Assembly: GCF_964204645.1 (NCBI RefSeq)
Contig: NC_134036.1
Coordinates: forward strand, 9,093,859-9,157,858
Length of the DNA stretch: 64,000 nt
Origin: Tubulanus polymorphus
Lineage: Eukaryota; Animalia; Nemertea
Direction: 5' to 3'
Positions 1 through 64,000 of this stretch are shown in pieces. The notes below the pieces were generated by a model, which had not been told where the DNA came from, did not search any database, and saw nothing but the letters and a program-made list of their open reading frames with translations. The stretch's first letter is position 1. Each line of letters starts with the position of its first letter. The translations under genes were made by a program, and so were the position numbers.

Positions 1-1101
1 CGAATGTCAAGTGTGAGTCCAGCATACGACTAGGAGTGTGTTATATACTTGTATTTAGTAAATACCTTGTGCATTTGACAATGATCGGTATGTATCGGTT
101 AATTCGGTAAAGAAAAATAGGTATTGTTGAAGTAACTCCTTGAAACCCGCAGCCAAATCACTGGTAGTAATACATTAATTTGTACTCGATTTTATTCTCA
201 TGATGAGGAGAAACTCGCAGCTGATCCCCGGAACGACGATGTAGTAACACACGTCGATTCGTCGATGTTTACGGCTCGACAGTGCTTTTAAAATCTAAAT
301 TAGTAAATTTCCAGTGTATCGGTAATATGATTTGATGAGGAAAATAGGCTATTGTTAAAATCACTGTTTGAAGACCGCGGCAATAAATTAGTTCATTTAT
401 ACTTGAATTGATAATCGAAGTGACAATCGGCCTGCAGGTTGATTTCGGGATGACGACTCGAAAAAACATGTCGCCCCATTGAATGAGGCTAAATTTTCGA
501 TGTTTACGGCCCGACAGTGCTTTTGTAACGATGATTCGTGAAAAAACACGCGGAGTATTTGTAGATCTCAGTGAGCTGAACGATATCATACGGATTGTAT
601 CGACAACAGCGGCAAGGTAACAAAGCCTTAGTTCTTTTAGTGAAAATAGTGTGACATAAAATAATAATAATAAGAAACACGCGAATCTCAATAGGGTTTT
701 CTCTGATGTAACAGAAAACCCTAATTAATTCTTCGATCCCAAATTATTCTAAATGTTACTTTTTAGCCCACTTCAGACTTTTGTCCCAGCCGGCTATTGC
801 GTTCACTTTTTGTTTGTCCGTCCGTAGACGGAATTCAGTTATTTTGGGAAGTTTTGAAGAGTTACGAGCCGCGACAGCCGTTTTTCAGCACTATACGATT
901 CTAGGTAAACAATCGCTGATAGGTGAAAGCTAAAACAAGTTTACGTGTGGATTTATAGTTAATCCTCACTGAACAAACTGATGAAGATCAAGTGATTATT
1001 AACGATATTACAGATCGAAACGTCGCACGGAGAGCATGTGTGACAGACAGATTTTACTCTTTATATCTTGTCTAAAAAGATATTGCTTGAAATAGATAGG
1101 A

Positions 1102-1510
1102 TATGGATAATTAGAGAAGAAATTGGCGAAAACGTTGTGCAGAAATGAGGGAACTTATGAACTCGAATGTTGAAGATGACCTGGATTTAAGTGGCATCCT
1201 CAGTGATAAATCCAGTAATGATCAACATGGTATCGGACAGGCATCAGAAAGTGATGAAAGGGAATTATGTGATGAATTGATCGGCGATGAAGCCGATGTA
1301 GATTGTTTTTCCGATTCTTCTTCAAGTTCATCTGATAGCGACTCTTCACTTTTAAATGAATCAGGAGACGACGAACCTGATTTGAATCAGGAGTTGAGCC
1401 AATGGGCATGCCGGGAGAACATTTGCAGATCAGCTTGTGACAAATTACTTTGTATTCTTCGAAGGCATGGCCACCAGGAACTCCCCAAAGATGTGCACTT
1501 ATTGCCTGGT
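1102..1510 (+). pseudogene. N-terminal fragment of a CACTA/EnSpm (CMC)-like transposase, truncated
   Basis: ORF 1145-1555 has an acidic/Ser-rich leader, then LSQWACRENICRSACDKLLCILRRHGHQELPKD, which resembles the L..WA....I...A...LL.ILR.HGH..LPKD N-terminal motif of animal CMC transposases. It breaks off at about 1510 against an oppositely oriented gene. Confidence 0.6.
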
Positions 1511-4500
1511 AAAATCTTAGTAGGAACTTTCTCCACGCTTAAATTCAAAATATAATGCTCTAGGAATATCAATGTGTTCTTAATCTTGGATGGATATGCA
1601 ATACTAAATGTGTAATAAGCCGACATAAGGCACGCCACTCCGCTTATAACATTCATAGTCTCTTCGTTTTCAATCAGTGGCAAGCCATCTACATGGAGGG
1701 AGACATGGGTCGGTTTCAGGGGACTGCCACCTTCACACCCTTTCAATTGCAGCACCGGATGATTGCCTTTTATTTACTGAAATATCAATAATATTGAGAA
1801 AAATCGATAAGTAACAATTTTGATAATCTTATGTAATGATACATCTGATACATGATGCTTACAATTAGATTTGCCCCTTTAAGATATTACAAAGAATCGA
1901 ACAGTGGGATATGATTTTCTTTTAAATACGAACCTATTCAACAGTTATCAATTCATTTCGATCCTCTCTTAATAGTCCCGGTAACATGAGCAGAGCTGCC
2001 GTAATCATCTCATCTGAAAACCAATGAATTTGTGGGTTGAGAATAATAATCTTTTATTCAAATACAGTCATAGAGTAATGGCCTTAAATCAAAATCAACT
2101 TACCTGTGTCTGCATTTTCTCCATTTTGAAGTGACCTCAAGAGAGCCAAGTCTGCAGACTTTGAACATTTCTGAAAGATTTTTTCTGCCATTGGTTTCAG
2201 ATTTGAATAGATCTTTCTAACAACATTGACTTTGTGATCGACTTCCATGGAACATAGTAGCTATAACAAATACAAAAGTATGATAAATTTAAAACAAATT
2301 TGAGTTATACCCTTAGTGACTAATCAAACGAATTGACACACTTACCAATTTAGGACGCCGAAGCCATGGAAACTTAGCCACGCAAATATCTGCTGTGTTT
2401 TCGTTAAGTATAGATCCACGAAATTTCGTTGATCTTCTCAATTTATCCTTAATTGAATCCATATTGGGATGCAATTTTGAAGCCTCAATACTTATGGCTT
2501 TTAAATGAAAGCCTACAGTTCTATCGTCCTCAGCTGTCTCTATTAATTCCTTAAACAGAAATTTACAGAATTGAGATCATTTACCGCGCTACGCATCACA
2601 GAAGAAAATAGATTTCATTTCTTAGTTGGCTCTCTCATGAACAAATTATTACCTGATTCTGTCGCGTTTTCTTGGTAGGCAAGTCCTGTTGTTCAGTCTG
2701 TTCACTGGGAACTTTTCTTTTCGGTCTACCACGACCAGGTGAGCCAAACTTCTGCTTAATGTTTTGCACCTCCTGTATCATGGTCAAGGGGCGGCGTTCT
2801 TTCTTCAGCTTGTTTCGCAGACTTTCTTTAAGGCAGTGCTACAAAATTGCATACAAGAAAATCATGTTACATAAAAATCTAATAAACAGCCATTCTCAAT
2901 ACCTGATTCTATTATTGTATTATCAATGAATAATGATGCAGATGTCAGCTTTCTATCAGTAATATTCCGGCAAGTAAAAAACTTTCAAATATTCTCAATT
3001 AAAAACTTACATATCCACTATTATCTTTCCCCTTGAGATATGGATATTGCTTTAATAGTTCTTTTATGATAATATCATAATGTGCGGGTTTTGGAAATCT
3101 GGAATGATATAAGTAAAATATAATTAACAAAATAAACTTTGTATATACCTGTTAATTGGTTATCATTTCAAAAAATTACACAGCAGAGTAAAATAAACCA
3201 GATCAGTTGAATCAGAATTTTTATCCAACCTGGACCAATAAAAGTGCATGTAAATATGACGTTAAGTTGGGTCTATAATGTATGTCTTCACTAACAAATA
3301 CTCACAAAGTATAGATTTGAACCTGGTCTGCAATAACTGTAATCATTTTCGATCTCTTTGAACACCTCCACTTTTCAAGAATACTCGGATCTTCCTCTTC
3401 TAACGACTTTTTAAGAGTCACTGGAAAATCTGGCAATTTGTACGGGTTTGGAAATTGCTCATCAGCTACATTTTCAGTTGAATCAAATATCATCGTAGAA
3501 TTGAAACCAGCTGAACAAGAGTCGATGCTTGAATTCAAACTCAAACTAAAACTAGAAAATAAATAAAGAATTAATATTTCACATACAGTGCACACAATCA
3601 ATATGATAGTCACACTTTTCCCACACAAAAGAAGACTATCCGTAACAAATATATCAAAAGAAATACCAGAATGTGAAATTACCTTTCATTCACATCTTTA
3701 CATGGTTCCTTTAACTCAGTTAATAATTTTAGAAATTTACATTGTTGCTTCATCTTTGGAAACAGCTTTGAAATCATATTTTCAGTCAGTGTGAGAAGCG
3801 TTTCTCCATCTATATCATTTTCTGAAAAATAAAACAAAGTTTACATTACCAAGATGTCATCACAAGCATATCCGGGGGAAATTAGAATATAGTAAGTTCT
3901 TAAATATAGATAATCCTTACAAAATTCAAAAAGTTCTATGTTTTAGAACAATTAGGTTAGTTTCTGAATCATCGTCAACATCTATGTAACCATCCAAAAG
4001 ACTACAGTCTTTATGATTTCTTGGTTCCAGTACTAGCCACAATTTGGTGTTTTCCAACCTGTATGTATGTAAATTTTTTTCGAATAGTACACACATGAAG
4101 AGCCGTCCACAAAGATACCACGATCCATCGAGTTTAAGAATGTACAAAATTTTCATGAAGACTGGTATATCCCTGATATGAACTACGATTATAGAATCCT
4201 TCACTTTATATGTCATATGATCTGAAATTAGTTCACTGACTTTCATGATTTTTTCATCCGATGAGCTTAGGTCCAGCTGTTGAGCTATTTCCTGCTGCAG
4301 GCCCACAGGCATGCGACTTAACGCAACACATGAGCTTCCATGTTTACTGGTAGTTTCAGATCCAAGATAATTTGGAGAATTTTACAACCAGCACTGGAAT
4401 ACCTGGTGGTGCTTCGCAAGTGTCAAGGCTGGGTTTTTGAAGTTACACATAGTTCCAGTGATGCGTTTAAAATAACTATGCTTGCCTTCAAATCTCATGC

Positions 4501-6510
4501 AACACAAGAATTTAAGTGGGCCAAATCTCAATAACAAGCGGGGATAATGTACCAGATAATGCACTTTTGGAGTAAACTTTCCAGGGTACAATTGACTGAA
4601 TTGAGACAAGAATCCCTGAATCATTAGACTTAAGTGAGGTATCCATTCCCTTCGAATAACTGGCGCAAAAATGATATCAACTATTTCCCTGAACAACAAA
4701 AAATGTTCCCAATATTCATTGTCAACAGGAATGAGGTTTTTCATTATAAGTGGTAGCAGGCGCAGTAGACACCACTTTTCAGAAGCTTTTCCACTTAACG
4801 ATTTATCCTGTAATATCTTAGCTGGAATAACAGTAGGAATGTTTGAGCTGTCATTTTTACCAAAGTTGAACTGCGTTAGCTCTGAATTCAGTTGATTTAA
4901 GGTAAAGTAACGATCATTGATGAGTTTCTTTAACAATAGTCGAATAAGAAGGGGTGGCACACCTTCTAATATATCGTGCATTAGATCTGGTGGCAAGCTA
5001 TCGGTTAGCTTGAAGTATCTCAATTCACTGAACGGTGAAAATCCTTTTACTCCGTATGCTGAACTCGCCGCAGGATCTCTTTCTACTGCCTCCAAGTGAT
5101 ATTTATGAACTTCAGCTGTACGAATCATTAATGTCTTTTCAGTTTCAGTTTTTGCAAGATCTTCATAATGGATCATGCAGAACCTACAGACTCGTCCACA
5201 TGAGAAGCTACCATTAAATCTCCCAATAGAATGTGCTGAAAGATTGTCAGAAGACAAAAATGCAAGCGATCCATACAATCTATACTGTTGTTCATCGACA
5301 GTGACTTCAACCCCAATAGCTTCCAGTGTTTTCAAGTCTTTTAGCAATGGTTTGAGCACTTCCTTGTATGAATATTTTGTTACGTAGGCATACTTAACGA
5401 GAATCGAGAGATTTATAAACTTCAGCTGTGAGCAATACTTGGCATCCAAATTATTTATCAGAAAATAGAATGCGCACATTTTGTGAATTGTCTTCTTCGA
5501 TCCTAAAGGATTGACGATCTCAAACTCATCAGTATATAGATGAATACGCAAGTTTTTCGGGTCCTTGGAGAACAGAGCATGCTCTCGGAAAATCTGACCG
5601 TCTTCAAAATTACGCAATATCTCAGGTTCTGAATGACGTCCTCGATTTATATTTGCCCACACCGTTGGTTCCTTCAGAATAGTCTGTAGAACTTCCAGAA
5701 TTGGAACATACTGGAGAGTGTGTTTTTCATTACCAGGTAACACATATTCAACTGGTTTAATCATTGACAGATTTTCGCTGCAGTACTTCATGACTTGATA
5801 TTCTGTCGCAAAACACGAGAAAACACTGGCAAAGACATTATCATCACTTAGTAACTCTGACAGCTCTTGGTTATCCTCTATGTGAACATTTACAATGCGT
5901 AGTTCTTGTTTAATAACTGTGCTGTAGTGGTCAATAAACAACTCGAATAAGTATTGAACCTCATTCACAATTGTTGACTTGACAACATTCGGCAACGCAT
6001 GCTTTTCTTGAAGACTAATCAGGAACATACAAAAATGTCTTTTTAGGTCACTGACCAGCTTCTTCACCTCCACAATATCAACAAATTCGCCATCAATTTG
6101 ATCTATATCCATCTACTGATCAAATCCACCATCAATGTCAACATTTTCTGCAGCCCCATTTTCAGGTGGCACGTGAGTGGCAGCTCGGTGACCAGGAACT
6201 GCGAGCATATGTTTACGGTACATATGGCTTTTGAACGACAAAAACTTATAATACTCATGATGACATCCAGCAACGTAACATTTGACAGTAAAGTTTGGGT
6301 CATATTGATGTAGTCCTACGTGTTGCACAATTCGAAAAGTGAATATTTCACGGTCGGGCAATGCTGACATCGGAAAGCATTTATTTCAGCCATTATGTTG
6401 AGGACTCTTCATCACTTACGTCGAAACTGTTCACAAGCTTCATTTAAATCATTTCCACGAAGAAACTCACACACTTGCTCGATACTCCAGCTTGAAACAT
6501 CATCCATCAT
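1510..6510 (-). pseudogene. Multi-exon CACTA accessory gene, SAM domain plus SAMD3-like C-terminus, 3' end truncated
   Basis: Exon 6510-6420 (MMDDVSSWSIEQVCEFLRGNDLNEACEQFR|GTAAGT) joins in phase with exon 3821-3683 (QNDIDGETLLTLTENMISKLFPKMKQQCKFLKLL) to give a SAM domain. Further GT-AG exons lie near 3551-3306, 3100-3011, 2839-2653, 2549-2346, 2260-2105 and 2012-1935. The last exon (ORF 1387-1755) has the AYYTFSIAYPSKIKNTLIFLEHY SAMD3-like motif. Confidence 0.7.
3926..6393 (-). pseudogene. CACTA/EnSpm-type transposase with N-terminal C2H2 zinc fingers, disrupted
   Basis: ORFs 6113-6370, 4382-6112 and 3926-4312 carry motifs CQHC..H..H, CYVAGC..H..H, LYTDEFEIVNPLG, SDNLSAH, CRFC, PPDLMHDILEG, PKVHYLVHYP and MRFEGKH. 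There is a frameshift near 6335, an in-frame TAG at 6113-6115 and a break near 4380. Confidence 0.85.
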
Positions 6511-6983
6511 GATTATTCTAAGCTAAAAAATAAATAAATTATTGATAGTAAAACTTGATACAGCATACTCATGTATATCATCCGGGAACAAGGGTAGTAC
6601 TACATCATCTTAGACAAAAGAAAGGCAGGGGTATTATTTATACTACTGCCCTATAAGTGGCTACGGGCATGGGATTGCGAGAGAGTGTACTCGAAGTGAA
6701 TTATACAGCGCCTACAATAGGAAAAATTGTTTAGTGATTCAGTGAGTCAGTGATTGATTGAATGAACTTTTGAGAATGGCTGCGTGGACTGCCTGATAAT
6801 CTTTAACAACCACTTTTTTATCAGAACATAATAGCAGATAAATGTCGACCCGTCACAAAGTATTTCAGTGATATTTTGAATTTATGTGCGGTTCAAATTT
6901 AGCGCCATTCTCGTGAGATTATCAACAACCCGGAAATAAAAGCCAAGCCAGTTTACAAGCTTCTGTGCTCTAAGTTAAAGTTA

Positions 6984-9608
6984 CGGTTCCTGAACTTCGC
7001 TGAAAAAGCTGAAACACTGAAAAGCTGAAACGCTGAAATAAAAACGCTGAAATTTCAGGGAATTTCCGAAAAACGCCGAAATTTCAGGGAATTCCCGAAA
7101 AACGCTGAAATCGTGCTAGGTACCGACAATACACGTTTTGAAATTCTTTCCGGGCCGGTGTCCGCTGCCGAGTCCTGAACCGTCTTTTAGACTCTACCTT
7201 CGGTTACAGAGACATGCCTTGAGGTCGTCGTCATGTTCGACTTGATCGATTGCGGATTGCGTGGATTGTTAGATGTGTTTTTTGTTTTATGCGCATATAC
7301 CGGTACGATCTAACAATGAAATTATCACTTCATTTGAATAAATTCTTAATTACAGTAATATTAATTCTCAATATTTTTTCTTATATTTGGTGATTTCTTC
7401 CAACTTATCATTGCCAAGTCTCATACAAAAGTAGTAGCTGAATGAAAGTACAGCTAGTAAGGCTGAACCTGATAACCCAAATTAAGTGCTATCATGGAAC
7501 TTATGACTACTTTGATTCTATTTTGGTGTGAATAAAGGTTCAACCGTCATAGTATACTGTACTTAGCATTACTACGATTGGGTGCCATATTTCTACAATC
7601 TCTTCAAGGAAGGAGTCTTGGAGTGTCTTTCGTTCCCGGGTAGGCATCCTCGCTTGCCAGGAGACCAGTATCGCTCCCAAACTCGCTTCCACCTGCCCCC
7701 TGGCCTCACGACGCGCGATTTCATTACCGGCGTTTTAGCGAATGACGTCATATATCAACACGCGAAAATACTTCTGTTTTCGCTACGTGTTCGCTGCTTG
7801 GTCCATTTACCGGGAAATTCCATAGATGCCAAATGTCGTTTGTAACAAGCGCTGTGATTGGCCCGACCTGATTCTGGTCGGCTAGTAACGACTCGAGGTC
7901 AAGCGGTTCGGAGGGTAGGGTACGGGGTAAAACCTGGTTTACTCTCTCTGTCTACTTGCTGGAGACTACTATCTGCAATGTATTGCAAGTTTTTATTTGT
8001 CTGGCTTATGAGAGTCGAACAACGTTTTCCCATACACGGGCTTGGCTTTAGTACTAGATGAAGGCTAGGCACTGCACATTGTGGATTGACTGGAACTCTA
8101 AACTCACAAAATTAAACGAGTCAACAAGAAAGATCCAATAATTTGACGTTTGTCTAATTATATTATTTAACAGCTTAAAATAATGCTTAACACATTATAA
8201 GAATACACAAAAGAAATCAGTTCTTACATTATATCAGAATCAATAGTTCGCTTAACTCGGGCTTGAATTCTGGTTCCATTGCTTTATATTCTAATGAAAT
8301 TCACTAGCATACCTTAGAATATTGCTTAGCTTAAGATAAAAAATTTGGTACCAGGAAAACGGGGAAGTAAAGTGGGTGTACTGTACATCCCCAATTGACT
8401 TATTTCTCTCTGGTTGAATCAAGTTATTACTGAAATAGCATTCGAATAGCCATTTTGTTTATAAAAATTGTGTCGTTCAGCTATCCTGCTGCAAATTTCG
8501 CAGTTCAAGTTAACTAGTGCCATCTGATTTCTCAGTATCTCAAATTTGCACATTCTTAGCCCGAGTCTAAAAATAGAAAAAAGTGCATTTAAAGTAGGAA
8601 ATAAAAGAATAGTGGCTAACACACTCTGGAGATATAGCCTATGGGGTGGGCCTAGTTTGAAAGCACTGAGGTCCGAGGGAACAGCACTTAGTAAATAAAT
8701 ACTGAAATCAAACTTACAAAACACCCAATACTTGAGATGATGTACTTGACAAGAAGTGTGTCCAGCTGAGCAAATCAACTTTATCTATGACTCCTCCTTT
8801 TATAGATACCGTAGTAGTCTAAAAATAAGAATCGGTACATTTTTCTAACAGTTGGTATGTCATTTAAAAAAAAAAAAACCTATTATTATCACAACACAGC
8901 AAATAAATTACAGTTGTTGAATGGTTAGCCCGATTTAGATTAATTGGTTGACGCTAATTAGTATGACCTATAAGTAGGGGCCTACTGCATGTCATTGGCG
9001 TCAATCCATTCCATTCCACGGTGAATTAAAAAGAAATTTAGTTAGATCCCTTTTGTCCAAAAGCTGCATCATTTATATAACTAGCTGTCAAATTTAATTT
9101 ACCTCCTTCAGAGAATACCATAGTCCGTCGCCCATCAAGTTGATGATCAACGTGTTGACAAAAGAAAAGTTGCTTATAATCCTGTTTTATACATGAACGA
9201 TAGAAGTAAACCATATTCTTGGAATATTGAGCATAGTGTTTAAGTTGGCTTGCACGGTTTGTGAATGGGTTTTCTTCATCATGCTGCCTGTATGCATTAA
9301 AAATCCGGATTTCAAGCGAATTAATTTGTTCAACACGTGGCCCTCTAGAAGTATACTCCACACATACTGCCCATGCATGTCTCTGTAACCGAAGGTGGAG
9401 ACTAAAAGACGGTTCAGGACTCGGCAGCGGATACCGGCCCGGATATTATTTCAAAACGTGTATTGTCGGAACCTAGCACGATTTCAGCGTTTTTCGGGAA
9501 TTCCCTGAAATTTCGGCGTTTTTCGGAAATTCCCTGAAATTTCAGCGTTTTTATTTCAGCGATTCAGCGTTTCAGTGTTTCAGCTTTTTCAGCGAAGTTC
9601 AGGAACCG
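6984..9608. mobile_element. Non-autonomous MULE/Mutator-like element with ~235-bp internally repetitive terminal inverted repeats (TIRs)
   Basis: TIRs CGGTTCCTGAACTTCGCTGAAA... (6984-7218) and ...TTTCAGCGAAGTTCAGGAACCG (9375-9608) contain repeated GCTGAAA units. They are flanked by an exact 10-bp TSD GTTAAAGTTA (6974-6983, 9609-9618). Confidence 0.85.
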
Positions 9609-9662
9609 GTTAAAGTTAGGCTAGTTCATTTTCAATAGGCATGATAAGTAAAAGTTATGCAG

Positions 9663-10002
9663 GGATATTTCACCGTAAAAGGCTGAGTGTTTATTTCTGC
9701 TATTTCACCGTACATCGTCGCTGATTGGCTGATTTACGCTACGCATGCGCACAGAGGTGCGCAAAAATTCAAGGAAAGTGTGGAGAACAGAGTTAGAGAA
9801 AACAGAGCGGATAGAGCGAGACTCGAACCCGGGTCAGTAAATTACACTCTTCTCACCCTCTCGACACTAACTAACCCTATCGAAACCGTAATCCTAAACC
9901 CGATATAATGATTTTATTGTTACTTTTACTATATAGGCCTATAGTAATAATGTACGGTAAAACAGCAGAAGTAAATACTTTGCCGTATACGGTTAAATAT
10001 CC
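9663..10002. mobile_element. MITE-like element with ~50-bp imperfect inverted repeats
   Basis: GGATATTTCACCGTAAAAGGC...TTTCACCGTACAT (9663-9715) versus ATGTACGGTAAAAC...TACGGTTAAATATCC (9950-10002). Confidence 0.55.
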
Positions 10003-10055
10003 ACTTTGTAAAAGTTAACTATGAGAGGAGTCAAATCTTAACTCACTCAGTAATA

Positions 10056-10460
10056 AGGCGCTTTTACGAAACTGAATCTTTGTTAATCGATTTAAGTTTC
10101 ACGTTTACGGCACGCGGTTTAGTGAATCCGATTTGGTAAATCAACTCGTTTATGGACGCGGTTTAGTAAATTGATTTATTAAATCGACTAACTTGCTCGG
10201 CGAGCAAGTTAGTGGCGATTAAGTCAGTGAAATCCAACATGGCGTCCTCTTTGACCGCGGGCCAAAGACCATTGCAGACCATCATCTAGGCCTATGAATA
10301 ATTTGGTCACCATTGACGCCCATTTTCTTTCGAATCGCGACCTTTAAATTGATTAATTGATTCGACTCATTAACGAAAAACGATTTACTTATCCTTTCGT
10401 TTTCCAACATCGAATCGCATTCAGTTAAACCGAATCAGATTCAATTTCGTAAAAGCGCTT
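10056..10460. mobile_element. PIF/Harbinger-like MITE
   Basis: TIR AGGCGCTTTTACGAAACTGAATC versus GATTCAATTTCGTAAAAGCGCTT, with 3-bp ATA on both flanks. Confidence 0.6.
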
Positions 10461-11911
10461 ATAGGCCTAGTATTGGGTCACCATGTCACTAATTAGACAT
10501 TTTGAAAACTAATACGAATGCTATGCGTTTATAAAACGTTACTTACCAGAGTTTATTTGCACTTTCTATTTCCAAATTCCGAAGCATTCGCGTAGTAAAA
10601 TAATACAGAGAAGTCAAGCACAGAACGATGTATGCAGCATGTATGCAGTGTGTACTGTGAGGAGTGTATGTTGTGGTGGCATCACTACACGGTCGTACTA
10701 ATAAGCGGGGGACCAACGGGTGACCAACTGTCATCATTCACTAATTAAAGCCACTAATTAACATGTCTCTCAGATAACTTATTGCATCAACCCCCTAATC
10801 ATTATCCAAATATTAGTACTTTTCGATTGTATAACCGGAGTTTGAGTCTCGCACCTAGGAGGGTTGCGGGCACTTGACCAGGATTTCTACATAGTCTGAC
10901 AATAACTATTTATCATTATTTTCACTCCATACAGATTGAGGTATACAAATGCACCAGAATCTATTGAAAAAACAAATTAACATCTCTGAACATCAACACC
11001 CGACTAGCCTCAGGATACACCAGGCATAGGGCCTCAACAATAATGATAATGAAATATGAGTCCGACAATCACTAGCTCGAAAGAGATTTTAAACATAAAA
11101 ACTATAAAGGATCTATTAACACCTCGAATTTTCGGTTTTATCCTAAAAGCCATTCTCAAGAGTGACTAAAATTATGATATTTTACAGTATTTCACAGTAT
11201 ATATAAGCTTATTGTCCCTATAATTTCTTCTCTGGTTAATATTACCTAGTTTTCATGTTCGATAGTGTGTGTCGTTCTTGCTTGTATATATTGTGAAATG
11301 TCATAATATGATTGTGGGACTCATATTTCATTCGTCTCTCGCGATTTATTGCATAGTTTTATCACGTTAATAATGATAATAATAATCATTATTATAATAA
11401 TTATAATGATAACAATAATGATGCTAATCACCGATAGGTTACTCTAAGTTACACACAACTTAACTATATATCACATGTTGAAATGAGTTCGTCACATTTC
11501 AAATGTGTAGTTTGAATTTTAAACAATTCTAAACGAAGCAAAATAGAAGTTCATTAAAATAGAAGCACATTATAGGCCTAATAGAATAGGCTTATCTTGA
11601 AAGTGTGGAATGTGGATACCAGGGCGTTGATTTAGAAAAATGACCACAAAAATAAAGGCCTAGGAAAATCCTGATACTTTTGGATTGAACATTCAAATCA
11701 CTCTTAACATCTCAACTTGACCTTAATGTACCGTAGCAGATCTACTTAATTCATCTCTGACGATCGAAACCAGTTTAAGGTTCTTTGTCAAGAACCATTA
11801 AGTCTCGAAGAACCCCTATCTGCGTTCTATGTTGCCGAAGAACCATAAGGCTTAACCAAGAACCCCGAGGTTCTTCAAAGAACCCCCGAAGAACCATTTG
11901 TTCTACGAGTG

Positions 11912-12450
11912 TAAGTCGTCATTGAATTAGTCGTGTCATCACATCTCTCGTATAACTATTTCGGTCTCGATTTTTTCTTTGTACCATATAATATTATGCT
12001 TATTACTCATACCTTATAAGTCGTATTTTCACGTTAGTCGTATCAAGTTTAGGGGCCAAATCTTCTAATTCCATTCAAAATACCTCGCGTAGGTCGTAGC
12101 TCGATATGCCGGTATCAGATGAAAATACCCTGCAATATTGTCAAGTGTTTAGACAGTTACAATGTAACTTCCTTGTGACGTTGTCTACGTGGTGCACTTG
12201 ACAGCTTTAGATGATTGATTGAGACGAGATTTCAGCAATATATATCTGCACTGTCAGGTCAGCTCAGTGATACGACCTTCTGCTGGAATCTGAGCGTAGT
12301 ATATATTGTATTTTCACGGATTATTCGCTGAATTCGTATAAAACAGCGATATATAAATAATTTGTAAAATACGACTTACACATGACTCGTAACTAAGTCG
12401 TAGAAAAATCGTCAGTCCCGAGGGTTACGACTTATGCGGGCTTGACTGTA
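11912..12450. mobile_element. Tc1/pogo-like MITE remnant interrupted by the CACTA terminus
   Basis: Right end ...CGACTTATGCGGGCTTGACTG-TA is a TA-CAGT type terminus. The left side starts at TAAGTCG, the inner part of the matching TIR, directly after the CACTA end. TAAGTCGT/ACGACTTA motifs are repeated. Confidence 0.5.
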
Positions 12451-12479
12451 TATTTAATTGTAGTTTGAAGGCACGTATA

Positions 12480-14950
12480 TTATCTAGTGAACTGAAGTTT
12501 GTGCGGGTACGTCCACTTTACAAAGCAGGCAATAATGACTCTTCTGATAATAACAGACCGATATCTGTACTGCCTTGCTTTTCCAGAATTCTGGAAAATA
12601 TCGTATATAATCGATTAACGGAATATTGTAACACAGTTTCATAGTATTGATACGCCGGTCACAATCCTCTCCTTAGTCGTAAGATAATATAAGCAATAAT
12701 CGGTCCCTGGCGAGAGAACGTGTCCGCGCACAAACCCAAGTGAAACTAGAATACCGGAAATTTTGAATGGATATAACAATACAAGATGAATTTATTTACC
12801 TTAATATTTAAACACAGCTCTCCAGTTTAACACAATCCAAATCCTAGCTCTAAATTCCTATTGCACTCTCCTGCTGGTAACCCGTCCTGAATCAAGTCCC
12901 AAACAAGCTTTTAACAAGTAACTATTGAATCTCTATCGAGTGTCTTTTGAGTGTCTCTTGAGTGTCTCTTGAGTGTCTCTTGAGTGTCTGCTCTCTCAAG
13001 ATGCGGGTCCCTTTTATAGAAAGAGTCGGCGTTCTTAAAATGCCGACTCTCCCACTCGACTTTTGGCAAGAAGCAGCAACCTAACTGTCATATAGAATTT
13101 AGCCTTAATCATTCGCTGATGAAAAATTATTTTCAAAACTGATTTGCTGAACTAACTTTTTCCTTCCAACCCTCCTGTCGTGACGCGGAATGATTTACTC
13201 ACTCGTTGCTTATCATCGTTGAGAGAACAGCTATTCTCTGCGAGTTACCAACAGACGTATACAACAAGAGAAACTTTAGGGAGCTAGTATTAACAGCTAA
13301 CACAAATTAATTTTCTTAAAACTTTAGCGATTATAGAGAATTTGTTCTCACTTAACATCTAGGATATTCAAATTAAATATATTTTCGAAAAACTTTAGTA
13401 TTTGTCACAAATTAGGGTACCACTGATTATTTCTTTTTGAATTATTATAAATACTTTTGATTCGGAACTTCATTATGATCCATTATCTTTCTTAAAATCA
13501 TTCTATAACTGTTATACTAAATAAATTTGATTACAATACGGAATAAAGCAAAACAACAATGTCTCCCCATACTTCCGTTTTCCTTTTTAAAGAAAGTAGT
13601 CGGGAGTATCATGAAGTAACAGCGTGATTCTTTCACCAGCCGCATAATTAATGCAACCCATTGTTCCGAACAAATACGGTTCCGTCTATTCTTAAGTTTC
13701 TAAAAAGATTTCTGAATGTTTGCCAGATAACGCAGCAGAAGTACCGAGAAAAAAATTATTTTTACACCAGGCTGATTCATGGTCAGCGCTGATAGATCAA
13801 AGCATCAAACAACAACCTGCTTACTACATCTTACTACGTTTGTTGTCTGAAACCATTAATAACCACCAACGCATTCAGGAAATCAACATTACAAACATTG
13901 TTTAGCTACTACGAAATCTTGCTGCGGATCAGTATGCAACTAAACCAGTTTGGCTTTTCAAAAGAACCATTCAACTGCCATGGCCGTAACCTTGATAAGT
14001 GACGAAATTTCATAAAATTTAGAAAGAAAAAATAATCAACTAATAAGGGAATTCCAATGTGTTTCAAAAGCAATTGACCCCGTTGATCACGATATCATTG
14101 TACGAAATAATGTCTGTATGGAATAAGAGGTGTCTCGAACAACTGGTTAGAAAACAATTATCTCAAATTCAAAATTATAAATCTTCATTCGGAACTGTTA
14201 AAATCCGAGTTCCCCAAGGCTCAATTGTAGGTCCCTTGCTTTTTTGTTATACGTTAATAACTGAATTAAATTTTCTAGTGTGTTAAAACTTATATTGTTT
14301 GCTTATGACGCAAGTGCATTTTTATAGTTACAACAATTTAGACGGATTAGTATGTACTGTACATATTGAATTATCAAAATTTTTACCTGGTTTCAAACAA
14401 ACAAGTTGCCATTTAATGTATAGAAGACGTCATTTATGGTTTCCAGTTAATTATTGAAAAATAACTTGAGAATATTGAACAAGTCAATGTCCTAAATTTT
14501 GTTAGAGTTCTTATCCAGATATCTAAACTGGGACGATCTCATAAAATCAGTTGACACAATACTTTCTCGAAACATCGATATAATAAATAGACTCAAATAT
14601 AAGCTCCCAGCGAGCTCATTTCGTACACTTTATTTTTCGCTTATCGATCCTTACCTCCAGTTATATAACTACAGCCAATAATTGAATTGCGAAAAGAGGT
14701 ATTAAGTTCATTTCGAATTCCTATTATTTGACGTACACTGACCCTATATTCAAACAGTAAATTTCCTCAGGCTCAAAGATATTGATAACCCCCAGTTAGG
14801 TACTTTTATCAACTAATTCGTCCACTCTGAACTCGTCCAAGCCAAAATTTTCAAATCTATAGTCATAATAGTCGGTGACGACAAGATTTACACACACTTT
14901 CTCACAATAGCCAAAGAAGAACCATTTCTGGAAAATTCAAAACTGTTTCT
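12480..14950 (+). pseudogene. CR1/L2-clade LINE reverse transcriptase relic, split by a solo LTR
   Basis: Degenerate NNRPISVLPCFSRILENIVYNRL (about 12550-12620), NQFG..KNHSTAMA (about 13943), SKAIDPVDHD, VPQGSIVGPLLF (about 14210) and LFAYD (an FADD equivalent). Confidence 0.8.
12627..13932 (-). mobile_element. Solo LTR (~1.3 kb) inserted in the LINE relic
   Basis: Starts TGTAAC exactly where the RT frame breaks. Minus-strand TATAAAAG at about 13010-13018 and AATAAA at about 12791. Contains an internal (GAGTGTCTCTT)n repeat at 12938-12988 and is homologous to 61670-62547, which ends in TACAACA. Confidence 0.65.
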
Positions 14951-15629
14951 GAGAAATTATAGAAAAAAAAAACTTTGCCCTTGATTACATTATATATTCA
15001 TCCTCTTATTAAAACTCAAATTATAGTTATATTGAAAAAATAGAATTACATGTTAATCTAACTGTTTATTATGTGTGCAATTGTGTGTTTTTCGTTTGCA
15101 CTTTTCTCTTTTGAGGGACCTTTTTATATAAACTCTTTCTTAGTTTCTACGGAGCCATTCGAGTCTAATTTACTGTATTTTGTATAACGCTTCGGTGAAC
15201 TATGCTGTGTATTATATTTGAAAAACGAGGCTTCATTTATTCTTTCCAGGTGCCACTTTTATTTCGTGTGCTGTATCTATTCCTGTTAAAGGGAAATTCT
15301 CTTTGTCGATTGCTAGCTTTATATTTAATCATTGTCCGAATGCAAAATGAAAGCAGTTCTGAGAAAAAGTTGAAGTATGTTCTGAAGGCTGCCCTCTCAT
15401 TAAGAGGTTAAAAAAGCTTGGACCTGGAACTGGATACAATGCTTTTTAAAAAGCAGTTAACAAAACTTCATTTAATGGGATTAAATGATGTAACTGAATT
15501 TATTAAGTATATTCCTAAAATTACGCCCAGTTAAGTCCGATATAAAGCTAAAACCTACGGAAAGCCTCGCTTGCCCGTATGTTTGCGCAATCTGCGGTAG
15601 AACGGCAGCGACATTTCAGCTCGTAGAGT

Positions 15630-16100
15630 CACTACGAAAGATTTCTACCGGTGTTGCTGTTCCACGCCGTAGTTTTAAGCAAAAAAAAACTGCGTGACGA
15701 ATGCTCGTCCATGCAGCAGCGTGTTGCGTCCAGCGAAACGACGACTATGTTCACTTCTACCCCCACGATCATGTACCTATTCCCCTGGCTCGAATTTACT
15801 ATAACAAGTCCAATGACTTGCTCTTTCATTAGCATTATCATAAGCACCATGTGTGTAATGTTTGTTCGTTAGGTGCTTCACCGCACGTATGTATTCTTGC
15901 GAAGTGTACACTCGAATGGCTGTCCGCCACTGTGGCTCCTGCTATGGTGAACCTAGCGACTTCTTTGTATGGAAGCCTTGCTGCACATTTCACGAGGGAA
16001 GATTTGCTTGTCTAGTCCGTTGTAATGTTTCTTTCGTGTATTTTGAACAATTACCACGAAAACAATTATGTTCAAACTTATTCAGATTCATAACATACAA
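15630..16100 (+). pseudogene. Possible highly degenerate rhodopsin-family GPCR
   Basis: Mixed-frame translation AVVLSKKKLR...SSET...TCSFISIIISTMCVMF..CFTARMY..VY resembles TM1-ICL1-TM2-TM3/ERY, but the motifs are eroded. Confidence 0.3.
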
Positions 16101-16520
16101 CCGGGATACGATCCGAGGGTTCATATCCATGCTCACTGCTTCTTGCTTCCTTGTCTCTGGAGGTCACGTCCTCTCAAGTACCTTCTCCCGTAACCCCCAC
16201 ACGCGTAGCATTTTTGGTGGTCGGTAAGTCTCTTTTCGTTAATTTTCTTTCACCCCAGAATGCAAAAGAATATGCTTTGCATTTCAGACAGTATCAAACT
16301 TCAGAATATCGAGTAACATATTGCACACCAAAAAGACAGTGTTAAGTAATTAGTTAAGTGGTTTTCATGTTATCCCCTACTCCTACGTCTGATATCTGGT
16401 AGTTTTCGTTACGGCGCATTATTTCTTTGAAGGACAATGGATACTACATTTCTTAAACCCTCAACCCAAGATATTTATATATCGTAAAGCCCAATGACAT
16501 AGTGGTGTCATAATGACATA

Positions 16521-17050
16521 CTCAAATGTTTTGTGACTTTCTCAAAATGTATCAAAAATTTAACTAATTTTTAGTTCATAAGTCCTCAAATATTCATAAA
16601 TGAACAGTTAAAAATTGTTGAAACATGTCGACTCTGCTGTAAAATCAACCTATTAACAGTCCGGAATTTGGGATAATATTGGGCTTTAGAGAACATAATG
16701 CCCTTAGGTCTTCACATTTACAGTAAAGATTACGTAAGTGATTCACGCGCAGCTCGCGATGGGCGCACAATAGAAATCTGAGCCGCGCGTTCTTTGAGTG
16801 TCACCAATTAAGAGGACCGCTATTGTGAAAATTGACTGCGGGAGGAATATTCCTCCCAATGTCAATCGATGGAAACTTGACCATGGGGTCCGATATTCAA
16901 AGAATTGACTTTGGGAGGAATATTCCTCCCAAGGTCAAACGAAGAGAATTTGACCTTCAGGTCTGATATTCAAAGTATCGACTTCGGGAGGAATGTTCCT
17001 CCGAATGACAAACGAAGGAAACTGGACCTGGTCTGTTATTCGAAATATAG
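16521..17050 (+). repeat. Left copy of a ~530-bp inverted repeat (DNA-transposon terminal-type sequence)
   Basis: Reverse complement of 60270-60800 at roughly 90% identity by eye. Contains three palindromic GGGAGGAATATTCCTCCC units (about 16840, 16913, 16986). Confidence 0.9.
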
Positions 17051-17429
17051 ACTTTGTGATGAATGTTCTTCCAAACGACTAAACGCTTAAACCTGAGCTT
17101 TTAGAATCATTGGTGTATATATTAATCATATTGGTGTTATAATTGTTTTAATAAGTAGTATACTATAGCGACGACACCAGACATATTAAGGCAATTTGAG
17201 TGATAATGTACACGGCATTTGAGGGTCTGCGACGAATGATTTAAGGCCTTCCCAAATAAAAAGGGAATTTCTTTTTAGTTCCCTTTTTAGTCCTAATTCC
17301 TGCAATATGAATATAAACACAGAATACACTTCTCCATAACCAAAAACAACTGAATCGCGTCGACTATAGAGTAAAAATGACATTTATTAGTTCACATAAA
17401 ACAGAATCTTACATACAAAATCAAGAGCT

Positions 17430-18260
17430 TTGAGTCCTATGAGACTCAATCAATCGGGTTACATGATTCAAGTATTTGTAGTTAATACAAGAAATTGAGT
17501 CTCAGGACGCACTTTCAAAAATTAGTTTGAGGTATTATTTGTACCGGGTCTTAAAACATGCATTTTAAGAATTGCAATATTGATATGATAAGAAATTAGA
17601 TTTGAGTCTTGAGACTCATTTTAGCATCAGGTTTTCAAAATTGCGTCCTAGGACTCATTACAAAAGGCCCACTCGCGGAATCGTTAGATTCGAGTCTTGA
17701 GACTCATATTAGTATCTACTTTTCTAAATTGCACCCTAGGACTCATTCATAGTTTGATTCGAGTCTTGAGACTCATTTTAGTATCTGATTTACTATATTT
17801 CGTCCTAGGACTCATTCACCGTTAGATTCGAGTCTTAAGACTCATTTTAGTACCTGCTTTTCTAAATTGCGTCCTAGGACTCATTCACCGTTAGATTCGA
17901 GTCTTAAGACTCATTTTAGTACCTGCTTTTCTAAATTGCGTCCTAGGACTCATTCATCGTTAGATGCGAGTCTTGAGACTCATTTTACTAAATTGCGTCC
18001 TAGGACTCATTCTAAAACTTTCACTGGTTTGAATCGTTAGATTCGAGTCCTAGGACTCATTTTAGTATCTGCTTTGCTAAATTGCGTCCTAGGACTCATT
18101 CATCGTTAGATTCGAGTATTGAGACTCATTTTAGTATCTGCTTTGCTAAATTGCGTCCTAGGACTCATTCGTCGTTAGATTCGAGTCTTGAGTCTCATTT
18201 TAGTGTTTGCTTCACATAATTTCGCACTAAGAAACCTCCATAATAAGGAATCGTTAGTTT
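17430..18260. repeat. Tandem repeat with a ~69-bp unit containing GAGTC-N4-GACTC palindromes
   Basis: Unit GTTAGATTCGAGTCTTGAGACTCATTTTAGTATCTGCTTTTCTAAATTGCGTCCTAGGACTCATTCATC; the period is 69 between 17821 and 17890. Confidence 0.9.
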
Positions 18261-20012
18261 TGAGTGTTTAGCTCAATCTAAATGCGGATCAAAATCAGTT
18301 GACAAAGCCACCATAGTGTTTCCAATTGTGTTTCCAATTGCACTATATGTACAATATATGATAAAGCCTAAAGGATACTAAAACTTATGATTGAATATTC
18401 AATGATACCAAAATTTACTCATTTGGAGGGTTTTGATTTACTCTAAAAACAGCAGATATTCCCGCTGAAGTAGTGTACAAACATTCTACACGACATTTTT
18501 ACTTTACTCGTACATTCACGATGCTGTAATCACGAATAATTATGCAATCTATAATTTAAAATCCATAAGGATGAACATCAAAAAATAATATCACGGACAG
18601 ATTGGACTTATACACAGAATGATTAGGCTGATCCTGGATATCATTGACTATGTAAACATAATGCTATTCCGTTAAGCTACGTAAAACCAAAACTTTTAGA
18701 GCCTATTCAAAAATCCAAAAATTAATAAATACATTGAAATCATTCCAACAGGCACTGCCTTTATGTCATTCCGGGGCATTATTCTGCCCTCCATTATGCT
18801 TATCTCTCGATAGGGTAAAACTCACACTTTAACTGTGTTGGAGTGCAGTCTCCAGTGACGATCATTGTATTTTCGGTCAGCAATTGCTGTAGAACAGGAC
18901 ACTCCTAATTTACACTTTGTTCTACATGGTTCCATCGCGGAACCAAACGTGGTCACTGCGACATCTCATTCCCTGGCAATCAGCGGTGCAGTTGGTCCAG
19001 AGAGGGGACAGCGTGAAATAAGTTGATAGGCGACTGTTCTAGCCCTTAAGCTAGGGGATCGGCATTTCACTAGTAATTAATCTTCTCCAGCGCACTCGAT
19101 AGTGTCCCTGAAAGTAAAAAAAAAAGATAATAAGCTAACTGAATTCGCATAGAAGTTCAAACGATTCAGATATTATAATGAATGATCCTAACAATTACCT
19201 ATAATCTTAAGTAACAAATTTTGATAATGCTATTGAAAATTCAAATGCATTAAAGACGTACTTTCAAACTATCGATTAAGGAAACATTAGATTCGGCCTT
19301 AAGATAAAATGCAGTTTATAGACTACTTTACAAATACAAGAAATATTCATACTTTGACGATAGAGTGATTTTGAAATGCGAGAAATATGCATATTTGGGC
19401 CGATGTCAAGTCTACACATAACGCTCAGTCTACACTATACCCACACAGTATATCACAGTTTTTTCATAGTCAACTGGAATTCAGTACTATTGTATATCAC
19501 TCAGTCTATCGAGGTAAAAAACCACTAGGAAGCAGAATGCAGAAAAAGTGCAGTATGTGCAAATGTGCTAATTTATCTAAGGAAGTGTTTATTTTAATGT
19601 TTAATAAGCCTTATTCAGTACATTTCTTTTTGAATGACGTTATAAAAACGAGATGTATCGAAGAAGGCTATGGACAGATTATTACAACAAATGAATGGGC
19701 ATACAAGCGCTACGCATTTTACATTGATTCTGCAATTGAATAGTTCGGTAGAAATGTCATTTTTTCAAATTAGGGCGTCACCAAACTAGAGCTAAGTGAA
19801 GTGAACTAAAACTGGTGAATTATTGAATTAAAAGTGGTCCATCAATACTAACCTGTCAAAAATATATTTTGCTGCATACTAATCAAATGTCCCGAATTCA
19901 GGTTCAAAATCACGAAACGACGATCTGAAAGAGAATGTGTGCATGTATGAATGAATAGATCGATCTAGCGTAAAAGCTGACTTCCAAATAGATAGATATC
20001 TATCAGTTTGAA

Positions 20013-23000
20013 TCACCGCAATATACATGTACTTACTGAAGGATTCGGTAATTCGTGTTTTTCATTGATATCCTGTTCAATGCCTTCCTGTGCCTTCAAA
20101 AATGGAAGGTACCATACAGCGGAATCTGCTAGCTTGACTGTCTTAGTTTCAATGGTATCGAGGAAATCATTCCACCAGCCTTGTTTTTCCTGTGGTAAAA
20201 AGCTTTTCCATTTCTCCATATTCTTTTTCATATCCTTGATTTCGATGATTGAATAATTTAAATCGAGCACTGAAGGAGTACCAGTTGGTATACTTGTCAA
20301 TACACCGCCTTCCATGCAGTGCCATTCCTGAGTTGATGAACACCTATAGTACATGTTTATTTGGGATTGATCTTGGCTGTCCCTTCGAAAAATCCTTGGT
20401 TTCGAATGGTTCTTCATGTTGACGATATGTGGAGCAAGCCAAGATCGAATATCCAACAACCCCCCCAACTCGATACCATCGCACAGTTTGAGCAGGCCAG
20501 CCATATCGAATGCATCTTCTCTTCTCAACCTACCGGCATACACGCTAATTAGCTGGTCGATGTCTTCGTGCGTATGACCAACGAAGAGAAAACTCAACTG
20601 AATCTGAAATGATTGAAGTAGTTCGTCTTTAGAATTTTCGATCTCATAACCCACACAATAATACGGGTGCGATGTATGGTTCTGAATTCAAGTTATAAGT
20701 TCAAAAGATATACCACATGGAAATATATATGAGACATGATATCTATTGCAGTAGAAACTGCATAACTTGCCAATACATGTAGTTAGTTACAAGTTTGTCG
20801 ATATATGTAATCTCTACCGAACAGAGGTACAAATAAGTGAGTATTTGCGTTGCTTCTTAATTGAAAGCCTCCATTTATTAGTAGCCTGCAACTAGCAGTT
20901 TCCTCACCTCGTTAAATATTTTCTTCTCTACTAGAATTTGCAAGAGGGCTAAAACGTATTTGTTCTTATTTTCGCGGCCACAGTTGTCGGCTTGTAAATA
21001 CAAATGCGGTGGCAGTTGACCATTCTAAAAAAGTAAATAAATTAATTAAACATTAAATAAATGGATTTAACATTTCTTTTCACATTTGCTGACATAGAAA
21101 TGTGTACCGGTATTGAATTGTTTATATTCGTCTTACCTTAGATATACACCATAATGTCTTGAGGATAACATTCATCGTCATGTTGCTGTTGTGTGGATAA
21201 AGATGATAATCGACATACGACTGAGATATTTTATGACCATGACTTATCAAACTGTTATGTGTGTTTTTAGTAAGTTAGTAGCTGTCATGAACTGAAAAGA
21301 GAAATACCGGTAATTAGAAAATATAGTGCAAAAAGGCTATGATAAATAATGCAGATTAAATATGTTTTACAGTGGGTTTTTGTTTATTATCAAACAGTTC
21401 ATTTTCATTGTACGCCATTGGAGGTTAATTACTGGTGAGTTCTATAGAATGGTTTGTGTACCGGGTAATACAACTGGATTGGATTTATGGGAAATTTGCG
21501 ATAAATCGTAAGTTAAATGACAATAAGGTGGCCAGACGAGTTGCTCACCTTACCTTTTTCTCCGGCAAAATGTGGAAGAAATGACTTCGTTTGGTCCATA
21601 CCATCGACTATCAAACTAACGTAACGGTTCGGATTCGTCTGCGCTCTACTAACGCGTGCATAATAGGCGAGTCTCTCAGTCCTGATGCAGAGAAATACAT
21701 GATGGTTTTTTACGTAAGAACATTGAAATTATCAAACACTGAGATTGGAACAACATTCCAAGTGCGGTATGGAAATTCAAACAGCCTCCTTATTAGATAC
21801 GATGAAGATAGCATTTACATGTACTTACATTACTGTAGAAATGTGGCGTTGTTTTTCTGCCATTATTTCCTTGCGGGATATCGGGTTCTGCGTTGATTGA
21901 AGTAATCGTTGGATTCTCACACAATCGTCACATTTCGAGAATGTACTACCCTATAAACATTCAAGCATCATTCATATTAGAAAATGTCAGTATATTTTTG
22001 AAATATGTAGGCAAAGTGAAGCAATAAGTTACCTTCTTGATTTTGACAAATGAGAACAACTCTGACCAGATCCGATAAAATGTAGACTGACTGACATATC
22101 TATCATTGTTGTCGCTTTTTTCTGTTTTGTACTCCCGGTAGAGGTAAATTTTTCGGAATATCTGTGGAAGCCATTTTTCAGTCTTATCGGGAGCAGATTG
22201 TACTGTATTTTCCAAATAATTTGAGAGCCAAGAAGTTGCCTCAACGAATTCAGGGCTAGATTTTCTGATGGATATATTCTCCGGGCATTCTGACTTATCC
22301 TGTTTCGACTTGATTTTGTAAAGTGTCGATTTACTGATGCCATAGACATTTAACCAGCAGCCTTGGCAAACAGATCTACCCATGACAGTAAGGTTAATGC
22401 GCGATGTATTCTGCGTACATGTTTGTAGAGTATCCACGATAAACTGATGACGATCCGAAATATTGCGACACCAATATGATTCCCGCAGGTTCTTTATATC
22501 AGTCATGTGCAAAAAATCGGTACAACGTTTTTTACAGATCACATGAAGAGATTTCAATAGCGTTGTCGATGATGTTTTTTTGTTAAAAAGACTATCTTTG
22601 GGATATCCTGAAAAGAGATTGATGCATGAATAGAGATTATGGAATTGTGTTTTACCACGCGTTTCCAACGGATATTTCCAAAATCATTGTGATTTCTCTG
22701 TATTTGATTTTCAACTTCCATTTCAATATTACAGAAAATGAAATTCGTGAGAACATTCTTCTTAGAAACGAATAGAAATACATAAAGGAATTGGATATGC
22801 TTCTAGTTCCGTTTGATATCTGACCGTCAATAGCCGCAATTTCTGCCGTCAACGGATTTACTGGACTCCGCGTTGACAATATGAAAGCGTAGCTTATCGC
22901 CTTTAATTGACTGTATTAACTCTTATAATTATTGATCGTTTCTCAAATGGCATACTTATACACTTTAAAGGCTATCAGTGAATATTGGGGATTGTCATGT

Positions 23001-24842
23001 AGGCTACTGCTGTAACAGCAACAGAAGGAATGGGTTATTTGAAATTTTAATACAGGCACATTGTCCCTTTTAGCAGAACCTTGAGTGTAAATTTCTCGAC
23101 GTTTATGGCAGTGGCGCCCCCATTGGCGACGGTGAAATATTTGACTACCCGTTTGGTTCTGTTATATTTCGATGGGCTTCATCAGAAAATCCGTTGCAAT
23201 TATAAAGAGAAATGCTTCATCGGGTTAGTGGAAAATATTTTAAAACTATTGAAACCCAACTATGTAAACTGCATAAATTCCTAAATTTAAATTGCTTATT
23301 TTCTCCCCTATCATACTTACTGCTAGATTCGGCTATACGTGACTTTGAATGAGGAAGGATAAGCGAGCTCTCCAGGGGTTGTTGTTGACTATCTGTAAAA
23401 AGTGAAAATAAATTCGACATACTAAATTGCAAAAGACAACTGCATGTAATGTGATATCAATATTCGGTAAATACAAATGAAACAAAATTGTTAATTGCAC
23501 TCTTTTGCATTCATACTTCATCCTTATTAGATAAGATTTTTAATATTCTGTTTAATACCATATTGATGTTCTCACTTTGCCGTTGGTAGGAAAACCAGAA
23601 AAACCCTTGAAAAAAATATATTTTACCTGAACTGGTCGCATGTTCTTCAAATTCTATATCTTCACTGCTGTCCATTTCACAACTCGCATTGCTTGGTGAC
23701 TCTAAAAGTTAATTGGTAGAAGTGTTCTTTAATTAATATTTAGATTATTGTCTGGGGAGTGAAAATCATAATACATATATACCTGAACTGATGCAAAATT
23801 CTCCAAAAACACTTTCTTCGATTTGACCATGGGGTAAAACTACGAGTATATTTTAGGAACTTCGATCTAGATGTAACAGAAATTATCATTTTGGGAATAT
23901 CACAATATCTACCTGCTCCGGCGCTTTCCTCAAAAACACTTTCATCTAGGATATCATTCGCCTCAATCGGATGAGAGGGTAAAACTACAAGTAGATCCAT
24001 GAAAAGAGTTGTTTTACATCATGGGTTCATAATCATAATAACATTATTTGGAAAAATTCTTCAATATAATTACCCAAATTGAGGACGCTTTCCTCAAAAA
24101 CACTATTATCTTCGTTCCCTCCACTCAGATTGCTGGGTAAAACTAAAAGTATATTTCAGGAAAGGTCGTTTACATACAGTAAGTGCAGGATCTTGATGCA
24201 ACAGAAATTTCTGGGAATATCAGAATATCTACCTGTACTGATTATGCTTTCTTCAAAAACACTTTCATCTAGGACATTTTTCCCCTCACTCAGGTTGCCG
24301 GGTAGAACTACAAGTACATTTTCGCTAAAGTCATTTACAGGTATCTTGATATAAAATGAATGTGAATTATCCTATTAGGAATATCAGAATATCTACCTGC
24401 ACTAATGACACTTTCCTCAAAAACACTTTCATTAAGGATATCTTTCGATTCACACGGATTGCCGGGTAAAGCTACAAGTAGAATCATGAAAATCAAATCA
24501 TTTTATGGTATGAGTGCATCACAGTTATGTTAATATACATCATTTATGGAAAATTCCTCAGAAAATCTACCTGAACTGAAGACGCTTTCCTCAAAAACAC
24601 TTTCTTCAACGGCGCTGTTTGTTTCATTACTCAGAATGGCGGTTAAACCTGAGACGATTGATAACATGCGTTTAAAGTAGCTATCGATACATCAATCAAT
24701 ACAGCGGATATTACTCCTAAAACGACAATTTGTAGATGCATAGAAATAGTAATAAGTAGGTCATGATAGGTACCTGGAGTATGGTCTGATACACTCAGTC
24801 TGGATTTCTTAGGAGTACTAGCAGAAAACATGCTTGTGTCAG
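20013..24842 (-). pseudogene. Intron-rich Sola1-like (DUF7869-type) DDD transposase gene with at least one frameshift
   Basis: Spliced exons give VCQGCWLNVYGISKST, WLP, YVSQSTFYRIW, FSKCDDC, LIVDGMDQ (about 21600), YPHNSN, LYLQADNCGRENKN (about 20985) and LSFLFVGHTHEDIDQ (about 20570). Junctions are GT-AG and there is a frameshift near 21250. Confidence 0.8.
23627..24648 (-). repeat. Tandem exon+intron modules (~165-bp period) encoding acidic ESVFEES repeats
   Basis: Seven AG/GT-bounded phase-1 exons: 24648-24571, 24471-24397, 24307-24233, 24142-24074, 23984-23913, 23839-23783, 23701-23627. Confidence 0.75.
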
Positions 24843-25159
24843 CTGTAAAATAGAAATTAAGACAAATGAATTACAAAATGCCAATATACTTCAAAAACTG
24901 AACTAAATATATTTCATGCTGTTTAGTGAATTCGTATACATAGGCCCTAAAGTATTTGATGCCGACGAACAAAAATTGCATATTCTTGCGTTTTCGTGTA
25001 TTGGAGCTTCATATTTCCACCGTCATATTTCTGCTTTTTAAAGAAAGGAAATGATGGAAAAACGTGTGAAATGAATTATTTGTAGAGAAGGTTGCAGGCT
25101 CGTTGACCTCTCTCGCAGCCCGTTACTATATTATCCCTTAAATCTAGCGTATATCAAAC

Positions 25160-25330
25160 TTTTATTCAAACTCGAATTATTACCAAGCCTAACTTCACTG
25201 CCCACTCTGAACCACGCTTCAAACAGCTTATTAAAACTTCTAAAAATAAATGATCTCTACACACTTAAAGCCACTTTTCATCTATGACACAACCTTTGAA
25301 GGAATTGAACTGTGTATAGAGCAGAACAAT
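25160..25330 (+). pseudogene. CR1/L2 LINE 3' fragment
   Basis: RIITKPNFTAHSEP.FKQL..LLKINDLY is the typical C-terminal motif of CR1/L2 ORF2. Confidence 0.5.
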
Positions 25331-28300
25331 TCTAGCGCATGTAAACAATGACTTACATAGTTCAATTCCCGCTCTACAAAAATAAATCCAAGCTTAAGTT
25401 CGCGTGCTGTTATATGCTTTTTATTTACTCTTGCCTACGAGCAATTATCTAAACGTTCAGATAATTGCTCGTAGCTCTTGCTCAATCTTCCAGTGACTGA
25501 CCCGTAGTAGTTGTGACCCTGATCTCCGTTCAATATTGCATTTTATCAAATTTATTATTCCAGATTATGCAACTATTCGTTGAATTAGTTCCTGAAAATG
25601 TCTACGATTGGAGGGTTCGATGTGCTACCAGAGTGAACATTCTCAAATTTGTATCCAAACTTCTTAGTGTCAAGAGGTTGAGAGGATTTATTGTCAATGT
25701 GTCAGAGCCAAAGTCAGAGCAATTGTTTTGCTAATGTACAAATTGTTAACTGAATAGTTATCCAAACAATCTTAGATGTTCACACTGACGAGCACTCTCC
25801 CCGGGCTTGAGGCCATGTATTCAAGAGTTGTCTAATAATGATAATCCATTCACTATACTATATACACTGCCGTCCCTAGATATCCCAACTACACATTTTC
25901 TAATTCTTATTTGTCTTATAATCCTTGTTCCCCTAGTCTAATGTCCTAGCGTATCATCTAATATTATTCATTCAATCTGAATCCAAACTAAAAACCCTTA
26001 TTTGATAACTGTTGGCTCAAAAAGTTACAAAAGCTAGGATTCACATTGAGCTATTCAATTAAATTACTAAAACATTTTGATATCTTGTAACCATTTAGAC
26101 AAAGCTAGTTCCCCAAGTCGTATTTTTGTGTTTTCTCATCAACTTTCAGGAACAGTCAAAACAATTTTTAAAACGCTATATATAAAGATTTCAGTACACG
26201 AATTAACCTATGATTTTAATCTGGAAGTTCATGAAATATCTTTCCAATTACACATGTATTTTCATCGAGAGATTAAGAACCTAATACATGTCATTCAAAT
26301 CTAGTAACAATGGGATTGATTTTCCTTCAAAGTTAGATGTATAATATGACGATGAAAGACTGGGTCTTCATTAGAACATGGACTTATAATCTAGTTTATA
26401 CGTCCATGATCTCAGGACCGATGCTGGGTTATTTCAATACAGAGGGAATGGTGGTCGATTTGATCCAGGCGGCTGCTGGAATATTCTTTGGATGGGAGGA
26501 GCCTACTAAGTTGCATAAGAAAAGATTATATTGGACCCAGTTCCACAGTTGAGATGTAAGAGTTAACTCTCGAGTTAATAGTTCATAATATTTACTAACT
26601 GTACATTTAATTCTTAACTGGGTCCAGTGCTTTAGTTTGACAAGTCAACTTTTAGCCAGATCTGTGAAATCGTCAAGGAAGCTAAGCAACACTTATAGTA
26701 GTGGTTTAAATATTTCCCAGACCCTATTCAATACTGCCCGCGGACGGCTCCGCTATGGCTCTTCCACTGCTGCCTTTTATCTTTCCACAAACAAACTTTT
26801 CACATAAAATGATTTAAATGATGCGTGAAATAAAGATTATTTTATAACACATAGACTAATATCACTGGTGCCGTCTTTGCTGAGCATTTGTTCCTTTTTA
26901 CGGCTGACTCATACAAATGATGATCAATCGCATATCAATGATTTATGTCAGTCTAGATATTTTCATTTATTCAAATGTATTACTGAAATGTGTAAACATC
27001 CTATCCCGGACGCAAAGTTTAACATCTCATAGAAACCCAGAATAGAAGTACACGCAACATAGTATTAATCGGGTCAAATAAAACCTAGTACCAAATAGTA
27101 CCCGCTGCTTATCTCAAAACCTTCCACTAATCATTATGATGTTCCACTGCGCCTGATTTGTAATACCAACCCCAAACTAACACAAAATTAGATATCCTTT
27201 TGTCTATTAGTATCTAGCATTTAATTGTTGGAAAGCGATAAACTCTTTGTTTTGAAATTTAAATTATTTTTGAAATATCAGTTTAATTTCCGTGTTTTGC
27301 CTGAAAAATGCAAGTTCTTATTATTGCCTATTTATAAAATATATCATTTTGAATAACTGGGGCTGCATTAAATATCAACTACTATATGGCTGCGTTTATT
27401 CTTTTACAAATACTTTTATTTTCGGAGCCGGTGGCCTAAAGTATCCACGCTCCTGTAATAAGAGGAGAATTGTACATTTTTATGAGTAACAATTGAGGTT
27501 CATTATTGTAAAACAGACCTCCCGCGACATGCATTAGGTCATCAAAAAGTGTCGTATGTTGAACGGTCGGGCCTTTATGCTTATGTTCCTATTAAAATAG
27601 AAATTCCACTCTTTGCCTAAGAGTCCATGAGTGAAGCTAAGAATGTGTGTAGCTACTCATTTTGTCGCCTTCCTTCGATAGAGGAAATATTCTTGTTTAA
27701 AACATATACGTAATAAGCGAAAAAGTTACTTACCTCAAACTATAAGTATTAAATTCGTATCAATCCTTAATCCCGATCCGGAGAAACTAAATGATACGGC
27801 CACTCGAATCCAATCTCCCTTCCTTCACGATCTCCATACAGCTCACTGCGCATTCAAAACAGCCCGCGCATTTACGCTAGATATGTAAACGTACCGATAT
27901 CACTCATCACCACCCGTAGGCGTATCGTATCACTGGCCTGGATTATACATCCATGCTCATACATTTTATGTAAAACAGGTGGAACTTGAAATCTCCAGAT
28001 AAAGCCCAATCGAAGTCACTTTATAGATGTGAGATTAAAATCGAATATATGTCAATTTGAAGAGTCTTCAATTCCGACGTTTTAGAAGTAATAAAAACAA
28101 CAGATGTTGAAACAACTACTGACTTCATCGGTCAATTTGAAAGAAAATTATTTCTTTCTAGCTGATGCATTGTTTTGTTTTATGCCAATAACATTTTCCA
28201 GATTTTGCCGCTGAAATTCCATTACGTATCAAAGTGACAAGAAATCCCATTTTCCTAGGCCTATGAGGTTACTAAAATATCGAAACTTGAACTGAGATAC

Positions 28301-30989
28301 AATTTGAAACGTAAGCAAAAGTAGAATTACTGCATTGACGGTGTTGAGATTTTCTGAACGTGCGTTACTACAGCAAATCAAATTTAGATCAACACACTTA
28401 GACATTTTTTTGAATACTACTGTTTTAGAATTAGTTTTTGTCGGGTCTGTTCCGACCTGAGAAATGAAAAATACGACCACACTTTATTAAACCTTGATCG
28501 AAAACATATTTTGATACCGAAGTATGTGGACTCCTTATATTTCTTGAGTTTATATTTCGCTGAGTTTATCAAAACCAATGTTGTAGTTGTGGAGATGTAT
28601 CTGTTGGTGATGAATAAGTTTAGACAAGATGGGATTCGATTTAAGTATTGGTTTAGACAAGTCTTAGGAAAATGAATTCTAGCTGTGAAAAAAAACGCGA
28701 ACTGGATATTGTTCTTTTTATCTGAAATACATAATGGACATTATCACATCTCTCTCAATCAACTCTATAAGATAATTCTTCCGTTTACATATGATCACTG
28801 AGGCATAAAGGAATAATTACTGTTACTGTTATATCGTTCATATTCAATCTATATTCATGAAAGTAATAATATGTAACAAATTACTAAATCATACACACAT
28901 TTTAAATTTGACGATATACTCAAAAGCAAAAAAAACTGCTTACTTTCGCTATTAGACATTTCATTATTTTTATTATTAGCGCTCCGTGAATTCTAGCGAT
29001 GGAGGCAAAACGTTTCATTATGGCACAATATTTTAATATAGCGATCGAAAAAATTATATGCGAAAATACTGTACTAAAAGCGACCATATATTACGGACCG
29101 GGCCCTGAAACTTCACAGACAGATAGAAGGGGGTCTAATCTAAATATGCAATGCTTAAAATTGGACCATAGACCCCCGCGAGCAGAATCCGACCCTTAGA
29201 CCCGCGGCCATATCTGTATAGTCGAGACCTTCCATGTGACTACTTTTTGGAGGTTGGCAAGACCTTTTCTAGCAAGCGTTACTTCTCAGATACTTAGAAG
29301 GGGCAAGTTATACAACTATAGAAATCTTACTCGCGGGTTCCTGTGGATGTGAGCACTATCCAAATTGGAATAGGTTCGTTATACTAAATACGTCAGTCAC
29401 TCTATAGTATTCACCAGTGAATTCAAATTGATGGAACCTCGGAGTAATCAGACTGATTCAGTCCGATTAATCTAAGATGGAACAATTCCTTTCCTCGAGG
29501 ATGTTATGATACATATAATTATTTGTACATCGTTCACGGTTTATCCACTTAAGTTTGACACATTTCGTACGCGCTCTGAATCTGTTTTCAAGAACTTTTT
29601 GATAAAGAATCAAACATCTTATTTTATCCAAACTGCAAACATCCCCCAGACTTTCATATGGTGTAGTTAGAAGAATGATGAAATATCTTTGACTGTACGA
29701 GGTCAATCTGATCGTAGACGTATAAATTAGTTAATGTCCATGATCTGATTCAAAAGCCCGTCGTCAATTCATGGGCGATAGCAGGCCATTTTAAGCGGTG
29801 AGCGGTGCAGCTGAAACGTTGTAGCTGATACATATTCCAACTTAGCAATTATGGGACTCGATGATTAACGTATTTTGGTTTTTGATCTATTTCTAATACG
29901 GCTGTGCGTCAGACAAGATATTCAAGTGATTAATGCAATTGCTACAAACAGGAAATTTCTGTGTCATTTAAGCTCCCTATCATAAATATTTTATTAAAAG
30001 AACAAAGCAAAGTAATACGCATTTTAAGTTAAAATCCGTTCGAACAATTTCCACCAAATTATACATAGAGTATCAGTAAATTGTAATTACGAGTACAGTG
30101 TTAATGTTCAAAATGTTATCAAAGGAAATCTATCGAAACTGTGGTAGACGCTTCCTGATCGCTTTTCTGACTCGCCGACGAATCACCAAATTCGATCAAG
30201 GCATTTTGATTATTTAATCAATTAGTAGACAAACAAATGCAAAATGAAATTTTCTATTGAGATTAGGACGATCCGACTATCAAAACTAGATACGACATAA
30301 TGATAGATGTGTTGTATTGCTGCAATAGTGGTAGTTTAGCTCAAACTAAGGAATTTCTTGATTTAAAAGACTAAATTATCCTAGGGAAGATTCTCCCGGC
30401 TGGACTTGATACATTGTTGTATCCCCTCGCATGGGTACACTAATATTTATACATATGGATATAAGATATTAACATATTTTAAGCCGCGAACGATGAATTC
30501 ACCAAGTGCTTTAAAACGCACTGAGAAATAACTTCATTTTACCGGTAAAAATGTCCCGTCAATGAATCTAATTAATCAGTGTATTTAATTGAATTTCAAA
30601 TGAAATCGGTGATTCGACGATCTGGTAATTCGGCGAAGTTCAAACTAAACAACCCTGCCTGGTACGTATGTGCCAGATGAACATTATTGGAGCCTCGGAA
30701 ACCTGTGCACGCATACGAACTATTCCCATCATCCCAGCAACCCAGGGAACTTTTACGAAAACAGATTTAGATATCAGGTCAGCTATACAACATAGTAACG
30801 GGCCATATGGTCTGACTAATCCCTGTGAAAACTACAGGCGAGACTAAAGTACACATACACACGTGTTGCTTCATTTGACAGGTCTCAGCCATCTCAAAGC
30901 TACGCGAACAATGTTGTTTATTACTGAGAAAGAAACCAAATTCAAAAACAAAAAAGGCATAACTCGAACTCCACTAAAAAGTTTTCATC

Positions 30990-31582
30990 TGTTGTGGGGG
31001 TCCTCTGTCCCAGTGTCCGGGTGACGTGTGTTGACCACCTGCGTTGTTTGCGTTTCACCAGCGTAGTTCCTTGGGGTTCTTCTCATATTAACTACAACTA
31101 GCTTCTTCTATCGATCCAGATCTTTATTCTTATACTCTCTTCTTACAATCTTCCTAGCACGTCCCCTCTAAACCACTAGCTCAACCGACCCAGCTCTACC
31201 GACCAAGCTTTCGACCCCACTGCATTAAAACCCTCCCTTTTTATACTTATTCTTCCTTCGCTCGTGACGTATATTTCCACACCGCTTGGCCTCATCGCCA
31301 GAGACGTCTTATTCTATTACTACAGTCCTACTGGCCATGTAAATCATTTCTACGTGTGTTATACGTCACGAGCGCTAAATTTATAACTCAACTTTCCAGA
31401 GCTCAAGGCTGCTGCTATAACAAGCTTTCCCACGTAGACACCCACGTCACTCTCACCTATCTTCTATGCTTCTCTCTTATGTGTGACGTAAGTATTCACG
31501 TAAGTCGCCTGCTAACCGCAACTACTGCCTTGAACTCCGGCTTATTTCCCACTGTCTAAATAGGTAATTTATTACTCCAATA
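30990..31582 (-). repeat. 3' LTR
   Basis: Direct repeat of 41723-42315. Minus-strand TATAAAAA at 31238-31245 and AATAAA at 31123-31128. Confidence 0.95.
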
Positions 31583-31596
31583 CCATCCCCCTTTCC
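31583..31596 (-). promoter_or_regulatory. Polypurine tract
   Basis: GGAAAGGGGGATGG on the minus strand, directly abutting the 3' LTR. Confidence 0.9.
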
Positions 31597-32020
31597 AGAC
31601 GATTGGACCCCCAATCGCCAAAAAAATACTGAAGCCCGTTTGCACTTCCAAAGATTTTTTTTTAAGAGCCGTAGCTAGCAATAGTGCAAAATCAGTACTC
31701 CTTACTTCCATAAACAACTTTTTCTTTTTTGTTTTTCTTTTTTAACAACTTTCACCCCTTGAACTTCACCGTAAGGCAATAAAAATGGTGCTTTATGATA
31801 AATGATACAACAATCTTGCAACTGACGCACATAAATTTTCAACATCTGGATGGTAGAGAGAGAAAAAAAAACCCATTATTTTTTCCTGACCAGCAACAAT
31901 AACAGTACACCTGGCCAAAAAGTCACCCTTGATACTGAGTAAAATCCCCATCTCTGAAACATTCTACTTCCATCCGCCATAAAGACTAAACCCTCATTAC
32001 CATCCGGATTATCATTCACA

Positions 32021-33473
32021 ATGGACCCGATAGAGTTTTTCGGTAAGCAACTTATTTTGAATACTTATAAACTAACACACCAACCATTTTGTACAGTTTT
32101 ATCATTACAAGCGATAATACATTATGCGCTACTCTTGCACTTTGTTATTTTAAACGGTCACATCGCCCCTGATAAGATCTATTACCCCATGTGCAATTTC
32201 TAAAAATGTGAACAATATAATACCAGAAAAACCTTGAATTTTAACAATGTTAGTCATGTAACTATAATTACTAATTGTAAAAACGTTAATTGCACTTCAG
32301 TCCATTTCATTACCGTTGTATTATATTATGCAACAATACTTTTATATATACAATCCATTTTTTTTTTCTTTCATTGTTTTTTTTTTTTTTTTAATCAGCA
32401 CTACCAAGGTACTGTACGGCAACGTACGAATACCGTGCTTCAAAGCATGAAGTATATAAAATTAGAAACCTCAAAATTAACAACATATATATCTCATCCT
32501 GTCATATTTTGTTTTTCATATCAGCCTCACTGGTCCTACACATGCTGTATGGCTTTATTCTAGCACAGCCCGGTAAGACTTCTTAATTCATTTTATGTAC
32601 CAAAAAAAACAATTTATAACTGCTTTTTCTAATATACTTTTGCAACGCAGGCAACCGACAACAATTATTAAACATAATTCGGGCTGCCACCGACGACCTA
32701 CGCGCCGCGTTTTCAGGTATACATTATATATATCCCTCTTTACAACCATAGTTCATACGTATTTATTTATTCATTGCGTATACCATTAGTTATATGTTCC
32801 AATGCTAATAATTATACTATGGCAACGCCACGAACACAATTCCACATGTTACCTCTATATATATTGTCTATTTACGCAGGGCTCCCAGTTCCATCCACCC
32901 CATCCCCAACACGAGGGCAACATACGGCGCGGCAAAGGGGCACGGGAAGGGGGCAACCAAGCGGTGGCACCCTCCGCATGCATCCCTATTCCCGTCGTAC
33001 TAACGCGCCCACAGACCAGAGCGTGGACCCCTCGCTCCCCGGTCTGGGGCCACAACCTCCACCCTATAACCGCATGTCCCCATCCCCAGTACCTCTTCTC
33101 CCAACCCAACTCCTTTTCTCGACCTTTCTCAGCACCCCCTCCTATCACTTGGAGTTCCCGATTCCCCTCCTGTACCTGATTCCCCCCTCTTACCTGGTCC
33201 CCATTCCCGATATCCGATCCTTCACATCCCTGATACCCCTGCAAGCCCTTCTGCAAGCAGCACCTCCAGCTCCCTGCCGTCGCTGGCTAGCTACTTCCCA
33301 CCTCCTTCACCTACAAATTCCAGTGGCAGCGAACCCGGTAAGAATTTTATAAAATATACAAGCAAATATAACAAATTCGTATTTCAGTCCGAGAAATTAC
33401 AATATGAACCATATGGGAATTTAAAAAAAACTCATGCAAATACAAATCCTATATTTCAGAACGAGAAGAATGA
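32021..33473 (+). CDS. Putative spliced antisense accessory gene of the gypsy element (Pro/Ser-rich protein, ~200 aa)
   Basis: Exons 32021-32042 (ATG..G|GTAAGC), 32525-32572 (CAG|..G|GTAAGA), 32651-32716, 32880-33337 (G|GTAAGA) and 33460-33473 (TGA). All junctions are phase 1. A 1-nt slip in a C-run near 33085 is needed to reach the last donor in phase. Confidence 0.65.
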
Positions 33474-34034
33474 CCAGATCTATTTACACTCACTGGAGTT
33501 CGTTTCTTTTTATACCACATTTAGTATGATAATACAAATTTAGTTAGATACAAAACCACCAACTTCTCTTCCCCTTTTTTTATTATGTTCCTCTCCCTTT
33601 CCATACACTGACCGCCTCGATCTTTAACCGTTTAAGATGGTTTGTCCAACCTGTCCCGACTCCAATCAACGACGTAAATTAATACTGATGCCAAGTACAT
33701 CATTTAGTTGATTATCGTGTGCCCAGCACATGTTGGCAACAGACAGCTTCAACAATTAATGAATAATTCCATAATAATTTTCTAAGTGCATTTTATAAAG
33801 ATGAGCCGAAATTTATGCAAAAATGGATATACTGATCAGATACATCCGAATCGCCGAGATGTCAGCCGCTAGTCCCCACCCATTGCCTCAGAAAGCAAAT
33901 TCATCCGTAGTCTAGGCAGGGATAACATGTACTGCTATTTGTGGCGAAGAGTCGTTATAGACAGGCTGGCCGCCATATCTCTATGGGAGGTCGTCACTCA
34001 TTAAGACTGCATCCCGCTGATGCACCATCCAAAA

Positions 34035-36406
34035 TTAAGTAAAAATTTCCCCACTACACAATCTCCTTAGCGGCTTATTGAAAAGCCGACTGGCGTAAAT
34101 TGTTTTAATGAAGCAGTTCGTGCAAGGGGTATTTTTATCATATGTAACATTGATTGCAACCAACGGTCCGTATGTTTTGATCTTAATCTCTGCCAACGGC
34201 TGGACGGCCTTGACTTCCTCCCATAAATGAGGAGATACGAACCCTAAATGTAAAACAGCCGACGCCCCATCATGATTATAAACTTCGGCTAAGACCTCTG
34301 CAGACAGCCTAGGAGAGGAACATGACGCCAATGATATCTGCCACCGACGTCTACTCATAAACCGCCACCCGTCAGTAAAAAAATACCGCAGTGTCGAGTA
34401 TACGACCATACCTACAACTGCCCATTCAATTATAGCCTCCCAATCTAACAAGGTTTCCGATGCCTTCCTAATCGCAGACAAGTCAATATCCAACTGTTCG
34501 TGAATTATGTCCAAATTCCCTGTCTCTACACTTTTAACCATTGTTAAAGCGGACCCTGCCGCCGCCCATGCCTTATATCGTTTGCATAAAACCGCCGATA
34601 CTATTATTGCCACAATTACTAACGAAATCAGAATATAACCACCGATTTTCAAAGAACTATGTGTCCCCCTAATTTCTGACCGTAAATAATCGGACCTACT
34701 TGTATACGCTATCTTGTCACTGCTTATAGCCTGCGCCAATTTTTTAAAATCAGCTTCCTTAGCGTTTTCAGCCCGTATCACATTATCCCATTCATGTCCT
34801 TCTATATTAAAATCAGGCAGTGTGATACGCGGAATTTTAGAATATAATACCTCTGTTTGCATATTATCAATATCATCCTCTTTACCCAAAAGTAATGCCG
34901 CCGGTATGTTAACGGGATATAATCGAGTTATTCTATCATGACCTTTTTCACAATTTGTTAAAGTCGGCGAAAGCGTAAAGTATTTCGAATTCAACCCACA
35001 ATGACATTGCAAGGTGACAACACAAAAATCACAGACCGGAACCCTAATTGGTGGATCCAGTCCACATTGGGAAATCCAATCATCTCGCTTGTCGTGAATG
35101 GATATCAAATATTTATTGGTTGTCAACAGGACCGCCTGAGACAGAGGCGCCACGGAAGTATATGTCAGATCACACTGCCCAATTAGATCCTTAGGATTAT
35201 CAAAGAAAAGTGCAGACGCGCATGATTTTTGTGTTCGAGTATAGATAGGTAATCCATCTGCACAATTCTGTATATAACGTCCTTGGCAAATCGAATAAGT
35301 GGCTTCATCAATCAACACGTAAGTTTGCAAATTCTTACTAACGCCAAAGAAGCGTGGGAGGTTAATTATTTTTGTATACACCGTAGCGGTTGCATTAACC
35401 GGAAGGTGAAAAGATAATATATTATACAAACGAAAATGCGTATTTTTTGCTTGTATTGGGATCTGCATATGAACCACTATATATTCACGAGTCCTGACAG
35501 TAAACGTTCGCGCGTGCGAATAATAATAACTCGGGGTTTGATGTGCCAGCTCAAACATGGGGTAAAAATTCTTCAATGTAACGCGAATTTTTGATAAGAT
35601 TTCCTGGAGACTTGTTACCGGAATTAACTCTACAGGTAGTCTATTTGACAGTAAAACGTTAGTGGAGCGCAACCACGCGGCCATGTGGCTGCTGATAGCC
35701 TCAATAACATCCCCATAATTAATGGAATACCGCACTACGTATGATAGTGCATGCACCCTTGCCTGTAAACGAGCCTGATTCATAGTATTATTTACAACGA
35801 ATTCCGAAAGTTTTGACATATAATCTCTGTTTTGTCGTACTAGAGACTTAACTTAAATCTAGAATCTGTTACGTTGGCAAAGCTAGTTAACCGTTCTTGT
35901 AACTGGACAATAGCTTTATGATCTAATTTTTGTAATGCATCAAACTTATTCATATGTCTTTCCACTATTTGTAACTGCTCAGTAGTGGCGACCCCAAAAA
36001 TCAAACTGGCGACATCTCCGATGAATGATAGCGGTGTTCGTTTCATACGGCCTTCTCTTCTTGTACTCGGAATTTCAACAGGTAATAATGATTCAATCAT
36101 ACGCCTGGAACTGTTAAATTTTTGATCAGCTCGGATTTTACGCAAACGCATTAGGCGAAACATTTTCTCTATTTGTCGGCATTCGGCATTAGGCATTCCA
36201 CACGTCATATTAGGAATTGTCATTGAAAACCGGGAAACATCTACTAAAGGAATCATAACACTATGTTCCCATTTTGTTGCTGCTACATTTATCTCGTCAA
36301 CTGGCTGGAATACTACTCCAGCCCCCATCCGTAGCTCTGCATCCCATGCAGCCATTGGTCCTATCCACGACCAAATCATAACGATATGAACTATACTCCG
36401 AACCAT
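34035..36406 (-). pseudogene. env: Envelope glycoprotein (class I, F-type/errantivirus-like), frameshifted by a 5-bp duplication
   Basis: Signal peptide MVRSIVHIVMIWSWIGPMAA, furin site RMKR followed by fusion peptide TPLSFIGDVASLIFGVAT, heptad region, Cys-rich block and TM GGYILISLVIVAIIVSAVLC. The two ORFs join when one ACTTA copy (35846-35855) is removed. Confidence 0.9.
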
Positions 36407-36546
36407 GGTTCCTAAAACAACATTTTAAATCATAACTTCTTGATTTCCTAACAATTTCTTAAAACACAGCAACTTTATACTCATACTCATTTTTCCTATT
36501 ATCCTTAATTAATTTCGCAACAACTGTTGGGTGCGTGGCAAATATC

Positions 36547-39500
36547 CTATGCACGTCGTTTCCGTCTTTTCTTGGCTGTTTGATGATATGCCGTCAAGAT
36601 CGACCTATCCAAGAAATTCTCCTCCGGTTCCCAAGTCTTATCCGCATAACCCTCCCAGGCGACATAATAATACAACCTGCCTCCCCGTCTTCTATGTTTG
36701 AGTATTCGAGACACAGTGTATATCGACTCGTCTTTCCCGTCAATATTTTCGCGACCCTTCGATAACGTCATGTCCCTCTGCGTCAAAGTAGGAGGTTCAA
36801 TTGCGGGCGTCATGCCGATTTTGACATGGCGACTCTTATGGGGCAAAACGATTTCATCCATGGCGAGGTTCCCTGGTAAGTCATCTAATTTTTCAATAGT
36901 CTGCGGTAAGTCGTAAGTAGGCGGTTTTTTAGATTCATAAACCGGACGCAACCTATTTACATGAACTAATGTTTTAACCTTTCGATTATCATCCGTTCTC
37001 AATCTGTAATTAACTTCTCCTATTTTTTCAATAATTTCATATGGGCCCAGCCAAAATGAATGTAATTTCTTTGATGCCCCAGTAGGCAAGTGTGGGTAAT
37101 AAAGAAAAACCTTACTCCCCACTTCAAACTGAATATCTTTAGCATTTTTATCGTACTGCTGCTTCATTTTTATTTTGCTCAGTTCCCGATTCTTACGAAC
37201 TATGTCATGTACTATATCCATCTTCTTAATTAAGTGTTGAAAATAGGCCACATGAGACCCATATTCATTTTTTGGAGCTGATATGGCTAGTTCCATGGGC
37301 AATTTAGGCATCCGCCCAAAAACAATTTCAAAAGGCGTGAATGACGTCGAATTGATATTATTTGAGGAATTCATTGCGAATACCGCAGATTGCAGATATA
37401 AGTCCCACTTTCCCGGGCTTTGTCCATCTAATAACTTAGCTATTGATTTGTTTAAATGTCTATGTTGTACTTCTAAAGCACCATTCGCCTGTGGATGATA
37501 TGAGGACGTAGTTTTTGTTCTACCCCCCAAGAGGATGGCCGTTCGTTGAAAGACTTTTGAGATAAAGTTTGACCCATTGTCGGTAAGTATAGTAGAAAAC
37601 ATCCCATATCTCAAAATGATACCATCCACCAACCTTTCGGCGACCTCTTCTGCCGATGCCGTCTTAAGCGGAAATGCCTCCATATATGATGAAAAAGTTT
37701 CAATACATGTCAACACATATTTATGCCCCTTGTCAGACACCGGAAAGGGACCCACCATATCCATAGCAAATTTATGGAAAATTGGCTCCACCCGTACCGT
37801 TTGCATTGGAACCTTAGTAGCCTCTTTTGCAGACAACCCTTTCCGTTGACAGACATTACATCGTAAGCAGAAATCCTTTACATCGTTAAACATACCATTC
37901 CAATAATACCTATTTTTCAGACGCATATACGTTGACTTGATGCCACTGTGTCCTCCAAAAACCTCATGTGTTTCTTGCAGGATTTGTAAGCGAAGTTGTT
38001 TTGGTATCACATAGCAAGGAGAGAAGTGAGCAGATTGGCGGCGATTTAAATGTTGCAAGTATTGAAGACTATCCTTGTTGTCCAGAATATACCTTTCGTG
38101 CGACAAGATTATTCGTCGTGCCAAACGATCATTTTTTGGTAATGATCCGTCTAATAGGTAATCAATGATAGGTCGTAACTCATTATCTTTACGTTGTTCC
38201 ATAGGCAAATTCACCAAGATATCATCGTTACCTGTGTCAACAGCCACTATTTCCGGATACCTTAATCTAGACAAGAAATCCGCATCTGCATGTTGTACTC
38301 CTGCCCGATACTCAACGTCATATTGGTATCCTTGTAGGAAGATGCACCACCGTTGTAGCCGACCTGAGGCGAGACCATCGACCTCCATCTTTTTTAACCA
38401 CAACAGTGCTTTATGATCTGTGACCACCGTAAAAGGATTTCCATACAGGTATACTTTATAATACTTAATGGCTGAAATGAGCGCCAGACACTCCCGCTCA
38501 CTAGCGGAATATGCTTGTTCTTGTTTTGTTAGCGCTCGTCCACCGTATGCAATTACGTGTTCTTGACCGTCGTCTCCTTCCTGTACAAGACAATATCCCA
38601 TCGCAAAATTTGATGCGTCGCAGTGAACCTTGAACTTGCGTTTCAGAGAAGGATATGCTAACACGGGTGCTGTTATAAGTGCCTGTTTCAAGTCATCAAA
38701 CGCTTTCTGACAATCGTCAGACCATAGAAATGGTATACCCTTTATCGTCAATAGTGTCAATGGTCGTGCCCGCCCCGAAAAGTTCTTAATGAATTTTCTA
38801 TAGAAATTAGCAGCCCCTAGGAAAGACCGAACTTGAGTTTGATTTGTAGGCACAGGGCAGTTTCGAATCACATTTACTTTCTCGGGATTAGTTCTAATGC
38901 CATCCCCGTCTAAATAGAAACCCAAAAACTTACAGTTTGGTCGAGCAATAAAACATTTGCTGGGTTTAAGTGTCAACCCCGCCACCCGTAATCTTTCAAA
39001 AAGTTGGCGTAAATGTTGTAAGTGATCCTCCCAACACGTAGAAAATACTAAAAGGTCATCTAAATAAACCAAAACAGAGTCCCCTAATGAATGTAAGAGG
39101 CGAGCCATAATGGATTGAAAAATACTAGGGGCCGATGCTATGCCCATGGGTAATCTAGTAAATTGGTAATGACCAGTAGGCGTTACGAACGCCGTTTTGT
39201 GACGAGACTCTTGTGAAATCGGGATCTGAAAATAACCACTTCTTAAATCTAGAGAAGAAAATATTTTTGGCCTAGCGGTGCCACACATAGTTAAGGTGTC
39301 AAAGATATGAGGTATTGGATGTAATGTTTGCAATTTTAATACCTTATTTAATCGCCTAAAATCAATACACAATCGATATGACCCATCTGGTTTTGGTACC
39401 AAAAGTGCGGGAGAACTATAATTTGAATTTGAATCTTCAATAACGCCTTGCTTTTTAAGTTCATCAATCTGCTTATCTAAAATATCCCTCAACGCTAATG

Positions 39501-40614
39501 GAACCCGATATGGTCGTGACCGAATAGGCACCTCATTTTCAGTCTCAATATTGCATTCAACCCCCTTTGCGGTTCCCAACTCCAATATCCCTTCTGCAAA
39601 CCTATCTCTGTATTCTTCCAATAATGATTTTAAATCAGCTTTTTGCTGTACCGATATGTCTCCCGTTTCCACACTATCTAATATATCGTTTTGATTTTCA
39701 GGTTGAGGCGTGGAAATACCTTCACTATCAATTGTCATATATGACCCGTCTGCGATAGGAGCATCTAAATCGATGAGAGTAACATCTCCTAAAATGGCAC
39801 CCTTTTTTAACCGTTTTGAATAATTTGATGGATTACACACTTGCACAGGTAATACCCCACTTTTAATATTAGATATACTAGCCGCACCCATAATACCATA
39901 TTTATCCCATAATCTAGCGGACTGTTGAACAAAACCTACACCGTCCTTTCTTCCCGTCCCCTTCATTTTTGCTTTTATCTGCACCTGTGTACCAGGCGGA
40001 ATTGTGACCGTATCGTTAGCTACTATACAAATTTGTAATTGTACCTTTGCCCCCTCGTGAAGAGGTATTGAGTGACCGGATGACAGATGTAGGAGCTTTC
40101 TCGGAGTGTCAATAACCACACCCTGACTGTTAATGAAATCCATGCCTAGAATACATGGGTGAGCCAATTTCCTTAATATCAGAAATTCTTGCTTAACAAC
40201 CCTTGATTCCATTTTAAGATTTAATTTAACAATACCGAATATTTCTAATGTACCCCCATCAGCTACCGTAGCATATTTATAACCGTCATATTCTAACGGC
40301 GTTACTAATACCGTGGATCTTAATTTCAAAAAGTATTCATATGATATGACACTTCGAGTTGCTCCTGTATCAATCAAAACATCCATCCGTTCATCAAAAA
40401 TAACACAATTTAAGGACAGTGGGCGCTCAGAGCATAATACTTTTGGTTTTTCTTTCAAAATTTTCTTCTTTGTCAAGTTTTGTTTGTGAGATTTCAATTT
40501 TGTCTGTGAGCGCCCACTATCCCCCGTTATCCCCGATCCTACCTCATACAATACTTGGGCATTCTCTGTTTGTATAGCTCTGGACAGCTGCCCTAAGCCA
40601 TCCTTGCTACAGCC
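36547..40614 (-). CDS. pol: Pol polyprotein: protease, dUTPase-like spacer, RT, RNase H, integrase, chromodomain
   Basis: Motifs LIDTGA; YLDD; HCDAS; HHCC zinc-binding (H..GGH..CNVC); MDMVGP/TDNGSNF/GALE (D,D35E); WLGPY; YTVSRILKHR..YYVAWEGYADKTWEPEEN. The frame is open and continuous with gag after one TAG. Confidence 0.97.
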   Translation of the reverse strand, partial: GCSKDGLGQLSRAIQTENAQVLYEVGSGITGDSGRSQTKLKSHKQNLTKKKILKEKPKVLCSERPLSLNCVIFDERMDVLIDTGATRSVISYEYFLKLRSTVLVTPLEYDGYKYATVADGGTLEIFGIVKLNLKMESRVVKQEFLILRKLAHPCILGMDFINSQGVVIDTPRKLLHLSSGHSIPLHEGAKVQLQICIVANDTVTIPPGTQVQIKAKMKGTGRKDGVGFVQQSARLWDKYGIMGAASISNIKSGVLPVQVCNPSNYSKRLKKGAILGDVTLIDLDAPIADGSYMTIDSEGISTPQPENQNDILDSVETGDISVQQKADLKSLLEEYRDRFAEGILELGTAKGVECNIETENEVPIRSRPYRVPLALRDILDKQIDELKKQGVIEDSNSNYSSPALLVPKPDGSYRLCIDFRRLNKVLKLQTLHPIPHIFDTLTMCGTARPKIFSSLDLRSGYFQIPISQESRHKTAFVTPTGHYQFTRLPMGIASAPSIFQSIMARLLHSLGDSVLVYLDDLLVFSTCWEDHLQHLRQLFERLRVAGLTLKPSKCFIARPNCKFLGFYLDGDGIRTNPEKVNVIRNCPVPTNQTQVRSFLGAANFYRKFIKNFSGRARPLTLLTIKGIPFLWSDDCQKAFDDLKQALITAPVLAYPSLKRKFKVHCDASNFAMGYCLVQEGDDGQEHVIAYGGRALTKQEQAYSASERECLALISAIKYYKVYLYGNPFTVVTDHKALLWLKKMEVDGLASGRLQRWCIFLQGYQYDVEYRAGVQHADADFLSRLRYPEIVAVDTGNDDILVNLPMEQRKDNELRPIIDYLLDGSLPKNDRLARRIILSHERYILDNKDSLQYLQHLNRRQSAHFSPCYVIPKQLRLQILQETHEVFGGHSGIKSTYMRLKNRYYWNGMFNDVKDFCLRCNVCQRKGLSAKEATKVPMQTVRVEPIFHKFAMDMVGPFPVSDKGHKYVLTCIETFSSYMEAFPLKTASAEEVAERLVDGIILRYGMFSTILTDNGSNFISKVFQRTAILLGGRTKTTSSYHPQANGALEVQHRHLNKSIAKLLDGQSPGKWDLYLQSAVFAMNSSNNINSTSFTPFEIVFGRMPKLPMELAISAPKNEYGSHVAYFQHLIKKMDIVHDIVRKNRELSKIKMKQQYDKNAKDIQFEVGSKVFLYYPHLPTGASKKLHSFWLGPYEIIEKIGEVNYRLRTDDNRKVKTLVHVNRLRPVYESKKPPTYDLPQTIEKLDDLPGNLAMDEIVLPHKSRHVKIGMTPAIEPPTLTQRDMTLSKGRENIDGKDESIYTVSRILKHRRRGGRLYYYVAWEGYADKTWEPEENFLDRSILTAYHQTAKKRRKRRA

Positions 40615-41625
40615 CTAATTAGTCCGCTGTTGTCGATTCGTATTCCGACGGCAATATCTGCTAATATGTCCAGGTAAACCACATTGATAACAAATGATGT
40701 TTCTATTTTCCGTTGCGAAGGTAGATTTCGCTGGCCCCCTGCAATTTCTAGCCATATGTCCAATTATGTTACACCTGTAACATCGACCTCTAAACGTAGG
40801 GTAACGAAATCTATTGTTTGTAGCTCCATCTCGCGCGTACGTAATCGCTTCAAACGGTCGTTGAATTCCCGTAAGAGCCCGACTTTCCTGTGCCATCGTC
40901 TCCTCCTTTCGTTGTTTAATTTCTAGCTGATTTATTCTTGTTTTCAGTTCGTCCCACTCCGCGTTGGCTGTCTCGACTTGATGAACACCAGGGCCATCTA
41001 TTTTCAACATCTGGACTACGTTACTAGCCATTTTGATGGCTTTGTCCAGATCCTCTGGCATTTGCGTCCAAACGATTTTGCGAATGTCCGCGGAGAGACC
41101 GTCAATAAACGTACTCAACGTCACATGCGCGGGTAATTCCAATTCATTCGCTCTCCGTTTAACATCGTCTGCGAAATTGTCTACTGTTTGGCCTGAAACC
41201 ATGCGCATGTGTTTCAGCTGGTGAGTTTTTAGCATTTTTCGATCCGGGTTATTATATCGCTGATTAAACGCTTGTAATAAATCATTCCACACGCGTTTCT
41301 TATCTTTATCGACACCTAAATACCAAGAGCGAGCTTCTCCCCTCAAAAACAAGGGAAAGCTCCTCAGTATCTGACGGTCACTCCATGCCATGAGTTTTAC
41401 GTATTGTAAAAATGCGTCTAACCATGGTTCCGGATCATTTGTTCCGTCAAAATGTTCTGGTTTCAGCCCGCTTACGCCTTTCGGGACAATGATTATTTCA
41501 TCGTCGCTATCATTGTCGTCGTCTTGTCCTACAGCCGGATTGGCTGGTCCCACGGCCACTTGCTGTCCCGCGTTTGCCATCCCCAACAGTTGTGCTTTTC
41601 GTTTAACGGGTTGGTTATAAAACAT
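40615..41625 (-). CDS. gag: Gag with capsid domain and two CCHC zinc knuckles
   Basis: PEHFDGTNDPEPWL..LRGEARSWY capsid motif; knuckles CYRCNIIGHMARNC and CYQCGLPGHISRYC. Confidence 0.95.
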   Translation of the reverse strand: MFYNQPVKRKAQLLGMANAGQQVAVGPANPAVGQDDDNDSDDEIIIVPKGVSGLKPEHFDGTNDPEPWLDAFLQYVKLMAWSDRQILRSFPLFLRGEARSWYLGVDKDKKRVWNDLLQAFNQRYNNPDRKMLKTHQLKHMRMVSGQTVDNFADDVKRRANELELPAHVTLSTFIDGLSADIRKIVWTQMPEDLDKAIKMASNVVQMLKIDGPGVHQVETANAEWDELKTRINQLEIKQRKEETMAQESRALTGIQRPFEAITYARDGATNNRFRYPTFRGRCYRCNIIGHMARNCRGPAKSTFATENRNIICYQCGLPGHISRYCRRNTNRQQRTN

Positions 41626-41704
41626 AAACCAGAGTTTTTATAAATCGATTCAAAGTTTTGTATAATGTCACTCACCACTAGCTTGGCTGCGAGACCGGAA
41701 TTCT

Positions 41705-41721
41705 GCCGCTATTCTCCACCA
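41705..41721 (-). promoter_or_regulatory. Primer-binding site, probably tRNA-Ala
   Basis: TGGTGGAGAATAGCGGC begins 1 nt inside the 5' LTR end. TGGTGGAGAAT is complementary to the ATTCTCCACCA 3' end of animal tRNA-Ala(AGC). Confidence 0.8.
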
Positions 41722-41722
41722 G

Positions 41723-42315
41723 TGTTGTGGGGGTCCTCTGTCCCAGTGTCCGGGTGACGTGTGTTGACCACCTGCGTTGTTTGCGTTTCACCAGCGTAGT
41801 TCCTTGGGGTTCTTCTCATATTAACTACAACTAGCTTCTTCTATCGATCCAGATCTTTATTCTTATACTCTCTTCTTACAATCTTCCTAGCACGTCCCCT
41901 CTAAACCACTAGCTCAACCGACCCAGCTCTACCGACCAAGCTTTCGACCCCACTGCATTAAAACCCTCCCTTTTTATACTTATTCTTCCTTCGCTCGTGA
42001 CGTATATTTCCACACCGCTTGGCCTCATCGCCAGAGACGTCTTATTCTATTACTACAGTCCTACTGGCCATGTAAATCATTTCTACGTGTGTTATACGTC
42101 ACGAGCGCTAAATTTATAACTCAACTTTCCAGAGCTCAAGGCTGCTGCTATAACAAGCTTTCCCACGTAGACACCCACGTCACTCTCACCTATCTTCTAT
42201 GCTTCTCTCTTATGTGTGACGTAAGTATTCACGTAAGTCGCCTGCTAACCGCAACTACTGCCTTGAACTCCGGCTTATTTCCCACTGTCTAAATAGGTAA
42301 TTTATTACTCCAATA
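41723..42315 (-). repeat. 5' LTR
   Basis: 593-bp direct repeat of 30990-31582; minus-strand termini TATTG...CAACA. Confidence 0.95.
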
Positions 42316-44174
42316 CATCAACGAATCAATAAACTGTCGAACTCGCATTTCATAATCGAATGCTGCCCTTTTTTCTTGCCGGGATTTAGAATCATTTTCT
42401 GATCGGGATTGTTATAAAAGAATCTTAAATTTTTTTCAAATTGAAATTCAGAGCTGCTGAAGATACACCGTGACACCAGTTCCATCCAGTTCGAGATTAA
42501 ATATTACTTTTGAGAATTTGATTCAATAAATTGAAAGTTCCTGAAGGAACCAGAGCCTGCACGCACAAATTGATATAATATCTGCCACACATTGAAAGTG
42601 AATTGAAGAAGAGTTGTAAGATTGACATGAATACACTCTGACTATTATTCATTATTCATTCGATCATCGGTTTATCGGTGTATGACATTAGCATATATCT
42701 ACGATGCATGCGATTGATCTAGTCACCTTTGAGCGGATTGAAAATCAAGTAACATTTTTTCAAATCCGCCATTAACTGTAGTTTATAAATGAGATTGGCC
42801 TCGGACACAGAACGCTATTCTAAAAAATGAGGACCAATCATCACTCCGAAAACGATAGACTAGATATCATTTGAAAAACTAGTTTTAAGTCCTTGTTAAT
42901 ACTTAACACCAGATAATAAGAAACCATCCTGTTATGGGTTTAGGGCAGGAGTTAACGATAAATGAGATAAACATAAACGGATATAATTCAAGGTCCAAAT
43001 AGATCTAGATATAACAGTTGATTATGAGGAAAAAAGCCAAATTTGCGGTTACGCAGTTTTGAACAGCTTACATGTATGTTCAAATGTTTGCGTCTATTAA
43101 AAATATCGATACGGGAAAAATCAGTATCTATCTTTAAATCATTCATATATATATATAGTCAAATGTACGGTTCGTTGATAGATAACACAGTAATGCTTAT
43201 GTTAGTTTTGAAGCCGGTTAAAATAAATAAATACAAAATATAAATTTGCTATTTAGATAGAAGGATGATCCGTATTCTAAAACTAGATCCGCGCCAGGCC
43301 CCGTTGGACTTAAAATTTGATACAGTTTTGTACCATCATAGACCGTCGCATAGCCACACTTATATTTATACATTGGGTATGAAATATTAACACGAATAAC
43401 ATTTCTAAACCGTGAACGATTTCCCCAACGTGCTTTTTAAACGCATTTAGTAACAAGTTTGTTTCACTATAGCGGTAAAAATGTTAACAAATTGCATTAA
43501 TCAATGTATCCTACTGAATTTCAACTGAATTCGGCGATTTGGTGATTCGGAGATATTCAAACACCCGGTTACGTTCGTCGAGTCCGCCTTCTGGAGATAA
43601 CGACTTTTCTATAGACCACATGCCATAGGTTTATAGTGTGCATCTATTTTTAAAAAAAGACTGTCTTTGAACTCGACTCGTTTAAGTTCAAGTTAATTTA
43701 TTCAATGGAAAAGAACTCAAAACCTTGAAGGCCGATGAAGTAAGCACATGAGGAGAGCGCATGGCTATGTTTTTGGAGCAAGTGTTGTGCAAGTGATTCG
43801 AAGGCAGTATTAGATTCTAAATTTCCACGTGTTTAATCTGACCAAAATATTGATTAAAGTTTCATAACAACGGCTACGGCGCGTGTCTCCTTCATTTCAT
43901 GTTTTCGATTATATCAATTTGGAGTGTTGCATAAGTGACGGAATGAAATGAAATCTGAATGAATTAATTTTGTCCTAAACTTTTGAAACAGTTTTGACTA
44001 CTCCAGAGAATGTTTGAATGTCTATGCTCTGAAGATAGGTTTTGTGATTTTGTGAGTTATGAATATAGTTGCGCACAAAAAACAACCGTAATATAACCAG
44101 AGAGATGCACTATACTAAAGATTAAAGAAATAAAATCAGCCTTGTCGATGATAAAGATTTATGGCGGTGATCCT

Positions 44175-44583
44175 CAGGCCGGGCGGATTGAGAGGGGTCC
44201 GAGGGGGTCCGTATCCCCCTCCATAAATTGGAAGGTCCATACAAACGTCTACTCCAAGAAATCCTAAGTGACCATTTTTAAATTAAGGTGAATTAGAACA
44301 CAAACAGAAGTGCAAAATGATGAATATACGATGGTATTGTGATTGTGGTCGTGGTGTTGTGTATGTTACGATTATTATCACGGATTTCATTGTTCAACTT
44401 CGTTGAAATCTTACCACATTCTTCTCTAATTTTCAAAACGTTTCTATAGTCGAGTAGCCCCTAACGGTCGGATGTCTATGTAATGTCGTTGTGCGTGTTG
44501 CATCGTCATTACAGTAACATTTAATATGGTTCCTTTTTACTTTCCCGGACTCCACCCCTACAAAAGTCCTAGATCCACCCCTG
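44175..44583. mobile_element. hAT-like MITE (CAGG...CCTG)
   Basis: Ends CAGGCCGGGCGGATT and AGATCCACCCCTG; near-identical 5-bp flanks ATCCT/ATCCC. Confidence 0.5.
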
Positions 44584-46543
44584 ATCCCGACATGTTTTAT
44601 TTTCGATTGAGTCCAGAGTGGAACTTTTGCTGACGAGAGTGGGGGGGGGCTCTTTCAAATCCAGCCAACCCTAGGCCTGCTGATAATATTGTCACATTGG
44701 TTAGGCACACTGTAAAAAATAATTCCGTTTAAAAACGGTAATTCCGTCGGCAGCAATTGGGACACATAGAGATTCCGTCATTTGATGGTAATAAAAATGA
44801 TGCCGTTTTTTCACGTTATGTAAAAACACAAACCCGCCGTTCCGAAATGGCTGTACGCCGTATTTTCCTGTCTGAATTACCGTCAGGAGCTGATGAGCGC
44901 CCGTATACCGGAGGCAGCCGCTGCGTTTAAATACGTTACTGGGCCGTTAAAATACGGCGAGATTACCATTAAAATGACCTCCATCCAACGTGAAATAACG
45001 ATCGAGCACCGTCCAGAAACGGCAGAATCGCCTGGCTGATCCGACATGCCACCGTCCTCCTTAGCTGACCTTTTGACCCATTCTGGAGATCACACCCCAC
45101 AGACCCTTCGAATCGACAGTAAAAGGCACCTCCAACATAAAAACCTCCAGGATACAGTAACAGAAGAAAAAAGGACACAAATTGAAACCCCCGACAGGAT
45201 GCCTGAATTGAGACTCCTTTAAGGGGCAAATTTCCAATGCCAATTCTCCTATCATAAGGCTTAAAAATGATACCTTGTTTCTCCTAATCGGCCGGGTCAT
45301 TTTGTAAACTGCAATCAAATTTTTAATCAGTTCATTTCTACAACTGCTGGGTCTGTTATTGTTAGCCTGATATCATGATTTCGAAAAGGCGGCCGGCCTG
45401 GTCACCTTTTAATATCAGCAATAAGAAACGAGGTATCAATTTTTGTTAGCCTAATGCTTAAATTTGTGCGGGGAAGGGGTTTAGAAATTCGGGAATCCAT
45501 GCATACATATAATACATAATACAGTAGTAAAATACGCTTTATGTATTTATTTCAACGAGTTAAAACTATAACTTCAATACAAATTAAAATTGGAGAGTGG
45601 GCTTTACCCTGTTTAGAATTACACAGAATTTAAAAATGCGCGACAAAATTAAAAGCAAAGATTTAAAAATAATAAGATGAAGAATTAATACATATAACAT
45701 GTATAATTACAATTATCTCCAGTATTTCCTTTTCTGAAACCACTAACCCAGACAAAAATATGATTCCCCGAATGTGCGATTTAGGCGCCGAGTTAATTAA
45801 AAGAAAAACATTATGGTATACACTGTACCACAAATTTCTGTATAAACATGTACTTCATGTACATAATCATGTCAAATAAATCCTGTTTTCACATTCGAGT
45901 ATGTTTAAGTGACTAAAAGATTTCTCATTTCAGTCTATAGTGAAATATTTCTCTCACAACAACTACACGTATAACACGCTACCGAACACTCGTCTATAGA
46001 GTTACTGTATTAAAGCAATACAAAATATAATATCTAATCTTTGATATTTGGTGATGAGTTGCTTTTTTTCATGAAACCTGCTTCTGTGGCAGTGGCCCTT
46101 TATTAAATTTTTTTCACACAAATTGAAAATCATGGGCCAGATCTGATCCAGTGGGCTAAAAGGTTAGCCGAAATGATTAAGATTACTTGATAAAATTTCC
46201 AAAACAGTTCGTTCTCCTGTGGGATTTTTTGTAACTTAAACTAGTTTTGCACTGATTGCAAAATCATTCACATTTAAGTAAATAATGCTTTTTTCTTTTT
46301 TTAATTAAATAGCATTCTCCATCACTACCAGAATTTGTTTTATTAATGAAATGACATTTTTTATGATTGTGCTGAAAGTGGCGATGAATACCAATAAATT
46401 TAATGTTAGAAAAGAGTTTTCACCAAATTCAAATATATTAAAAAAAGAAAATATTTTCTGAAACATTATACAAAAACAAATGCACTTGATTGCTCAATAC
46501 ACAAGATTCTCTTTCAGTTCAAATAATACTTGGATGTTAGCAT

Positions 46544-49500
46544 TTATAGCTGACTAAAGTGATACTTGGCCAAACTATCAGCTAGTTTCGCTACTTTAGG
46601 TCGAATTCTCCCTGGAGGGTTGTAACACACTATGTAGCGCTGGAAAAATTCCATTGTATTGCCTACTGCACTTGGGTTTTTAATGTTGAAGACAAAATAA
46701 GAACAAAACAGTAGTTTCAGTGCATCCATCTGTGAAGTGACTTTAAACATGATCAGTTTGTCCACAGTAATAATATATTGGTCCTCACCATTCACAGCAG
46801 CTGAAAAGAAAGTAATATTGTGAATGTATTTGATAATACAGCAGTATCCAGTCAGTCAAAATCAATTTGAAATCGAATTATTTTTAAGCTGCATACAATT
46901 AAATGGTTTTATGAACAGCATCGCCCAGTAGTTAGAGCGTACGGCTTTGTGGAATGCAAGGTCATGGGTTCGAACCGCGGTTGTGCTGTGATGTCCTTGA
47001 GAAAGTTACATCATCCACATTAGCTCCTTGCTGAATGGCACTCACCGCGGTAACTAGAGGTCCGAGACACCATGCCCATTTGGGAAGGAATTTTAAATGC
47101 TTAACAGTTAATCAAAAAGATTTCAACTGGATTCCGTTTACAGACAGACAAACTGACAAATGAAATGTGAACACAATAGCTCACTGGGACTTAAGTCCCA
47201 AGTCGGCTAAAACAGTAAAAGTAATTCAGATCATTTACGTATAAACTAGAAATTTATATCTAGTTTATACGTCCATGTTCAGTTGAAACATTGTTCTGTG
47301 AAAGACTATTCATAATTTGTGATTAAAGCTCATGGAAAATGTGACAAAATTATTCACACAACAAAGACATCACGTCTAGATATCTTCAACAGCGTAGCAA
47401 TTATCGATATTTTGCTCTTCTTATATAACTAGATGTGTTTTGACATGTCTGAAGTTAGATATCAAGTTTAATTTTGACAGTATATCTATGGCACAGATAT
47501 CATGCCAACAACGCGTCATAAAAGGAAATAAATTTGTTGTGAATTCCATGCCATATTTTGAATAGCTAGTATCCCGCATTTTTATCCAGGACTCGGTTCC
47601 ACAGTTGTGAGTTATAGTTAACTCCGAGTTAAAATTAGTTCATTTTCAATGTTTTAACTCGGAGTCAAATCCTAACTCGGAACTGTGGAACTGGGTCCTG
47701 GATACTTCATTTTCAATGTTTTAACTCGGAGTCAAATCTTAACTCGGAACTGTGGAACTGAAATCCAATTTTGGGCCCTGAAATATGACGGCATACTTAC
47801 AGAAAATGTTTATAGTTGGTGACGAGGGGAGATCATCCTCAAACGAATCATCTCGGTTCATTTCAATAATACTGCGGTCCTCTTTGAAGAATGTTGTTAG
47901 CATTTCAAAACATTGCAAATGCACGTCAGTAGTTTTTCTTCCGCCAAAGGTCTTTTTCTTGTCTAGAAAAGTACGCAGCAACTCCAACCTTGTGGAAACA
48001 TGGGTTGAAAAGTCCTTTAGGTCGAAATTGATAGAGCATTCGCAAAGACGTACAAAATAAACTATTTCCTTAAAGACATGAGGCCACCTCTCAATGAGAC
48101 ATTTAATGTCATGTTTAGTGTGAGCTTCAATTCTAATACTATCATATAATGATTCGAGCAGCTGTTCAATTTCAGCAGACTGCTTTTGTCCACTTTGAAA
48201 AAGTTCTTGAAGCTTCTTCATGGTGGGATTGTCGGATTTAGCCTTTTTTACAGAAATGTTTTCAAACTCTACGGCACTTTTACGTTTCTTCTCGCGCGTT
48301 TCTTGATCGCGGAATGATGCTAATCGTTTGAAAATTGCAGTGAAACCATTGTTTATAACCTGATCGAGCAATCTACACTCGAATGCTTTTGGGAAGGTCT
48401 TTGTAAGCGCATCAGCAATTTGCTTAAATTCAGCATTTCCTGGCTTATCACAAAATTTTTTAAGTTCTGCATACATAAGTTTCAATAGTAATGATCGATT
48501 AGATTCATCAAGCCTTGTACCACCATTTAATTTTTGGAGAATTGATGGCGGTATTTTACTAAAAGGTATCTCAAATCGCTGTGCTGGTGTTGATTCTCGG
48601 AGTAGTAGCTTCGCTGACGGTTCATCTAGTTGAGAATATGTTGAGTTTTCCAGCATTGATGTTGGTGTCGTGTTGTCCAGAGAGGTGAGAACTGAAACAA
48701 AAATGTATCATCTACTACATGTACTAATCCCAGAATTGGGTACAAATACATGCCTATTATAATCACCTTTCACTTCAGGAACTAAAGTCATTTCTGTACC
48801 CTTTGGCACCACATCGAAAATGTCATCGTCTAATTCCACACCATCCTTTAGGGTGATCTTGAAATCATTCGGATCAATGTTGAATTTGAGCGATACTAGA
48901 AAAAAAAGTAAACCCTAAATCGGACATGTACTTCCGGTATTTATTCGACTCGGACAAACACATCTTTCCATCTATGTAATACTAAATTAAGTGCCTAATT
49001 CAGACAAATCATAGTCCCATTAGGTCAGTTGAGTGAGTTGAATGAGATTTCTTGTATATGATTAAAACTACGTACTATAATGATCAAAGCATAAAAACGG
49101 CCGATTATGCGAACAAGGGGAAGGGGGTTGCAAAATCCAAATTTTATGTGTACATATTAAATGAAAAGAATAATGAATCCACATTTAAGTCGCGCTTACC
49201 TTTAGTGATTAATTCATCGTAACAATCTCCCTTGATACCACATCTTCGTGTGTTATATTTCACGACATAATAACTCGGAGAACCTGAACTGAGTAATGAC
49301 TGAAAAAAAAACATTAAAAAGCTGTAAATATATAAAACTGTCGGTTTCTGAACTCGCAGCCACAACTTAACATTTTTTGTGTTATGCAGAGACACATGAT
49401 ACAAATTAGCGACCTGTCCTTGCACACAAATTCTTTATGCCAAATCCTAGAGTCAGTGATTTTAGAATAATTAATGTATACATAAAAACTACAGGTACAA

Positions 49501-52500
49501 TTTCATTTAAACATTTCACGTTTATGATTTTGATCCTATACTTGATCCGCCACAAATACTGAGTATTTATTCGATTAAATTAATTACTTACATCGATACT
49601 AGAGTAGTCTGAGATATCAAGTGTATCATTTAAGATCATCTCGCTTTGAACGACTGGCACCTAAAAGTAAAAAGTATTGCGGTAACAATTTCATACACAA
49701 AGTCCTATTTATATATTGTTTACCCATTATATTTTATTATATGGAACCTAATTTCTACGTATTTCAACTTTGCTTGAGAGGATTAAATCGGTACCATTCA
49801 TCTGGTTCGGTTCAAATATTCAAATGACACTGTTGTCAGGTGTCCATCAACTTTATATTATCTTGTTATCACCTGCTGTAATTTTCTAATGTAATTCAAT
49901 TCGCGAATAAAGAATAATAATAATAATGATAATAAAGAACTAATAGTGAAGCAACACTTTAAATAAAAAACTCTTGAAAATCCTGATTAATTCAAATAAC
50001 AGACCCACTAATCGGTACTAATGTACCAACCAGCTAGTCTTAATTAACGGTCATTGGCACACTAATTTTTCAAATTTCTATTTCACAGTTTAATACCATC
50101 CTGTTAACCTAGCTAAACATTTCTAATCATAATTTTACCAAATTATTTTGTTAACGCGCCTATGTGAAGATTAAGAGCACATTGTATTCACTGTGTGTAG
50201 TTCACTAAAGTACCGAGTGGAGTGGTTCACATTGACTCATTTGATTCGCACTGCTGCAGAGACTGTCTGCTATACACACGTTGAGGCAGCTTTTATTCAG
50301 TTCACTTCAGTACTAGTGTTTTTAATTTGGCTCATACAGATAACGCAGTGCATAACAATCCATGACATTCACTGAAGGTTCTTCTCAGTTTATATAGCTA
50401 TCCAATGATGCCATTCAATAAATAATACATATTACATAAGCGATGATACAGTTGATTAAAAGTAGAGTGCTATGCTTTCAACATTGTAACCGTGCTGCTG
50501 AGCGAATCAAATGACGTCATGAATCACTGCTGTTTACAACAGACCACATTGTAGTTGTGCAGGAGAAGCAATGCTGATCGAAACCCGTTATGCCATCTTT
50601 TTTAATGCTTTATTCAAGCAGAATGCAAGCATTTTATTTACTTCAATCTATCTATTAGAAGTAATTCTTGAATTCTAAAATAAATTTTTTTAATGTGCCA
50701 ATGACCTTTAAATAACACAGAACAATCTTGAACAAAACTGTATAAAATTAGAACATCAAATGCCTCATCAATGTACCTTATTAACGCATGACCAATGCAT
50801 GTTTGATTACAACCACATTTTTTGAGGACATTTTGTAAGATGGCAGTGGATAAAAATCACATAATTCTGACAGTTTTAAACACAGTTTTTCCTGTTTCAA
50901 TTGGAGCTCGAATACACCATATGCTTCAGAGTATATAGCATTCTCCAGGTCCACGACGCAGAATGGTTCCTCATCGGAAACAAGCAGTAGAATAATTCTT
51001 CCAAACACTGTCTCACTTTCACTACTTGAGATAGCTACATGCATGTCACTGTCCAATTTATATATAACACTTTTGAAATTAATTTCTTTAGTCACTAAAC
51101 ACTGTTTGGAATAAGGTATGACATCTCGTACAGACTTAGAAATCTCAGCACTATAAATACTGTCAACAAATTTGAAACCTTCAACATAAGTCAAGTTTGG
51201 AGAAAAGAGACTACCAATAGAATAGTATGCCTGAAGATACTGATGTTTTTCAGAAAGTGAAAATAAGACGTTTTTAAAGTTTTGAGTTCGTCTGACAATT
51301 TGCTTGAAGTATGTATGTTTGCTTTCCATGCGTAAAGTCCAGAGTCTAATTAAAGGGCCAAAATACAATGTCATCAATGGATAGTGTAGGATAAAATGGT
51401 GCTTAGGACGTAAATTAGAATTTGGGAATACATCAATCCTCAATTGAATATACTGTTCAATCAAAGTTTCCATCATCGCTAACATTTCCATGGTGACACA
51501 TGGAGAACATATATACTCAACTACCTGCTTTAACATAATAAACAATCGCCATACTTCATCTGATGTATTCAGAATTTCATCTTCTAAAACCACCGGAATC
51601 AAACGAAGTAGGTTCCAATTCTGAACGGCACTCCCACTTACTTTAACTGATTTCTTCTTTTTTTTGTCAACACTCAAACATGGCCTATCTAGGACATCAG
51701 ACCCTGCTAATTTGAATTTTCTAAATCTATCAACAACATTAGATGCTGTAAACCACTTTTTCTTAATAAAATCATTTAATATAAGGCCAAGATCAATTTT
51801 CAGTATACCCTCAAAAACGTCATGTGCTAGGCAGGGGGGTAAACCTGGCTGCTGAACATGAAAATACTTCATCTGATTCAAGACAGAATTTTCCTTGACC
51901 CCATTATGTATAGAATTTTCAGTATTTACTTTTTCTACGGAGTCCTTATAACATTTTACATCACGGATGATTTTAGGCCATATGTCCTTGTTTTTTTGTT
52001 CTATGTTTGAATGAAGACAGTATCTGCACCAAAATGCAGAGGTTGAAAAATTTTCTGTGAAACCCCAAATACCGTTGGATCCTAAATTGTCCCCTAAAAC
52101 ACAAAGTACCGATCCATTAATAGTTTTTCCTAAAGATTGAATTTCAATACCATTACTTTCAATAGATTTTATGTCTTGAACCAATCTTTCAAAGACTTTT
52201 TTAATGCCAAGTTGCTTTACAGTACTACTTTTACACAAGAAGCACAATTGTATACTATCAATTTTAGACCGGTGCCATGGAAAGATATTACCCAAAGTGA
52301 AATAGCAGGCCAATACTTTGTGCCTGGTTTTGGCACTTCCTAGGGGATTAACAATTTCCATTTCATCCTGATATAATATAATTTCCAAGCATTTTTCATG
52401 AGAAGCATTGAAAAATTGATTTTGTCTAAAAGCCAACCCGTCATGGATATCAACCATTTTATCAAGATTAGATGGGCATGGACAATTAAATTGGTTGACA

Positions 52501-54784
52501 ACTGCTGAGTCACTGAAAAAGCCTTCAATGCTTCTAGCAATGGGTACATAATACATAAATTGGTCATTACCACCAAGAACTATTTTCTCTGGTGGAATTA
52601 CATTAAAATTCTTTCCATAAAACTTTTTTCTACAATGCTCCGAACGAAATGGACCGTTCTTCATGTCTAGAATTTGAGAGAATTCATTTTGTTGAGCCAG
52701 TTCATCAATAACTTTCTGTGCGACATCATCTGTTATTTCAAGACTTTTCAACTTATGCCACAATACTCCACTTACATACTTTTGTTCAAGGTGGAAAACA
52801 TTGGCAAATTCTTCAACTATTATTTGTACAGTAGAAGTTGGTACTAAAAGCTTAGACTGTAATTTCAGATACAAAAGAGCTAAGCTCATTTCAAGTTGCC
52901 TGACATCAGTAGAACTATTGGTTAGAGTTTCATCCAGGTGTAAATCTGAAATGTCTCCTGCTGCTTCTGCAGTTTCAATGGAATCACTGACTGAATCGGT
53001 CTGAGAATCATTTTTCTCCAGAACTAACGGTACTGCAATTTCAGCCTTTATATTATCGCGAAACCAATCCTCCCTATGCTGCCGTGAAAGATGGCTTGAA
53101 AATGAAGACTTTACATCATATTTATAGCTACAATCCTTAAACGGACACGATATTTCATGACCCACTCCAATATGTACCTTTAGGTGCGCGATTAGACTAC
53201 TCAAAGACATAAATACTTTATCGCATAGAGACACTGAACATTTGAACTCAGCAAGACATGATGGTCTTCTGAGGCCTCCATCTTTTTTTTTGCATCATGA
53301 TTCCTATTTATATGCTTACGTAGTGCATCATAGGAAGGTGATAAGACATTACAATGTGGGCAAGGTATGTTTGGAAAATTTGGTAGATTTTTATGCTCTC
53401 TGTAATGACGACAATACGATTTCACTGATGTTGACTGTGCCTGACATACAAGGCATTTATATAGTTCCTACAAATAAACCCAGACCTTAGATTTAATCAC
53501 AGCATGACTCAAGAATTTACCAATGCTCTTAGTCCTATCCTATATTTTTACTTGAATGCGAAACTATATCAAAATGGTGTGGGATCTTCCTAATAATATT
53601 ACATTAGAACACATGAATCTGGCATGGTCTTTAATAGGCTCTAGGCACGGGCTTGGTTCACTTTATTATAAAGAACTCATCCTCATTGATTAGGCCTAGC
53701 CTATATTGACCACACACTGACTGACACACATCATCCAGACCTGCCAACCCCAGAAAAATGTCGTCAGTTTTTGAGTTTGTCAGTATTTTTTAATAGTAAC
53801 TCGACACGAAAAATAACTTCCATTCCGGTCGAAAATAGAATTTCTAACCAAATAAATGACTAGGCCTATAGGCCTAAAACATTGTAAGAATTAATGCTAT
53901 CACAATTATTAATATTAATATATTATTATAGGCCTACTAAATTAGAAATGAATTACATTTCTTTTACAGTATCTAATCAGTATTAAATCTGATCAGTATC
54001 TAATAATTCAAGCAATTTCTTCAATATCATGATTATTTTTCTGTTATTTTCCAGAATCGCAAGGCCGGTGATGTAATATATCAAAACGAAATCAAAAACG
54101 TGCTCCAACACGTGTTACCAATTAAAACTACATGTATCAATTCAAGATTCTGAATAAACTCTTCAATAAATAGCGTCTTTTTAAGTCTAAATCTAATCGC
54201 CTTATTAATTCATAGGGCTAGGCCCTTATTACAATTTATGAATCATAAAGATATTATCAATCGTAGTTTCAAGATTCTGTTACTTTTGAATTAAATTGAA
54301 ATAAGCGCGTGTTAGAGCAGCTCCTTGTGTTACAAAACAGCATGCAGATTCTCTATCGATCACTAGTTGCCTATTGCTACTGTCTAGTCAATTATTTTAT
54401 CACCACTCAGAATTCTATTCAAGACCGTACTAAATAGAGAGAGTCCATAGGCCTACACAAAAGCCCACAGCCATATGAAAATACGGTGAAAAAGTACGGT
54501 TGGCAGGTCCATGACACAGTTTACACTAGTTACACTACTACAGTTGTCCGAGGTGACATGACATTTATTTTAGGGCTTTAGTCTAACGAGACATTTATTT
54601 TAGGCCCTTTTCCGGAAATATTCATATAATCAAACGGGAATTTGATACCGGAAACCTCCCTCCGGACACACGAGACCTGGAGAAAAGTTATCGCTACTTT
54701 TGATTGATGATGCTTGCAGTGAGAGGTTATAGAAATTAAAAAATTGCTTACCTGTAAAGTCGAACCGGTTTGCAGTTCCGCCAT
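46544..54784 (-). CDS. Six-exon CACTA accessory protein (492 aa): CIDE-N-like domain plus SAMD3-like C-terminus
   Basis: Exons 54784-54752, 49660-49592, 49299-49200, 48895-48767, 48691-47801 and 46800-46544 are all GT-AG and phase-compatible, total 1479 nt, with no internal stop seen. RRCGIKGDCYDELITKVSLKFNI..ITLKDGVELDDDIFDVVPKGT resembles CIDE-N; LFCSYFVFNIKNP..TMEFFQRY is SAMD3-like. Confidence 0.8.
46916..47100 (+). mobile_element. tRNA-derived SINE inside an intron of the CACTA accessory gene
   Basis: A-box-like CCCAGTAGTTAGAGCG and B-box GGTTCGAACC, followed by a CORE-like TGTCCTTGAGAAAGTTAC rather than an acceptor stem. Confidence 0.65.
47586..47760. mobile_element. Small palindromic MITE with partial tandem duplication; related copy at about 26532-26626
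   Basis: CCAGGACTCGGTTCCACAGTT ... AACTGTGGAACTGGGTCCTGG; the second half is repeated at 47706-47760. Confidence 0.55.
50781..53467 (-). CDS. CACTA/EnSpm transposase with four N-terminal C2H2 fingers; one frameshift in an A9 run
   Basis: Acceptor TAG|GAA at 53467; CLVC..H..H, CPHC..H..H, C...C..HLKVH, CPFKDC..HLSRQH; LYQDEMEIVNPLG, GDNLG, CRYC, PPCLAHDVFEG, PKHHFILHYP, WTLRMESKH. The frame changes at the poly-T 53283-53291. Confidence 0.88.
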
Positions 54785-55810
54785 CTTGCATCGAACACGC
54801 CTGTTGACGACAGTAAAATGCGGAAAAAAACGAAAAAATACGACCGGCTGCCTACGAAAAACGGCATTCTCCGTTTTGTGATGTTAAGATCAGTAATGAC
54901 ACGTCCGCACATCGTTATATATTTCACACTGACGGTATTTTAACGGTGCACGCCTCAGCCAAACGTCTACCTGTCGCAAAAAAATTGATTTTGCCGTCCC
55001 AGAAAAAATGTTGCCGTATCGAAACGTCGACCACCCATCTAATATCGCTGTGCACCGCACTGCTACGCTTGGTCAACCGTGAAAATGAGTTTTATCGTCG
55101 TTTTCATGTCTTCCGTAAAAAAACGGCTACCTGTTTTACTGTTGTTTAACAGAAATTACTGGAAAAATAACGTAAAATTGCGAAATTTGGCTAATTTTAA
55201 CGTTTTATTGCGATTTTAATGGAAAAAGGGGTGTTAATAAACGATAAGCACCGTATCTTTTTTTACAGTGCAATAGACTTGGGCAGTGAGGATTGGAACT
55301 GGGGGGCAATGTTTCGGATATCTAAAAATTGTGGAGTTCACCTAAGTATATAAATATCTTGCAGCTTTTATTACAATTGTGATATCCATATTTCTCATTG
55401 TATGCATGGATTCAAATGGCGTAAGCATACTCTGACCGCGTTTATACAGACAGACACAGGCGCGGATCCATGGTTTTTCCTGGAGGGGGTTCATAAAAAA
55501 ATGTTAATGTTAAACTGACGAAGGGCGAAGCTCGCTCGGCCTTAACGAACATGACGTGAAAGACGGGGGTGGACAAACAATATTGAAAATATACGTCAGT
55601 GAGTTTCATTTTGGCCACAAAGATATTTGCATTGACAATGTGAGTTAAGCCGTTTTAACAGTTTATCTGAAATTCAAAACGTGCGCTGTTCATTTGAGAA
55701 ACGTTCACGATCCATCAGATACCACCAATATATAATTTGTGTTTCCTGTAACTAAAAGAAATCTAGTCCCAAAAGCGAAAGATGATTTAAACTTTTGTGA
55801 CTGTCCATTT

Positions 55811-56278
55811 CAGGCGTGGATCCAGGGGCATTCAGTGACGACTTACTGCACAGTGAAAAAAGGGCACCAACTTTGAAAAGGGCCAGTATTAATGCCCAAC
55901 GAGCGAGTTTGAGTTTGAGTGCCATTTATTGGTATCATGCCACTAAATCTGTCTTCACATTCAAATTTGCTTGTGCCTTTTTTAGATTTTAGGCGAAATT
56001 TACCCTTTTTCAATTAAATTTATAGAGCAACAATGATGTCTATTTTGTAATAGTGCCCTTTTGAGTAAAGGAAAATGCCTTAGATTGCCTTTTTTGATTT
56101 GGGCAATTTCATTCACATTTTGCTTTAGACCTAGTACAGAAAGGCAATTATTTTTTATGACGCACAAATTGTTTGCCCTTTTATTTAATTTTTTCCTCGA
56201 AACATAAATTTTTCAAGGACATTTGAAAACTGCGACTACCGCACGTGCTGCATGTGCGATAGTCTGGATCCGCGCCTG
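55811..56278. mobile_element. hAT-like MITE with 5-bp TSD
   Basis: TIR CAGGCGTGGATCCAG / CTGGATCCGCGCCTG; exact CATTT on both sides. Confidence 0.8.
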
Positions 56279-57146
56279 CATTTGAGAACTAAAACTATGA
56301 GATGTACTTTAATTTGCTCTTCTATACGTGACTGGACATTGTGTAAAAGCTTTTGATTAAACTCAGAGGCCTATATGATATGCGTGATCTGGAAACAATT
56401 TATCGCTTTTATCGCTTATGTGCGAAGAAACGTTTTACATTGAAATGTCCAACACCAAGATTTACGGTCCAAACACGCATATGTGAGAAAAGGTCAAGAA
56501 CAGAAAATATACAAAGCTACCGAACTGCGGCGGATGGTAGCAGATGCTGAGCGAAAACAGTGCATCCTGCTGTCAGTTTGTGCAGTCGTTGTAGGTCAAC
56601 GCGTTATCAGAATCATTCGCACGATAGGTTTTATCGAGTGAGCATATCCGTTTGGAGCTGAGCAGCAGAATTTACTTATTCTTCTATTCGAAGGAAGATT
56701 TTATCTATACTTAGTCATGTTCATATTCTCTGATTTACATGTTTTTCAGATATATATATATATATAACGTTTTAGAATAAGATCAGAAATAAATTCGTAA
56801 ATATAAAGCAGGGTTTTAGTATCGATACTGATATAATTCTAACAGACTTTTGAATGATCAAGGGTTATCAATATCGTGCCTTCTTCAAACCCGTAGCCAG
56901 GATTTTGAAAGGGGCGTTGTTTGAATTATAAAAGGGGCACTTCTGCATGTTTTGTATCCCAGGAAAGCGAGCATCGTGTGCTTAAAACAGAATTCTGCAG
57001 TTATTCCACAAACAATAAAAACACAAGAAATGCATTTCAGTATAACCATTTGAAATGTTAGTTAGTAAATAATGACATTTATTCACCGCTAATAGAAGTA
57101 ACTCTGCATGTTCAATAGTTCAAATTAAAATGTTTGCTAACTACAT

Positions 57147-57462
57147 CCCTTATGAAAATGGTACACGTGTATTTAGCTAAATACACGTGTAATACACGTG
57201 TAATATGAAATTACACGTGTACTTTTGACGTGTATTTTGAAGTACATGTGTAAAACACGTGTATTTCTAAAATACACGTGTAGTTTGGACATGTATTTTG
57301 AATTACACGTGTACTGAAGATGTGTATCTTGAAATACACGTGTAACTTAGGACGTGTATTTTAAAAACACGTGTAAATTCATGTGTGGCTTCTGAAATAC
57401 ATGTGCAATCTGGATGCATGTACTAGGCTAAATTATACATGTACCTTGTTTCTCATAATTGG
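57147..57462. repeat. MITE-like element made of tandem TACACGTGTA palindromes
   Basis: More than ten copies of (A/T)ACAC/TGTGTA at ~20-bp spacing, with imperfect ends CCCTTATGAAAATGGTAC / GTACCTTGTTTCTCATAATTGG. Confidence 0.7.
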
Positions 57463-57849
57463 TCACTTTTGTGAACTGCAATAAAATTTGTAATTACATC
57501 ATTTAGCTTCACATGATTTCATAAAAAGTAAGATTTTGCATGTAATGTTCAGAGAATTGAAGGAATCTCCTGTCTTTTTAATTGTTTGATCCTCATTTAG
57601 TAGTTTTTTCCAGGATGCCGTGTCAAAAAAGTCATGTTGTTTGTCCTGTATTGACTAGATTGGATCCTGTATGAATGAAGCACATGTCTTTGTTGCCCTC
57701 TGAATAAATCCAAAAACTGTTTCACAAAAATCATGATCTGAACAAAAAATTTTGGATATTTCATTTATTATCAAGATAACTAGAGGCTTAGGGGACTGCC
57801 CAAGCCCCGAATTACAATGTTATTTATGAAAAATGTTGAATATATTGCT

Positions 57850-58315
57850 GTCACCAGCTCCAAGTGTTCTGCTTTCCTTGTAGGCCCATTCATTTTGCTA
57901 GCTAGCTCTTCTTAGCCGAGGAGTCTTTTCAGTTGTTCATTAATGGGCATGTACACAAAAAATGTCCTTTTTCCTCTAATGTTGCCTTATCATACTGTAT
58001 ATCACATAATGAACATTTGTATCATACCTGCAGTTTTTTGAATAATGTCTTATATACAGCGCAGTAATATTTGTTCACCTCCGCACATAGAGAAAATCTT
58101 TTCAAAATAGGCATTTAGAACTGCGTAGAACCGCTTCTCAGTAACAGTAAATTCAACCGATCCAACAATCCAGTCAAAACAGTTGATGTGGATCCAGCTT
58201 CGAGGGAGAACGTCATAATAGTAGTAACAGCCCCACGAAGGGTCACCTCAGCATTTGTGTGGAGAGGATCATCTATTTCCATCAATGAGCTGTGGCTGCA
58301 AACTAGATTAAACAT
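57850..58315 (-). pseudogene. Degenerate EnSpm transposase N-terminal fragment
   Basis: DDPLHTNAEVTLRGAVTTIMTF...LTGLLDRLNLLL followed after an intron by FVYMPINEQLKRLL; the latter resembles YVPI motifs in the other two transposases here. Confidence 0.5.
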
Positions 58316-60269
58316 TGTGGTGATTGGTCAAGTTCATATCGGATGAGTAGATTGGCAATTAAGATTGCATTCACTTTAGTCATAAGGCACTGTATTACTA
58401 ACTTACGTCGTCACAACCATTGTCTGCATTATTGGTGGATTGTGGCCATTTTCAATTCTTAAATCTTCCAGATTCTCAAAATCGACTTCTTGAAAAATCG
58501 AAATGTCCATCATTTAGCAACATATTACCATCTACAAAACAAGAAGTAATTTGAGAATAAATTATTCCCAAGCATATAGAACTTAAGGCTACAGTAGGCC
58601 TATACGTAGGTTGGTTTCCAGCTAGCGATTTCGTAGCCTATTGTTGCGATGAACAGTAAACCTCATGCATAACGTACCAGATCGGACCTGGCTTTTTTGT
58701 CTGTAAGGGCTTATATACGAAATACATAGCATTGTCTATCATACATTATCCATTATATATGTATACACCATATTTTGTATGTTGTACACATAAAAAGTAT
58801 GTGGTACAATGCGATCGTCCAATATACAGACACTGAGACAGACAGAGGCCATCCCCTCAATTAGAACTGAGCCCGCTTGTAAAAACTAACAACATTAACA
58901 TTAAACTAAACAATTGGCCTATGCAATTGCATAATTCTCCATGTCTCTTGTTAGTCCTGTCAACTTTATTGTCAAACCAATAATATACTTGTTTAACATT
59001 GAATTGATAAGAACCAATAAAGTCAATTTGATTTGCTTAGATTTAAAATGATCTTACCTCCAAATGTTTAACATGTAGGCCTACTCGCGTATTTTAGTGA
59101 GAGGTGTTTAAACATAATGGTCGCATGAGTAATTAAATGGTTGTGTCACAAAGGGAGAAATCTGCCTTAGACATAACATCCCGATATCTGGAGTTCTGGG
59201 CTTAGTAACGCATGTTTAGAATGAATTTTATCCGATATTTTTGTAACATATTGTTTTCTCTCTGCAAATTCCTGACGTTTTCTGGGAGCTAACGTTCATT
59301 GGCTAGTAGGCTGGATTGTATTTTCTCTTATTTCATAGACCTCCATGCATATAAACTTGAACTGAACTGAATGGGAACTGAGTTCGGTTAGGAGTAAAAA
59401 CCTCCTTATCAACTCCTACTGAATTGTATATAAAGGAGTGAAGAAAGAAACAAACCCTCGTACCGAATACACTTTTACGTATAAATGAGAATAATGCTCA
59501 CTAGGACGATGGCTAATTTGCGACCGTAAATGAAAGAAATACGACTCGAATATTTTTATTTTTATCATGCGTGACACGCGAATCTCCTATTAACGCTAGT
59601 AATGAGAGAAGAATCCACACGAATGAAATGTATCAGCTTCATAATGATCTTTAATCCTTGAATGACCATTCTTAATTAACACAAAACACTTAATATAAAT
59701 AATTTGTATCGATTACTATAGAATTTCCATTCAAAGAATGCATTTATCAAATTACATTGACTCTGAAAATGAACTTTCACACCCGTAAATTAGCTAAACT
59801 CGTGCCGTATTAAGCTATTTAGATTTATCGCAGTCTTGTGAAAATTTGTAAGCAGTCCTAATATATTCCCTGTATAATCAAAACTTAATTTCTATGTTAT
59901 GCACGTGTTTTAATTACGATTTCCCCTCTACATGTTTATCGAGAAGGGCCTGATTACAATCTGATTACAATTGATATAGCAGCAAAGTTATAGCAATTTA
60001 CTGTTAGACAAAGAAAATACAAAATCTATTTAGTTTTCTAAAATTGTATGTATGTCTCATACCGTCTCATTACCTCGAACACTGTGTATCGTATCACTCG
60101 AAATTCATAAATCTACCTGGCTTTATGGCTTAAAAAAACTAATTAAACCCAAAACACCAATACCTAAAATTCAGGTTATAGCGTTTAGTGGTGGGAGGAA
60201 AAATTCCTCCCTAAATCAATATACTTTGAATCGTAGACTCGGGTTCATTTTCCTTCAGTTGACATATGA

Positions 60270-60800
60270 AAATATTTCGAATATCAGACAAGGTCCATGT
60301 TCCTTCGTTTGACATAGGGAGGAACATTCCTCCCGAAGTCGATACTTTGAATATCAGACCTGAAGGTCAAATTCTCTTCGTTTGACCTTGGGAGATATAT
60401 TCCTCCCAAAGTCAATTCTTTGAATATCGAGCCCCTTGGTCAAGTTTCCATCGATTGACTTTGGGAGGAATATTCCTCCCAAGGTCAATTTTTACAATAG
60501 CGGTCCTCTTAATTGGTGACACTCAAAGAACGCGCGGCTCAGATTTCTATTGTGCGCCTATCGCGCGCTGCGCGTGAATCACTTACGTTATCTTTTCTGT
60601 AAATGTGAAGACCTCGGGGGCATTATGTTCTCTAAAGCCCAATATTATCCCAAATTCCGGACTGTTAATAGGTTGATTTTACGGCAGAGTCGACATGTTT
60701 CAACAATTTTTAACTGTTCATTTACGCATATTTGAGGACTTATGCACTAAAAATAAGTTAAATTTTTTATACATTTTGAGAAAGTCACAAGACATTTGAG
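60270..60800 (-). repeat. Right copy of the ~530-bp inverted repeat
   Basis: Reverse complement of 16521-17050; ends abruptly at ...ACATTTGAG (60800) against the GPCR fragment. Confidence 0.9.
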
Positions 60801-61070
60801 ACTGCGTTGCATCAGCATCAGCGTTAATTGTATACTGAACAAGAAATCACAGACTGACAAAATGAAAAGATAGTTAGCGTAAGATAAACTGCGGAATTTG
60901 CGACTTGTCATTATGAGGAAAGTAGCTGAATTTCCATAGACTCCAAACAGAAACACGATAGGCAGAATGACCAACGACACAGTACGGTAGGTTCCAGACC
61001 TGTTCTCCACCGACATAAGAACGACGTAACTGCTATACGTTCGACCAATTCGAATCTTAGTTGAATTCAT
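60801..61070 (-). pseudogene. Rhodopsin-family peptide GPCR 5' fragment (N-terminus, TM1, TM2), truncated
   Basis: N-glycosylation sites NST and NRS; TM1 ILPIVFLFGVYGNSATFLIM; ICL1 SRKFRSLS; TM2 YLFILSVCDFLF. The frame then runs into the repeat. Confidence 0.8.
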
Positions 61071-61669
61071 GATTCACGAGAATTAACTCAGTTCGTTATG
61101 CTCCAGACCTGTTCACTACACGCATTATAGCAATGTAACTGTTAAACTGCATCTGAGTTGATTTCATGATTCGATTAAGTGTCAGATGTATGTGGACTGA
61201 TTGTATCCATAGACTGACGCGTCGTGCAAGCTATTTATTGTTCGCATCAAATGAAAAATAAATTCTCAGAAATCTGACTCAATTAACTCAGATTCAGTAA
61301 AAGATTATTAACCCATTAGATCTCAAGGCGCCCGTATGCGCCCTGTCTACTACTCCTCAAACCGCCCGAATCCGCCAGGCACTTTTTTCGTATGCTGCAC
61401 GAAAACGGTTATAGTGGGATTCGAACCCAATAGCTTATAGTAAACTAGACACCTTAGTCCTCGAAATACCAAACAGAAATCAACATCCTCCTATTTCAAT
61501 TTATCGGTTAATTCGAATTTGAAAATGACACATCTGAGCACTCACTTCACATCCAAGTAAGTGGATGAATTTCGGGGCCCAAAAATCATACATCATATGA
61601 AAGCCTTGACTATTTACTACAAAATAACGCTAACTTGTAATCCATGGAAATCGAGATCTGGAATAGAAC

Positions 61670-62547
61670 TCTGCTCCCCCAAGACTGCGGACCCCTTTCG
61701 TAGACAGAAGCGGCTTTCTTAAAATTCCGATTATCCCACTCAACTTTTGGCAAGGAGCAGCGACCTAACTGTCATGATGGTTATGGTAAAGTATTTAGCC
61801 CTAATGATTCGCTGATCTTAAATTATACCGAATACTTCAGAGAGCTTTTATTTACATTTAACACAAATTATTTTGCCTAAAACTTAAGCGATTATTAACA
61901 TTTTGTTCTTAAATAAGATCTAGGTTACTCAAATTAAATATATTTTCAAAATTTTGGATTCATCACAAATTACGGTACAAAACTCATTGTTTCTTTTTGA
62001 ATTATTATAAACACTTTTGATTCGAAAATAAATTGTGATAAATTATCAATCCTAAAATCATTCTATTACCGTTATACTAATTTTTATCAATAATTTATCT
62101 AATTCTATTATGATACAGGAAAAAGCGAAACAACAATGTCTCCCTATACTTCCGTTTTTTCCTTTCATAAAATGTAGCCGGGAGAATCGGTTAGTAACAG
62201 CGAGATCCCTTCATGGGCCACTATTAATACACGGCATTGTTCCGACCCAACCAAATATAATTCCGTCTATTCCAAAGTTTTATATATATGTATATAAATT
62301 TCTGAATGTTTTTCAGATATCGCAGCGGAAGAACCGAGAAAATTTTATTTTCAAACCAGGCTGATGCATTATGGTCAGCGCTGATAGATTGAAGCATCAA
62401 ACAGCATAAAACAACAACTTGCGTTATTCTTACTACATCGTTTGTTGTCTGACACCCATAAAGAAACACCAACGCATACAAGAAACCAAGATTACGAACC
62501 TTTCTTAGCTACTACGATATCTTGCTGCGGATCACTTTGGTACAACA
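61670..62547 (-). mobile_element. Second, partial copy of the solo-LTR family at 12627-13932
   Basis: Collinear similarity with 12988-13932 (e.g. CTTTTGGCAAG.AGCAGC.ACCTAACTGTC and AGCTACTACGA.ATCTTGCTGCGGATCA); ends TACAACA. Confidence 0.75.
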
Positions 62548-63338
62548 GTAGGCTCTAGAGTACCAATGATTGATTTTGATGCTGATTAAACATACACTCA
62601 TGTAAATTACGGAAAGTCCATTTTCAGAATTTCGTTACTTGTAATTTCGTATTTGACATTATGGTGGAAATAGGGAGGTGATCAGAAATCTTATGAAGAA
62701 GGACACCTATATTACTCATTAAGTTTACCATTAAGTTTACCATTCAATATGTTAAACTTTGTTATCATTTGAATACCCCTGCAGTATTCCAAAAAAATAA
62801 ACATTTGCAGCAAGATTCCGCATGTGTTGCATTAGGAGTACCATATAAAATAGCAGAAAATCAATCTGCATACCCTGAGTTGGTTGCTCAGCATAAGAGT
62901 AAAAACCATAACAGGAATATTTTCCTTACGGCTGACGCACATCTCTTATATTGATGATTTTGAAAATCTTCACAGACGGATCATTTTTGGTAACAACCCG
63001 ATCATTGGTTTATTTTTCACTCTTAGTTTATTTTTAAATCTAGTTAAAACACATAATTTGACGCTTGAGTTACAACGGAATATGAAAATTCTATTCGAGC
63101 TTTTTCTTAAAGCACACGAGTCGTCGGTAAGCTATGGTTGAGTTTCGATATTTCCCAATTCACCAAAAGTATATCCGATAATAAACCAACACTACGAATG
63201 ATTAGGAACATACTCCGTTACTACAATTGTAACTGCGCTCATTACTTTCGTCACACATATTATTGTTTTCCTCGCATCTGTCGTATCCTAAAAGCGTGAA
63301 ATTGAGTTTAAAAATACTGTATTGACCCCCAGTCACGA

Positions 63339-64000
63339 ATGAAAACCGGTCAAAAAGACATTGAAAAAATTCAGCTCAAATTCTATAAAGACTTATATAG
63401 AAAAGAAGAAACGGATTTAGAAACCCAAAATATATTCCTGACTAATTTACCTCAAATCTCTAATCAAAAGAAACTTCAGCATGACTCCGAAATAGATATC
63501 GACGAATTAACAAATTCAGTAAAATCTTTTCAAAATAATAAATACCCCGGTATAGACGGACTACCTATTGAATTTTATAGAATATTTTGGCATACTCTCC
63601 GAAATGACTTTCTACAATTAATACATGCGTGTATACAAGAAAATAGACTTTCTAAATCAATGCAAACCGGTATTATATCATTAATTCATAAGAAAAATGA
63701 CAAAACAGACTTGAAAAATTGAAGACCAATCTCGATACTATGTACAGAACACAAAATATTCACAAAAGTTCTCGCTAACAGATTAATTAACTGCCTAACA
63801 AACAAAATACACCCAGATCAGGCATGTTGTGTTAAGGGACGTCGAATCCAAGACAATGGCCATATAATTAGAGACTTAATTGATTACGTTAATTATGATA
63901 ATTTAGAAGCATTTTTAGTAACCATCAATCAAATGAAAGCTTTCGATCGCTTTGACTGGCAATATATGTTCAAAACTTTAGAATCTTTCGGTTTTTGAGA
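63339..64000 (+). pseudogene. L1/Tx1-clade LINE ORF2 reverse transcriptase fragment
   Basis: FYKDLY, KYPGIDGLPIEFY..FW, GIISLIHKK, KN*RPISILCTEHKIFTKVLANRL, IHPDQ and KAFDR; contains in-frame stops. Confidence 0.9.

Follow-up and report, generated by a model that had tools for sequence, protein, structure and literature searches.

A predicted spliced gene antisense to gag-pol-env in an enveloped Ty3/gypsy element of the nemertean Tubulanus polymorphus

Introduction

Extra genes antisense to the genomic RNA are already known in LTR elements. HBZ, APH-2 and APH-4 are described as spliced, driven from the 3' LTR and nuclear (PMC10186651). Antisense extra open reading frames between pol and the 3' LTR have also been described in plant and fungal gypsy elements, with their function stated to be unknown (PMC7264820). 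Those of plant Ty3/gypsy elements, called aORF-3R, are reported from maize Grande (gene23), rice RIRE2 and Retand (the TRP28 ORFs) (PMC7264820, PMC11963269), and the GENE23 protein of Grande is given as nuclear (PMC7264820). In animals, a clade of errantiviruses with an F-type env and a chromodomain has been described from Cnidaria, Mollusca and Annelida (Chary and Hayashi, PMC13524379).

Enveloped invertebrate gypsy elements are usually regarded as simple three-gene viruses, and a selected antisense gene in one of them would be an accessory gene in the style of the complex retroviruses. A gene of this kind had been proposed in a preliminary description of 64,000 nucleotides of Tubulanus polymorphus DNA (NC_134036.1, positions 9,093,859 to 9,157,858), and that whole stretch, called the window here, is the subject of this study. 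The splice model, a silent bias found in the predicted frame only, and at least two diverged groups of copies support the conclusion that an intron-bearing, protein-coding antisense gene belongs to the element. Its product may also be a regulator, as originally proposed. Given the genes listed above, the idea is less new than was first implied.

Results

The element that carries the gene

The minus strand of the window holds an 11.3-kb Ty3/gypsy element with gag, pol with a chromodomain, an F-type env and paired LTRs. Its features are as follows.

30990..31588, minus strand: 3' LTR (594 nt identical to the other LTR)
31589..31599, minus strand: polypurine tract (sequence adjoining the 3' LTR)
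33635..33945, no strand assigned: separate dispersed repeat within the element, on the env side of the antisense gene (read depth)
34035..36424, minus strand: env, F type, two frames (Baculo_F E 0.0016, below the Pfam cut-off)
36547..40614, minus strand: pol with protease, RT, RNase H, integrase and chromodomain (Pfam)
40615..41637, minus strand: gag (two CCHC knuckles)
41723..42319, minus strand: 5' LTR (repeat match)

The LTR repeats (30990-31583 and 41723-42316) are 594 nt long and 100% identical, and a primer-binding-like site that starts with TGG follows the 5' LTR on the minus strand. The LTRs, primer-binding site, polypurine tract and pol order of protease, RT, RNase H and integrase are those of Ty3/gypsy elements (Metaviridae), and the chromodomain after the integrase matches PF00385 (E 3.8e-09). 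Relatives in RT-RNase H are at most 52% identical, and among the most similar of them, those that are named come from bivalves. The target-site duplication (30985-30989 and 42320-42324) is imperfect, with 4 of 5 bases shared despite the identical LTRs, and the U3 ends of the two LTRs differ by one base. Both gag and pol lie in one frame and are parted by a single in-frame TAG (window 40612-40620), which suggests stop-codon read-through; the same gag-TAG-pol layout occurs in the related loci L003, L029, L045 and L109.

The third sense open reading frame encodes an F-type envelope, as in errantiviruses in the wide sense (PMC13524379), which are defined by a third sense frame for an envelope of F or gB type. 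It occupies two frames, 35840-36424 and 34035-35852, and a single relative of 838 aa, P0121, matches both of them, with 47% identity to the second and a visible likeness to the first, so that env is read as a single gene, which this copy carries in broken form with the break near 35845. At its early end at 34035, 27 of 27 reads of the raw DNA run X5 differ from the window within the stop codon. The related loci L090 and L109 pass the Baculo_F cut-off (E 1.5e-11 and 9e-13). Additionally, env and P0121 share a second hydrophobic stretch (window 35270-35690; alignment residues about 590-720). Past the transmembrane helix the two also have in common a well-conserved domain of some 100 residues, which is unusually long for an envelope tail.

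Read depth over the repeat at 33635-33945 rises up to about 5-fold, with loose ends on its two sides in 107 and 119 X5 reads. A search of Rfam gave nothing credible, including for this repeat. Elsewhere in the window the following features were found.

4382-6112, minus strand: CACTA-type transposase ORF (PF02992; Pfam)
6984-9608: 2.6-kb element with 234-nt inverted arms (repeat search)
16521-17048 and 60272-60800: distant inverted repeat pair (repeat search)
17611-18310: 69-nt tandem array (repeat search)

A five-exon model opposite to gag, pol and env

The gap from env to the 3' LTR is 2446 nt long and contains a predicted five-exon gene on the plus strand, opposite to gag-pol-env.

31894..32020, plus strand: possible spliced 5' untranslated part of exon 1 (inferred from the acceptor before 31894)
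32021..32042, plus strand: predicted coding part of exon 1, start ATG at 32021, donor 32043 (splice sites, blind model)
32525..32572, plus strand: predicted exon 2, 48 nt, phase 1 to 1, hydrophobic helix (splice sites, silent differences)
32651..32716, plus strand: predicted exon 3, 66 nt, phase 1 to 1, predicted amphipathic helix (splice sites, silent differences)
32880..33337, plus strand: predicted exon 4, basic Pro/Gly-rich part followed by a Pro/Ser-rich tail (splice sites)
33460..33473, plus strand: predicted exon 5, last codons and stop (blind model; acceptor rank 11 of 95)

Recomputation confirmed the exon coordinates of the preliminary description, its GT..AG introns (482, 78, 163 and 122 nt) and the first three phase-1 junctions. 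The contrast it had drawn between higher-GC exons and AT-rich introns was also recovered, with GC of 0.46-0.61 in the exons (0.36 in the short last one) against 0.25-0.31 in the introns. Splice sites were scored with generic frequency matrices from general knowledge. The donors that had been called strong are ranks 1-4 among the 90 plus-strand GT sites of the gap, and GC drops by 0.20-0.40 at each of them, compared with a 90th percentile of 0.20 over all GT sites. The pyrimidine-tract acceptors fared less well: they rank 8, 5, 2 and 11 among 95 AG sites, which taken on its own does not exceed chance (p 0.31), and there is no GC step at acceptor 32651. As described before, branch-like CTAAC/CTAAT sequences precede two acceptors, the optional one at 32097 by 25 nt and 32651 by 22 nt. 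That optional acceptor runs into a stop unless the RNA is spliced further, and the other one, 32399, keeps the frame open but through AT-rich sequence. The minus strand of the gap also carries a strong donor, at 33193.

Upstream of the coding part, the best plus-strand acceptor of the gap precedes 31894 (score 9.1), and no ATG occurs from there to 32021. The 3' LTR has plus-strand donors at 31488 and 31500 (scores 7.3 and 8.3). This suggests an RNA that would start in the LTR and carry a spliced leader, its non-coding first exon closing at 31487 or 31499. The LTR also holds 10 ACGT cores of the TGACGT and CACGT types (31024-31501) compared with 2.8 expected, a count reached in 1 of 5000 resamples; 8 of the 10 lie in the U3 part, and sequence outside the element has 1.4 cores per 600 nt.

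A blind search of the gap by dynamic programming on splice scores and open frame, with no composition term, returned the ATG at 32021 and all four donors with a score of 24.1, compared with 13.3 on the minus strand. The blind model picks the optional acceptor 32399 and adds one intron within exon 4. A score of 24.1 was reached by 5 of 6000 block shuffles. In the rest of the window 3 of 90 tiles of equal length also reached it, and these may contain host or transposon genes. Multi-exon models scoring as high as the antisense gene lie on the minus strand at 19569-23200 and 47293-53300, near ORFs that match DUF7869 and a C2H2 finger and are probably DNA-transposon or host genes.

Copies in sequencing runs and selection on the exons

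Copies of the region were compared in X1-X4, four runs of one study that each contain half or more of the region's words, and in X5, which was added by species label; X6-X10 share almost no words with the region and were left out. The runs compared are not recorded as RNA and behave as DNA, with introns covered as evenly as exons; none of the 6 listed read joints lies at a predicted junction, and none is listed on 32490-32910 in the four runs compared there. The differences listed are 40 of 70 for 32490-32910 (four runs) and 40 of 322 for the wider region.

Among the listed differences in exons 2 and 3, 9 of 11 are silent (3 of 3 in exon 2 and 6 of 8 in exon 3) compared with 4.1 expected if every change fell at random on a matching base within these exons (p ~0.002). 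Adding the three positions of an indel pair gives 10 of 14 silent in the predicted frame (p 0.006), whereas the other five frames give 1-5 of 14 (p 0.41-0.99) and no bias. The 8 listed indel rows on 32490-32910 comprise 5 in intron 2 and 3 that make up this pair, a -1/+1 change within three bases of exon 3 that keeps the frame and is carried by 11 and 11 X5 reads. Because differences in exons 2 and 3 are mostly silent and net indels occur only in the intron, these exons are very likely coding and under purifying selection. GT and AG are unchanged in every listed difference. In the 28 nt ahead of acceptor 32880, nine listed changes are packed together without making the acceptor unusable, and the change at its position -3 keeps a pyrimidine.

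Exons 2 and 3 are kept in the main and diverged copies of X1, X2, X4 and X5, as judged from partial lists and short contigs. One X1 contig, 84% identical (14 differences in 90 nt), matches only 32512-32601, which is exon 2 with its splice sites, and the match of another X1 contig ends 9 nt past donor 32043. The likeness of the more distant copies ends near exon borders. A contig of X3 lies on 32525-32574 only, with loose ends where exon 2 begins and directly past its donor and with unrelated flanks; its source may be a relative without introns, a host gene or another element.

Constraint on exon 4 looks weak. Comparison with other copies had been put forward as a check on the gene, and the silent bias of exons 2 and 3 and the intact GT and AG agree with it, but only 2 of 7 listed differences in exon 4 are silent. 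A one-base indel at 33182 is present in 18 of 44 X5 reads, and any compensation for it would lie among 17 rows beyond those listed. By the silent bias in exons 2 and 3, set against the pattern of exon 4, the first ~45 residues are the conserved core, and the tail may be loose.

The reading frame of exon 4 was revised in part. It had been thought to end at QPPPYN in this copy, but with the window letters read unchanged the spliced frame stays open for 225 aa through a phase-0 last junction to a stop at 33541-33543. A one-base indel had been suspected near 33085, and a check of reads bears this out: at the run 33083-33087, 29 of 30 X5 reads depart from the window by one base, as do the two X1 contigs at this place, a close one and one with 38 differences in 301 nt. 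Since 29 of 30 X5 reads differ there, the frame used by most copies after this point is the Pro/Ser-rich one. Reading the break as X gives a protein of 202 aa that ends in EREE, the ending originally proposed. Little can be made of the missing AATAAA downstream, since at 33576-33581 most copies are longer than the window by about 49 bases.

The predicted protein

Residues 3-22 of the predicted protein are hydrophobic (mean Kyte-Doolittle value 1.66 for residues 3-21), and residues 24-45 have a high helical moment. Residues 1-45 may resemble Dpy-30/RIIa dimerisation helices. On a rough insertion scale residues 3-21 score 3.2, compared with 3.6 for the N-terminal segment of env and at least 7.7 for every 19-mer of pol; the env transmembrane helix, at -2.6, is far stronger than this helix, which has a His at its center. 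Residues 47-113 are rich in Pro, Arg and Gly with a net charge of +6. Pro and Ser make up half of the tail, whose net charge is -6. Three short motifs occur in exon 4.

32975-32989, plus strand: RMHPY motif (exon 4)
33056-33067, plus strand: PPPY motif (exon 4)
33211-33222, plus strand: YPIL motif (exon 4 tail, downstream of the variable indel 33182)

PPxY and YPxL motifs recruit Nedd4-type ligases and ALIX in retrovirus biology. The Gag of the element lacks PPxY, PTAP and YPxL, but this is not special because six related Gags lack them too. RMHPY matches the PY-NLS consensus R/H/K-x2-5-PY (PMC2408616). The earlier reading of a PY-NLS and a PPPY ligand is correct in that the sequence has both motifs, but shuffles produce either one at rates of 8-27%. 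In shuffles of residues 47-202, RMHPY, PPPY and YPIL each appear in about one fifth to one quarter, PPPY and YPIL together in 4%, and all three in 1%; a PY motif, which here follows RQRGTGRG, appears in 19-27% of shuffles of this low-complexity sequence.

Pfam searches with single exons gave nothing above the cut-off, including bZIP, TRP28 and SMC families, and DUF6789 (E 0.06-0.09) remained below it. Exon 4 had no credible homologue among 5.8 billion proteins or in the ESM Atlas, and against 1.84 billion representatives only one unrelated repeat protein was returned. This sole phmmer match, P0151, was rejected as an Ig-like/LRR repeat protein matched through Pro/Thr bias.

Related loci

Alignment of the integrase located 143 related loci (79 + 64) at 28-42% identity, a distance too great for recognition of the antisense gene. 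The first 112 residues matched nothing in these distant loci (best E 1.4), and the antisense gene had no match in the rest of the window. Six of the 143 loci have the same type of env, only three of them have more than 700 bases after env, and all three are among 10 related loci whose 3' regions were scanned. No antisense model with both a low p and GC-rich exons was found in these 10 regions, where the best p was 0.013, uncorrected. Env queries returned no relative in genome, viral or metagenome contigs, integrase alignment none in viral contigs, and a phage collection and an exact-pattern search of viral contigs no match. As far as these searches reach, the antisense gene seems confined to this element lineage.

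A minus-strand ORF of L034 and L043 was considered as an analogue and dropped, as the overlapping sense frame looked more protein-like by eye. L034 (2729-3424) and L035 (4835-5530) carry a GDSL-lipase-like ORF between pol and the next long ORF (Pfam on L034), and L034 (7853-8332) and L043 (7690-7992) share a further sense ORF of no known family.

Discussion

The data presented here make it highly probable, on sequence grounds, that the predicted spliced antisense coding gene is real. Introns antisense to the genomic RNA escape its splicing and are copied at every round of reverse transcription. In the mechanism proposed here, a promoter within or beside the 3' LTR would drive the plus-strand RNA, whose first exon may be non-coding and end at 31487 or 31499. 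The first 45 residues would form two helices for partner binding or dimerisation, the basic stretch and RMHPY would lead to import of the protein through Transportin, the Pro/Ser tail would act as a disordered effector arm, and the target would be the ACGT-rich U3 or the host silencing machinery. Taken as a whole, an accessory protein, probably nuclear, that acts on the element's own expression is put forward tentatively. A nuclear regulator is placed first because the characterized antisense proteins in this position are nuclear and because of the basic PY stretch and the disordered tail. However, residues 3-22 are as hydrophobic as the N-terminal segment of env, which fits membrane targeting better. 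The nuclear role is one that we infer with less than even confidence, and its main rival is a membrane or budding adaptor.

That rival accepts the gene but makes its product a small membrane-anchored adaptor for budding or trafficking of enveloped particles, acting in trans to Gag. A signal-anchor helix at the N terminus would be followed by an amphipathic helix in the cytosol and by a tail that binds Nedd4-type ligases and ALIX through PPxY and YPxL motifs. The hydrophobicity of residues 3-21 and the presence of PPPY and YPIL beside a Gag that lacks late motifs favor it, but a His sits in the middle of the helix, which falls far short of the env transmembrane helix, six related Gags do without late motifs as well, YPIL lies downstream of the variable indel 33182, and the motifs were chosen after the fact; we consider such an adaptor a serious rival but unlikely. 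The gene might instead be a piece of a host gene or another element, captured with its introns and held under mild selection, with an anti-silencing role or another role outside LTR transcription. The introns do resemble ordinary host introns, distant relatives lack the gene, which was therefore gained in this lineage, and the X3 contig covers only 32525-32574 between unrelated flanks. However, neither the three protein collections searched with exon 4 nor the rest of the window held a credible source, although the spliced N-terminal part was compared with the 143 loci only, and capture is judged a distinctly unlikely origin.

Two further readings do without a working protein or without a gene. 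The working product could be the spliced antisense RNA, either as a source of dsRNA or piRNA or through transcriptional interference that damps the element, with the peptide secondary. Non-coding antisense RNAs are known for micropia, TART and IAP, and roles of RNA and protein may coexist (PMC7264820). Most of the coding length is low in complexity and weakly constrained, as such a role would allow, but the silent bias shows up in the protein frame of exons 2 and 3 and in no other, which an RNA-only role does not predict, and we regard this reading as improbable. It is just as improbable that there is no gene and that a long 3' untranslated region with AT- and GC-rich patches contains splice-like sites by chance. 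The acceptors alone are at chance level, the model was found after looking, and the difference lists are partial; against this, the model score recurred in few shuffles, the silent bias in a pre-set frame is an independent test, and indels avoid exons 2 and 3. The strongest form of the nuclear-regulator reading holds that an invertebrate errantivirus independently turned into a complex retrovirus, with a multiply spliced regulator of a new family, driven from the 3' LTR, that would act on the bZIP-site-rich U3 as a counterpart of HBZ. This form is doubtful.

If the gene is what it appears to be, genes of this kind are invisible to ORF-based annotation, and therefore many more of them may lie in the long "non-coding" 3' regions of animal errantiviruses. 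It also offers a small, testable gene for the question of what antisense genes of LTR elements do, which is given as unknown in PMC7264820, and a case for the study of how introns and new genes originate within a genome that replicates through RNA.

Comparison with known systems

No printed antisense gene in an animal gypsy element was found in the literature searched, which covered few subscription journals and no Repbase, and terms for such a gene brought up no animal case in the available text of PMC4402516, PMC8220671, PMC6431247, PMC12440569, PMC12477816 and PMC10186651. The element itself agrees with the errantivirus clade of PMC13524379 in its gag-pol-env order, F-type env and chromodomain after the integrase, a membership judged by these features. 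The pipeline of that study annotated gag, pol and env, and the words "antisense", "accessory" and "opposite strand" do not occur in its main text, supplements aside.

With HBZ of HTLV-1 and APH-2/3/4 of HTLV-2/3/4, as they are described, the predicted gene shares an antisense, spliced structure and a place between env and the 3' LTR, and the predicted protein of ~200 residues, the candidate LTR donors and the ACGT-rich U3 add to the likeness. Unlike these genes, it belongs to Metaviridae and not Retroviridae, has four predicted coding introns and no bZIP or Pfam domain, and is accompanied by no Tax-like sense gene that could be seen; neither homology to HBZ/APH nor a bZIP was found with single exons in Pfam or with exon 4 in the protein searches. 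In the manner of aORF-3R, as far as these are described, it is an extra antisense gene in the long region before the 3' LTR that is common to copies of the family: the predicted coding region lies antisense between pol and the 3' LTR, and copies in X1, X2, X4 and X5 point to conservation in most copies. It differs from the plant genes in its animal host, its position downstream of a true env, its predicted multi-exon structure and its lack of a TRP28 or SMC domain, and the word "intron" is absent from the available text of the Retand survey (PMC11963269), in contrast to the multi-exon model here. The brtn gene of Boty from Botrytis cinerea (PMC7264820, PMC8365987) is likewise described as an additional antisense gene, in a Ty3/gypsy element outside plants, but Boty is fungal and has no env. 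Set beside these systems, the predicted gene stands out by its orphan protein, its four predicted coding introns, its location behind a true env, and the direct evidence for selection on it.
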